From: Macrostomum hystrix
Lineage: Eukaryota; Animalia; Platyhelminthes
Assembly: GCA_950097015.1 (NCBI GenBank)
Contig: CATNEN010000003.1
Coordinates: forward strand, 1,798,001 to 1,862,000
DNA: 64,000 bases
Reading direction: 5' to 3'
The notes beneath the pieces are model-generated. The model was not told the origin of the DNA. It saw only the letters and a program-made list of their open reading frames with translations, and searched no databases. Every line of letters starts with the position of its first letter. Position 1 is the first letter of the stretch. The position numbers were made by a program, and so were the translations under genes. This document shows, piece after piece, positions 1-64,000 of the stretch.

Positions 1-181
1 AGAGTTGGGAGGCTCGGGAAAGAAATTGCGTAAAAGATGCAGTGAGTAATTCTTCAGTACAAGAGTGTTAAAGGCTAGGGCAATGAGCATTCAGCCTTTG
101 TATGGGGGTGTGGGGGGCAAAGCCCCCCACAATTAATAACTCTGCCTTTGCAGCCCATCTCTTTGCACTGGGTACAGCTAG
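1..181 (+). repeat. Left terminal inverted repeat (inner part only)
   Basis: 1-181 is the reverse complement of 16455-16635; one mismatch seen (position 36). Confidence 0.95.
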
Positions 182-453
182 AGGAGGAAGAAGAAGATAG
201 GAAGAAAGCATTGGGGTGGGGTGGGTGTGGCGTCCAATCCGATACTGGAGGGTGGGGAGGCATGGGGTGGGTGGGTGCCTGTGTCACAGTACAGGGATGA
301 ACTGATGGGATGCCGGCCTATCTGCTATAGAAGAACCCTGACGACACTGCGGAGATAGGAGGCTAGCCCGGCAGTGTATTTTGGAGTTTGGAGGGGCGCC
401 GACAAACTCAGAACAGAGGAGGAATGAGATGGGAGGAAAGCATTGGGGTGAGT

Positions 454-573
454 GTGGGGTGTGGCGTCCAATCCTACTTACCTACATATCTAGTCTGAGC
501 TCCATCACAGGACAAACACCCACCCCAACTCTAGCCAATCAGAATCGAGCACACATTTTGGATGGTATATAAG
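454..573 (+). promoter_or_regulatory. Putative Pol II promoter of the first Polinton gene: 58-bp conserved block (454-511), CCAAT (535-539), TATATAAG (566-573)
   Basis: Motifs about 80 bp upstream of ATG 653; the 58-bp block recurs inverted at 15862-15919. Confidence 0.6.
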
Positions 574-652
574 CCCTCAAAAATCGTTAGGAAAGGAGCA
601 AGTTTTCTCAGCTCGCAATTTACCTGATCTTAGCTTTTGACATTAGCTAGCG

Positions 653-1390
653 ATGGACATCTGCGACGGTTATAAGATTCAGGTTCAAGAGTACGAAGGC
701 TTGAAGTACATAGCGATAAGAAAGTTCTACCGCCACGGCAGCACTGCAAGTCTGAAACCTGGCGTCCCTGGCTTCAACCTGAATGTTTGCCAATGGGAAA
801 AGCTGAAGCAACTGAAGCGGTCGCTCGTAGTGTCTGCTCTCAAAAGCGAGTGCAAGGTGGTGAAACTAGGTTTTGATAAGTTTATCGAAGTCAGGGACGG
901 CATCATCTGGCTCAAGCGGCTGCCTGAGGACTGCTGCGAGGAATTCATGAAGCGTAACGCCGTACCGCTGACCCCACCGCTGTGGAAGAAGCTGTGGCAC
1001 AACGCATCATGGATAGACGGCCAGCTGTCGGCTCCCTTCAAGGACATGCGGACGAAGTACGAGCTGGAGTCAGATGAGGAAGAGCAGGACACGAAGCCCG
1101 TCCTGGAGGCCGAGAGATCTGAAGGCAATGGTGGAGACGGAGACGAGATCGGCTCGCCTAGAATGCTGCAGATCGACACCGAGGCTGCCACATCCACGCC
1201 GCTTCCCCTGGCTAGCGCTGGGGATGGACGGATCCCGTCTCGGGACTCGGACTTGCGGGAGGACCCGGTGTGGTACCAGTTCCGGGCGGCTGCGGCTGCG
1301 GCGGCCAGCGGTAGCAGGAAGCGCAAACAGCCGTTTCCACTTCGTCGGCAGGAGGCAATGAAGCTTACCAGGCTGCACTTCGATGAGTGA
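653..1390 (+). CDS. PC4/Sub1-like ssDNA-binding coactivator protein; probable second degenerate PC4 repeat; acidic low-complexity tail
   Basis: IQVQEYEGLKYIAIRKFY...LKPGVPGFNLNVCQWEKLKQ resembles the PC4 core VSVRDFKGKVLIDIREYW...[20 protein letters not shown]. Confidence 0.8.
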   Translation: MDICDGYKIQVQEYEGLKYIAIRKFYRHGSTASLKPGVPGFNLNVCQWEKLKQLKRSLVVSALKSECKVVKLGFDKFIEVRDGIIWLKRLPEDCCEEFMKRNAVPLTPPLWKKLWHNASWIDGQLSAPFKDMRTKYELESDEEEQDTKPVLEAERSEGNGGDGDEIGSPRMLQIDTEAATSTPLPLASAGDGRIPSRDSDLREDPVWYQFRAAAAAAASGSRKRKQPFPLRRQEAMKLTRLHFDE

Positions 1391-1647
1391 CTGAACAGTG
1401 TGCTCTAATGCATCTGACTGCTTTTGTGCTCAAATCAGCTGCTCAATTTGTAATTTTGACAGTGTTAAAAGCCAGCTACTTAATGTTTTTTCCCATTTAT
1501 TCAGTGTTCACAATTGCTTCTGCATTTTTATGGTGCTGGTTGTTTTTCGACGCCGGTCGATTTTCTGTTACAGTGAATTACAAAAAACCTAAGAAAATGA
1601 ATTGCTCATGCTAGAGAAAGCAAGCCTTGCTTCGTTCTAAACTGGTC

Positions 1648-2715
1648 ATGGAGAAAATTTACTTTAACCCTGCTCAACCAGCCAGCTTTTCCAGTGCCTC
1701 AAAATTGCAGCATGAAATGAGAGAAAGAGGTGGTCGTGAGACCACTAAGAGCATAGAGCAGTGGCTGTGTGAGCAGCCAGTGCACACATTACACAAGCCA
1801 GCTAGAAGGCGATACCCAAGAGCACCAATCATAGTGCGATCCATTGACGATCAATGGGAGCTTGACTTGGTTGAGATGATTCCATTCGCAAAGTACAATA
1901 ATGGCTACAAGTACATTCTCACATGCATTGATGTGCTGTCCAAATGTGCATGGGCCAGGCCATTGAAAAATAAATCAGCTGCAGAAGTGAAGTCCGCATT
2001 CGAGAGCATTCTGAAATACTCAAAACGCCAGCCTCGCACAGTCCGCACAGATCAGGGGAAAGAGTTTCTCAACACTACTTTTCGCCAATTCTGCATAGAG
2101 CGGGGGATTCTGGCTTTCCCAACCAATAGTGAGCAGAAAGCAGCCATCATTGAGCGATGGAACAGAACTCTGAAGAGCAAAATGTGGCGGTATTTCACGT
2201 ACAAAAGCACCCTGCACTGGGTTGACGTGCTGTCCAAGCTAGTGAAGTCCTACAACAGCACTTACCATAGAAGCATAAAAATGGCGCCAACAAGCGTCTG
2301 CAAAGATAATGAATCTGAGGTCTGGATGAACCTGTACGATGGGAAAGCAATTGAGACAATAGAGAAGCTGAAGAAGCCGAAATTCTGCGACAATCAGTTA
2401 GTGAGGATTTCCAATGCACCCAGGGTGTTCCGAAAGGGCTACAAGGCCAACTGGAGCGAGGAAGTGTACACTGTGGTGGCCAGGGCCCCGAAGCACTACC
2501 CGTACATGTACAAGATTAGAGACATGAAGGGGGAAGAGATTCGAGGCCTCTTCCATGAGCATGAGCTGCAGGCTGTTCCGGACTCACAGCGGTTGTATGT
2601 GATTGAAAAGATTTTGAAGACTGAGAAACGTCATGGAAAAATCCGATATCTTGTGAAGTGGGCCGGCTACAACTCCACCGGGTGGGTGGATGAAAAGGAC
2701 TTAAGAAAAGTCTAG
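1648..2715 (+). CDS. Polinton retroviral-like (rve) DDE integrase with C-terminal chromodomain
   Basis: WELDLV, TDQGKEF and IIERWNRTLK catalytic motifs; YVIEKIL...YLVKWAGY...W chromodomain; first ATG at 1648. Confidence 0.95.
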   Translation: MEKIYFNPAQPASFSSASKLQHEMRERGGRETTKSIEQWLCEQPVHTLHKPARRRYPRAPIIVRSIDDQWELDLVEMIPFAKYNNGYKYILTCIDVLSKCAWARPLKNKSAAEVKSAFESILKYSKRQPRTVRTDQGKEFLNTTFRQFCIERGILAFPTNSEQKAAIIERWNRTLKSKMWRYFTYKSTLHWVDVLSKLVKSYNSTYHRSIKMAPTSVCKDNESEVWMNLYDGKAIETIEKLKKPKFCDNQLVRISNAPRVFRKGYKANWSEEVYTVVARAPKHYPYMYKIRDMKGEEIRGLFHEHELQAVPDSQRLYVIEKILKTEKRHGKIRYLVKWAGYNSTGWVDEKDLRKV

Positions 2716-2752
2716 TAGTAAACCTATTTCTGTGATAAAGGTATTTTCTATT

Positions 2753-3568
2753 ATGAGAAACATTGTTATCAACAGTGAACATGCTGAAGGTACTTCTAGT
2801 GACTTTCATTTTCACCTGCCTTCACCTATTTACTTGGATCGAAATGTGGACTATGAGGCAGGTCTGGTTGAAATCCATCTGCCTGCTTCATGGTACAATC
2901 TTGACGAACCTTACTGCGTCACTATCTCAGTTGGAAGAGAGCACGAGGCCCTGGTTCTTCAACCTGGACGCTTTGCTAGAGTGGAGGAGCTGGTGGAGTG
3001 CCTGAATGAGCTGTTGGCCAACTCTGAGTCTCTGTTCTTTGATGCGAGGAGCGACAGAGATGCTGAAATGGAGGCTGATGAATCAGGTCTGCTGGGACGT
3101 CGCGGTGATGCTAGGGACTTTGGAATAAAAATTGACATTCAAAACTCGAGAACAGTAGTGCAGAACAACACAGTGCAGGCAGAGCTGCATCTTCCGCCTA
3201 GCAAGATTCTGCAATGGCTTGGATTCAGCAACCAGGGATCAGTGAAAGTTCGACCTGGGCGGCTTGTCTCAGAGCGCTGCATCGGCTGCCCGCGCACCAA
3301 TCTGATTAATGTGCACTGCAGCATCGTTGAGTCGAGCAATTGCAACGGCAACTCACTGCTGAGAACAGTTCGAATGAAACCTGATGCAGAATGGGGAAAC
3401 TATCTGAGCCAAGTGTTTAAGAAAACCATCTTCTTTCCAATTCCGAGGATCAATTTTTTACACAGCCTTCGAGTTCAACTGCGAGATATTTTTGGTAGCC
3501 TTCTGGCCGCTCAGTCCTGCAGTCCCGTTCTGCTGACAGTTCAGATTCGGGAGAAAAGAATTCAATGA
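2753..3568 (+). CDS. Minor capsid (penton-like) protein
   Basis: N-terminal SDFHFHLPSPIYL..YEAGLVEIHLPASWYN and C-terminal INVHCSIV..S..LLRTV..SLRVQLRD..G patterns typical of Polinton minor capsid proteins; position after integrase. Confidence 0.8.
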   Translation: MRNIVINSEHAEGTSSDFHFHLPSPIYLDRNVDYEAGLVEIHLPASWYNLDEPYCVTISVGREHEALVLQPGRFARVEELVECLNELLANSESLFFDARSDRDAEMEADESGLLGRRGDARDFGIKIDIQNSRTVVQNNTVQAELHLPPSKILQWLGFSNQGSVKVRPGRLVSERCIGCPRTNLINVHCSIVESSNCNGNSLLRTVRMKPDAEWGNYLSQVFKKTIFFPIPRINFLHSLRVQLRDIFGSLLAAQSCSPVLLTVQIREKRIQ

Positions 3569-3945
3569 ATTACCAGCAGCTTATTCGGCAGTATTCGGGT
3601 GCGCGAACTGGCAAGCAGCCTGCACTGTACGGCTGCGGGAGCTCACCGGGACTCATGACGTTCCAGCCCCCATCGACTGCTCCATCAACGCTAGCTGCTG
3701 CTGGTCTCCCCAATGCTAAAAACTCTTCTATGCAATCAAAACGAAGGAAAAGAAAGTTGAAAAAAAGTAATAGTAATCATTGCAAAGACAACAAGATAAA
3801 GAAGAGCAGATCAAGAAGGAAGCAGAAAAGTTCAAGCAGGAAAAAGCTTAAGAAGAAGAGAACTGGGAAGAGCAAGAAAGCAACAAGAAGGAAGCGAAAA
3901 GTCAGCAGCAAAACTGTGAAGCGCGTACTGGACTCTCTGTCATAG
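3565..3945 (+). CDS. Small highly basic (K/R/S-rich) putative virion core / DNA-condensing protein
   Basis: Very basic C-terminal half; lies between the two capsid genes; LYGCG fits the adenain site (M/L/I)xGx|G. Confidence 0.6.
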   Translation: MNYQQLIRQYSGARTGKQPALYGCGSSPGLMTFQPPSTAPSTLAAAGLPNAKNSSMQSKRRKRKLKKSNSNHCKDNKIKKSRSRRKQKSSSRKKLKKKRTGKSKKATRRKRKVSSKTVKRVLDSLS

Positions 3946-3948
3946 ACA

Positions 3949-5232
3949 ATGGCTTACGGATTCAACCCCAGGCTCGACCTGTTCAAGACACCTGTGCTGC
4001 AGACTTGCATTGAGAAATCTGCCTATGTTGACATTCATCCTGTGAATTCCATTGTCGCAAACTCACCCATTGAATTTGACTGCCACCAATCAGCTGATGA
4101 GTACACCGATTTAGTTAACTCATTTCTCTACATTCGGTGCCGCATTGTGAGACTGAATGGAGCATTGATGAGGGAGGATGAGCTGGGTGAGGATGGAGTT
4201 GTTGCAGACCGCAGAGACAGCAATGTGCATCCGGAAAATTTTGTTCTATCTACAGCCTTCTCAGATGTAATTGTTAGCATTAACCAGCGAATCGTCTCTG
4301 GGGGTGACCAGCTGTACCCGTACCATGCCTACTTCAAAGCACTGATGAGCTCATCAGATGCCCAGCAACTCAAATTTCACCCTGCCGGTTTCCTGGAACC
4401 CGACTCAGCTGATGAGGACCACACTGAGAACCACAGGACCTCCCAATGGAGGGAATATGCGGGACCACTCCTTAGCGACATTTTCCAGTGCCCTGTGTTT
4501 CTGCTGAACAATTTGCACCTGCACATCAAACTGGTGCCCAGTGATGGAGCATTTGGAATCAGAGCTCCAGCCGCCAACAACACCGCCTACAGGATGGAAA
4601 TATCGCACTGCATCCTCTATCTCCGCCGAGTCAAAGTTCTGCCCCACATCAGCTTGGCTCACGAGCAGGGGCTGGCTAATCAGAATGCGCTCTACCCAAT
4701 TGAGCGAACTGAAATGCAAAACTTCATCCTGCCCCAGGGAATTCAGTCAAAAAATATTGAAGGATTCACGCACGGAAAGCTCCCGAAATTCATCATGCTG
4801 GCCTTCGTCAACCACCGAGCCTTCAATGGGCACCATCATTCCAGCCCGTTCCAGTTCCAAAACTTCAACCTGAGTCAGCTTGCTCTCAAGAAAGGGGGTG
4901 AATCCATGTGCCACGGGGCATTTACACCTGAGAACAATTCGTTTGTGAGAGAGTATTTGCACTACCTGAAAAGCTGTCAATCTGCGAGCCACACCAACTC
5001 GGTTCCATCGATTCCCTACCAGCTCTTCTCAAACGAGAACACAGTGTTCGCATTCGATCTGACACCCGAGGGAGCGGCTCTGTGGTACGGGCAGAAGGAG
5101 GGAAACCTGCGGCTGGAGATTCGGTTCCGACAGGCCTTGGATGAAGCCGTGTCCCTGATTGTCATGTGTGTGTATGACTCACTGATTGAGGTCACCAAGC
5201 ACAGGGAGCTATTGCTGGATTATTCATCTTAA
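3949..5232 (+). CDS. Major capsid protein (double jelly-roll, hexon-like)
   Basis: LDLFKTP..QT.IE...P....PIEF...Y.DL..S.LY start, NPF-like SPFQFQNFNL, FAFDLTP and GNLRLEIRF..AL motifs of Polinton MCPs; 427 aa. Confidence 0.9.
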   Translation: MAYGFNPRLDLFKTPVLQTCIEKSAYVDIHPVNSIVANSPIEFDCHQSADEYTDLVNSFLYIRCRIVRLNGALMREDELGEDGVVADRRDSNVHPENFVLSTAFSDVIVSINQRIVSGGDQLYPYHAYFKALMSSSDAQQLKFHPAGFLEPDSADEDHTENHRTSQWREYAGPLLSDIFQCPVFLLNNLHLHIKLVPSDGAFGIRAPAANNTAYRMEISHCILYLRRVKVLPHISLAHEQGLANQNALYPIERTEMQNFILPQGIQSKNIEGFTHGKLPKFIMLAFVNHRAFNGHHHSSPFQFQNFNLSQLALKKGGESMCHGAFTPENNSFVREYLHYLKSCQSASHTNSVPSIPYQLFSNENTVFAFDLTPEGAALWYGQKEGNLRLEIRFRQALDEAVSLIVMCVYDSLIEVTKHRELLLDYSS

Positions 5233-5777
5233 TGAAAGTTGATATGGATGCCCTTCAGCTGCGTTCTCTTGCTAGATCCTTCCTGCTCAACAATCGAATC
5301 TTGATAGTCACCCTTTGCTTAAAGCAAAAGACCTGGATAATAAACTGGGATGAAGGAAGAATGCGTGAGAAAATTCCCAATCACAACAGAATCATCAGCT
5401 TCTTCTTGATAAAACACAGCGTCTCGTTTGGACACTGGGTTGCATGTTTTGTTGACAATGGAAATGTAGTTGAATTATTTGATTCTCTCGGTTGGAATGC
5501 ACAGACTCTGAATGCCATCCACCAATTTTTTGCTAATAAATTCAAGTTTCCTTTCCGCATGCTTTGCAATGTTAACCGAATCCAATGCAGTCAGTCGGAC
5601 AAGTGCGGACTTTTCTGTCTCTATTTTGCATATCAAAGAATTGTTTTGAAGCGATCATTCGAATGGATTCTGCGAAATCTACACGTGAAAGAAAACTGCC
5701 CGTTGAATGACAGAATGCTTTGTCAGTTTGAAGCCAGCTTAAGAAAAAGAGGTTTATGGCGAAAAAGAAATAGTTGA
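5232..5777 (+). CDS. Adenain-like cysteine maturation protease
   Basis: GHWVA (His), ELFDSLG (Glu/Asp), IQ...CGLFCLYF (Gln/Cys) catalytic motifs. Confidence 0.9.
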   Translation: MKVDMDALQLRSLARSFLLNNRILIVTLCLKQKTWIINWDEGRMREKIPNHNRIISFFLIKHSVSFGHWVACFVDNGNVVELFDSLGWNAQTLNAIHQFFANKFKFPFRMLCNVNRIQCSQSDKCGLFCLYFAYQRIVLKRSFEWILRNLHVKENCPLNDRMLCQFEASLRKRGLWRKRNS

Positions 5778-5794
5778 AATAAAGCCTAAGTGAG

Positions 5795-6442
5795 ATGGAG
5801 TCAGAAAGAGTGTACTATGATGTCCGCCTGCGACAGGGCAGCTGCATGATGGTCTGCGGACCCACCAATGCTGGAAAGACAACCTTCGTGAAGCATCTAA
5901 TACAGTACAGGGATGTATTATTCGACATCCAGCCTGGGAGAGTGCTCTGGTACTATGGGATCGCACAGCCAGCGCATGCAGAGCTGAGCAGTCTTGGTGT
6001 GCAATTGCATCAGGGATTACCCACTAACTTTGAGAGCTCATTGATGAGCAATGATCTGGTCATTTTTGATGACATGATTGATGAAACTTCTAACTCTGCT
6101 TCAATGCGAAATATTTTCACTGGACTCGCCCATCACCTGCCATGCTTTCTTGTAATGCTCACTCAGAATATGTTTTTCAAGGGCAAGGAGTTGCGGACCA
6201 TGAGCTTGAACACGATGTACTATGTGATCCTTAAAAACCCCAGAGACCAGCTGCAGATCGCTGCATTGGGCAGGCAGTGCTTTCCAGAGAAGCCTGGCTT
6301 CCTGCTTGAGGTGTTCAAGCATGTCACAGCGCAGGGCAGGGGGAGCTACCTGTTTCTGGACTTTCACCCTTGCACTCCCGATGAGCTGCGAGTACGAGCC
6401 AGAATTCTGCCCAATCAGAGGCCACATCTGGTTTATGCTTAA
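5795..6442 (+). CDS. A32/FtsK-HerA-like DNA packaging ATPase
   Basis: Walker A GPTNAGKT, Walker B LVIFDD, HH...LTQN and RTMSLN...KNPRD motifs. Confidence 0.93.
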   Translation: MESERVYYDVRLRQGSCMMVCGPTNAGKTTFVKHLIQYRDVLFDIQPGRVLWYYGIAQPAHAELSSLGVQLHQGLPTNFESSLMSNDLVIFDDMIDETSNSASMRNIFTGLAHHLPCFLVMLTQNMFFKGKELRTMSLNTMYYVILKNPRDQLQIAALGRQCFPEKPGFLLEVFKHVTAQGRGSYLFLDFHPCTPDELRVRARILPNQRPHLVYA

Positions 6443-6485
6443 GAATATAGGTTGAGAAATGCTATTAGCCTGAATTATTGCAACT

Positions 6486-6809
6486 ATGGAAGTGTTCGAA
6501 GCTCATCAAAGTTTATTTGAAGTCCTTGCCTCTCCCAAATATACAATTAGCCTCAAGCGCGCAATAATAAAGCTGAGTCCGAAAGAAGCTTGCACTTTTC
6601 TTGTCGAGGCCTGTTACAACCTATTGAAAGAGAATTTGCCATTTTCTCTTGTTGAAAAGACAGCGCTATTGAAATCTAAAAATATAATCCGCAGGATTCC
6701 CCGGCAAAGAAAACAGAGTGACTTACTCAAAGCTTCTTTTATCAGAATCCTCCCCACTCTGCTGAAACTTGTGAAAAAGAAGAGGAAAAGAGATGCACAA
6801 ATTCAATGA
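6486..6809 (+). CDS. Small Polinton-type protein of unknown function (possibly structural)
   Basis: In the packed cluster after the ATPase; the RAIIK...EACYNLLKENLPFS..K..L..K..IR pattern resembles a recurrent Polinton ORF. Confidence 0.55.
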   Translation: MEVFEAHQSLFEVLASPKYTISLKRAIIKLSPKEACTFLVEACYNLLKENLPFSLVEKTALLKSKNIIRRIPRQRKQSDLLKASFIRILPTLLKLVKKKRKRDAQIQ

Positions 6810-7452
6810 GATGGTTCTGATCTCAAGGTCCGAGTATGAAATGCTGAGGAGGAGTGCCAAGACCATTGAGTCTGTGAGTGACACGGCCATAAAGCAGGCA
6901 CAGATGAAATGTGATGATATCCTGTTGGCCCAAGACTGCCCAGATGATATGAAGACAGCCCTGTACCAGAGTGCCATGAAGAGCTTGCTGTCAAAGCGAA
7001 AGCAGGCAGGGAAGGAAACTGCATCTGAAGACAAGAAAGCGAAGATGGTGAAAGCTGAGACGCCACTAAGGAGCTGGGAAGAAAAGATCTGCCAGTCAGT
7101 GCCACAGAAGTTCAAACCCAGGGCTCGCAGTCTATGGGCCATCCTATCTGGCACCGAGTCTGCCATCCGTGTGTCCGATAATGGGGAGGTGAATATTTCT
7201 GGGAACTTGATCCCTGCCTCAAACATAGTGGATTTAATTCTGCACACAGTGAAGGACTCAAAAAGTTCCAGTGAGCCTGTGGGATGGGCTGCTTTCAGTG
7301 ACTTGCTTCGTCAAAAGAATCTCAATGTGCCAATGTCAGCCGTAGGAAAATCTGTACAAAAAGAAATTCTGGAGTCAATTGAGAGCAAAGACGCACAGCC
7401 TTCAACCAAAGGACTGGGCAGCAAGTCTGCGTGGCTGAGGTTGAATAGGTGA
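6793..7452 (+). CDS. Polinton-type protein of unknown function
   Basis: SVP..K.RA..L, DNGEV.I.G..IP.SNIVDLI and P.GW..F...L...NVP.S.VG pattern recurrent in Polintons. Confidence 0.6.
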   Translation: MHKFNEMVLISRSEYEMLRRSAKTIESVSDTAIKQAQMKCDDILLAQDCPDDMKTALYQSAMKSLLSKRKQAGKETASEDKKAKMVKAETPLRSWEEKICQSVPQKFKPRARSLWAILSGTESAIRVSDNGEVNISGNLIPASNIVDLILHTVKDSKSSSEPVGWAAFSDLLRQKNLNVPMSAVGKSVQKEILESIESKDAQPSTKGLGSKSAWLRLNR

Positions 7453-7516
7453 AGAAAAAGTATTTAAGAAAGGCAGCACAGTCGAATTCTGCTGGTTTTA
7501 AGGCACCCGCTTGAGC

Positions 7517-8353
7517 ATGAACTACATAGACATTCAAGGCTTCCCGTGTGATGGAGAGAATGATAACTTCATCGTGAAGGAGCTGGCAGTCCTCGAAGTA
7601 AAAAAGGGAAGCTACCACATTTCCCACCATGTGTACGCCCCACCGCATCCGTGGGAGAGAGTGTCACCCGACATGCGAATGTACTACAGTCAGCTCACGA
7701 AACATCAGCATAAATTCAAGTGGAGTGATGGAAGCCGGCCGTATTTTCAATTGGCCGATGACATTGTGAGCATTGGAGGCGGAGTCACTTGGACAAGCGG
7801 AGAGGAAAAATCTATTTTTCTGACTGAGCTGCTAGGCAGACAGGTATTCAACCTAGACGATCTGAGCTCACCTTCCACCAAGGAGTCAGCTAGCGGCTGT
7901 GCTGTGAGAAATGCATTGCTGTACTACAGTTGGCTAAGGCCAAAGTTCTGCATCAGCTTAAGAAGCGAGCAGTGTCCATGGCACAAGAGTTTCAGCGACA
8001 TCAGCAGTCAAAGTATTCAAAATGAGTGCAGGAACCACAACACTGAGTGTCACCAACCTGGTTGGCGGAGTGGATCTGAAACTGGTTGGAGGCAGGGGCG
8101 CCCAGCTGCCTCTAAGAGAACTGGCTCTCAGCATGGCGCATGTGATCTACCGACCCGTTTGGCCCCGGGTGCTCATCAAGCAGATGCGAAATCCCAGGAT
8201 AACTCTGCTGCTCTACCCCACTGGGCAACTGAGCATCTGTGGCGCCAAGAGCTACGCAGACGCGGCCAGGGCTGCCCGTCGCTTCGTGGCTATGCTGCAT
8301 CGCAGAGTGCCGGTTCAACTGCTGCCTCCTCAATCCATTTGTGTTCGAATTAA
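7517..8353 (+). CDS. DEDD/DnaQ-like exonuclease-fold protein (N-terminal about 145 aa); 3' part overlaps the TBP-like ORF
   Basis: YIDIQGF..FIVKELAVL..PP.PW..H...WSDG..Y..CAVRNA; motif I reads DxQ rather than DxE. Confidence 0.55.
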   Translation: MNYIDIQGFPCDGENDNFIVKELAVLEVKKGSYHISHHVYAPPHPWERVSPDMRMYYSQLTKHQHKFKWSDGSRPYFQLADDIVSIGGGVTWTSGEEKSIFLTELLGRQVFNLDDLSSPSTKESASGCAVRNALLYYSWLRPKFCISLRSEQCPWHKSFSDISSQSIQNECRNHNTECHQPGWRSGSETGWRQGRPAASKRTGSQHGACDLPTRLAPGAHQADAKSQDNSAALPHWATEHLWRQELRRRGQGCPSLRGYAASQSAGSTAASSIHLCSN

Positions 8354-8585
8354 AACTATTACTGCAAAGGGCAACCTGGACTTATGCGGTGCTTTATCGC
8401 TGTCTGATTTGCGCAACATTCTACCCAGCGCAACTTATGAACCTGAATCGTTTTCTGCTTTAATCTGTAAACTTCCCTTTTGCAAATGTTTGCTTTTCCA
8501 TAACGGCTCATTTGTTCTCAGTGGAGCTCGCTCTCTGCGACAATTGCATTCTGATGTTGAGCATCTAGCAGCTCTCATCAAGTGA
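8022..8585 (+). CDS. Divergent TATA-binding protein (TBP)-like protein, core domain only
   Basis: Two internal repeats aligning with TBP: TNLVG..L..LAL..Y.P..RNPRITLLLYPTGQLSICGAKSYADAARAARRF and YEPESFSALI..CLLFHNGSFVLSGARS; AATAAA at about 8597-8606. Confidence 0.9.
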   Translation: MSAGTTTLSVTNLVGGVDLKLVGGRGAQLPLRELALSMAHVIYRPVWPRVLIKQMRNPRITLLLYPTGQLSICGAKSYADAARAARRFVAMLHRRVPVQLLPPQSICVRIKTITAKGNLDLCGALSLSDLRNILPSATYEPESFSALICKLPFCKCLLFHNGSFVLSGARSLRQLHSDVEHLAALIK

Positions 8586-9054
8586 CTTGAATTATAAATA
8601 AATAAATGTCTGTGAAAGCCTGAGCAGTGGATCCGCTTTGAATTCAATGTAATATTTGGAAGAATAGAAGCCAAATTAAAATTTCGCAGACTTCTTTTTT
8701 TAATGCAAGCAAAGAGTACGGTAAGTTCATGCATACATTCCACTAACACACAGAAAATACGAGCTTACTCCATCCATCGCTCGTCGCATAAAAGACAACA
8801 AAAATAGAAAAATATGAAAAATAGAAAAATCAATTCCCACCACCTCATCAATTGACTTTGAAAAATTTTAATTGCAGCGGAATTCTTTCATAAATATAAA
8901 AATACAAAATACAAGAAGACCAAATACAAGACGACAACTCACACAATGTCTTCAGATAGCATAATAAGCACAAATACAAAGGATGATTTCATTTAAAAGC
9001 ACTCAAACTGAATCCTGTCCAACTAGCACGCAGAATATTCACTGGTGAATTGCT

Positions 9055-12000
9055 TTACGCCTTCGGCTGCTTTGCATCTCGTCCCGACAAGCTAGGTGGT
9101 AGCAGGACTCGCTTCCTGGTCGTAGTAGCATTTAGATGATTCCAGAGGTTGACATGGCCGAACGGAAGGCTGACATTCGACGAAGTCCACGCTCTCTTGT
9201 CCTCCCACATTGTCAACGCCTTCTTCACCTGCTCGATCGTGTACACTTCATGCCTGACGCTGCTGATTCGTCGGACAGTCACATTGAGCTGAGTGAGGCA
9301 GTGATAGGCAGCAGCAAAGTCTTCATGCGTGATGGCACGCTTCACGACGGCCTTCTGTACGCCCTTGGCCGTCTTCTTGTCTGGTAAAGTCGACTCCTGC
9401 GCACTCTTGAACGAGTACAGTTTAGGCTTCAGAAGAATCCACTCTTTGTAGATGGAACCAGCAGATTCATCTTTGATGCAGCCCAGTCGAGCCTTCAAGC
9501 CGTCAGATCGAAGCGGATGCTGAATCGGGTAGTTAGACGTGTCCAACAGACCTCTGTCAATCATAGTGGGCAGCATGTGCTTCTGGACATCGATGTTTTT
9601 CACGCACAGAAATAGAGAATCTGTGTCACCACCGCAAAGTTGAATCTTGGCAGCACTGGAAGTCAACTCAAACCACGGCTTCAGTTTTTCGTAGAAGAGA
9701 GCGTACATGATGAGCTTTGACAAATCGAGTACGCATTGTCCGATGTACACAGGCCGATCGAGGCGCACAGAAGTCTTGTTAAGTTGGAAGACGGACAGAT
9801 TCTCCTTGATGATGCTGAACTCTTTCAGATTCGGCTTTGAGGCGAGCACTTGGGCCTGATGGTCACCGTTGCAAATTCTGACATCCCTTCGCTTCCGAAC
9901 ATTCTCCATTGTCTTTCCGAATAGGCTGTTGTTTTTGCTCTTGTAGTAGTTCTTTTCAAACTCAGTGCTTGCCCTTGAGCGCTTCTCGCTATTGCTGTCT
10001 ATGTAGCTCTTGAAAACCTGCTCCTGTCGAAAGCTAATTGCCTTTCGAAATGCAAGGACTCGCATCCCTTGCTGTAGGTAGAACTTGAGCACTCTACTGT
10101 GCACAACATAAGCTTCTTTGTCTAGACATGTGAGCAGCAGCTTTTGTGCACCATTATACTTCTTGTTCGGATTCAGCTGGAGCCAGAGTTGCTGCATGTA
10201 AGCAGGGAAATCCTCGAAAGCAACGGTTCCCTTCTCAGGTGCTAGCGGCAGCTCTTCAGTCCGCTGGTGAATAGAGTCCGGATAGTGCAAGTCTACTTCG
10301 ATCAGATAAGCATGAGAAGCGTCATCTTGTAGGTTGAGGATGGTGCTCTCGTTCCACTGTTGTAGCTCATCGGACTCAATCCACTTGAAATCACTCACTG
10401 GCAGCGGCATGGACAGTGCTTGACCATAGAGATTATTGACATCCAAAGGCAGCAGATACCTCGTCTCTTCATCATCAGCACTGCTGCTTGAGCACACCTG
10501 ATGCACGTTCGTAAAGGTCATTCCTCCGCGGATTCCAGCTTCAAACATCCGGTACATGTCTCCATCAACAAGAAGCTCCAAGCGGCGCCTTGCGCACTTC
10601 AGCGCTGATTCAAACGACAGTCCTGGAGCAGTGATGAAGTGAACGGGATCCAGGCCATCGTCAGCAAGGCTCAGTCTCCTGAATGACTCAAAGGCGTCGG
10701 CCAATTGACGAATGTCCAGTTCGAGGTAGGACATCATGTACTCGCCAAGGTCTTTGACCTGTAGCTCGCGCCACGCTTGTTTTGCGTGCTCATAATCTGC
10801 GTCTGAGCAGAACGATTGTGTGAGCACATTGAAGAAGCTCTCTTGTGATGGTAGCTCCGTCACATGCAAATCCGAGGGCCGCTTGACAAAGTCATAGGGA
10901 AAAACCCCTTTACTGAGAAGAATGTTGTTAGATAGCAACGGCCGATGCAGCTTCATCTCGAGTGTAAGCGGACAGCTGTCAGCATTCAAAGTGCACATCA
11001 CAGTCTCCAGACTGCAGCCTAGAAAGTTTAGAGAATCCAGAAACTGAATGGTGAAATTCACGGGTCGCTTTTTACCAGATGGTAGTGTGAATTCGCCCAC
11101 TTGAAACTCAACTTTCAGGCACATGTAGCGCTCGCTCGTCTGTGGAATCACGCTCATCTTCCAGTGCTCCATCTTGCACAGTGCCGTTGAAAAAATCAAG
11201 TGTAGATCATAGCAGCTGAGATTGTGGAAGTACACAGGCAAAAAGCGTCGATTCAGCTGAGCCTTCATATTGCATTCCGCGCAAGCAGCACCTCGGAAAA
11301 GCCCAGTGAGATGATCGTGATCCCAATGCTTATCAGGCCCACTTTTGAAGAGATGAGAGCAGTAGCAGCAAACCTGTGCGCCTTCAAACTTTCTTGTTGC
11401 TTCATCATTCACAATCTTCTTCTGATAGCTGTGCTCCCGGTTCCAAAAGTAGACTTCCCGTGCGAGCACCTCAAGCGAACGCAGAAATCGCTCAACGCAT
11501 AAATCCGGATCGTCTTCTCGGAAAAGTTGCAGACTCTGGCTTCCTTGCTTGAGTCTTGGACCCACACTGTCTCCCTTTTGAACTAGGAGGTAGCCAATTG
11601 CGGCCGGAACGTGCTGTGACAGCTTTCGAAGACGACCAGCTTCTTCAGGTTCGTCATTGACACTGGAATTGAAAGACTCAATGTCTGCATAGACTACAAA
11701 TGGTGGTGAAATTGTCTTCTGCCAGCTACCAAAAGCAAGGATGTTGTTTGTCTCTGTCGGCAAAATCTCCTTGACAACGCAATCATCTGACTGATAGCAG
11801 CCCCTGCGATGTTCTTGCAGTCTCTCCTCTGACCTGAAGGCGGACAAGCAGCGCTCGCACCATTTGCGCTGATGAAGGCCGTCTTTGCTGTTGAGTAGGC
11901 GATTCAGACTCACAACAGCGCACCAGTGAGCACTGCCTGACTTCTCATCAACAAGGTACAGCAGAGGCAGCAAGCGCCTTCCGGCTGCGGTTATCGCCTT

Positions 12001-12717
12001 AGGCTGACGCAGAACCTCCACCTTACCAGCACGCCAAGTTAGTACTGCGAAGCAGATGCCTGGATTCAGCATCTCCAACTTGTCCAGTGCATTTAGGCTC
12101 ACGGGAAATGCTACGCCTTCTACGTTGAGCTCATGCAGCCACGGCCGGTATGTTGCAAGCGCCTGCGGAGATTTGCGCAAGGTCTCCTCACCGTGGTGCA
12201 GCAGCGCTAGGCAGGCATACAGGAAGCAGTTGTTGCCATCACTCGGCGGGTTAATTACAGCGTGCTTTTGCTTCAGTCCGCTTGGGAGCACAAAGTTGCT
12301 GCTTCTACCGATATAATAGCGCACACGATCTCCACGAGAGATGCAAATGTCAAAATAATTAATCCTGTCTATTATCCAACCACTACCATTGGTGTTCATG
12401 AATTCACAGGTTCTTTCACATGCAGCCAGCTGAGCATTCCACCATTCTTCGAAACTCCATATCTCCTCCAGGCAACTGCTGATCCACTTGTCTTCTTCAG
12501 CCACAAATTCGCAAGCCTGCCTTCTCTTCATATGGATGTTCAGACGCAGCTGCGCGCGCAAGATGACATTGGCCTGCTGCCGCTTGGTGATTGCGTCTTC
12601 TATCACGCTCCTGCACTGCCGCACCATGTCGAAGATATTCAGCTGCTGCTCCATGCGACTCGCGCTGACCCGGTGAACCTCTAGAACACCTTCATGAGCA
12701 GTGGCGTGTAGACTCAT
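9055..12717 (-). CDS. Protein-primed family B DNA polymerase (main exon) with N-terminal terminal-protein/vOTU-like region, Zn finger and inserted endonuclease VII/HNH-like domain
   Basis: Exo motifs YADIE, FHNLSCYD, YLELD; pol motifs DVNNLYG, KNNSLFGK, GDTDS; DGNNCF...HW; CxxC...DHDHLTG.FRG.AC..CN. Confidence 0.96.
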   Translation of the reverse strand: MSLHATAHEGVLEVHRVSASRMEQQLNIFDMVRQCRSVIEDAITKRQQANVILRAQLRLNIHMKRRQACEFVAEEDKWISSCLEEIWSFEEWWNAQLAACERTCEFMNTNGSGWIIDRINYFDICISRGDRVRYYIGRSSNFVLPSGLKQKHAVINPPSDGNNCFLYACLALLHHGEETLRKSPQALATYRPWLHELNVEGVAFPVSLNALDKLEMLNPGICFAVLTWRAGKVEVLRQPKAITAAGRRLLPLLYLVDEKSGSAHWCAVVSLNRLLNSKDGLHQRKWCERCLSAFRSEERLQEHRRGCYQSDDCVVKEILPTETNNILAFGSWQKTISPPFVVYADIESFNSSVNDEPEEAGRLRKLSQHVPAAIGYLLVQKGDSVGPRLKQGSQSLQLFREDDPDLCVERFLRSLEVLAREVYFWNREHSYQKKIVNDEATRKFEGAQVCCYCSHLFKSGPDKHWDHDHLTGLFRGAACAECNMKAQLNRRFLPVYFHNLSCYDLHLIFSTALCKMEHWKMSVIPQTSERYMCLKVEFQVGEFTLPSGKKRPVNFTIQFLDSLNFLGCSLETVMCTLNADSCPLTLEMKLHRPLLSNNILLSKGVFPYDFVKRPSDLHVTELPSQESFFNVLTQSFCSDADYEHAKQAWRELQVKDLGEYMMSYLELDIRQLADAFESFRRLSLADDGLDPVHFITAPGLSFESALKCARRRLELLVDGDMYRMFEAGIRGGMTFTNVHQVCSSSSADDEETRYLLPLDVNNLYGQALSMPLPVSDFKWIESDELQQWNESTILNLQDDASHAYLIEVDLHYPDSIHQRTEELPLAPEKGTVAFEDFPAYMQQLWLQLNPNKKYNGAQKLLLTCLDKEAYVVHSRVLKFYLQQGMRVLAFRKAISFRQEQVFKSYIDSNSEKRSRASTEFEKNYYKSKNNSLFGKTMENVRKRRDVRICNGDHQAQVLASKPNLKEFSIIKENLSVFQLNKTSVRLDRPVYIGQCVLDLSKLIMYALFYEKLKPWFELTSSAAKIQLCGGDTDSLFLCVKNIDVQKHMLPTMIDRGLLDTSNYPIQHPLRSDGLKARLGCIKDESAGSIYKEWILLKPKLYSFKSAQESTLPDKKTAKGVQKAVVKRAITHEDFAAAYHCLTQLNVTVRRISSVRHEVYTIEQVKKALTMWEDKRAWTSSNVSLPFGHVNLWNHLNATTTRKRVLLPPSLSGRDAKQPKA

Positions 12718-12954
12718 GAGCTCACCTGAGGGGAAAAATGGATGTTTAGTATCTAAAAATTAAATATCTAAATCAAAGCACACTGCATGCCAGGGCTACT
12801 CCAATAAGGCAGTAATAAATATTTGTGCATTCCTAAATGATGCACTCAAATTAGTATTTAAAATTAAATGGCATCACATCTGCATATTCGCATGAATGAC
12901 AAGCAGCTATAATAATCATGCTCAATTTCTAAAAACATCATTGAAAACTGTTTT

Positions 12955-13200
12955 AATTAATTGATCGATTAATTGATTGATTGGTTGATTTATTGGTTGA
13001 TTTAATGATAGATGATTGATAAATTGATTGATGATTGATTGACTGATAAATTTATAAATTGATAAATTGATAAATTGATAAATTGATAAATTGACTGATT
13101 GATTGATGATGGATTAGTTGATCGATCGATTGTTTGACTGATTGACTGATTGATTGGTTGATTGGTTGGTTGATTGATTGATTGAGTGATTAATTGATTG
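12955..13200. repeat. Degenerate (ATTG)n microsatellite in the putative polB intron
   Basis: Visible attg/gatt runs between acceptor 12726 and donor 13242. Confidence 0.85.
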
Positions 13201-13242
13201 AGAACTTCTGAAAGAATATCTGAAATCGCTTCGTTAACTCAC

Positions 13243-13609
13243 CTGCAAGTTGTGCATCACCGCCACTATGATTGTTGTCGCTGTTCACAGAACGCCCATT
13301 ATTGCTCGATTGTATAGCACCTTCTTGCCAGGAGCTGTCGACTTCCTGCCAGGAGTGCTCTTCTTGCAGCCAGGAGTGCTCTTCTTGCAGCCAGGAGTGC
13401 TCTTCTTGCAGCCAGGAGTGCTCTTCTTGCAGCCAGGAGTGCTCTTCTTGCAGCCAGGAGTGCTCTTCTTGCAGCCAGGAGTGCTCTTCTTGCAGCCAGG
13501 AGTGCTCTTCTTGCAGCCAGGAGTGCTCTTCTTGCAGCCAGGAGTGCTCATCATCATCATCACCAGATGAGTGCTCTGTCTCGAGGTGAGAGCTATGATT
13601 ATTTCTAGA
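13243..13609 (-). CDS. Putative upstream exon of the polB transcript containing a 21-bp tandem repeat
   Basis: TTTTTCCAG acceptor at 13612-13610, CAG|GTGAGT donor at 13243/13242, TTTTTCCCCTCAG acceptor at 12726; the phase-1 join is in frame with polB. Confidence 0.55.
13349..13549. repeat. 21-bp tandem repeat CCAGGAGTGCTCTTCTTGCAG, 9 full copies plus a partial
   Basis: Directly visible perfect repeats. Confidence 0.95.
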
Positions 13610-14408
13610 CTGGAAAAATAGCAGCATAAACTGAGACGTAAGAATTCAAATGTGCGTAGCATGAGATATCGTGGTGATAATGAAAGGCACTCCAAAATAT
13701 ATCTCAAGTGATGAGTTCGAGCTCTATTTAAGAGTTTGAGTACAGCATCAGTTTCTCATAAGAAATCTATATCTGTCTAAATGTTTGCCGATTTTTTCGA
13801 GCCCAGGAAGTTTGAGGCAAAGTTTGAGTCCACCAGATTTACCTGCCTGCTAAGTAGTAATTTTCTGTTTAAAGACTTAGAACGAACTTAAATAAACGCC
13901 CAAATCCAGACATCAGATCCATCTATACAATTTCCAATGGACTGCTTAGATTTTTGCACATGAAAGGAAAAATAATAATCATTCCATCTTATATTCTGAC
14001 ACTGAACCATCACCGCTTCGTAAATATATTTATTTCAGTAGTATAGCAAATTAGCTAAGTAAAAAATAAGAAACAACCTCGGAAAAACTTTAACAATCGC
14101 GCAAATTATCGAGTACGGAATAAAAATACACAACACGCTTGATTAAGGTTGAAGAAATTGCATAAATGAGAATAGAAAATCAACATTGGCAGGCATGGGT
14201 AAATTGCTAATGTTCTGTCCTTAAAGGCTTCCAAACGACTGATACTAGAGTAGGAAAAATGGAAGCTACTATTTCCATTGAATATTCTGTTGTGCTGATA
14301 AAAGATTGCTAGGATTAAGCAAAAAATAAAGACCAAAAAGAAAGCCTTAAATTCCAGCAAGCATAGGCCCGAAGTTCAAATGAAGCATGCTCTCAGCATC
14401 CGAATACA

Positions 14409-15473
14409 TCATAGTGGAATAATTATGATGCGATTGCCCTCCAAAGTAACTGTGTATCCGTTGCCACTAGCGCTTGGCAGTTGAAAAACAACTCCAGTGG
14501 TAGGGAGCGTCAGAAGTGCGGCCTGCTCTGCATCATTTGCACCTTGAATAGCCGTTGCAGGCTCACCTGAATAAGCACAAACAGCAGCGTCAGCAGATGT
14601 AGCTCCTGCAGAAGCAGCTCCAGCAGAGGCAGCGCCAGCAGAGGCAGCTTCAGAAGAACCGGCGGCACCAGAAGCAGCTCTAGCAGAGGCAGCGCCACCA
14701 GAGGCAGCGCCACCAGAAGCAGCCAAAGTGGCTTCCCCAGGCTCCATCTCATCGCCGCCTTCCTCCAGCATCTCCTCGCTGTCCTCTTCCACAATCGCCT
14801 GCCACAGATGTAGCTGCTTACAGGCAATCTCCTTGCTGGCTTCCCGGGGCTGGGCCTGTTGATCTGGCTCCATTATCCCAGCTTCTGCGAGAACACGCTC
14901 GAGAACTCCAAAGCTGACATCCAGACATGGATTATCTACACAGGGTTCCACTGAAGCAGCCGAGATGCATGCTGGAGCAACCGAGCTCGAGGTGCTGATG
15001 GCAGTTGCAGTTGCCACCTCCAATGGTGAAGAAAAGGCAGCCGCTGCAGCTGCTGGAGGCTCGCTGTCCGCCCTCCTCCTCTCAAGTGTGCAGTCAATAA
15101 CTTGGCTGAGGTGTGCCGAGAGGAGACTACTCGACTTCGGCTGCTGCTGCTTCTGTTGCTGACTTTTCTTCTTCACCTCAAGCTGCTCTCTTTGCAACTG
15201 CCTTTTAGCAGCCCGAATAATCCTCCACCTGTTGGCCTCCTGCTTCTTTTTATCGGAGCTCACGATGGTGTGGCCGCGGTGGTAGCTTGGAACTCTGCCG
15301 CTTGCAATTCTCTCCACGTTGCTGCACTCGTCGCATGCTAGCCAGCAGGAAACGCGGCACAGAGGATTCTCATGGTGTCGAGGTGGAATGCCTCCGAGCT
15401 GGCAGACTTCGCAAGTCAAACAAATTTCAAAAAGCTCATTGTCGCAGCTTGAAAATATCTTTTTTGTTGTCAT
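14409..15473 (-). CDS. Polinton accessory protein: N-terminal Cys/His cluster with LxCxE, basic coiled segment, Ala-rich and acidic tracts
   Basis: 354-aa ATG-initiated ORF; first gene inward from the right TIR; no recognised family. Confidence 0.65.
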   Translation of the reverse strand: MTTKKIFSSCDNELFEICLTCEVCQLGGIPPRHHENPLCRVSCWLACDECSNVERIASGRVPSYHRGHTIVSSDKKKQEANRWRIIRAAKRQLQREQLEVKKKSQQQKQQQPKSSSLLSAHLSQVIDCTLERRRADSEPPAAAAAAFSSPLEVATATAISTSSSVAPACISAASVEPCVDNPCLDVSFGVLERVLAEAGIMEPDQQAQPREASKEIACKQLHLWQAIVEEDSEEMLEEGGDEMEPGEATLAASGGAASGGAASARAASGAAGSSEAASAGAASAGAASAGATSADAAVCAYSGEPATAIQGANDAEQAALLTLPTTGVVFQLPSASGNGYTVTLEGNRIIIIPL

Positions 15474-16454
15474 GATAGCGAGTTAAAATGAAAATGCGGA
15501 ACTATTCTTAGTTGTCTTAAGCAAGAAACGGATTGTGTGGATAGAATGTATGCAAAAATTTTTACTTCGCCTCCTTAATATACTCGTTTTAAACTCCCCG
15601 CGGCCGCCATTTATGGCTACTTATATGAATTTTTGTTGTGCAGCATACCTATTACGAGCCAACTTAACAACAACAACAGTGCCTGTGCACCAGTGCGCCA
15701 GCACAGCTATCAACCCCACAACAATCCAGAGCCCTACTCGATCTCGAACCCCAAATTATCAGACTGGCCTCAATAAAGCGATTGGGAGGGTCACCTTCCA
15801 ATTAACCAGGGCAGGCGGACCAATTGCAAACAGGTAAACAGGTAGGCACTAGGGAGGCCTACCTGTGATGGAGCTTAGACTAGATCTGTAGGTAAGTAGG
15901 ATTGGACACCAAACCCCACGATATAATAATGTCTTGCATCAAATTTTTGAGACACGATTGCTCAGATTATACGTAAGGTGACCATGTGAGCACGAAAGTC
16001 GAACAATCACTGACCTCAATTATCCGTCCCGAATATACCCACATTTTCAGTGGTTGTAATATAATATATCATTTACTACCATATTTTGTTTTCTCCATCC
16101 CTCAACACCATAATAGAAAAAAATATATCGTGCCGATGGTAGTAAACAAGTAAACCTAGCACCCAACTGGCCCGTTAGTTTCCAAAACAAGCCATAGATC
16201 AAAGCTTATCCGCCGCTCCAGCATAAGCATAAAGTTACTTGAGCTGTGTTTATAAACAACTTTTATCATTACACTTTAATGCGCTTATTTTAATTTTTTG
16301 TACAATATTTTAGTTGCTATCTACAGATTTTATTAGCTATCTTGTTTTTATAGATAACGTCCTTTTCAGTAGCTGTGCGGCGAACTCGACGCGGAGTGGG
16401 GTGCTCTCAAGTGGACAAAGAGATTGGCCAGCCTCTCCACCAATCTCTGCTGTG

Positions 16455-17127
16455 CTAGCTGTACCCAGTGCAAAGAGATGGGCTGCAAAGGCAGAGTTAT
16501 TAATTGTGGGGGGCTTTGCCCCCCACACCCCCATACAAAGGCTGAATGCTCATTGCCCTAGCCTTTAACACTCTTGTACTGAAGAATTACTCACTGCATT
16601 TTTTACGCAATTTCTTTCCCGAGCCTCCCAACTCTGCAGTGTTAGCCTTCCCTAGCGCAAACAGATAGGCGCAGCAATCTCAAACATTCCTTTACGCCTC
16701 CTATCTAGTTTTTATCACTCAATCACTTCCTTTCTATCCCTCCCCATAGATAATTTTTTCAATCTATGTTTTCTGCGTCCCTTATCTCCAACTCTAACCC
16801 AACACCTCCCGGCCTCTCCTATCCCAGCTGTGTTAACCCCTCCCCAATGCAAAGAGATAGGCCGGCCTCTCCTCCTATTCCAGCTGTGTTAACCCCTCCC
16901 CAATGCAAAGAGATAGGCCGGCCTCTCCTCCTATCCCAGCTGTGTTAACCCCTCCCCAATGCAAAGAGATAGCCGGCCTCTACTATCTACATGCATTACG
17001 ATGTCCTCCTATCTCCATAGTGTCGGCTGTGTCCTCTGCTCTGGGATAGGCAACCCCTCCCCCATTCAAATGCATTAGGCCGCCCTCCTATCTCCGCAGT
17101 GTCGGCAGGGTTCTGCTAACCCATACT
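16455..17127 (-). repeat. Right terminal inverted repeat (about 670 bp), with about 3 internal tandem units of roughly 57-59 bp at 16810-16980
   Basis: 16455-16635 matches the window start; the outer part is inferred from the junction with host exon sequence at 17127/17128. Confidence 0.8.
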
Positions 17128-17607
17128 TCTCTTTGGCCTCGGACAGACTAGCTCTGATCAGCTCACCAGTGTACTCAACGATAAAGTCTGACTTGGCAAA
17201 TGGACGCACAGCGAATAGGCCCAGGCCATGAATACCTGAGGGTAGCACCTGAACTCTGCACTGCCAATGCTCATTGCGAGCTGCCCGCAGCTGATTGCGC
17301 ATCATCTGACCGCTTGCCACCGCGGACTCCTCCGTCTGCTGCTGCTGCTGATCGACTACAACTGGCCGACGAGCCGAGCTCAGCAGGAAGCTGAAGGTCC
17401 GCTTCAGCTGCGAATTGCCAGCTGAGCCGGCGATGCTGCGCGAGGGCTGGAAGGCCTCCGACCGAGCGCAGCCGCTCGGGTTCTCCGCCGTCTGCTGCTT
17501 CCGCAGCTGCGCCCAGCGGTGGATCAGGTACTTGGGAGAGTAGCCGGGACAGAATCCCAGCTGCTCGGCGCACCAGACGATGCGGGGATGTGCGACGCCC
17601 ATAGACC

Positions 17608-17780
17608 TCCAGCCATTGCCTGCATGGGATTTGGGAAAATTTTGGGATAAGCGACTTACACGGAGCCCCAGCCATTGCCTGCATGGGATTTGGGATAATT
17701 TGGGGATTAGTGACTCTCACGGAGCTCCAGCCATTGCCTGCATGGGATTTGGGATAATTTAGGGATTAGCGACTCCCACA
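17608..17780. repeat. 59-bp tandem repeat (about 3 units) containing the splice acceptor of copy A
   Basis: Repeated CCAGCCATTGCCTGCATGGGATTTGGG. Confidence 0.85.
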
Positions 17781-19354
17781 GAGCCGCTACGTAATTTAAG
17801 ATTTTTGAGTGATTTTCAGGACTGCCACAGCTGACGAATTTACGAATTGCTGAGATCAATGGTCGATAATTCAGATATTCTGTATTTTTAACTACAAGCT
17901 CAGAGCCACACCTAAACAAAACACAAGCGATATAAAAGGTCATACCTGGATGCAAAATCAGGCATTTAGTTGGGGTCTGGTTAGCCCAGCACTCGACCAC
18001 CATCTGGCAGAGGCGGCGCATCACAGTGACGGGATGGGAGGCGCAGAGTCGAAGTGAGTCCTCACGCGAGCTGAGCACAAAACGGACTCGCCCAGCCTCG
18101 GCCTGCAGTCGCCATTCGTATTCGCACAGTTTGCCAGCCTCTCGGACACTCCAGAACTGCCTCCTGGCACGGTAGCCAACCGGAAGCAGCACGTTCTCAA
18201 GGGACCCGGACTCCGGCTTCACAGATCCCAGACGGCCAATCAGCAGCCCGCCGATCCTGACGGAGATCTCCTCTGGCTGTAGGGCCACCTCGCAGAGGCT
18301 CTGGTCGGCAGCACCCACCACCAGCCGTTGGCAAAGGAGGCGGCCAAAGTCTTCGGTTGCCAGGCTGTTGCCAGCGAATTCCTCGGCAGCGCAGTCAGGA
18401 CAGCGGGACTCGCACAGGTCGCTGAACTGCCAGCCGGAAGCCACAGCGCAGCCGAGATGACAGACCCGAGGACAAGCCAGGCTCAGGCAGTCGATGCTGG
18501 CGCCGGTTCTGCCGCAGTCCGAGCAGCGATTGCCGCGAGCCCTCCGGACGGCAGCCCGAACTCCCAGCGCGCAGTCGTTCTCGTCCACTCGAATCTCCGG
18601 CGAGAAAATCGCGCATCCGGCGTGAATCCAGGAGGTCCGGGCACAGGGCAGCAGGCGTCCCAGCACTCCGTCCTGACGCTGCTCTCCGCACAGCTCACAG
18701 GGTGCCGCACCTTCCACAGCCGATGCCTCCCTCAGCTTCCGCACCGACAGCTCCCTGCAGTCCCTGGCCATCGAGCAGCTCATGGAGTCCGCGTCCGCGT
18801 GCTCCGGGCTGTTCGGCGACTCGCCAAGAACCTCCGAGCGAATGTCCTCCAGGCGAAGCCACGAGAACAGGGCATCAACGCCTTTTTCTAGGGCCGCAGA
18901 CAGCAGCGCGCATTCCGCCAGATTTTTGTGGGTCTGCGAATTTTTTGCGAAAACTGACAGACGATAGTCTTGCAATTTATTATAGCCCAGTGCTTACTAC
19001 GGCTTTGTATATACTACAGACCGGCAAATATCTAGCTAAACATCATCGAAGATTCAGCATGCAGTTCGACAAAAAATATTCAGATTTTTAGTATTTTTGC
19101 GCTTACAGTTGAAATCTGTTTACTTTTGATACGATGTTTTAGACCTAAAGTGCCGAAGGTCTCGATGATTTTAATTAAAATAACTAGGACTTCAAGGTTA
19201 CTACCGCCCTTAGTTACTCTCTTTGGACGAAAACTTTCCTAGAAAGGTTGTAGATTAGCGGCTCTAGCTCTGGACTTCTGACATAAAGGTCAGAAGTTCG
19301 AATTTCAGGCAAAAAAAATAAATTTGTGCCTTTGAGCGAGACACAAGGAACCCT

Positions 19355-20120
19355 GCTGCTCAAACAGCCCAGATGCTGATGAGCACACAGAACTCATTGA
19401 GCACTGCTCAACCAGCCTAGATACGGATGAGCACACAGAACTCACTGAGCACAGCTCAAACCGCATAGAAACCGATGAGAACACAGAACCCACTGAGCAC
19501 TGCTCAAACTGCCTAGAAACGGATGAGCACACAGAACTCACTGAGCACTGCTCAAACAGCCCAAATACCGATGAGCACACAGAACTCACTCAGCACTGCT
19601 TAAACAGCTTACATGCCGATGAGCACTGCTCAACCAGCCTAGATACGGATGAGCACACAGAACTCATTGAGCACTGCTCAAACAGCCCAAATACCGATGA
19701 GCACACAGAACTCACTGAGCACAGCTCGAACCGCATAGAAACCGATGAGAACACAGAACCCACTGAGCACTGCTCAAACTGCCTAGAAAGGGATGAGCAC
19801 ACAGAACTCATTGAGCACTGCTCAAACAGCCCAAATACCGATGAGCACACAGAACTCACTGAGCACAGCTCGAACCGCATAGAAACCGATGAGAACACAG
19901 AACCCACTGAGCACTGCTCAAACTGCCTAGAAAGGGATGAGCACACAGAACTCACTGAGCACTGCTCAAACAGCCCAAATACCGATGAGCACACAGAACT
20001 CACTCAGCACTGCTTAAACAGCTCACATGCCGATGAGCACTGCTCAACCAGCCTAGATACGGATGAGCACACAGAAACCGATGCTCAAAACGCCTAGAAA
20101 CCGATTAGCACATAGAACTC
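19355..20120. repeat. 48-bp minisatellite in intron 1 of copy A
   Basis: Repeated GATGAGCACACAGAACTCACTGAGCACTGCTCAA units. Confidence 0.9.
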
Positions 20121-22585
20121 ACCTTGCACGCCTCAATCAGCTCTAGGATGATGGCCTTGACCAGGTCGTGAGCAGATGAAAAGTCCTGGTAGGGTGGCAG
20201 ACGGCAGAATATCTTGTCGGCTGCTGTCTCGTCCAGGTCGTCAAGGACGCCATCGAGTTGCTGCGGTCTGGAGGGCAGGCCGAGGCTCTCACTGAGGGCG
20301 CGGATTCTGGCACGAAGGTCGCGCTCGCAGGCGGCCTTCAGCGCGTGGAAGCCGCGAGAGTCACAGTCACGGCAGAAAAAGTCTAGCTGATCATTCACCA
20401 GATAAACATGGTACAGCTCGTCATTGATGCCAGCACACGTGGCGTGGACCACATTCTTGCAGTTGGCAGTTGAGCAAGCTAGAGAGTTGCCAATCAGAGA
20501 GGTCACTCGGTGGCATTCGTGGCACTTCACCTCCGTGCTCTCGCAGTGCTGGCACAGATTGTCCCAGTCGGACCAGCCTTAAGGCTTTGCCGCAGTGCTT
20601 GCAAACCGCACAGTCGCAGCACAATTGCCAGTCCTTGGCCGTGTAGCCTCGACTCTCAGCCAGACATGCTGGATGGAATGCCACTCCGCACTTAATGCAG
20701 CTGCGACATGCGGTCCCGGACCTCTTGCACACCCGGCACACCAGACACCGAGCGCAGCGCCAAGGAGTCAGGCCAGACCACAGAGGCCTTTCGCAAACCG
20801 ACAGGCAGTACAGGTGAAACTGCTCAGTGCAGCAGCTGCACCTCAACATCAGATCTTGCTCAGCTCCACCGCTGCCACACAGAAGACATTGAGCCTGATC
20901 CAAATCTGGCAGACTTCCCTTCTTACCGAATACGGCAACGCCATCGCGCCAAGCCTCCTCGCGACTCGACATCTCCTGTGGCACGTCCACCGACACTGTC
21001 CCGCTGTCTCCAGACACCGACTGGACACACTGACGCAGCTGGACACGGCTCACTGAGTCGTACAGAGAGCCCATTCTTTGGGCAGCCTCACCTGCTGGCT
21101 TCTTCATCTTCACCGCCTTCTTCACCTGATCAGCTGACTCTGGCTGCGGTGCTGACCGCCTCTCACCGTGGCGACTCACCCAGCTGGGAAATCCCTTGGC
21201 AACTGAGTAGCCAGACAGATCAATGCCCGACTTCAGCACGGCCAAAGCGCGGCACTTGGCGCAGCAGCCGCAGTCACACTCAAGCTCGCTTTCCTGACTT
21301 GCTGACCTCAGACTGCCAATGAATGCCGTGTAGCAAGTCTTGCAGATGTCAACCTTGCCCTGCAGCGAGATGAGAAGAGCAGCGCAGCCACACACGCTGC
21401 AGTAGATGGAGCCACCATCAGCCTCCTCAACACTCGTGTCCGCCATCTTCACCTTCGCCCTGCGCCTCGGCTCCCCGACCTCCGGCGGCTTCTTCGGCTC
21501 CTCCGCTGCCGCAGCATCGTTGGCCGTATCCGCCTCCTCTGGCAGCGTCCCGTCGCTCTTCCGCTTCCGCTTGCCGGCCATCTCCTCGGCACCGTTGCTG
21601 ACCTTCGCTCGCTTCCGCTGCTTCTTTGACAGAGCCGACGGTGACAACTTCGGCCCGCCGCCTTCGCTGGTCGATCGCCGCTTCTGCCTGCCCGCCTGCT
21701 TCTTGCGCTCCGCCGCCTCCTCCTGGTCTATGAATCGAAGCGGCTTCTTTGACCTACGCCTGCTGTCATCCTGTAGGATGACCGCTTTATAATCTACGTC
21801 ATCATCAGACTTGACCTCCACCTCAGCAGTTTCCTCTGTTTCAGTGCCTTCCAATTTGCTGTACACAATGAGGCCACACAGTGCTGCCTTGTGCTTCTTC
21901 TCAAAGTTTTTTAGTTGCTTATCTTTTTTGCCTCGTCTATAAGAGGCATAGCGGTGGCCATTCTTAACTGCATACTGCAGTGTACTCAGACTCATGCTCT
22001 GATGTAGCCTAGCTGTACGCTTCTCATGAATATCAAGAAGCCATGGCATGGCTTAGCTAGATGAGCTATGGAGTAATGCTGCAAATATAAAAAATATACT
22101 AGTTTCTTAATTAATGTCTTATCTGAGTCAACTTTACATTGCTAAAGTGAATATTTGCCTAATATATTTAAAGTTGAATATGAAAATGTCTCATAGTTTA
22201 TCTTAGCTAGATACTAGGCTCAGTACTCTTTACCACTACCTTGTATTTAGAAGAAAATGAATAGCATCTTAAATGAATTGAATATCAAAATGACACACGT
22301 GTACACACACATACATACAGACAAGCAACATATAAAATTGGAATATTTAAATTGGGAAAGTTTACTATTCTAAACCTGTAACATCATAGATACAACTAAT
22401 GTGTCCATCATTGAGTTGTGGCATGCTTATGGACAAAGTTAATATATTTTTAACAATAAATAATTAATAATACTTAGCATCTTTTATTTTGCAGCTACAC
22501 ATATGTACTTGTATGATCCAGATCCCAAAAATATAAGAATGTTTCACATGTTTGGTCACTGCTTGATGGCAATATCCGCCTGGCC

Positions 22586-22963
22586 AATCAGCTCTATGAT
22601 GATGGCCTTCATACATGTGCAACCTCCCAAAGCTTAGCCAGCCGTGCGACTTAGTTTTTGCTCTATTTACCACTTAGTTTGCTCTCAGTTGCGACTTAGT
22701 TTGTTTCATTGCTCTATTTACGACTTAGTTTGCTCTCATTTGCTCTATTTTTCTCTCCCCTTTTTCCTCTTCTTCAAGCCTTCCTTTTTTGTCTCTTGGT
22801 CCCCCCTTTGCTTTTTTTGCACTTGGTTGATTGGTTTTTTCGACTTACCTTGCTTGGCCCTCGTTTCACCCAGCTGAACTGGCTGGGTCGGCCAGGTGTT
22901 GCATATGTATGATGGCCTTGACCGGGTCGTGAGCAGATGAAAATTCCTGGTAGGGTGGCAGAC
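22586..22963 (-). pseudogene. Short third fragment of the KMT2-like exon 1 end, split by a MITE
   Basis: Flanks of the MITE rejoin to a sequence matching about 20135-20202. Confidence 0.7.
22610..22911. mobile_element. hAT-type MITE family 1, copy 1
   Basis: TIR CATACATG(C/T)GCAAC; 8-bp TSD ATGGCCTT. Confidence 0.88.
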
Positions 22964-23464
22964 AGCCACCACTCAATCTAATGCATCTCATCTCTTATGT
23001 ATTTTACAATGTGTTACATAAACTTTGTAAATTGACATTTCGGTAACAAATAGGCCATATGTAGTAGTCCTATATAGCTAGTGGCCTGCTATGTCCCTAA
23101 GGCTACTCTATTCTTAGATTAGTAAGTCTACTAGAACATGTAGGCCTAATATCATTATGATAAGTAATTTTCAATGTGCTACCCTAACTAAGTCAGTTCT
23201 ATAAATAAATGAGTTGTGCACTGAGGTGTGTGGTATACTTTGTTTAATGGGGTTGGGCCTAGTTTGGAGCTTTTGGAACTTTAATTCTTTAGGCTTTTAG
23301 GCATTTAGAAAAATGTCATCACACCAGTATAGTTAATGGTATGTATAGCAGTAGCCTAACTAAAACAAAAACTATAAATTTTGAATAATTAGGCCTAACT
23401 TAGTAATTACCTAGGCCACATTTACCAATCACATGATGCATAATAGCTACCTATGCAGCATAAG

Positions 23465-23745
23465 CATATATGCGCAACCTCCCAAATCTTAGCTGGCCAT
23501 GCGACTTAGTTTTTGCTTTCATTTGCAACTTAGTTCGTTTTCATTGCTCTATTTACGACCTAGTTTGCTCTCATTTGCTCTCTTTTTATCTCCCCCTTTT
23601 CCTTTCTTCATGCCTTCCTTTTTTGTCCCTTGGTCCCCCCTTTGATTTTTTTGTGCTTGGTCGATTGGTTTTTGCGACTTACCTTGCTTGGCCCTTGTTT
23701 CACCCAGCAGGTTCGGCCAGGTCGGTCGGGTGTTGTGCATGTATG
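23465..23745. mobile_element. hAT-type MITE family 1, copy 2
   Basis: Same TIRs and body; 8-bp TSD AGCATAAG. Confidence 0.88.
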
Positions 23746-24644
23746 AGCATAAGCGTTTAAATTATGTTTTTGTATACCATAGTTAAGTATAAACAAGAAC
23801 TAGGCAAAGACAAAGCCAACCAATGCAAGAATCACAAAAACTTAAAAGCAAAGCCTAGACATATATTATTGTTAATTTTTTCTCATTTACTGACATAAGT
23901 TAACCAGGTATAGAGGAACACAATTTGAATTCTGTAAATTTAAATTATAAACTAAATGAATATCTAAATAATCTATAATAAGCTGAATCTATACAGCCAC
24001 AATTCGTCCTAGAAAGACTCTAATAGTGGAAGAAATCTCAATTGATACAACTTTGTATCAAACTTTGAGTAAAAAAGGTACGTTTTTAGTTCGTCTCAAA
24101 AAATGCTATAAACAAGGGAAAAAAGTTAAAACAAAACGCTTTTCACTGTAGAAGGTTTTAACAGTATTTTACTTTATAGAAGTGAATTTATTGCGGATAT
24201 AGTTAGATGCATTTATGCATTTTTTAATATTGAAGACTGTTTTGAAAAAATGTCGTTCGACATACAAATCGGCGCCGGCCATTAATTTTTTTACGTTTTA
24301 AAGCCCTTGGATTCTGTAAATAGTTAAATAGGCATTTTAGATCTTTCTTGTTGTGTTTCATCGTTCTACTTGTTTTCTGCTTGTGTACTAACAGTTTAGT
24401 AGGACGTAGTTAAATCCATATTTTAATTTTTTTACATATTAAATATCAAACTAAACTATTAAATTTTGTGTCAAGTCAAAAGATATAGGCCCTTATGTGA
24501 TTTTAATGTAAGTAATTTACTAGGCCCTAATTCTTGACCTATTATCTTAGCTTAAATAAGGCCATTTTATTTATTTAATTATATTACTTTTGATTGACTA
24601 AAATAAATACCATTATCCTAGGTTTGTGTAGGTAGGCCTAGGCC

Positions 24645-24867
24645 CATACATGTGCAACAACCTCCAAAATCTTAGCGGCCTGTGCAACTCAGTTGCTCTA
24701 TTTTTCTCTTCCCTTTTTCCACATCTTCACGCCTTCCTTTTTGTGCCTTGGCCCCCCTTTGATTTTTTTGTGCTTGGTTGATTGGTTTTTGTGACTTACC
24801 TTGCTTGGCCCTCGTTTCACCCGGCGCTGCTGGTTCGGCCAGGTCAGCCGGGTGTTGCGCATGAATG
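24645..24867. mobile_element. hAT-type MITE family 1, copy 3
   Basis: Same TIRs and body; 8-bp TSD CCTAGGCC. Confidence 0.88.
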
Positions 24868-24955
24868 CCTAGGCCTATACTTCATTTTTACTTGATGCTA
24901 GCTATTTATCAGTAGGCATTTCACTATTTCTCCATAAATAGGCCTAGGCTATAAC

Positions 24956-25786
24956 CATAGTTGCCACTGCTGCGCTATTTTAGCGCAGCTGCGCTATTCT
25001 CAATTGCCTGCATTATTGCGCTACTATTTGCAAAACATGACCAATTCTGCGCTGAAGTGTGATTTCTGTCACAAGTTGAGCTTTATGCGATTGTTTTTCT
25101 CTCGCCAGACTGATACTGTACATTGGAGGAGGGGCAGAGACTTCTAGAAATAACAAAGCTGTTACTTCTAGAAGTCTCTGGCTGCAGTAAACAAGTTTGT
25201 GCACTTCCATCTGCCCCTAAAAATGCCGGCCTCAACTTGCAGGGAAAACATTAGTCATCGCTGTGCCTTGCGGCTTGCGGGTCCAGTCGTTATTTCTAGA
25301 AGTCTCTGGAGGAGGGGTTGCAGTTAGATTGCCGACCCCTGGTGTAACCCCATGTTTATTTTGACACTTCTCTTACCCCAACTTTAAAGTCAAACGCCAC
25401 AGCTCACTTGCTATTGGCTGGGCTGTGAATCTCTCCCTCGTCCACTTTTCTACCCAAAGACTAAAAAGGATTAAGGCCCACCCCATGGATGTCTTCTGTA
25501 TGGATTTCTTCCCCCTCCCTTTATACTTAAAACCCTTCTGAGACAAATCAATTTTTGGCTAAAAAATAAACAGGTTTCTTATTCAGTGCACATTAATTTA
25601 TGCTGCCTTTTGCTGTCATTGTCTGGATGACAGACAGTAAGAGGGAGAGAAAGAAGCAGTTGGGCGTGGGCGGGGGGCTGGGCAGCAAAGGGGGTCATAT
25701 ATATTGCACGTTTTGTCATTTGGGTGAACCTGCGCTATTTTTACCTTTCTGCGCTACTAATTTCTTCACGACCTGTGACAACTATG
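24956..25786. mobile_element. Non-autonomous hAT-like element with a nested 174-bp TIR element (25135-25308)
   Basis: Ends CATAGTTGCCAC / GTGACAACTATG with TSD GCTATAAC; nested element has TIR CAGAGACTTCTAGAAATAAC and flanking GAGGAGGGG repeats. Confidence 0.75.
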
Positions 25787-26372
25787 GCTATAACCTATCA
25801 GTTAGGCCTATTCTTAGCATTTCATTTGCTTTAGGCCCTAGTATTATTATAGGCCATAATTTTACCTAGTTTTTAACTATAGGCCTATAAAATACAAAGT
25901 AGCCATTCACTAGTGTTTTAATTAGGTGCATGGCTGACATTCACCCAGTGTTTAATTGCATGGTATAGCCAGTCAAACTATGTTCATTTCTGTTACATAA
26001 ACTTCTTAAATGGACATTTCGGTAACAAAAACTTTCTGGCCAAACATTCTTAAATTGCTGACACTATTCATTGTCTATGGCCAAAAAGCAACCCTTCACC
26101 AATAACTCGACTGTGCAGTAATCACTCATCACTTTGCAGCAATCACTCATAACTCATCACTTTGGCTTGTAGGCGAGGCATTCTCGGCTCGACTTACAAA
26201 GCCTTATAAGCCACCACTCAACTTATAAGCCACCAATACTGTGCTGGCTTATAGCAGGCTGCTTTTGTGGGGGCTCCACAACAGCATTGGTTGTAGAATT
26301 CAAGGACTCATGAAGGGAGCCACATATCTTTTGCATCTCACCCACATAGGGGATCCAAACCGCAGGTACAGA

Positions 26373-26652
26373 CATACATGCGCAACCTCCCAAATCTTAG
26401 CTGGCCTTGCGACTTAGTTTTTGCTCTCATTTGCGACTTAGTTCGTTTCATTGCTCTATTTACGACTTAGTTTGCTCTCATTTGCTCTTTTTTTCTCTCC
26501 CCTTTTTCCTTTTCTTCACGCCTTACTTTTTTGTCCCTTGGTCCCCCCTTTGATTTTTTGCGCTTGGTCGATTGGTTTTTGCGACTTACCTTGCTTGGCC
26601 CTCGTTTCACCCGGCCGGTTCGGCCAGGTCGGCCGGGTGTTGCGCATGTATG
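26373..26652. mobile_element. hAT-type MITE family 1, copy 4
   Basis: Perfect 14-bp TIR CATACATGCGCAAC; 8-bp TSD GGTACAGA. Confidence 0.9.
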
Positions 26653-26654
26653 GG

Positions 26655-27883
26655 TACAGATCAAGGGTTTTTGTTGCCTTGTGTCCTGTCACCATAAAAA
26701 TATCAGACACTGTGTCCTGCATCTGCAAGTTGCTTGACAACAGTTGGTCAAATGTTATGTCTAATGTAGCACTTGCTAAGGCCGGCATCCTTGCTGATGC
26801 GAGCCATCATTCTGGTCAGAGTATTGATTCCGATAGGCTGTTTCCCAAAATACCAGTTGCTGTTCTCATAACCCTTCTCTAGCAGCTTCAGAAAAAATGC
26901 GGCTTTAGATAAAGCACCCATAGCAGTTGCTGATGATGTACAGGCAGTAGACTCCTCTCTCTTCACTAAGTACAGAGACACTGCACAGGGCAATGAACAT
27001 CGGCACTGGTCATTACAGACTCCTTCACATTGCACGAAGCAACTCTTGTCAAAGTTGTTTTACAACATTCTTCACCTTTCTCTTGTGCAAGTGCACAATC
27101 TTCTGGCGGTTAGGCGCCCCACCGAAGACAAAGCTATTGGTACTCAAACCACATAGCCACTCTCGTCCTCTGGTCCCAAAGTAGGAAACGTTAAAATATG
27201 CTTCTTGAAGCAGTCTCAATGGAGTAGAATGGTTAAAGTAGGCAGACAGACATGCCAAATCCTCAGGATCAATTGCTTCGAAGTGAGACATAGAACCTCC
27301 CTCATAGAAGAAACTCTATCGAACCGTCTTAAGAGTCTCATTGGCTCGGTAAAACTCTGGGTCAGCAATGATGTTAAAACTTCTTTGCTGCATGAAGAAG
27401 CGGAAAATCGCCGCTTGAATACATACAAGTGTTGCAGAGCATAAGCCTTTCCATCATGCCTCTTCAATGTCCCGTAGAAATACCACAGGTCATTATTTAG
27501 ATCCTCCTTCGTACAGGAAGTCTCTTTGAACTTCATGGCCAGATATGCAGATACAAACTTCCAAAAGAGGCCCAAGTAGAGAACTTCTTGTCACTTTGTC
27601 CCTTCAACACAGTTGATCTTCTCAATTTCCTGCAAATCTTGTCCAACTGCGTCAGTGAAGATTCTTCCTGGCCAGGTCCATCAATCTCTGATAACAATTC
27701 AAAGAGTTTGTTGCTCACCTTGTCAAGATCTTCGGTAAAATTGTCAGCGACTTCCCGTTGCTCGTCAACCAGTGCCATCACTTCCTGCCAGGCCAAAGCC
27801 TGATCAATCTCCATAGACGCAAGACCCAAAAGCATTTCATTCAGAAATTTAGAGTAGTCAATTAGTCTAATGATTCGAGACAT
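26655..27883 (-). pseudogene. Crypton-type tyrosine recombinase (DUF3504-like) remnant, frameshifted
   Basis: Fragments FYGTLKRHDGKAY, YFGTRGREWL, WY...PIGINTLTRMMARISKDAGL and IFMVTGHK..TLDLY in different frames. Confidence 0.75.
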
Positions 27884-28389
27884 TTTCAGTTGTATTTCTT
27901 CTCTTGTCTCTACTTTCTGGCCAAACCTAAATTTCCCTTATCCCTCTTATAGTCCATGTGTGAAGTAAATTCCAATCTATCTATGTCTATGGCTAAAACC
28001 AGAAGAATGCTTTGCCCATAAATCAATGAATCTATCACTAGGTTCCTTCGTGCGTAAATAGTCTATGGCACAAGTGTGAAGACTATTTACGCACTCAAAA
28101 CCTAGAGATAAATCTACGATTTCAGTAACATATTCAGGACACTTTGGTAACTTAAATAATACCAAGTCATGACATTAGTCCTGAACAAAGAAATTAAAAC
28201 AGTATATATTGTTTATTTAGTCAGATTAAAACATCCCAAGTAAAACAAATACTAACAGGGGCTGTGTTGACATTTAATGTGATCATCATGAAATGTGTTT
28301 TTAATGCTGTGCAATGGTTTGGAATGACTTGCATTTTATAGTTACATTCTTAAATTTTAATGTCATAAGTTAGTAACCCAAATGCATTT

Positions 28390-28755
28390 TTACTTCCACA
28401 GCTGTAGCACCCAGTATAGACAGTATAAAACATAAGTCTTGTGCTTAAGATGGTGCTTCAGACAAGACTGGGACATAAGTTTCACTTGTATTGACATATA
28501 ACGTGCCTCTGGGAAAAGGAGAGCTGTCAGCTTGTAGAATCCAAGGTTACCACTTTTGGCACTCTGGTTAAGCCAATGGTTGTAGCTTTCTGAACAATTG
28601 TTGCTATACAATTGCACCTTGACCAAATCAAATATACACTCCATAATCATCCATAACTGCCATACTTGCAATTGAATCACTGAGTGAATGGCTGTAATGC
28701 ATGCAAGCTCTCTCTCTTTAAAAAAACATGTGCTAGTCATTTTTAGAACTGCCAT
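28390..28755 (-). pseudogene. Possible MULE/Mutator transposase C-terminal remnant
   Basis: SNNCSESYNHWLN...NLGFYKLTALL..E resembles the TNNxxExxHxxLN motif. Confidence 0.45.
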
Positions 28756-29018
28756 TTTGACAACTTATAACTAAAGTTTTACTGTTAGTCATTTGGTCTC
28801 CCAACATAACAGTTAATAAATTGACCAAATCAGTTTATTACCAAGTCTTTTTATAAAAGTGATTTAAAGCTATTAAAACAATTGATAGGGCCTTATCATA
28901 TCGGACCTATTGAGTATTGTTAAGTCAGGCTAAACTTTAGCTAGCCTAGGCTGCTTTTAGGCATCCTACGCATGAAACAAAAAAGTGATAACTTAAAAAC
29001 ATACTATTGTTCTTGCAG

Positions 29019-32000
29019 ATGTCTGAGGAATTAGACACAGAATTAGATTCATTCGCGCCGCCGCAGGCCCAGCTGACAAAAAGTGCGAGCAGCGAAATCG
29101 ATTGGCAGGCTTTTATTAGCGGCCAAGACGAGGAGGCCGATGATTCTTCGCCTCGTGTCGCCACTACAGAAGCCGCAGGGTCAGCAGTGCCGCTGGAGTC
29201 TCCATCAACGACGCATATTGCCAAAACTGGCAAGGGGCGAGGCCGACCACGCAAGAATCTATCAGCCATCAGCGGCGACAAAGATCGCGACTCTCAACAG
29301 CGGCGTCTACAGAAGCTGCTAGAATTTAAAGCTGAAGTGAATGAGAAGAAGACAACTAGGCTGCATCTGAGCATGAGTCTGCGCACACTGCAGGACTCGG
29401 TAAAGTCTGGCCAGCGCTATGCTGCTTATAAGCGGGGCACAAAAGCTGATAGTATAAAACGGCTTGAGGAGAAACATATGGCGGCTCTGTGCGGCCTCAT
29501 TGTTTACAGCGGACTGAGGCGCAGCGGGGTAGATGCGGAGACAGCAGAGGCGGACGTTAAGTCGGAAATGACTGAGGCGGCTGCTGTCGACACAGTGGAA
29601 TCCGCCGAGGAGACATCAACGGCGGAGGAAGAAGATGAGATAACTGCGGCAGCGCAGGACGACGGCAGGCGTAAGTCGAAGAAGCCGCTGAGATTTCTGG
29701 AGGAGGGAGGCGACATCGGCAGCGCTGAGCAAAAGAGGCGGCGCGGGACCTCTGCAACGGAGGAGGCGGCAGAGCGCAAGAAGCAGGCGGGCAGGCAGAA
29801 GCGGCGATCGACCAGCGAAGGCGGCGGGCCGAAGTTGTCACCGTCGGCTCTGTCAAAGAAGCAGCGGAAGCGAGCGAAGGTCAGCAACGGTGCCGAGGAG
29901 ATGGCCGGCAAGCGGAAGCGGAAGAGCGACGGGACGCTGCCAGAGGAGGCGGATACGGCCAACGATGCTGCGGCAGCGGAGGAGCCGAAGAAGCCGCCGG
30001 AGGTCGGGGAGCCGAGGCGCAGGGCGAAGGTGAAGATGGCGGACACGAGTGTTGAGGAGGCTGATGGTGGCTCCATCTACTGCAGCGTGTGTGGCTGCGC
30101 TGCTCTTCTCATCTCGCTGCAGGGCAAGGTTGACATCTGCAAGACTTGCTACACGGCATTCATTGGCAGTCTGAGGTCAGCAAGTCAGGAAAGCGAGCTT
30201 GAGTGTGACTGCGGCTGCTGCGCCAAGTGCCGCGCTTTGGCCGTGCTGAAGTCGGGCATTGATCTGTCTGGCTACTCAGTTGCCAAGGGATTTCCCAGCT
30301 GGGTGAGTCGCCACGGTGAGAGGCGGTCAGCACCGCAGCCAGAGTCAGCTGATCAGGTGAAGAAGGCGGTGAAGATGAAGAAGCCAGCAGGTGAGGCTGC
30401 CCAAAGAATGGGCTCTCTGTACGACTCAGTGAGCCGTGTCCAGCTGCGTCAGTGTGTCCAGTCGGTGTCTGGAGACAGCGGGACAGTGTCGGTGGACGTG
30501 CCACAGGAGATGTCGAGTCGCGAGGAGGCTTGGCGCGATGGCGTTGCCGTATTCGGTAAGAAGGGAAGTCTGCCAGATTTGGATCAGGCTCAATGTCTTC
30601 TGTGTGGCAGCGGTGGAGCTGAGCAAGATCTGATGTTGAGGTGCAGCTGCTGCACTGAGCAGTTTCACCTGTACTGCCTGTCGGTTTGCGAAAGGCCTCT
30701 GTGGTCTGGCCTGACTCCTTGGCGCTGCGCTCGGTGTCTGGTGTGCCGGGTGTGCAAGAGGTCCGGGACCGCATGTCGCAGCTGCATTAAGTGCGGAGTG
30801 GCATTCCATCCAGCATGTCTGGCTGAGAGTCGAGGCTACACGGCCAAGGACTGGCAATTGTGCTGCGACTGTGCGGTTTGCAAGCACTGCGGCAAAGCCT
30901 TCAGCGAAGGCTGGTCCGACTGGGACAATCTGTGCCAGCACTGCGAGAGCACGGAGGTGAAGTGCCACGAATGCCACCGAGTGACCTCTCTGATTGGCAA
31001 CTCTCTAGCTTGCTCAACTGCCAACTGCAAGAATGTGGTCCACGCCACGTGTGCTGGCATCAATGACGAGCTGTACCATGTTTATCTGGTGAATGATCAG
31101 CTAGACTTTTTCTGCCGTGACTGTGACTCTCGCGGCTTCCACGCGCTGAAGGCCGCCTGCGAGCGCGACCTTCGTGCCAGAATCCGCGCCCTCAGTGAGA
31201 GCCTCGGCCTGCCCTCCAGACCGCAGCAACTCGATGGCGTCCTTGACGACCTGGACGAGACAGCAGCCGACAAGATATTCTGCCGTCTGCCACCCTACCA
31301 GGACTTTTCATCTGCTCACGACCTGGTCAAGGCCATCATCCTAGAGCTGATTGAGGCGTGCAAGGTGAGTTCTATGTGCTAATCGGTTTCTAGGCGTTTT
31401 GAGCATCGGTTTCTGTGTGCTCATCCGTATCTAGGCTGGTTGAGCAGTGCTCATCGGCATGTAAGCTGTTTAAGCAGTGCTGAGTGAGTTCTGTGTGCTC
31501 ATCGGTATTTGGGCTGTTTGAGCAGTGCTCAGTGAGTTCTGTGTGCTCATCCGTTTCTAGGCGGTTTAAGCAGTGCTCAGTGAGTTCTGTGTGCTCACCG
31601 GTTTCTAGGCGGTTTGAGCAGTGCTCAGTGAGTTCTGTGTTCTCATCGGTCTTTGGGCTGGTTAAGTGACATTGTTAAATATATTTCTATTTTTAAAATG
31701 CTTATTTCTCAGTCTCCTGACAAGCTGACCGACTGCGCTCTGCTCTCTGCGGCCCTGGACAAAGGCGTGGTAGGCCTGTTTTCGTGGCTTCGCCTGCAGG
31801 ACATTCGCTCGGAGGTTCTTGGCGAGTCGCCGAACAGCCCGGAGCTCGCGGACGCGGACTCCCTGAGCTGCTCGATGGCCAGGGACTGCAGGGAGCTGTC
31901 GGTGCGGAAGCTGAGGGAGGCATCGGCTGTGGAAGGTGCGGCACCCTGTGAGCTGTGCGGAGAGCAGCGTCAGGACGGAGTGCTGGGACGCCTGCTGCCC

Positions 32001-33973
32001 TGTGCCCGGACCTCCTGGATTCACGCCGGATGCGCGATTTTCTCGCCGGAGATTCGAGTGGACGAGAACGACTGCGCGCTGGGAGTTCGGGCTGCCGTCC
32101 GGAGGGCTCGCGGCAATCGCTGCTCGGACTGCGGCAGAACCGGCGCCAGCATCGACTGCCTGAGCCTGGCTTGTCCTCGGGTCTGTCATCTCGGCTGCGC
32201 TGTGGCTTCCGGCTGGCAGTTCAGCGACCTGTGCGAGTCCCGCTGTCCTGACTGCGCTGCCGAGGAATTCGCTGGCAACAGCCTGGCAACCGAAGACTTT
32301 GGCCGCCTCCTTTGCCAACGGCTGGTGGTGGGTGCTGCCGACCAGAGCCTCTGCGAGGTGGCCCTACAGCCAGAGGAGATCTCCGTCAGGATCGGCGGGC
32401 TGCTGATTGGCCGTCTGGGATCTGTGAAGCCGGAGTCCGGGTCCCTTGAGAACGTGCTGCTTCCGGTTGGCTACCGTGCCAGGAGGCAGTTCTGGAGTGT
32501 CCGAGAGGCTGGCAAACTGTGCGAATACGAATGGCGACTGCAGGCCGAGGCTGGGCGAGTCCGTTTTGTGCTCAGCTCGCGTGAGGACTCACTTCGACTC
32601 TGCGCATCCCATCCCGTCACTGTGATGCGCCGCCTCTGCCAGATGGTCACAGAGTGTTGGAAGGCTCAGGTTACTGGACGAAAACCTTTTCTTCTGGCCG
32701 GTAAGCAATTTCTTCTTGTCTTGGGACTTTCTAGTTCTGTTGAAGCTCCTGATTGTCTGGACCAAAGTCTTCCACGCCACGTCCTCAAAAACTTCCTAAG
32801 CACCTTATTGTCTACTGTAGGAGTCCCAAATTCTCCCTAATCCCATGCAGGCAAAATCATTTGGCGACAGTGATAGTCGCCTATCCTCTAAAAATCCTAA
32901 ATCCTGTACAGCCAATGAATTGAGCTTCATGTGAGACAATAATCCATTAATAATCCTAAATCCTATGCAGGCAATGGCTGGAGCTCTATGGGAGTCACTA
33001 ATCCCCAAATTATCCCAAATCCCATGCAGGCAATGGCTAGAGCTTTGTTGGAGTCACTAATCCCTAAATTATCCCAAATCCCATGCAGGCAATGGCTGGA
33101 GCTCCGTGAGAGTCACTAATCCCCAAATTATCCCAAATCCCATGCAGGCAATGGCTGGGGCTCCGTGTAAGTCGCTTATCCCAAAATTTTCCCAAATCCC
33201 ATGCAGGCAATGGCTGGAGGTCTATGGGCGTCGCACATCCCCGCATCGTCTGGTGCGCCGAGCAGCTGGGATTCTGTCCCGGCTACTCTCCCAAGTACCT
33301 GATCCACCGCTGGGCGCAGCTGCGGAAGCAGCAGACGGCGGAGAACCCGAGCGGCTGCGCTCGGTCGGAGGCCTTCCAGCCCTCGCGCAGCATCGCCGGC
33401 TCAGCTGGCAATTCGCAGCTGAAGCGGACCTTCAGCTTCCTGCTGAGCTCGGCCCGTCGGCCAGTCGTAGTCGATCAGCAGCAGCAGCAGACGGAGGAGT
33501 CCGTGGTGGCAAGCGGTCAGATGATGCGCAATCAGCTGCGGGCAGCTCGCAATGAGCATTGGCAGTGCAGAGTTCAGGTGCTACCCTCAGGTATTCATGG
33601 CCTGGGCCTATTCGCTGTGCGTCCATTTGCCAAGTCAGACTTTATCGTTGAGTACACTGGTGAGCTGATCAGAGCTAGTCTGTCCGAGGCCAAAGAGAAG
33701 TTTTACCAGAGCCACAACATTGACTGCTACCTGTTCAAGCTCAACTGGCAATGGGTGATTGACGCCAGCGTGAAGGGCGGCCCAGCTCGATTCGTAAATC
33801 ACAGCTGCTCACCGAACTGTGTGACTCGCGTGATGGACCAACGAATTCTCATTGTTGCTGGGCGAGACATTGCCGCTGGCGAGGAGCTGACGTACGACTA
33901 TCGATTCGACAAAGAAGAGGACAAGGTGGCCTGTCTTTGTGGCTCATTCAGCTGCAGGAAGTTCCTCAACTGA
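29019..33973 (+). CDS. Trithorax/MLL1-like (KMT2) histone H3K4 methyltransferase, copy B, intact; exons 29019-31364, 31713-32700, 33207-33973 (1366 aa from ATG 29019)
   Basis: AT-hook GRGRPRK, C4 finger, PHD fingers, degenerate bromodomain, extended PHD, FYRN/FYRC, Win motif GCARSE, SET (RFVNHSCSPNC, GEELTYDY), post-SET CLCGSFSC; splice phases are compatible. Confidence 0.92.
31365..31665. repeat. 48-bp minisatellite in intron 1 of copy B
   Basis: Same unit as 19355-20120, fewer copies. Confidence 0.85.
32820..33218. repeat. 59-bp tandem repeat containing reiterated splice acceptors (intron 2 of copy B)
   Basis: ATGCAG|GCAA at 32850, 32970, 33029, 33088, 33147, 33206. Confidence 0.85.
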
Positions 33974-34017
33974 TGACGTAATTGTGGGATCTGATGACTG
34001 TACTGGATTATGACAAT

Positions 34018-34508
34018 GGGATTTGATGAGTTTGGTATCTGATCACTGGGATTTGATGAGTTTGGTATCTGATCACTGGGATTTGATGAGTTTGGTATCT
34101 GATCACTGGGATTTGATGAGTTTGGTATCTGATCACTGGGATTTGATGAGTTTGGTATCTGATCACTGGGATTTGATGAGTTTGGTATCTGATCACTGGG
34201 ATTTGATGAGTTTGGTATCTGATCACTGGGATTTGATGAGTTTGGTATCTGATCACTGGGATTTGATGAGTTTGGTATCTGATCACTGGGATTTGATGAG
34301 TTTGGTATCTGATCACTGGGATTTGATGAGTTTGGTATCTGATCACTGGGATTTGATGAGTTTGGTATCTGATCACTGGGATTTGATGAGTTTGGTATCT
34401 GATCACTGGGATTTGATGAGTTTGGGATCTGATCACTGGGATTTGATGAGTTTGGTATCTGATCACTGGGATTTGATGAGTTTGGTATCTGATCACTGGG
34501 ATTTGATG
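34018..34508. repeat. 30-bp minisatellite (about 16 units) just after the KMT2 stop codon
   Basis: GGGATTTGATGAGTTTGGTATCTGATCACT repeated. Confidence 0.95.
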
Positions 34509-35899
34509 ACACTGAGATGTGTTGAGTCTTGGATTTTATAACTGTGGGATCTGAAGTCTGTGGGAGAATATAACTCTGGAATCTAAGGACTCTATGATAG
34601 GCGACTTAGAAAAAATACATAATTGCTATGTTTCGATGTATGATTTCAGTTAAAGATCTTTTGTAAAGCTTTAGCTACCTTTAGTACGTCTACTACTAGT
34701 TATGCATTTTTAATCTTGAATCTGGCTGCCCACGAGGCCTGAATTTAGTTAGTTTTTGTTCGTGTTTAAAGTTGTCAATAAAATTTTTCACGTTTGCAAA
34801 AGTTGCTCATTTTTGCTTTGATAAAACTAACGCTCGTAAATGTTTTATTATTTATGTAATTATCTTAGTAATTTTACTCATTTGCCTAAACTTATGTTGT
34901 GTTATGCTTGTGTTTAAGTTACATCAAGGATATTTGTATTTACAATGTTGTGAGTTTGGTATGCTAAAGTGTACTTTAATTATGTAAATACCAATTTCTG
35001 CTGCAAACCTGCTTCCTGTAGTTTATTCACTTCGAAGCTGTATTCTTATGTACCTATTGGCCAGGTAACTAGCCTTTGGCAGCTTGTATGTCAACTGAAA
35101 AAGAACTATTCACTTTGTGTTTTTTGTCTATTAATCTAATCTTACAATAATAAAAAGAATGTTTAATGCAGTTTTTTAATTCTAAAAGCTATATTTGCTT
35201 TCCTATAAAAATGAGATTATTGATTCCTTCGAATGGGTTATTTATGAAAATTACCTATTTTTAGCTAAAGTATATACTTTTCTCTAGATAATTTATGACT
35301 TTATCCTTAGCTTCGTTTACTGTCGCCATACTGAAATGATGTGACGAATATCTAGAGAATATCTAGATCAGCTAAAAAAGCATCAGGACAAGCTAGGTAC
35401 ATGCGATTGATAGAGATTACTGTGTCTGATGAAGGAAGTTGTGCTTGTTTTATAGTCGAGGGCCTCCATAGGGTCAGTGTTAAGTTAGGAAGCACGTGAT
35501 GGCATCACGTGGTTTCTAAAAATAGCAACTGACGTCAGTGGCGCGCAAACGTCACTCCTACGTAAGTTCTGACTCATAATTGAGGAATAAAGTTCAATAA
35601 ACATGTTTACTGCACTTTTAAAGACAAAGAAAGGGGCCAGAGACGAAACACGTGATGGCTGACACCACAGGCACACGCTAGAAGGGGGAGGGAACAAAGA
35701 GGTAGCAACGTGTGACAGAGAGGAACAGACTAGGCGGTGCCAGAGGCAGGCGGGCTAGGCAGTTTACTCAAGGCCTTCGCTCACAACGAAACATGTACCT
35801 ATAGCTACCGAGCAGGTCGGACGAATGGCAGCTGGTGAGGCACCAATGGGCCCCTAAGCAGGTAGGTTCACTACTATAATCGTTTATTACGACTGCCCT

Positions 35900-36172
35900 A
35901 GTTGGGCCAGATGTGCAGCCGACAGCACAGCTGCAGCTATGACGTGGCGCTTCAGAAAGCTGTGTACGGCTGTTCAGTCCATGGACTGGGGGACGCCACG
36001 CACACCCTTTACTACCCCAGCGGATTAAGGTACCATTTAAACTGCGTGAACTAAAGTTGATGCATAGTCCAAGTGTCTTGCTAAAGGGCACAAACTTGTT
36101 GGTCCAGGTGAAGTCGAGAATCGAACCCCCGACCTTCAAGTCGTGAGTCCGACGCTCTAACCACTAGGCTAA
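35900..36172 (-). mobile_element. tRNA-derived SINE family 1
   Basis: A box TAGCCTAGTGG and B box GGTTCGATTC on the minus strand; related copies near 39650, 43920-44100 and 60350-60620. Confidence 0.75.
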
Positions 36173-36697
36173 AACCCATGACGTTGATACACTAAACCGA
36201 GTTGTACCAGATGTAGAGCTTGGCTGTGTACCCCACCTGATGCTGATAACTATTTTGCAGCAATGTTAATTAAAGCACTTAACAAAATGGTCGTACTCTA
36301 GGACAACAAACTTTAACTTTATGACACAATTTCTAGACTACATGTGATTTTAGGGGTGAAGCGTAGAGCTACGAGTACGTGTTTCATGCGCAAATTTAGT
36401 TTTATTTAGTTTTTATAGATAGAAAGCGAAGTTATTTAGGTAAAACGGTTTATCTTTTTGTACAGCGGCTACTGATAACAATTGTAGGGTTAAAAAAAAG
36501 AAATTTTGCAGATGCAGACTTTAAATTGCACATTCTTGCTGTCGCTATCAAAGAGAAGAGAAGGCTTTTTAATTTTTTTAGCAAGAAACAGCACTCAGGT
36601 ATGTGAAATTTCGTACGTAATTATACTTTTTAAGCCTCATTCTGCTCTGAGTATTTTTTTGTCATTTCGTCATTGTACTCAACCGGAATAAGTTGCT

Positions 36698-37120
36698 ATG
36701 CCATATCCAACAGCTTTACGAGTAAAACGAGTTACCAGTGAGTTTTGGAATTCGTCGAGCGGTAAAAGCTTAAACATGCCTCGAATTGCTGGTCGAAATG
36801 ACAGTAATTCTCCAACAGCCGACGGTGCTTCTGTTCGACCAAGAGAACTTCCCATTGTACCGGCCACCGAAACACATTGCGCGTTTCACACGCACGGCTG
36901 TCAATTCGTATCAACTGATAGGCTGTGTATGAACCGACACTACGTTGAGCATAGTGAGTCCCACGCCCAGCTAACTGTACAACTGATCGACGGACTGAAG
37001 AATGACAATTGCCGTCTAGAAGAGCAAGTTAAAAACCTTACCAGCAGCCTGGATAGCCTCGAAAGGCGAGTTCAGCGGTTGGAATCCTTGCTTAATTCTG
37101 CTGAAAATGGTTATCATTAG
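36698..37120 (+). CDS. Small protein with TRAF-type Zn-finger-like motif and coiled coil
   Basis: CAFHTHGCQF..R..M..H......H..L followed by a heptad-rich helix. Confidence 0.4.
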   Translation: MPYPTALRVKRVTSEFWNSSSGKSLNMPRIAGRNDSNSPTADGASVRPRELPIVPATETHCAFHTHGCQFVSTDRLCMNRHYVEHSESHAQLTVQLIDGLKNDNCRLEEQVKNLTSSLDSLERRVQRLESLLNSAENGYH

Positions 37121-37318
37121 GCAGTCCCAAATGTGTTACAGTGCGAGTATTGATTAAATACAAGACAATCTGTGTAAGCAGCATGAAAAACATTATTTGG
37201 TCTGATCGACAGTGTGCACTCTACGTTAATTTTTTCTATGGAACGCTAGCAAATATTTTGCTGTCTTAAATATCTAGATTTTTCAGCCCGTGTTTTAGGA
37301 TTAAAGCTTTCCTGTAAA

Positions 37319-37470
37319 GCAGGTGACCCTTCGGTCACACAGGTGACCCTTCCGTCACACAGGTGACCCTTCCGTCACACAGGTGACCCTTCCGTCACAC
37401 AGGTGACCCTTCCGTCACACAGGTGGCCTTTCTGTCAAACAGGTGACCCTTCTGTCATGCAGGTGATCCA
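37319..37470. repeat. 20-bp tandem repeat ACAGGTGACCCTTCCGTCAC
   Basis: Directly visible. Confidence 0.9.
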
Positions 37471-38145
37471 TCTGTTAACAGTAGAAAGCTACCCGTCTTT
37501 TCCCCCTGGGGAAGACCACGGGGTATTTCAAATGCCCACTGCCTACTTCCCGATAGCTTCCATACTATACTATACTACTATACTTTAGTACTTTTCTTTT
37601 ATAATTATATAATGTTCGGTCATGATTTGATTTTCTCTAACCATTCATTTTTATACAAACGTGAAATGAATACCCGTTTCATTATTGTGCCAATTTTTTT
37701 TTATTTTCTTTATTTTGCGTGACATCGTGGTAGCAGCTCACAGGTGTAACAACTATAGCCGACTGTACTGTGTGCTCCTATCTATTTTTTGTTTTCTATT
37801 CAACCAATAGCGGCGATTATGAAATGAAATAAATTGTCATAAATTCTCTGTCCGGTCGGTTGGCAAGGCTCACGCTGATATCTCCTGCTCTAAAGTTTTA
37901 ACTTGGGAATATTTTATGAGCAAGTGCAATATCTGTACAAAAAACTAGATAGCATTGCAACTGAGGAGATGCTGCCGCCGCGAGATTGTACTTCATCAGC
38001 TGCTCCATCGCGTCGACAGGGAGCTGCAGTTCGTCAGCTGGGCCAGACGCGTGCAGCGACATCGGAGCAGGAGGACAGGGCAGTGATGAGACGGATGCAG
38101 GTGCCAGTAAATTCCAGGTGAATAAAATCTAGCTAGTGCTTGCCG

Positions 38146-38435
38146 AACAGGTGTAACTACTGTCAAACAGGTTTGTCTTCTGTCAAACAGGTTTGTCTTC
38201 TGTCAAACAGGTTTGTCTTCTGTCAAACAGGTTTGTCTTCTGTCAAGCAGGTTTGTCTTCTGTCAAACAGGTTTTTCTTCTGTCAAACAGGTTTGTCTTC
38301 TGTCAAACAGGTTTGTCTTCTGTCAAACAGGTTTGTCTTCTGTCAAGCAGGTTTGTCTTCTGTCAAACAGGTTTGTCTTCTGTCAAACAGGTTTGTCTTC
38401 TGTCAAACAGGTTCGTCTTCTGTCAAACAGGTGGT
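38146..38435. repeat. 20-bp tandem repeat AAACAGGTTTGTCTTCTGTC
   Basis: Directly visible; related to the 37.3 kb array. Confidence 0.93.
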
Positions 38436-40718
38436 CCTTATGCCAAGAAGGTAGCTATTAAGTCAAAAAGGTGATTATTATGACAAAAGGTCACTTTGTT
38501 AAATAGGTGACCTTTCTGTGGAACAAGTGTCTTATGTCAAAACTGTCAAAAAATGTCTCCAGCCCAACAGATTATCCTCCTGTGTCAATTAGGTGCATTG
38601 TTCTACTGTCAACCAGGTGGTTATTTGTTGAATAGGTGCAGTTCTTCTGTCTCAAAGTTGTTTCTTCTGTCAAACAGGTAATTTTAGGTTTCCATAATGT
38701 GGTTTGCACTTGATATTTATGCACTTGAAATAAATAATGCATGTTTATTTCATTTTATAATGTAGCAGATCACAGGTCTATTTTACGCTCGTGTGATATT
38801 GAAGTTTATAAAGCTTTTTTGATTGGCACTCTGTTATATATCTGTTTGGACTAACTACTATATACGATAGTAATTAAAATAATAATGCTATAACGCAATT
38901 AGACTCAACGTGGATGCACCAGTGCTGATCAGCCAGCTGCAAGCCCTTCAACAGCGTCAGCGGCAGCAGCAACAGAAACGCATTTTCTCGTTACATCGTC
39001 CGCTGCCTTCGCTGCTGCTGCTTTTGCCACCTACTGCCAATCAGCAGCGGATGGCCGGAGCTACTCGCGCGGGAAGTTTCTGGCGACCGTCGCCGTCGAG
39101 GCGGTCTACAATAACTCAGCAGCAGCAACAGCAGTCGTTGGCTTCACCGCCTGCACCGCTACTCCTGCCTGTGCCGCAGGCGCCTCTGCCGCCGCCTCAG
39201 CTGCAGATGCCCGCTAGACGAATCCACGTGGCTTCTCCGTCCGCCAATAGGCGCACGGATTCCAGAAGCCAACGCCGATCTCAACAGCGCAACTTGGCTC
39301 TGGTCGATGGTTCGAACTCAACTGCAACCGCCGCCGCGGAGTCACCACTGGGGCCCTGGTCTGTTAAGAAACAGCCAGTTGTGGAAGCTGAAACTGTTTC
39401 CATTCTGCAACATCTGCTGCAGATGAATCATTGAGTAGGTTATAGACTTGGCTAATTGGACATTGGCCGCTGTCCATTCTAGTCCTTTCTGTAGACCGCA
39501 GTCAAGCAGCAGTACATTTTTTTCTAAGAAACGTTTCCTTGTTTTTCTTCTTCACGCATAGTTTTTTTTTCTGTCTTATTACTCGTAAATTAAAGAAATA
39601 TTTATAATAAACTTGTTATGCTTCGATTTTTTATAGCATGTCGTGGTTGTAGCCTTAGTAGTTAGTTAGTAAAGCGTCGGACTCACAATTCTTCTCTGAA
39701 ATTGCCTTGCTTCTGCTCCGGGTTGCTTCTGTTCTGTGCTGTGCTTATGGGCTGTATATTTGGCCCAATTCAGGAAGGTGTAATGTTACTGTTCAATAGC
39801 AAAGTATATTTTTTAAGTAGTAAGCTTTTTGTTGGAGGAAGAGCTAAATTTATTTCTTAGAACTTAAAGCATGACAAATAATAGGCTTTCTCATAGCAGT
39901 ATACAGAATTTATGACAATGGCAATAAGAAATAAAAGTCGATATACAGTATTCAGCGGAAAATTGATCAGATGAAAATACCTAAAAAGACAAAAGCTAAA
40001 GAATTGCATAAATATAGACGACACGACTGTAATTTATTGTTTGACAACGAAGAAGAGTGTTAAAATGATTTAGCGAAAAAGGAAAATTTATTTTTCGTTC
40101 AATTCTGTTAAAAAGATCGTATTCGACAAATAGATCGTAACACCAAACGTTAATATTTATGATTATGACACTGTTTTATTGCAATGAATATTAATAATTG
40201 TGAAGTAAAGAACCAAATAGAGTTTAGGATGGATTCATTGCCTTTGCAGTTTTTGCGACAAACTTAAATGAATAACTCTGCCTAAATGTACGCTCAGCAG
40301 CCACATATCGATAGCCCCCCCACCCCTACCCACCCCACAGGATTGGCGCCTCAAGGTCATTTGTGCCCCCACTCTCACCCCGCGTGACACAGTGACCACT
40401 GGCCCCATTCCGGCACAACTGAATTGGCCAGGCTGTTTAGAGCCCTTAGTCGAAGAAAGTGAACTTTACAATACTTATTTCTGAGACTCAAATTTTCGAA
40501 CTGTTCCCTGTGTACATGTACATCTTGTTTACATGGGATATATAGCCGCAATCAAAACTCCCTTACCCAAACCAAATCACATTCTATACACTCAAGGTCA
40601 TTTTGCGCCAATCCGCATGCCACCGATTTAGTCAAATCGCTTAGTCAAAGCTTCATTCTTGAAAAACATTCTTCAGTTCTTTATCTTGCCGGCTATATGG
40701 ATCGTGGCGGAACCAAGT

Positions 40719-41642
40719 TTATCTTGTAGACAACGGATAGCCGGGATTATAGTTGGACATGCGGTAGCCGGACTGGTTAAAACCGGTTGAGCCCCAAGTG
40801 CGAAAGTCAAACGGACCGGTCATGCGCTGCGGCTGGTTGGATGCCCCATGTTGACCGGGGGCACTGTAGCCAGCCTGCTGCGATGAAGCTCCGTAGCCTC
40901 CATGCTGAGAGGGAGCTCCGTAGCCAGGCTGCTGCGCTGGGGCGCCGTAGCCAGACTGGGGGGCTCCGTATCCGGACTGCTGAGGCGGAGCTCCGTAGCC
41001 CGGCTGTGAGGCGCCATAGCCAGGCTGCTGAGGTGTGGCGCCATAGCTAGGTTGTGCGGCACCGTAGCCAGGCTGCTGAGGTGTGGCGCCATAGCCAGGT
41101 TGTGCGGCGCCGTAGCCAGGCTGCTGAGGTGTGGCGCCGTAGCCAGGCTGCTGAGGTGTGGCGCCATAGCCAGGTTGTGCGGCGCCGTAGCCAGGCTGCT
41201 GATGTGGGGCGCCGTAGCCAGGCTGCTGATGTGGGGCGCCGTAGCCAGGCTGCTGAGGTGGGGTGCCATAGCCGGGCTGCTGAGGTGGGGCGCCGTAGCC
41301 GGGCTGCTGAGGTGGGGCGCCATAGCCAGGCTGCTGAGGTGGGGCACCATAGCCAGGCTGCTGAGGTGGGGCACCATAGCCGGGCTGCTGAGGTGGGGCA
41401 CCATAGCCAGGCTGCTGAGGTGGGGCGCCATAGCCAGGCTGCTGAGGTGGGGCGCCATAGCCAGGCTGCTGAGGTGGGGCGCCATAGCCAGGCTGCTGAG
41501 GTGGGGCGCCGTAGCCAGGCTGTGGAGTGCCATAGCCAGGCTGTGGGGCGCCATAGCCAGGCTGCTGTTGCAGGCCCTCGAGACCAATTGGCGGAGGCTG
41601 CTGCTGGCCAGGCCCACTATAGGCAGGATAGTTGGGGTACAT
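40719..41642 (-). CDS. Gly/Pro/Gln/Tyr-rich repeat protein (PPQQPGYGA)n
   Basis: Long ORF with third-position variation among repeat units; ATG at 41642 just after a TTTTTCCATAG acceptor; no globular domain seen. Confidence 0.65.
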
Positions 41643-42298
41643 ATTCAACGATAGTCTATGGAAAAATCAACAACTCTGATCGTCTGGCTTGTCTTGAACG
41701 GTTCTGAATCTTCAGTGAAGGAGCTAAAACTGGATTGCCTGAAATTTGTTGGGGTGGGTGGTGTGTCAGCTTTGTGAAATACTTGCATTTCCTCCTCTAT
41801 CCTTTCTTCTCTAGCTTCAGGTCCCTCCGCCAGCGTACATGACTGTGCCTGGCCTTGCATTCCGACAAACCCTCGCCCGTTCAGAGGCGTCTATCTCGCG
41901 GTGTACACAGAATCGCGTCCACCTCTCTGAATGTGACGGCGGATCCGCAGAAAGAAGCAATTATGGCGATAAGGGATAGAAGTGCAGTTAAACGGGTAAG
42001 AGAGAGAAACTCATGGCAGTGTAGGGGAGAGAGAGGGGGAGAGAGGTGTGAAAAGTCGAGAATGAAGCATGCACATGTACAGTATATAAACTGTACTATT
42101 GACTGTACTGCGCTCTCGCCACTGCCTAGTGGAGCATGCATTATGGGTTTCGGAAATTTCATACACTGGTTTGTACAGAAAATACTGTGTGAATTTATCT
42201 GTCAGCACCTCGTGGGAGGACAGTTTATTGTTTGAGCCTGAGTTGGTCTGATCTATCTGCTGGAAGTATTCTAATTATTGTCGTGAAAATAAATGATA

Positions 42299-43839
42299 CA
42301 AGGGCTGTCCGGCGAAAAATTGGACTAACGCTGTATTTAAAAAAAAGAAACAACTTGTGCTAACAAAAGCGCAGTTACTTTTCACCATAGTCTCCAGCTC
42401 TCTCAATACACCTCTGCCACCTCGTCAGTCACTTGTCAAAGGCCTCAGCAAAGGCTGAGGCGGGCAGGGGGTTCGTGACCCCCTCACAGGCAGTCTTCAC
42501 CTGTTGTTCAGCGTCAAACCTGCAGCCTGCGATGCTGGATTTGACTTTGAGGAACAGCCAAAAGTCCGCCGGAGCGAAATCAGGCGAGTAGGCCGGGTGT
42601 AGCACAACCCGGATGCCTGTGCTGAGCAGGTACTCCTTGGTCCTGGCCGATACATGCGGGCGTGCATTGTCCTGATGCAGGAACCAGCCTCTCTGGACCA
42701 AGATGGGTCGCTTTCGCCTGATGTGGTCCCTTAACGTGTCCAACACTCCACAATAGTAATAACTGTTCACTGTCTGCCCATGCGGAACATTGTGGGTGTA
42801 CACCAGGCCATGCGAGTCAAAGAAGACAATTGCCATTGTCTTCCGGGCACTGCGAGATACTCAAGCATTTGTTGGTGACCTGGCAGCCACTGCAACTGAA
42901 TTGACTGGGCCTTTGTCTCGGGCGTCACATAGTGTAGCCAGGTTTCATCGGCCGTAATAATGCGATCTAGAAACCGAGGCTCCCTCCGCATCATTCTGAA
43001 GAACTCGTGAGCGCAGTGGACGCAGTCAGCACGATTGTCATCAGTGAGCAGGTGTGGAACCCATCTTGCAGACACACGCTTCAGCTTCAGATCATTGATC
43101 AGAACCTCATCGATGTTGGTCTTTGATATTACCGTCTCCTCTGCAAGCTCTCTCACCGTGAGACGTCTGTCTTCCTCAATCAGCTTCGCTACAGTCGCGA
43201 TGTTGCTTGGAGTCCGTACAGTCGGCCCCCGGTTCTGGCCTCGACCATCTGAGCCATCATGACCGGAGCACAGTTGATCAAAGATGTGATAAACTTGACT
43301 TCGGGACAAAGCTTCATCCTGGTAAATGTAATTTAAGTTGTTCAATCACTCCAAAGCTGAATTTCCTGCTTTGAAGAAGTCCACAACAAACTGTCTCTGT
43401 TTCACAATTTTTAATGCCTCGAAAAATCGCGTAGGTGTAGCTTGAGGGTACTAAAGTTATAAGCGAGCTGTAGTGCGACGGTTGGAGCTAGAAATGATAG
43501 AATGGCCCGTATGCAGAAAGCCTAGCCGAGACTTGCTAGTCCAGACTGGGTAGTTTCGTCTATGATCTTAACCTAAAACCTAGTCATGACTAGGGAGAAA
43601 AATCTTGGCTAGTTGAGGCTTGGCTAGACCGAGCGCAAAATTCAAGGTCATATTTTTGGATAGTTTATGGGCAAGAGTTCGAAAATTTGAAATCGAGCAA
43701 AAGTTAACGCCGAGTTAAGGGCCGATCTATTTCAATAAGAAGCAGGCATGCTGTTTTTTAGTCTATGGCAATTTTAGCCCAAAATAATGCATAGTATTTA
43801 AAATACAGCGTTAGTCCTATTTTAGCCGGACAGCCCTCG
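42299..43839 (-). mobile_element. Mariner transposon with frameshifted transposase
   Basis: About 40-bp imperfect TIRs, TA TSD; WVPHLL, TADETW, HQDNARPH and YSPDFAPAD motifs split over two frames. Confidence 0.93.
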
Positions 43840-43919
43840 TATTTTATCAAGTTTTCTTCTGAATAAAGCATGCTTTTAGTTTCCTGATTAATTGATTAAT
43901 TCAATACAACTGCCTCAAA

Positions 43920-44100
43920 TTGGGCCATACGTGCAGCCGACAGCACAGCTGCAGCTGTTGCGCCACAGCTGGAGGGACGCACACCCACGATGTATTTAAC
44001 AGCTAGATAAATTGAACCAATGCATACTTTACTGTCTTGCTAAAAGACACAAGTTGTTTCAGTGGAATTGGAAATCGAACCCCCGACCGACGCTCTTACT
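43920..44100 (-). mobile_element. SINE family 1, degenerate copy
   Basis: Shares GTGCAGCCGACAGCACAGCTGCAGCT and ATCGAACCCCCGACC with 35900-36172. Confidence 0.6.
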
Positions 44101-45051
44101 ACAACCCGCAATATGTGCGCATGCCAAAGGAATGAAGAAATAATATGTAATGAAAAGTCCATGGACTGGTTCTGCCACGTACAAGTACAAAATGTTTTTA
44201 TACCACAGTAACAATTTCTTGGCCGGAGAACTAGTCTTTCGCTCATAGTCAGAAAACTTTCCTTCGGCTGAGATTGGAACTCCCAACCTCTTCAATATGA
44301 GTTAATAGCTCGATCTAACCAATGGGCAAAGAGCCCCCTTTTTTACAAGCTACCCTTCGAACATTTGAAAATATCACTTCAACTAGAAAATTGTTGATAT
44401 ATCAACTTGAACTGTAAGCGTAAATGAAGTATTTTTGGATGCTTAGTGCGATATGACAGAATGCCACAAGTCTGACTAGTAAGTAATAACAAAATGAGTA
44501 TGAGTATAGTTCAGGTGGGTGCATGGGTGGATCGGGGTCGAGCTGTTCTGAAGGAAGGGCCAGCATTCGTATAGGAAATGAAGACTATATAGTTGAAATA
44601 ACAGGAGATGCTACTGCAGGGCAAACAAGCCTGTCTTCATGGTGTATAAAGTGTCTCTCAGTACCTTGAGTCTCTGCCAGCATGTAGCAGGGGTCAGCAG
44701 GGACAGGGGTTGAAGGGGCCAGATGGAGCCTTCATGCCTATTTTATAGGTGAGAGATGAGCTTCGGTGAGCAGTTCAAGCCCTCTCCTCCTGTCACTAGC
44801 TGTCTAGACGCTAAAGCCCTCACTGTTCACAAAGCAAATCTGATTGGCTGCTGACGCTTATTGCGCAGTAGCAGCATATTATTGAGATCTTCTTTCTCAC
44901 ACCGAGGCTTTGAGCTCTAGTCCTATATTATAACTAGTAAGACCGGTTCTTCGAGTTTTCTACTACGTTAAAAGCAAACTAAACTATTCGCTAGAGAAAA
45001 CGAGCACACTAGTTGATTGTTAAATCTTGCAGTGCAGCACCTAAAGCACAC

Positions 45052-48000
45052 ATGAGCCGTACGCGTCATCAGCAGCACGATGTCATCATCATTGGCGCCG
45101 GATTAGCAGGATTAACCGCCGCGCACCTGCTGTTGAAAGCTAGGCCAGACCTGAACCTGCTAGTTCTGGAGGCCAAGGATCGCATCGGCGGCCGTCTGCT
45201 CTCAAAGCCTGTCAAATGTGCCGATGGCCAAGCCAGACAATGGTAAGCGTCTTCTGCCATCGACTGCGTGTTTGACTATAGACTAATAAAGCCTAATAAC
45301 AATAGTAATTGCAAGAGGTGTGCGGGCAATGGCACACCATTTGGTGACAGCTAGTAGACCAGCAGCCAACGAGGAGGCCATTTTGCCCATTCCGCTGACT
45401 CCTGAGCACACAAGCACATAGATACCGTACGCAGGCACATTCTCACATAGGTGTATACATCTGCCGTAAAGGTTGGCCCTCAAGGCCGTAAATTGCACCT
45501 CCAGCTCAAAGCCCTTAAGCCTTCTCTCCGCGACTGCGCCCTAAATAAATGTGGCCTCGCCGCGGAATCGAGCTCAGTGACCTCAGCGCGAGAGAGATGC
45601 GTTAACCACTGCCACTCATCCCCTTCGGAAGCCCTCTAGAGGCGACTCATTCGTGCGACTAAATTCGTGCATAAATGGGACTCCGCACTTAAATAATGTT
45701 TTCTCTTGGCTCTATAATGGCTCTCTAAATATCACTCAAAGCGTCGATGTTTAATAATCGTTCTTAAAGCATTCCGAGCTAAATAGCGGATACGCGATGC
45801 TCTCAGGCATTTCAAATTTCACAAAGAAGCCGTGTGGACTAATGTAGCACAGAAATGCTTCTTATTGTGCATCCGGGGGTTGAGTGATAGAGTGTTATAA
45901 TATACGCGACTCTTGCACTAATATCCCTCAACTCGAATCCATGGCGAATCCATTGCGCCCACAATCATTTAGAGAAGGCTTCGGGAACTCGTCGTCGTGA
46001 AATCTATGTTTAGGGGTCAGCGGACCTGGTGCTAGTACTCACAATCAATCCAATTATCATTATCATTCTCATTATTGTTAGAGCATTCTAATCTCCGATT
46101 CTAACAGGTGCTTCGGTGGCGCTTGGGCAGCCAAAAGTCAGCGCAACCTCCTGGAACTGCTAGACGAATTGGGCATTGAAACATTCGACCAGTACAGAGA
46201 GGGTGCGAAATTTGTGGAAATGGACTCCACCGTGACTCAGTACGAGGGCGGCGTGCCCACCCTTGGACTGCTCAACCTGCTAGACTTGGACCTCACTCTG
46301 AAAGCACTTGAACGACAGGCGGCCGGATTGAAGACTGGCACACCTGAGCAGATGCAGCGATGGGATCAGGAGTCGGTGCGCGAAGCTGTTCAAAGGCTCA
46401 CTTTTCGGTGAGATATTTTTTTTACCAGGTGTCGTTCGAATTGGCTAGAGATATTCGAGTCCCAGAGATGGCAAGAAAGCAGTATCCTTTTTCAAGTTCC
46501 GAAAAGAAATTGGATTAAATGGCGTTAATAATTAAATAATATTGGCAGCAGGGCTGTGAGCACTGTATAATCCTATTGGGAATTAGGTCCACAGACAGCG
46601 TGCACAAAAGGCCCACAAAAGCAACTATGCCAGTTCTGCTGTCACCTGAGTACACACTCACGCAGCTGGTGCGAACATCCGCCCTAGCTTTTTCGTCATC
46701 AGGCGGTCTAAAATCTCACTGTGCCTCGGGGACTGCATCGAAATTAATGCGGCCTAGCCCCGGATTCGAGCTCAGGGGCTTCGGTGCGACAGTCGGAAGT
46801 TTTTTCCGCTCCAGCCCTCAAGCCCTGAGTTCATGATGTTGTAAAAATCTGGTGCTAGTGGCACCCCAGGTGCTTCGCCAAGATTATTGTGGGGAGGCGC
46901 GTCTTACGCGGATGGTCGAGCACCACGGATTTGGGGGTTAGGGGGCACCAGATGAGATTTTGAGGCTTAAGTACTGATTTGGAGGAGACAATAATTCAAT
47001 CAACCTTTTAAATTTCCAGACCAAAGAAAAAATCTCATTTAAAGCGAGTTGCTATAGAAAAACCGAGAATTAACGCGCATTGTATTGCTACCCGTTGATG
47101 CAGGCAGGAGAGTGAGCTGTTCCTGAGAGGAGTTGTTGCACCGGTCCTCCAAGGATCAGACGAGCGCATGTCTCAGATTCACGCCCTGAATGTGGCCCAG
47201 TCGAGCGGCGGCTTCGAGAAGCTGTTCAAAGACGCCCAGGAGTTGCGCATTGATGGCGGCGCTCATGGGATAGTGCTGCGCCTGGCTGAACGAATTGGCC
47301 ACGATCGATTGCGACTCAACTGGCAGCTCGCCGAAGTTCAACAGGCCGACGCGGACAATTACAACAATCCTCGGTGGAATGGAAACGACTCCGAGGGCAT
47401 TGTTAGCGGTGAAGTGCACATTGTGTCGCAGAGTGGAGCTCAGTTGTCTAGTCGGCTCGTGCTTTGCACGCTACCCTTCGCCGGCCTCGGCTCAGTGAAG
47501 TTCAAGCCAGAGCTGCCGCAGGGTAAACGGCTACTCGCCAGCAACTGTCCGAGCGTGTCCCACACCCTCAAGACAGTCATCACGTACGCCAACGCCTTCT
47601 GGCGACAGGCCGGCCTCTCCGGCGAGATTCTGTGCTGTCAGGGCCAGCCGACAGAGACTCGCGCTGCTATCGGGCCCATCAGCGTCTGCTATGACGCCAC
47701 GACTAGGGACGGAGCCCACGCCGCTCTGGTTGTTGTGGCCTCGCCTGGCGCCGACAGGAATGCTGACCCTAGCGAGCGTCGGGCTGCCCTCCTGAACCAC
47801 CTGGCCAGGTTTTTCCCTAGGGAGAGCGTGTTTAATTACGTCGACTACGTGGAGCACAGCTGGCACGATGAGCCGCATCACACCACCTGCATGGCCTCCG
47901 CTGTGCCAGTTGGATTCGGCAGCATCTTGCTGAGCCAGGACCTGTCTAAACCGTTGAACAGAGTGCACTTTGCTAGCAGTGACCTGGCCGATCAGTGGAT

Positions 48001-48067
48001 TGGCTACATGGAGGGCGCTGTGCAGAGCGCGAAACGGGCGGTGAGAGACATGCTGCCAGCGCTGTGA
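45052..48067 (+). CDS. Flavin-containing amine oxidase (MAO-like); exons 45052-45242, 46108-46407, 47104-48067
   Basis: GAGLAG FAD-binding motif, [15 protein letters not shown]...[12 protein letters not shown]; splice phases join in frame (484 aa). Confidence 0.9.
45300..45615 (-). mobile_element. tRNA-derived SINE family 2
   Basis: Homologous to the copy at 50701-51000. Confidence 0.7.
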
Positions 48068-48992
48068 ATCATTGGCATGGGAAACATGAGATCAAAGGCT
48101 GACTGAGCAATAAAGTACACCTGAATAAAAGAAAGTAAAAGCTAGTCTTTCTATTTCTCTATTAAATATTACGATGATCTTTGAAGCATCCCACATGCTC
48201 ATTGTATTCTAAGCATGCCACAAGTGATTAAAAAACTGTTGCCAAATAACTTCAAAGGATTTTCACTGCTTCAGTCGCCATGTTACCGCGTTAGATTTAT
48301 GTTTGTCTCTTTTTAATTAAACTGCTGTTGTATCCGCGCAACCCGCTCAAATATGACGCTTCGCTTCAAAAAACTTTATCTATCACAAAAATAGACAATC
48401 AAATCTCTCATTGTGATAAGCAAGAAAACCGATGTCTTTGAAACTCACAAGTGAAAAAAATGTGTTTTCAAGTCCAAGTGACTCTTAAAAGTTATTTTTA
48501 ATGACGAAATTTCACGTGTGTGCCGTATCTAAAACCTAAAATCTTGATTGTGAATTTCACCAAGCGCAATTAAGTACCTAGCGACACAATGACCATTATT
48601 GCTTACTGTCGTTGCTTAAAGACATTTGAAACATTTCAGGCAGATCTGCTCTGAATGAGTAACGTATTCCTAAGAGAAGAGTGAATCGAACGGTTGGGCC
48701 GTGTATATCTCTGTATGTCTCTGCGCTTGGCAGGTAAAACGTAATGCTTCGTCTAGATAATAGAGATTAGCTGAAATCCAAGAGTCAAAGAGCGCCAGAG
48801 ATAACAACTTTCGCTAGTGACTCGATTCGTAGCCGTTGGCAACGTTGGACAACAAAGAGAATTTCAAGGTTGAAATTCAGAGGCTACAATATATATAACA
48901 AGCGCGCCTACTCTCTCTCTCTCTCTGTAGTAGCTGGCAGCCGAATATTTTCCGAGTTTTCAGCAAAATATTCAAACAATCGCCGCAGAGCA

Positions 48993-53532
<4,540 letters not shown>

Positions 53533-54089
53533 AAGCTAAAATACGCCGATGATACTGATTGAATTGCCATGGAACTGAAAATAAAAACGCTTGCTTTTCT
53601 AGAAACTCCATGCTGTGTCAAGAATTTTATAGGCTATAGTCTGTTTGAAAGGGTCTGCGTGAGAGTTGGACTCTAGTTTGAGTGTGTTACACACTGGTTA
53701 CACAACAGATAAGTATTTACTTGTCGTCTTGTACTGAGGAATACAATGATAATCGACATTAGATAACGACGAGAAACTAAGTTAAACAAGCGTTACAGTA
53801 GTATATAATATTTATACATGTATGTACTTCTATGTACTCTTATCTCACTGTCTGTAAAGAGTTTATGAAATATATTTTAAAAAGCATAAGTTACTACGGT
53901 TAATTTAAAATTTGTGCACGCTTAGTACGAGTTTATTCATCATTTTGGTTATGATACCGATTTACGCAGCCAGTTTGATCTGATCAACAATGATTCAGCT
54001 AGAATGTCGCTTCGTTACATAAGTCAGAAAAGTGTGCAATTTTACATAAATTCGACCAAAACAGCGTCACAATAGTAATTATATGAGTA

Positions 54090-54435
54090 ATTGCAGAAGG
54101 GCTGCGATAAATGGCACATTATTTGGTGACCAGAATGGATCCGCAGCCAGCGAGGAGGCAGTTCTGCCAATTTCGCCGACTCTGGAGCACACCTGCCACG
54201 GATACCGTACGCAGGCATACGCTCACACAGGTGAGTTATTCTGCCCTAACTCTCTTATGGTCAGGCAGTGCAAGTACACACTCACTGTGCCTTGAATATT
54301 GGCCCTAAATAATTGAACGGCAGGCCCCGGCCCAAGCTTTGTCTTCGCGGCCTTACCCAAATAAATCGGGCCTCGCCGTGGAATCAAGCTCAAGGATCTT
54401 GTTGCGAGGGTCAAACGTGTTAACGGCTCTGCCAT
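54090..54435 (-). mobile_element. SINE family 2 copy
   Basis: Homologous to 50701-51000. Confidence 0.7.
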
Positions 54436-55879
54436 TGCTATGCACTTTTGGTCACATAAGGACGCACGTATAGGATGCGTGTCAAATGTCCTTTGGACAT
54501 ACAGTGCGTATCAATGTCGCTTTAGTTCATAGACTAAAGTTTAGTAGACCACATTCAAGGAATAGCTTAGTCAAACAATTTTGTCCATTGTAGGAAGTGG
54601 GGGCTTCGCCCCCACACCTCCTTCTCACTCTGCCCCTCGAGGTTAATACCCATAGACTAAAGCACAGCAATGTTTTTCTCGCGCTGCAATAACATTATCA
54701 CTGACAGTATTGAGTATATTATTGTAAAACCTGATTTAGCCAGAACCACTTTGTCACAAGGGAAATTAAATAAAATTGGTCTTAAAACAGCTGAGGATGA
54801 TCAGGAACATGAGACTTGCACAGAGGCTATCAACTGCCAGGGTTAACGCAGTTCAAAATTAATTTTTTCTACTCTTTTATACCTTGCCATGAAAAAATCT
54901 AAAAGGGCGAATGTACTTCACATAAAAGTGTACATAAACTGAAGCACAGAATTTTTAAGTCATTTCGTGAGTCATTTCGTAAGTCAATGGGTGTATTTCG
55001 ACTACTTAATATACCGTACATATTCGCTAGCCTTTTTCTCTACCAGAAATCTGATTAGGACGAAGAAACGAGTTTTTATTGAAAAAGCAATTATTAACTC
55101 TTTTTTGTTGCTAAAAAGTTTTTTGAACCTGAACCCGAAACATTTAGTTTCTCTGTTATGTATGATGGATGTATTATATGAACAATTTGGAATAAATTTG
55201 AAGCATGACGTCATCAAACTGTACGAGCGTAATTTGTGATTCGGATGTGCTATGAACTGTCGGTACACATTTACTTGCTGAAAAATTATAGTGTGCGTAA
55301 ATGAAACGCTTGTCCAATTGTTATTACAACTTTATTGATTTTTACTTATTTTCAAAACCATATTAAACTCGAATGGAACTCAGAAGATAGAACAGAAAAT
55401 TAAGCGTATGTGTAAAAAAGTATACTTTAATAATAAAATAAATTGACTGGATTTAACCTAAATAGGAAATATTTTACAGTAAAACAACAAAATGAGTATA
55501 TATATATATACGCTCGTACGAATAATAAAACAAAACAAAAAAATGATGAAAAACTCAAACTCTGCTAGGATGGCTAATTAAAACAAAATGGTCATAAACT
55601 GTCTTAAACGCAAAACTATCATAAAATGTCACACCTTGCATACTCGTATCAAGTTAGCGTCTGGAACGCTCATTGAATATCTTTGTCAATGCATATAAAA
55701 GTGATCGACAAAAACCTGTCCATAAAACTTAGATATAGTAAACGATATCAAATTGTGCAGTGGATTTAGAAATTCATATTCTCTATATCGACTTGGGAAA
55801 AAAACGTTCCCTAAATAATAAATATTATGTAATATTATATATAACCATAATATACTATTTGCAAAAAAACTGAAACTTT

Positions 55880-56130
55880 GTGACCTCCCAAATCCAAGGT
55901 GACACGGCCTCCCAAATCCAAGGTGACACGGCCTCCCAAATCCAAGGTGACGCGGCCTCCCTAATCCAAAGTGACGTGACCTCCCAAATCCAAGGTGACG
56001 CGGCCTCCCTAATCCAAGGTGACGTGACCTCCCAAATCCAAGGTGACGCGGCCTCCCTAATCCAAAGTGACGTGACCTCCCAAATCCAAGGTGACGCGGC
56101 CTCCCAAATCCAAGGTGACGCGGCCTCCCA
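55880..56130. repeat. 24-bp minisatellite
   Basis: CCTCCCAAATCCAAGGTGACGCGG variants, about 10 units. Confidence 0.93.
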
Positions 56131-56272
56131 AGACACTTTATCAAGACACATGTACAACGTATTTTATATGGTATGGGCCTCTCAGCTAATGCGAATACTC
56201 AAATTTTTTACTGCATGATATTTTAAACCCAGCATACAAATTCGTCTACTCAATCTAGTCTCTTAGTGGGCC

Positions 56273-56776
56273 TTATTTAGCATCGTGAGCAGCCGCATGC
56301 GGTGGCGGCACAATCGCCACTGGCCTATGAGCGTGATGCAGAATGTAGTCGGACACGCTGCCAAGAAACGTGCGCCTCATCGTGCCGACACCCCTGCTGC
56401 CGACAACAATCAAAGACGCATCCTCTTCGCCGGCAATGGCAACCAGCGCTGATCCGGGACTGGCCGACAGGCGCTCAACAAACCGGATGCCGCTGGCAGC
56501 AGGCAGGCCTAGAGTTTGACAACGGTCGCGTAGATCGCTAGCCAGACGATGGCCGGAGTGCACAGCCTCCCTGACGCTGTTAGTGTAGATTTCAGCGGAC
56601 ACCCCGCTGGCATAGCCAGCTCCAAGGCTGATGGGTGGTGGCTCGGCCACGTAGGCGAATACGAGCTGGTCTTCGGGACTGGCGAGGTTGGCGGCGTACC
56701 ACTCCAGGGCGCGCTCGCTGTGCCGACTCCCGTCGACGGCGATGAGCACTCTGCGCTGCTTCAGTTTTTCTGACAT
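56273..56776 (-). CDS. Universal stress protein (UspA family)
   Basis: VLIAVDGS..S..ALEW; IVVGSRG.G..RRTFLGSVSDYILHHA..PVAIVP. Confidence 0.95.
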   Translation of the reverse strand: MSEKLKQRRVLIAVDGSRHSERALEWYAANLASPEDQLVFAYVAEPPPISLGAGYASGVSAEIYTNSVREAVHSGHRLASDLRDRCQTLGLPAASGIRFVERLSASPGSALVAIAGEEDASLIVVGSRGVGTMRRTFLGSVSDYILHHAHRPVAIVPPPHAAAHDAK

Positions 56777-56815
56777 TGTCTAGCTATCGCGTGACCTGTG
56801 AAATCCAGAGTTTAT

Positions 56816-57442
56816 CTGCGTTGGGCGCATTAAAAAAAGTAACGGCGATGGTGGTAACGATCGTTACTGACCATTTGGCCATGGAAAAAAACTAAGTAAG
56901 GAAAAAGACAAAAAATAGTAACGGTCGTTACTTTTAATGGTTACCTTTCCTCTTTTCTTATAAATCTGTTGTTTCTTTACGCAAGCACGTTATAAATACG
57001 TGTAGCTTTGTCTATCGGTCCAACATCGTCCTTTTTTAGACTTCGTAATCATTATCACTCTCAATGATCTTGACCATTTTGGGCTGGGGTTTAGTAGCCA
57101 TGATGATCATGTCGAGATTTTAGATTGATGATACTGATGATGTTTGTAATATAATATTGTCGTCAGAGTACAGTAAAGTAAAACTAAGAAATCGAAAGAT
57201 ATAGTTGATAATTATATGAATTCGACTATTTTAATGCTAGCAATTCGAAAAAATAGACAATTTAAGGCGTTTTTTAATTCAGCAAAAGAAATAGTTTACC
57301 GTGCTGCTAATTTATTAAACATTTTTTTGGAAACTGGTAACGAAAACAGGTAAGGGGAAATGCACACTGTTGGTAACGACTCGATACCATCATTCACGTT
57401 GCAAAAAAGTTACTAATTACGTTACTAAAAACTCCAACACTG
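56816..57442. mobile_element. Non-autonomous hAT-like element 40 bp upstream of the USP start codon
   Basis: Imperfect TIRs CTGCGTTGG / CCAACACTG, subterminal GTAAC repeats, 8-bp TSD GAGTTTAT. Confidence 0.65.
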
Positions 57443-59256
57443 GAGTTTATTATGGCACAGACATAGTTCGAATCCACGAAAGGGGAGAATGTTTTGGGGC
57501 AACACCTATTCATAAAATATGTACCTTCGTACGATCCGTGTGCTCAATGGTCAGCTGAATGGGTGAAATTCATTCAAATGAAAAACCCAGCTCAAACTTT
57601 ATTCAAGGGCGTAAATTAGGTTACTTTGAACTTCCAGAAAAGGCCTCCTAAATACTGAATTTCGTTCGCCATTTCCCTGCAGTCAGCAGGATTTGGACAG
57701 AAAATCCCATAGCCAACTCGTAATCCCTGTCGATCTTTCTAGCAAAAAAGTGAATCGACCGGCTAGTACGGTTGCTAGGGCGACAGCAGCCCCTGTCCCT
57801 CTCACTGACCCATGTAAACAACCATCGAATGATCCATCCAATGCCTACGAGCCTACGGTTTTCTCTGTACTTTTTCAGACTTCGAAGCAAAGCCTATAAC
57901 CTCTGTAACATAAGGACTTACCGGCGCCTAATTGCTTGATAATAAAAATATTATCACGAAAATGCCGATAAGTGTATGTAGAGCAAGTCTTTCGCTTTTC
58001 CAACGAGACGATCGTAAAAAGCAGACCAGGTTTAATGCTGAAATTCTGTTCTGTCTAAAATTCTGTCTTTTTCCAAACGGCCCTGTGTTTCTTATTAACC
58101 CTCTTTCCGTCCCAAATGCATTCAAACTGGGCTTGCATTGGGTAGACTTGAATCAATGCCCCTGCCCCCTGTCCTCGCCTGGGTGCACTTCCCACTCTCT
58201 GCATACAAAAACTGCAAGCCCCTTGCTGTATGCTGCTATACATAGGGCTACAGTTGTGGAGTGACTAGAAGGATATTGGGTAGAGGTTGGTGCAATGGTG
58301 TTCTGTCTCTCATTTCTCTTCCCTCTCGGTTTCTCTCTTCTCTCACTGCGGAAATATTCACCTCCTCATTTAGTTTAAGATTATAAAAAACTAGAGTTTC
58401 CGCATAAAACCCTGCCTGAAGTCTCGCAGTAAACAGTTTCTACTGCCAGTATCAATTATTGACTGTCAGTTTAGCTGACTCGTAAGATGCTGCCCTTTTG
58501 CACTGAACTTGTGTCACGAAGGGCGGTGAACAATGTGGATTTAAAAATGTGGTTTCAACCTTCGAAGACAACTAGCGTTCTTGTTTTAGCCGCAATGAGC
58601 GCTAGAAGGAAATCTCGAACGATCGTAATGATCAGAATAAATTGGATAGAAACGTATGATTGACTGACATTTGTGAAGCTGTTGGCGATCATGCTATTTC
58701 AAACTTATAAAAAAGCATGTTCAGTCCATTCCAATCAATCATCAATCTTTATTTCATCCAGGTCATTTACTTTTCTGCGCCTAAATTGGGAAAATACAAG
58801 TATTATTCCACACAATTCGAAGCTGGAAAATCTGAGAGTGTGGGGAAAGAATGAATTCATTTCCGACAAAACGAATCTCGATGCAGAAAGATGATCAGCC
58901 TTCAGGACTCCCCGCTGCGCAACTATGACAGACTCTGACTAGCATTGGTCGGCGCAGATCCCCGCCCATGCCAATCCCGTCCTATGGGGATCTTCACGAG
59001 CAGTAGGAACAGTTCGTTTCCAAGGTCCACTGTGGATGCTTCATTTAATGAACGCCTCTCCGTAGAAACCTTTCAGCTGCAACTATAAGGGTCGAACAGG
59101 TGCGCAGCATTCACCAATGGTCTCCTTGTTGTATCAGTTTTTAGGCACTGTACGGAATGTCTTATCACAATGACCTCAACTGCGACAACTTTCTGTCGAT
59201 AGCATCTGGTAGCATCCAGACTGAAATAGAAATTAAAAGTTTAAGACTTTGAGCAG

Positions 59257-60108
59257 ATGGATCGGGAGCTCCTCGTCGTTGTCTTCGCTACTGGCAGCGT
59301 GGTGGGCGGCTGCGGCCTCGTCATTGTGCTGATCGCCCTTGGCTGCAAGCTGTCCCAGTTCTGTCATCGAAGAATTCGGCGCATGTCTGCCCTTCGTCAG
59401 CGGCGCCAACTCAGGCAAGTTCTCAAGCGGCCATCAAGTGAGCAAAATGATCGAAGGAAAAGTCGACCGAAAGTTTCAACTGATGGCAACTCGACAGGCG
59501 CGGCGATAGATCGAATATTTAGTAGGCTGTAAGCAGACTTTGCACTTCTTACATAGCTTGGTAATGGTTCATGATGCTGTGCAATCTAAAGTACGAGCTA
59601 TGTCACTGATAGGAAATGGGAAGTTGGCTGTAGAACTTGTAAAAACTTAAAGGATTGGGGAAGAAATTTTTTGTGGCCATAGACTGAATAGGTGTACACC
59701 GGCTGTAAACCTGTCCCAACCGGGCTCGCGTGTCATTTCTATTATTCTACAAATACACGAGTTATACACTACCTCTGGCACAGATCGCCTGGCGCCGGTA
59801 GGGCTTCTAACCGACCATCAGCAGCAGCTTACGAAGCAGCCGCTGCCTCCGCATGCAGCAGTTGCCAAGACAACAGCAGCGATAACAGCGACGGTTGCGG
59901 TTGGACTCCGCAGACTAGAAAACTAACTGCTCAGACGGCCCCGACTGGCGGAGCACGAATCGATGGTAACATCGATGATTGGCCACCAATCGTTGGAGCT
60001 CCGTCAGCCGCTGTCAACGCATCGGGCTTCGGTGGCAGCGGCGCCGGTGACAGAAATGCTGGACCAAGACGCGGTCATATCATCTTCGGTTGGGGCAGGT
60101 CTTCTTAG
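59257..60108 (+). CDS. Putative small single-pass membrane protein; exons 59257-59528, 59784-60108
   Basis: N-terminal hydrophobic segment followed by a basic stop-transfer; GTAAGC donor and CAG acceptor join in frame. Confidence 0.5.
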
Positions 60109-60349
60109 TTTATTTGTTTCGACCATTCAACCACCCGAAGTTCGAGCCAAGCTGATTGATGCTGGTGACACTTTTATCGGGAATTTTGAGACTTGCTCCA
60201 GGACACTCCGGGCTCAAAGCTGCCGAACTCATGATGCCCGGAGCTCTAAACAGTGGACCGCATGCTACTCAAGCTTAGCATAAGACTGTTGTTAGTCACA
60301 CCCAGAAGGTGAGGTTGAGGTTGTCGCCTTGTAGGAGGTTGCAGCCTTG

Positions 60350-60620
60350 TGAGCGTCGGACTCACGACTTGAAAGTCGGGGGTTCGATTCCCGATTCCAC
60401 TGGAAAAAAATTGTCTGCTTTAGCAAGACAATTAACTCTGCATTGCTTCAGTTCACACAGCTGTTAAATGGGTATTAGCTTTAGCTGGGGTTATTGAGGG
60501 TGGGTGAGGGGCGTTGAGAGGCGTCGCCCCAGTCCATGGACTGAACAGCCGTACGCAGCCATCAGATGCGCCGCGCAATAGCTGCTACTGTGCTGTCGGC
60601 TATTGTCTGCCAAATTGGGG
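60350..60620 (+). mobile_element. SINE family 1 copy
   Basis: GAGCGTCGGACTCACGACTTGAA..GGGGTTCGATTC head and shared body. Confidence 0.72.
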
Positions 60621-61353
60621 CAGGTGTAATCAATTATTATTATGTACTGTGCATGGCAGCTAATGTAAATACTCATTGAATCTAAAATCTAAATTACGAG
60701 CTAGATACACTAACAACACTACTAGTCAGCCTACGAGTAGACAGTAAAGTGAAATTCAATTATGAATGCGCGGTGTTTCCTTTCCATTTAAGGAAGTTCG
60801 GTACAGTTATTTCAACTATTTCAAACATTTTATTCTTGGAGTTGCACATGCTTATATTTCAAAGGCAACTGCGTTGCACATTTCAGTCTAGCTTTAAGAA
60901 TAACTTGGCTCCGTTCGTCTTCGTCTTAATAAATTTTGTTTGAGCATTTGAATCTTGAGAACACACGCCGTACCAGTCTCTGGCTGGTCTATGCGGGTTT
61001 TGTGACTCGGCTACCAGCTGAAAAAATGCTGCCAGAGATCTGCTGTTCTGCTAACGGCTGGCGTAGTATCGGCAGCCGATTTCACCAATCGTTTATTTCC
61101 CTCCCCCTCTCTCTCTCTCTAGACTCAAAAGTGAACTTAGCTTCAATACAGTGTAGCCAGTAAAGTGGTGAGCGCTTGTACGACAAGCCAAGGAAGAGCA
61201 GTTCGACTTATTTTCTCATATTTTCCGATTTTAAATTCATAGCTGACCCTGCAGTCTTTGAGTAGAGTTTAATCGCCAACACCATAAAAATATAATTAAG
61301 CAGCGATAAAACCCTGAACAGTATCGGGTGCGCGAGAGACTCTGCTCTAGAAA

Positions 61354-63517
61354 ATGGTGATGGACATTGGACTGTTTGGCACATTGCGCAAACTGAAGAT
61401 AGCCAGCGCCACTCTGCGAGTCGATGGCGACTTTGTAGATCGACTGAATCACTACTACACGGCTATTGTCATTGTTGTCTTCACGTTTATCATATCGGCC
61501 AAGCAGTATGTTGGTGAGTTTCGATAGCTTTGCTATTAACACGCACTGGCATTTCTACGAGTAATTGTGTAGCCTTGTGTAGCTGGTAGCTAATTGTGTC
61601 TAGCTGGTTGTTGATCATGTCTAGCTGGAAGTTGTGTCTAGCTGGTAATTGTGTCTATAGCTGGTAGTTGTGTCTAGCTGGTAATTGTGTCTATAGCTGG
61701 TAGTTGTGTCTAGCTGGTAGTTGTGTCTAGCTGGTAGCTAATTGTGTCTAGCTGGTAGATAATTGTGTCTAGCTGGTAGTTGATTGTGTCTAGCTGGTAG
61801 CTAATTGTGTCTAGCTGGTAGCTAATTGTGTCTAGCTGGTAGCTAATTGAGTCTAGCTGGTAGCTAATTGTGTCTAGCTGGTAGGTGTGTCTAGCTGGTT
61901 GTTGATCGTGTCTAGCTGGTAGTTTTTTATAGCTGGTAGTTGTGTCTAGCTGGTAGTTTTGTCTAGCTGGTAGTTGTGTCTAGCTGGTAGTTGTGTCTAG
62001 CTGGTAGTTTTGTCTAGCTGGTAGTTGTGTCTAGCTGGTAGTTGTGTCTAGCTGGTAGTTGTGTCTAGCTGGTAGCTAATTGTGTCTAGCTGGTAGTTGA
62101 CCGTGTCTAGCTGGTATTTGTGTCTAGCTGGTTGTTGATCGTGTCTAGCTGGTAGTTGTGTCTAGCTGGTACTTGTGTCTAGCTGGTACTTGTGTCTGGC
62201 TGGTACTTGTGTCTGGCTGGTTGTTTTGTCTAGCTTAGTTGTCAATCTTGTTAGTAAATCAAAACGCTAGAAGATTTTATAACTTTGTTAGTAACGGTAA
62301 CAATTTTCAACATCCTTTGTCCATAGGAATACATAGTAACACAAAGTAGCACATGGGAATCAATGTGTTAACATAGTTTGTTATTTAATAAAATGCCTAC
62401 AGGCCAGCCGTTGCAGTGCTGGGTGCCAGCTCATTTCACCAGCGCCATGGAGCAGTACGCTGAGAACTACTGCTGGATACAGAACACCTATTACCTGCCC
62501 CTGAAAGAAAGCATTCCGGAGAAGCACAGCCACAGACAGGAGAGAAAGATTGGCTACTACCAATGGGTGCCATTCATGCTAGTCTGCCAGGCGCTGCTAT
62601 TTTACCTGCCCAATATTGTCTGGCGCCTATTGAACTGGGAGAGCGGCATCAACTTTCGTGCCATCAACCGCATGACCTGCGACGCTCAGAATGTGAATCC
62701 GGAGAACCGCGGCAAAACAATTCGCTGCATTTCGCGCCACATCGAGGACGCGTTGAAGTATCAGAAGCGACAGCGTCGCGATTGTGTTGGACAACTCAAA
62801 CTGTTGGCTAGCAAGTACCTGCTGTGCTCTAGACGTCACGGTGTCTACCTGAGCTCCGTGTACCTCCTGATTAAGCTGATGTACATTGGCAATTGCATCA
62901 GTCAGTTTTACCTGCTTAACGCTTTCCTAGGAAGTCCGTATAATTTTTTTGGCTGGCAGCTCCTAGTCAACATGATCTCGGGCGTTACCTGGGAAGAATC
63001 TGGCCAATTCCCGCGAGTGACCATGTGCGACTTTGAAATTCGCGTCCTTGGCAACCTTCACAGGCACACCGTGCAGTGCGTCCTAGTGATCAACCTGTTC
63101 AATGAGAAAATATTTGTGTTCCTTTGGTTCTGGCTCTTGCTTGTTGCCATAGCAACGGTGCTATCATTACTGACGTGGCTGTTTAGGCATGCTCTGCCAC
63201 CAACCAGGCGAGACTTTGTGCTCACCAGCCTGCGAATGGCCGAGCCAAGCCTGCGCAACCAGCGCCGAGACATGGCTCAGGAACGCCAGCTGAATAACTT
63301 TGTCAGCGAGAATCTGCGCTCCGACGGCGTCTTCGTGCTGCGAATGCTAGCGATCAACGCTGGCGACATCATCGCTGCTGAAGTAGCCAGGGAGCTGTGG
63401 CTGTCTTACAAAGCGGCGGACGATTTCACGGTGCGGACGAAGCAGGCAAATGCGGGCAACGTGAATGGCATCGATCAGCACTTAGTGATCTTGTCCGAAG
63501 ACTCGAACGTGGTCTGA
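61354..63517 (+). CDS. Innexin (invertebrate gap-junction protein); exons 61354-61513, 62403-63517
   Basis: DFVDRLNHYYT, KQYVG-QPLQCWVP, YAENYCW, YYQWVPF, FPRVTMCDF, QCVLVINLFNEKIF. Confidence 0.97.
61575..62235. repeat. 17-21-bp minisatellite (TGTGTCTAGCTGGTAGT) in the innexin intron
   Basis: Directly visible. Confidence 0.93.
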
Positions 63518-63599
63518 GGACTAATGAGGCGATTGGAATCAGTGTACAGACAGTATAACACAGACAAGTGGTTTGTGATTCGTGCATGGGGTGAGAAAG

Positions 63600-63890
63600 G
63601 GTTAGCGCCAAAGCGGTTAACGCGTTTACCTTTAGCACCAAGGTCCCTGAGCTCGATTTGCTCAGCGAGGCCACATTCATTTGGGCCGCAGCCGCGGAGA
63701 GAAGACTTGGGGGCTTGTCGTGTAACTAACGCCCTTGAGGGCCAACCTCCAAGGCATCGCATCGTATCTACGTTCGTGTGTGCTCAGGAGTCAGCGAAAT
63801 GGGCAGAATTGCCTCCTCGCTGGCTGTGGGTCTAGTGTCACCAAATGATGTACCATATTGCCCGAAGCCCTCCTGCAATTATTATAATTT
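63600..63890 (+). mobile_element. SINE family 2 copy
   Basis: Homologous to 50701-51000. Confidence 0.7.
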
Positions 63891-64000
63891 TTATGGGGTC
63901 ATAAAAGGGAAAATAATAGTGATTGCTTGATATATTATATGAATTCAACGAAAGTTTAAAATGCACTCAAAACTTTGTCTCTCGGTCGAACTCAAAAACT

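What the first reader, a model, noticed from the sequence alone, without database searches (positions are those of the whole stretch)
653..8585. Polinton carrying a candidate private transcription-initiation module (TBP-like plus PC4-like)
Seen: the rightward gene block opens with a PC4/Sub1-like gene and closes with a TBP-like gene, both intact and inside the TIRs. Known: TBP nucleates preinitiation complexes and PC4 is a Pol II coactivator that binds melted promoter DNA; neither belongs to the canonical Polinton core (pPolB, INT, ATPase, protease, MCP, minor capsid), and the element encodes no RNA polymerase. Inference: the element may redirect host Pol II to its own promoters (e.g. an early-to-late switch for capsid genes) or poison host initiation. 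I cannot confirm from here whether this pairing has been described.
Basis: partly seen in the sequence, partly recalled or inferred. Interest (0 to 1): 0.92.

Follow-up and report, generated by a model that had tools for sequence, protein, structure and literature searches.

The report
Flatworm Polinton with TBP and PC4 genes
An apparently intact virus-like transposon (Polinton) in a flatworm-type genome really does carry its own divergent TATA-binding protein and a PC4-domain protein, but that the two work together as a private transcription switch is not shown.

Summary
A Polinton with 181-nt inverted ends (1-181 / 16455-16635, 99%) opens its rightward block with a PC4-domain gene (653-1390; Pfam PC4 27.8 bits, cut-off 25). 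It closes the block with a two-repeat TBP gene (8022-8585; Pfam TBP 82 bits). The TBP-like model has pLDDT 96 and TM 0.83-0.86 to solved TBPs. Both genes have conserved relatives, all from Macrostomum lignano or unnamed read assemblies. M. lignano gene models link the TBP-like gene to Polinton genes.

The TBP-like family is an isolated long branch. All 6 of 6 members replace the first-repeat phenylalanine pair (to Pro and Tyr). They keep the second-repeat pair and the acidic stirrup.

PC4-like evidence is by sequence only, because its model failed (pLDDT 39). It could equally be a replication single-strand-binding protein.

The genes lie 6.6 kb apart in separate units, so a "module" is inference. 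One paper's figure legend lists "TBP" in a related virus map. Four searches pairing TBP or PC4 terms with Polinton, adintovirus or Mavericks found no Polinton PC4 gene or TBP+PC4 pairing. Verdict: partly supported; a new variant of a known kind; interest 0.55.

The parts
1..181 (.). Left terminal inverted repeat; the window begins on its first base
   Evidence: 181 nt, 99% complementary to 16455-16635
535..573 (+). Promoter-like stretch before the PC4-like gene: CCAAT (535-539) and GTATATAAG (565-573). The TATA hit starts 87 nt before the ATG at 653.
   Evidence: It is 1 of only 2 GTATWTAAG matches in 64 kb. Function is inferred.
653..1390 (+). PC4-like gene, 245 aa. It has a conserved N-terminal 126 aa (PC4 domain at residues 8-53, nt 674-811), a variable acidic middle and a conserved basic C-terminal tail.
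1627..2715 (+). Integrase: rve core plus a C-terminal chromo-like domain
   Evidence: rve 52.9 bits; Chromo 23 bits, below its cut-off of 25.1
2732..3568 (+). ORF of 278 aa, unassigned. It is a candidate minor capsid gene by position only. It is a single ORF with 0 interruptions seen.
   Evidence: no family match. The assignment is recalled Polinton gene order, not a test.
3565..3945 (+). ORF of 126 aa, very basic and low in complexity
   Evidence: weak low-complexity matches only
3949..5232 (+). ORF of 427 aa, unassigned. It is a candidate major capsid gene by position only. It is a single ORF with 0 interruptions seen.
   Evidence: no Pfam or PDB sequence match. A stretch like its C-terminus heads the M. 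lignano gene model P0011.
5232..5777 (+). Adenovirus-type cysteine protease
   Evidence: Peptidase_C5 21.1 bits, cut-off 21.3, E 0.00028
5795..6442 (+). P-loop ATPase, a candidate packaging ATPase
   Evidence: Pox_A32 E 0.009, FtsK_SpoIIIE E 0.068, Walker-A-type matches; all below cut-offs
6486..7452 (+). Two ORFs of unknown function: 6486-6809 (107 aa) and 6793-7452 (219 aa)
   Evidence: The N-terminus of the 219-aa ORF recurs next to TBP-like sequence in the M. lignano models P0011 and P0162.
7460..7468 (+). Second GTATWTAAG box (GTATTTAAG), 57 nt before the ATG at 7517
7517..8353 (+). ORF of unknown function with a conserved N-terminal stretch of about 160 aa. Its last 332 nt overlap the TBP-like ORF in another frame.
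   Evidence: no Pfam or PDB match. The homologous N-terminus is in M. lignano P0010.
8022..8585 (+). TBP-like gene, 187 aa. Repeat 1 covers residues 10-93 (nt 8049-8300). Repeat 2 covers about residues 106-185 (nt 8337-8576).
8597..8606 (+). Two overlapping AATAAA hexamers, starting 12 nt after the TBP-like stop
   Evidence: function inferred
9055..12717 (-). Protein-primed type B DNA polymerase, 1220 aa, with an Endonuclease VII-like segment at residues 447-484
   Evidence: DNA_pol_B_2 75.1 bits; Endonuclease_7 28.9 bits (cut-off 23.6)
13190..13627 (-). ORF of 145 aa built on a perfect 21-nt tandem repeat (13348-13549, 9.6 copies)
14409..15473 (-). ORF of 354 aa of unknown function, with a Cys-rich N-terminus and Ala/Ser-rich repeats
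16455..16635 (.). Right terminal inverted repeat

Best explanation
This is a young, apparently intact Polinton/Maverick in the genome of a Macrostomum-type flatworm. Besides the core genes, its lineage has kept two accessory genes of cellular ancestry.

(1) The TBP-like gene encodes a complete two-repeat saddle. I think it most likely works as an element-encoded substitute for the host TATA-binding protein. It would sit on the TATA-like boxes at the starts of the element's transcription units and recruit host TFIIB and RNA polymerase II through its retained C-terminal stirrup. Its remodelled first repeat would give it a different DNA preference, or escape from host TBP regulators.

(2) The PC4-like gene encodes a protein that binds single-stranded or melted DNA. 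It has its own CCAAT/TATA promoter at the left end of the element. It may help promoter opening, support strand-displacement replication by the protein-primed polymerase, or do both.

Shown: the gene structures, the family and fold of the TBP-like protein, the PC4 domain by sequence, conservation in relatives, and the Polinton context of the TBP-like gene in M. lignano. Inferred: DNA binding, partners, timing, and any cooperation between the two proteins.
For: TBP family and fold:
- Pfam 82 bits over two repeats; PDB sequence E 2.6e-15.
- Model pLDDT 96, pTM 0.87, from an 80-row alignment.
- TM 0.83-0.86 and rmsd 1.6-2.6 A to solved archaeal, human, yeast and plant TBPs.

Conservation of the TBP-like gene:
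- 5 word-index hits at 73-82% identity.
- In the exhaustive profile search, 5 proteins reached E <= 1e-30, out of 1540 at E <= 0.001. Three of the 5 are named M. lignano, one is an unnamed Logan protein and one is a metagenome protein.
- Mean pairwise identity among 5 full-length members is 83% in repeat 1 and 64% in repeat 2, against 28% in the N-terminal 9 residues.

Functional sites (yeast numbering recalled):
- 6 of 6 family members keep N69, V71, E186, E188, F190 and F207.
- 6 of 6 change F99 to P, F116 to Y, T124 to C and N159 to T; V161 becomes T in 5 and S in 1.
- Pro at the F99 position occurs in 0 of 74 other TBP-family sequences.

Context:
- M. lignano gene models put TBP-like sequence next to stretches like this element's ATPase, the 219-aa ORF and the 7517 ORF (P0011, P0162, P0010).

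Promoter-like signals:
- GTATWTAAG occurs twice in 64 kb. Both copies are on the + strand inside the element, at 87 and 57 nt before the ATGs of the PC4-like gene and of the ORF that leads into the TBP-like gene.
- TATA-like strings also lie before pPolB and the 354-aa ORF.
- AATAAA follows the TBP-like stop.

PC4-like gene:
- 3 of 4 family members exceed the Pfam cut-off (27.8, 28.3 and 33.3 bits; the fourth scores 21.6).
- Residues aligned to human PC4 F77, R86, W89, K97-P98-G99 and W110 are aromatic or identical, and invariant or conservative in all 4 members (the roles of these residues are recalled).
Against: - There are no expression, binding or partner data of any kind.
- The motif count is weak and post hoc: 13 of 100 shuffles gave at least 2 matches.
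- The boxes look like ordinary TATA boxes that the host TBP could serve, so the need for a private TBP is unexplained.
- Two of the four DNA-kinking phenylalanines are lost, so TATA binding may be weak or absent.
- The TBP-like ORF has no TATA-like box of its own and is overlapped by the upstream ORF, so how it is expressed is unclear.
- The PC4-like model failed (pLDDT 39). Several basic residues of human PC4 (R75, K78, K80, R100, K101 by my count on the alignment) are not kept.
- No PC4-like relative appeared among annotated M. lignano proteins, so the pairing may not be general even in this lineage.
- The family is very narrow: 3 PC4-like clusters and 5 close TBP-like proteins.
Confidence: 0.5

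Rival explanations
1. The PC4-like protein is the element's replication single-strand-binding protein. It would coat the strand displaced by the protein-primed polymerase and has nothing to do with the TBP-like gene. On this reading there is no 'module', only two unrelated accessory genes.
For: - PC4 is described as a 'replication and transcription cofactor'. Phage T5 has a PC4 homologue implicated in recombination-dependent replication (review PMC7549692, passages read; the T5 paper itself was not read).
- The element encodes a protein-primed pPolB and no other recognisable single-strand-binding protein.
- The aromatic residues aligned to PC4 F77 and W89 are kept.
- The two genes lie 6.6 kb apart in separate units.
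Against: - The sequence match is to eukaryotic PC4/Sub1, not to phage proteins. There were 0 PHROG matches, and no T5 chain appeared among the 6 PDB matches at E <= 10.
- The gene sits far from pPolB and on the other strand.
- Its presence beside a TBP gene in one small element is at least suggestive of transcription.
Confidence: 0.3
2. The TBP-like protein is a decoy. It would keep the surfaces that bind host factors (TFIIB and others) but bind DNA poorly, and so would damp or re-route host transcription rather than drive the element's promoters.
For: - In 6 of 6 members the first-repeat Phe pair and three other underside residues are replaced, while the acidic stirrup residues are kept.
- Pro at the F99 position is unique among the 74 other TBP-family sequences examined.
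Against: - N69, V71, F190 and F207 equivalents on the DNA-facing side are kept in 6 of 6 members.
- Repeat 1, the altered half, is the most conserved part at 83% identity. That fits a selected new specificity better than a relaxed surface.
- TATA-like boxes lie at the element's unit starts.
Confidence: 0.1
3. Both genes are passenger copies of host genes picked up by one Polinton lineage and carried without use to the element.
For: - Distribution is narrow: only Macrostomum and unnamed assemblies.
- No PC4-like hit appeared in annotated M. lignano proteins.
Against: - Identity to any cellular TBP is only 23-34%, so this is not a recent capture.
- Members that differ by 20-47% from the window protein all share the same derived residues.
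- Conservation is domain-structured in both proteins.
- Both ORFs are intact in a copy whose TIRs are 99% alike.
Confidence: 0.07

Closest known systems
Cellular TATA-binding protein (TBP; Pfam PF00352; e.g. PDB 1cdw, 1ytb, 1ais, 1mp9)
   Same: It has two tandem repeats and a saddle fold, with TM 0.83-0.86 over about 185 columns. The residues aligned to N69, V71, E186, E188, F190 and F207 are kept (numbering recalled).
   Different: - Identity is only 23-26%.
- The first-repeat Phe pair is replaced by Pro and Tyr, and T124, N159 and V161 are changed.
- There is a 6-residue insertion after strand 1 and a 2-residue shorter second stirrup (alignment).
- There is no N-terminal extension.
- It is encoded by a mobile element.
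- It scores far below every archaeal equivalog cut-off (63.6 against 270 bits).
TBP-like proteins of giant viruses (e.g. Heterosigma akashiwo virus 01, Terrestrivirus, ChoanoV1 and Marseillevirus entries in BFVD)
   Same: They are virus-encoded members of the TBP fold. 52 BFVD matches reached E <= 0.001.
   Different: - The fit is poorer than to cellular TBPs: TMq 0.67-0.75 among the ten best-ranked rows (one further row 0.48), at 10-20% identity.
- By recalled knowledge those viruses carry their own RNA polymerase, and this element has none.
'TBP' gene drawn in a map of MELD viruses with adintovirus-like PolB (Starrett et al. 2021, PMC8502044, Fig. 5 legend)
   Same: It is a TBP-like gene in a midsize PolB/integrase virus-like element (section 3.4 and its legends were read in full).
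   Different: The figure is not held, so I cannot tell which element carries the gene or how similar it is. The section deals with non-animal datasets, no PC4 is mentioned, and the supplements are closed.
Human PC4 / yeast and fungal Sub1 (Pfam PF02229; PDB 1pcf, 4usg, 4bhm)
   Same: It matches the ssDNA-binding C-terminal domain over about 45 residues. It keeps the aromatic pair, the K-P-G turn and the helix tryptophan.
   Different: - The domain is at the N-terminus rather than the C-terminus.
- It is followed by a second conserved block of about 64 residues, an acidic linker and a basic tail.
- Several basic DNA-contact residues are lost.
- The fold was not confirmed.
Phage T5 PC4 homologue (PDB 4bg7), a replication/recombination ssDNA-binding protein
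   Same: It is a virus-encoded PC4-fold protein, and a plausible functional analogue if the gene serves replication.
   Different: No sequence match was found: 0 PHROG families, and it is not among the PDB hits.

Membership tests
Polinton / Maverick | Terminal inverted repeats | tested here: met
   181 nt, 99%
Polinton / Maverick | Protein-primed family B DNA polymerase | tested here: met
   DNA_pol_B_2 75.1 bits, cut-off 25.8
Polinton / Maverick | Retrovirus-like (rve) integrase | tested here: met
   rve 52.9 bits, cut-off 32.6
Polinton / Maverick | Adenovirus-type cysteine protease and packaging ATPase | tested here: inconclusive
   Peptidase_C5 scores 21.1 against a cut-off of 21.3. The ATPase gives only P-loop-level matches (Pox_A32 E 0.009).
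Polinton / Maverick | Double and single jelly-roll capsid genes | tested here: inconclusive
   The two candidate ORFs gave no Pfam match. The larger gave no PDB sequence match.
Polinton / Maverick | Target-site duplication at both ends | not testable with these tools
   The window starts on the first TIR base, so the left flank is absent.
TBP family (PF00352) | Two tandem TBP repeats above the curated score | tested here: met
   82 bits, cut-off 22.9, 2 stretches
TBP family (PF00352) | Saddle fold | tested here: met
   pLDDT 96; TM 0.83-0.86 to solved TBPs
Canonical TATA-binding TBP | Four DNA-kinking phenylalanines (feature recalled) | tested here: not met
   2 of 4 are kept. The first-repeat pair is Pro and Tyr in 6 of 6 members.
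Canonical TATA-binding TBP | Acidic C-terminal stirrup that contacts TFIIB (feature recalled) | tested here: met
   Both Glu are kept in 6 of 6 members. The neighbouring Leu is Ser in 4 of 6.
Canonical TATA-binding TBP | Binding and bending of TATA DNA | not testable with these tools
   No binding data are available.
TBP-related factor 2 / TLF (TBPL1) | Orthology to animal TLF | not tested
   No named TLF came back in any search. The nearest outgroups are unnamed metagenome proteins. The likeness of lost Phe residues with kept factor surfaces is recalled only.
PC4 / Sub1 (PF02229) | Domain match above the curated score | tested here: met
   The window protein scores 27.8 bits (30.9 for residues 1-62) against a cut-off of 25. 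3 of 4 family members pass.
PC4 / Sub1 (PF02229) | Four-stranded sheet plus helix fold, dimeric or tandem | tested here: inconclusive
   The model is poor (pLDDT 39). Its secondary structure suggests strands then a helix, twice. A profile comparison of the two halves found no repeat (probability 0.4%).
PC4 / Sub1 (PF02229) | ssDNA-binding residues (roles recalled) | tested here: inconclusive
   The aromatic pair, R86, the K-P-G turn and W110 equivalents are kept. R75, K78, K80, R100 and K101 equivalents are not.

The most novel reading that the evidence does not exclude
A Polinton lineage of flatworms carries a self-contained promoter-recognition system although it has no RNA polymerase. A TBP paralogue with a uniquely remodelled first repeat (Pro and Tyr in place of the Phe pair) would read the element's own GTATWTAAG-type boxes in one orientation. 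A PC4-derived protein, possibly a single-chain tandem PC4-like domain, would hold the melted promoter open. Together they would let the element start its gene programme independently of the host's TBP supply and TBP regulators. That would make it the smallest known virus-like element with its own general transcription factors.
Probability: 0.2. Interest if true: 0.8.

Novelty: new variant of a known kind. Interest (0 to 1): 0.55.

Why it matters
Virus-encoded TBPs are so far a hallmark of giant viruses, which bring their own RNA polymerase (recalled; the viral fold hits are all of that kind). A 16.6-kb nuclear virus-like element without a polymerase that keeps a TBP paralogue under apparent constraint raises a new possibility. 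Small eukaryotic DNA elements may take over Pol II initiation at the level of a general factor, not only through activators.

The family also offers a natural TBP in which one half of the DNA-binding saddle has been rebuilt while the TFIIB-facing stirrup is kept. That is of interest for how TBP paralogues acquire new promoter preferences.

The PC4-like gene may fill the missing single-strand-binding function of protein-primed Polinton replication. Either role would add to the short list of known Polinton accessory functions.

Tried and rejected
Second PC4 repeat. By eye, residues 63-126 of the PC4-like protein look like a degenerate second PC4 unit. No test supported this:
- Pfam found nothing in residues 63-126 alone at E <= 10.
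- hhalign of the two halves gave a probability of 0.4%.
- The AlphaFold model was too poor to decide (pLDDT 39).
I keep it only as part of the novel reading.

More PC4-like relatives. A profile search with alignment A2 at E <= 10 returned the same 3 proteins. The length window of that tool (135-429 aa) means that fusions or fragments were not seen. No search was left to try the domains apart.

Origin of the TBP-like gene. A neighbour-joining tree on 80 sequences puts the 6 family members together. Their next neighbours are unnamed proteins from ENA and JGI metagenomes (P0018, P0107, P0151). P0018 shares 4 of the 5 derived states. No host TBP, TLF or viral TBP could be named as sister, so the origin stays open.

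Other checks that found nothing:
- Phage families: 0 PHROG matches for either protein.
- Archaeal TBP equivalogs: all far below cut-off.
- A second copy in the window: none for 11 non-coat ORFs.
- Rfam: 0 matches in the whole window.
- The ORF at 7517-8020: no Pfam, NCBIfam or PDB match.

Not done:
- dN/dS, because no DNA of sister copies could be obtained.
- The third fold search, because the only remaining model was the low-confidence one.

Literature. Eight searches bear on prior description. One search was badly framed: 582 papers matched, 15 were listed, and none of those was on Polintons. Supplements are closed, so the gene tables of Starrett et al. 2021 may hold relevant annotations that I could not see.

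Full report
THE ELEMENT

The first 16,635 bases of the window are one Polinton/Maverick. Its ends are inverted repeats of 181 nt at 99% identity (1-181 and 16455-16635). The window begins on the first repeat base, so the left flank and any target-site duplication are out of view.

The + strand block runs from 653 to 8585. It holds:
- the PC4-like gene (653-1390);
- an rve integrase with a chromo-like tail (1627-2715);
- two unassigned ORFs that I treat as candidate capsid genes by position only (2732-3568 and 3949-5232; each is a single ORF with no interruption seen);
- a very basic ORF (3565-3945);
- an adenovirus-type protease (5232-5777);
- a P-loop ATPase (5795-6442);
- three unknown ORFs (6486-6809, 6793-7452, 7517-8353);
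- the TBP-like gene (8022-8585).

The - strand holds a 1220-aa protein-primed polymerase (9055-12717), a repeat-built ORF (13190-13627) and a 354-aa unknown ORF (14409-15473).

None of the genes I read is broken; the count of breaks is 0. No ORF matches an RNA polymerase family. There is no second copy in the window (11 non-coat ORFs tested). The flank carries an innexin gene and MLL-like PHD/FYRN/SET ORFs, so the host is an invertebrate animal and not human. The closest named proteins are from the flatworm Macrostomum lignano.

THE TBP-LIKE GENE

The case here is strong.
- Pfam TBP scores 82 bits (E 2.8e-23) with both repeats.
- 35 distinct PDB TBP sequences match at E <= 0.01, the best at 2.6e-15.
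- I built an alignment of 80 rows. It holds the window protein, 5 family members and 74 of the 150 listed hits, taking those of 214 aa or shorter and dropping longer ones.
- With that alignment AlphaFold gave pLDDT 96 and pTM 0.87.
- Foldseek places the model on solved archaeal, human, yeast and plant TBPs at TM 0.83-0.86, rmsd 1.6-2.6 A and 22-26% identity.
- Giant-virus TBP-like proteins fit less well: TMq 0.67-0.75 among the ten best-ranked rows (one further row 0.48), at 10-20% identity.

An exhaustive profile search of 1.84 billion representatives gave 1540 proteins at E <= 0.001, 104 at <= 1e-10 and only 5 at <= 1e-30. The five are one unnamed Logan protein (P0004), three M. lignano gene models, and one metagenome protein of 183 aa at 53% identity. 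The family is therefore an isolated long branch.

In a neighbour-joining tree of the 80 rows, the nearest neighbours of the family are unnamed metagenome proteins. I cannot say whether the gene came from a host TBP, a TBP-related factor or elsewhere.

WHAT IS KEPT AND WHAT IS CHANGED IN THE SADDLE

I aligned the family to a plant TBP that the search returned (P0013) and to eight other hits. I used yeast numbering from memory for the labels.

All 6 of 6 family members keep N69, V71, E186, E188, F190 and F207. All 6 carry Pro at F99, Tyr at F116, Cys at T124 and Thr at N159. V161 is Thr in 5 and Ser in 1.

Among the 74 other TBP-family rows:
- the F99 column holds F 69, L 2, Y 2, C 1 and no Pro;
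- the F116 column holds F 65, Y 8, W 1.

By recalled knowledge, the four phenylalanines kink the two ends of the TATA box and the acidic C-terminal stirrup contacts TFIIB. On that reading the protein keeps the half that faces TFIIB and has rebuilt the other half.

The rebuilt half is the best conserved part. Mean pairwise identity is 83% in repeat 1, 64% in repeat 2 and 28% in the first 9 residues. This is over 10 pairs among 5 full-length members, with the 110-aa fragment P0005 dropped. That pattern argues for selection on a new surface, not for decay.

THE PC4-LIKE GENE

The case here is moderate.
- Residues 8-53 match Pfam PC4 at 27.8 bits, against a cut-off of 25. Residues 1-62 alone score 30.9 bits.
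- Of the 4 family members, 3 pass the cut-off (27.8, 28.3, 33.3) and one does not (21.6).
- Human PC4 is the best solved match (E 0.004 for the single sequence, 0.00037 for the profile).
- Counting along the printed alignment, the residues opposite human F77, R86, W89, K97-P98-G99 and W110 are Tyr, Arg, Tyr, Lys-Pro-Gly and Trp. They are invariant or conservative in all four members. Those opposite R75, K78, K80, R100 and K101 are not basic (residue roles recalled).

Conservation is domain-structured. Mean pairwise identity is 80% in residues 1-62, 73% in 63-126, 44% in the acidic middle and 69% in the basic tail (printed before the script stopped).

The structure prediction failed (pLDDT 39 with 4 rows), so the fold is not confirmed. 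The poor model's secondary structure shows strands then a helix, twice. This recalls the single-chain 'type I' PC4-like domain described in a review (PMC7549692, passages read). However, neither Pfam nor a profile comparison of the two halves supports a second repeat.

Only three relatives exist at the sensitivity available. All come from unnamed read assemblies, and one sits on a 14.4-kb contig. None is among the annotated M. lignano proteins. The length window of the tool leaves fusions and fragments unseen.

CONTEXT IN RELATIVES

I could fetch no DNA of sister copies. The collections on hand hold no eukaryotic genomes, and I left out the scan of viral contigs (see referred steps). What I have is indirect.
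- The M. lignano gene model P0011 strings together stretches like this element's 427-aa ORF, ATPase, 219-aa ORF and TBP-like gene.
- P0162 joins the 219-aa ORF's N-terminus to TBP-like sequence.
- P0010 joins the homologue of the 7517 ORF to the TBP-like C-terminal part.

So the TBP-like gene sits in the same Polinton neighbourhood in M. lignano. Whether the PC4-like gene travels with it is unknown.

EXPRESSION SIGNALS (all inferred)

- A CCAAT box (535-539) and GTATATAAG (565-573) precede the PC4-like ATG; the TATA hit starts 87 nt before it.
- GTATTTAAG (7460-7468) lies 57 nt before the ATG at 7517.
- These are the only two GTATWTAAG matches in 64 kb. Still, 13 of 100 shuffles gave two or more, and I chose the pattern after seeing the sites.
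- Similar A/T boxes lie before pPolB and the 354-aa ORF.
- AATAAA follows the TBP-like stop by 12 nt.
- The TBP-like ATG has no box of its own. The ORF from 7517 runs on over it for 332 nt in another frame.

The TBP-like gene may therefore be a second cistron, a processed transcript or something else.

MECHANISM

My best reading has confidence 0.5. The TBP-like protein is an element-encoded stand-in for host TBP. It nucleates Pol II initiation at the element's TATA-like boxes through its kept TFIIB-facing half, and its remodelled other half gives it altered DNA preference or freedom from host TBP regulators. The PC4-like protein binds melted or single-stranded DNA.

Whether the PC4-like protein serves promoters or the strand-displacement replication expected of a protein-primed polymerase cannot be told. 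I give the pure replication reading 0.3. A decoy role for the TBP-like protein gets 0.1 and a passenger reading 0.07. I put the full version of it at about 0.2.

COMPARISON WITH WHAT IS KNOWN

Virus-encoded TBP-fold proteins are well represented among giant viruses.

For Polinton-like elements, the only mention I found is one line in a figure legend of Starrett et al. [quoted passage not shown] I read section 3.4 and its legends in full, and read passages of the preprint. The figure is not held and the supplements are closed.

The literature searches gave the following:
- 'polinton' with 'PC4' found one paper, in which PC4 is a cluster label.
- 'polinton' with 'TATA-binding protein' found five papers. 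I opened one, and its TBP passage concerns mirusvirus-like elements. The other four I know from titles and abstract starts only.
- 'polinton' with 'TBP' found eight papers, seven listed. Only the two versions of the Starrett paper were read for it.
- 'Mavericks' with 'TATA-binding protein' and 'Macrostomum' with 'polinton' found nothing relevant by title.

Within the papers I opened, I found no description of a Polinton PC4 gene, of the pairing, or of this TBP lineage.

VERDICT

This is a new variant of a known kind: a Polinton with an unusual, conserved pair of accessory genes. Interest is 0.55. It is held down by the narrow distribution, by the lack of any expression or co-occurrence data, and by the unconfirmed PC4 fold.

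Noticed in passing
window 7517-8353 (+): An ORF of unknown function runs 332 nt into the TBP-like ORF in another frame. Its N-terminal stretch of about 160 aa is conserved in M. lignano P0010. It has no Pfam, NCBIfam, PHROG or PDB match. Whether the overlap is used is unknown. A 95-aa alternative-frame ORF also lies inside the PC4-like gene, so chance is possible.
   Followed up: partly
window 11266-11379 (-), inside pPolB: The polymerase carries an Endonuclease VII-like segment at residues 447-484. It scores 28.9 bits against a cut-off of 23.6.
   Followed up: no
window 13348-13549: A perfect 21-nt tandem repeat of 9.6 copies at 100% match forms the core of the ORF at 13190-13627. Next to it lies an (ATTG)n tract at 12956-13201.
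   Followed up: no
window 454-511 and 15862-15919: A second, internal inverted pair of 58 nt at 93% identity. One arm lies just upstream of the left-end promoter-like stretch and the other lies upstream of the 354-aa ORF. It may be a shared regulatory piece.
   Followed up: no
window 16816-17118, just outside the right TIR: A 56-nt unit repeated 3 times (16816-16981), followed by two stretches that match the element's own subterminal 328-362 in inverted orientation (17005-17035 and 17084-17118). This looks like the remnant of a related element's end beside this one.
   Followed up: partly
window 17707-18975 (-), 31653-32840 (+), 33224-33973 (+): Two similar PHD/FYRN ORFs lie in opposite orientation, with a SET-domain ORF nearby, in G+C-rich blocks (57-63%) around an A+T-rich stretch. 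This suggests an inverted duplication of an MLL-like gene.
   Followed up: no
window 62378-63517 (+), 47168-48067 (+), 48870-49550 (+): Host-type genes: innexin (305 bits), amine oxidase and a sodium:solute symporter fragment. The innexin marks an invertebrate animal host.
   Followed up: no
protein P0163 (Logan, 282 aa): A longer reading of a PC4-like relative runs upstream of the shared start Met. About 32 codons before that Met, its residues are those a TATATAA-type box would give in that frame. This hints that the promoter box is conserved, but no DNA was available to check.
   Followed up: no
protein P0018 (ENA, 193 aa): A metagenome TBP-family protein at 32% identity shares 4 of the family's 5 derived underside states and is its nearest neighbour in the tree. 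The lineage may therefore reach beyond Macrostomum.
   Followed up: partly
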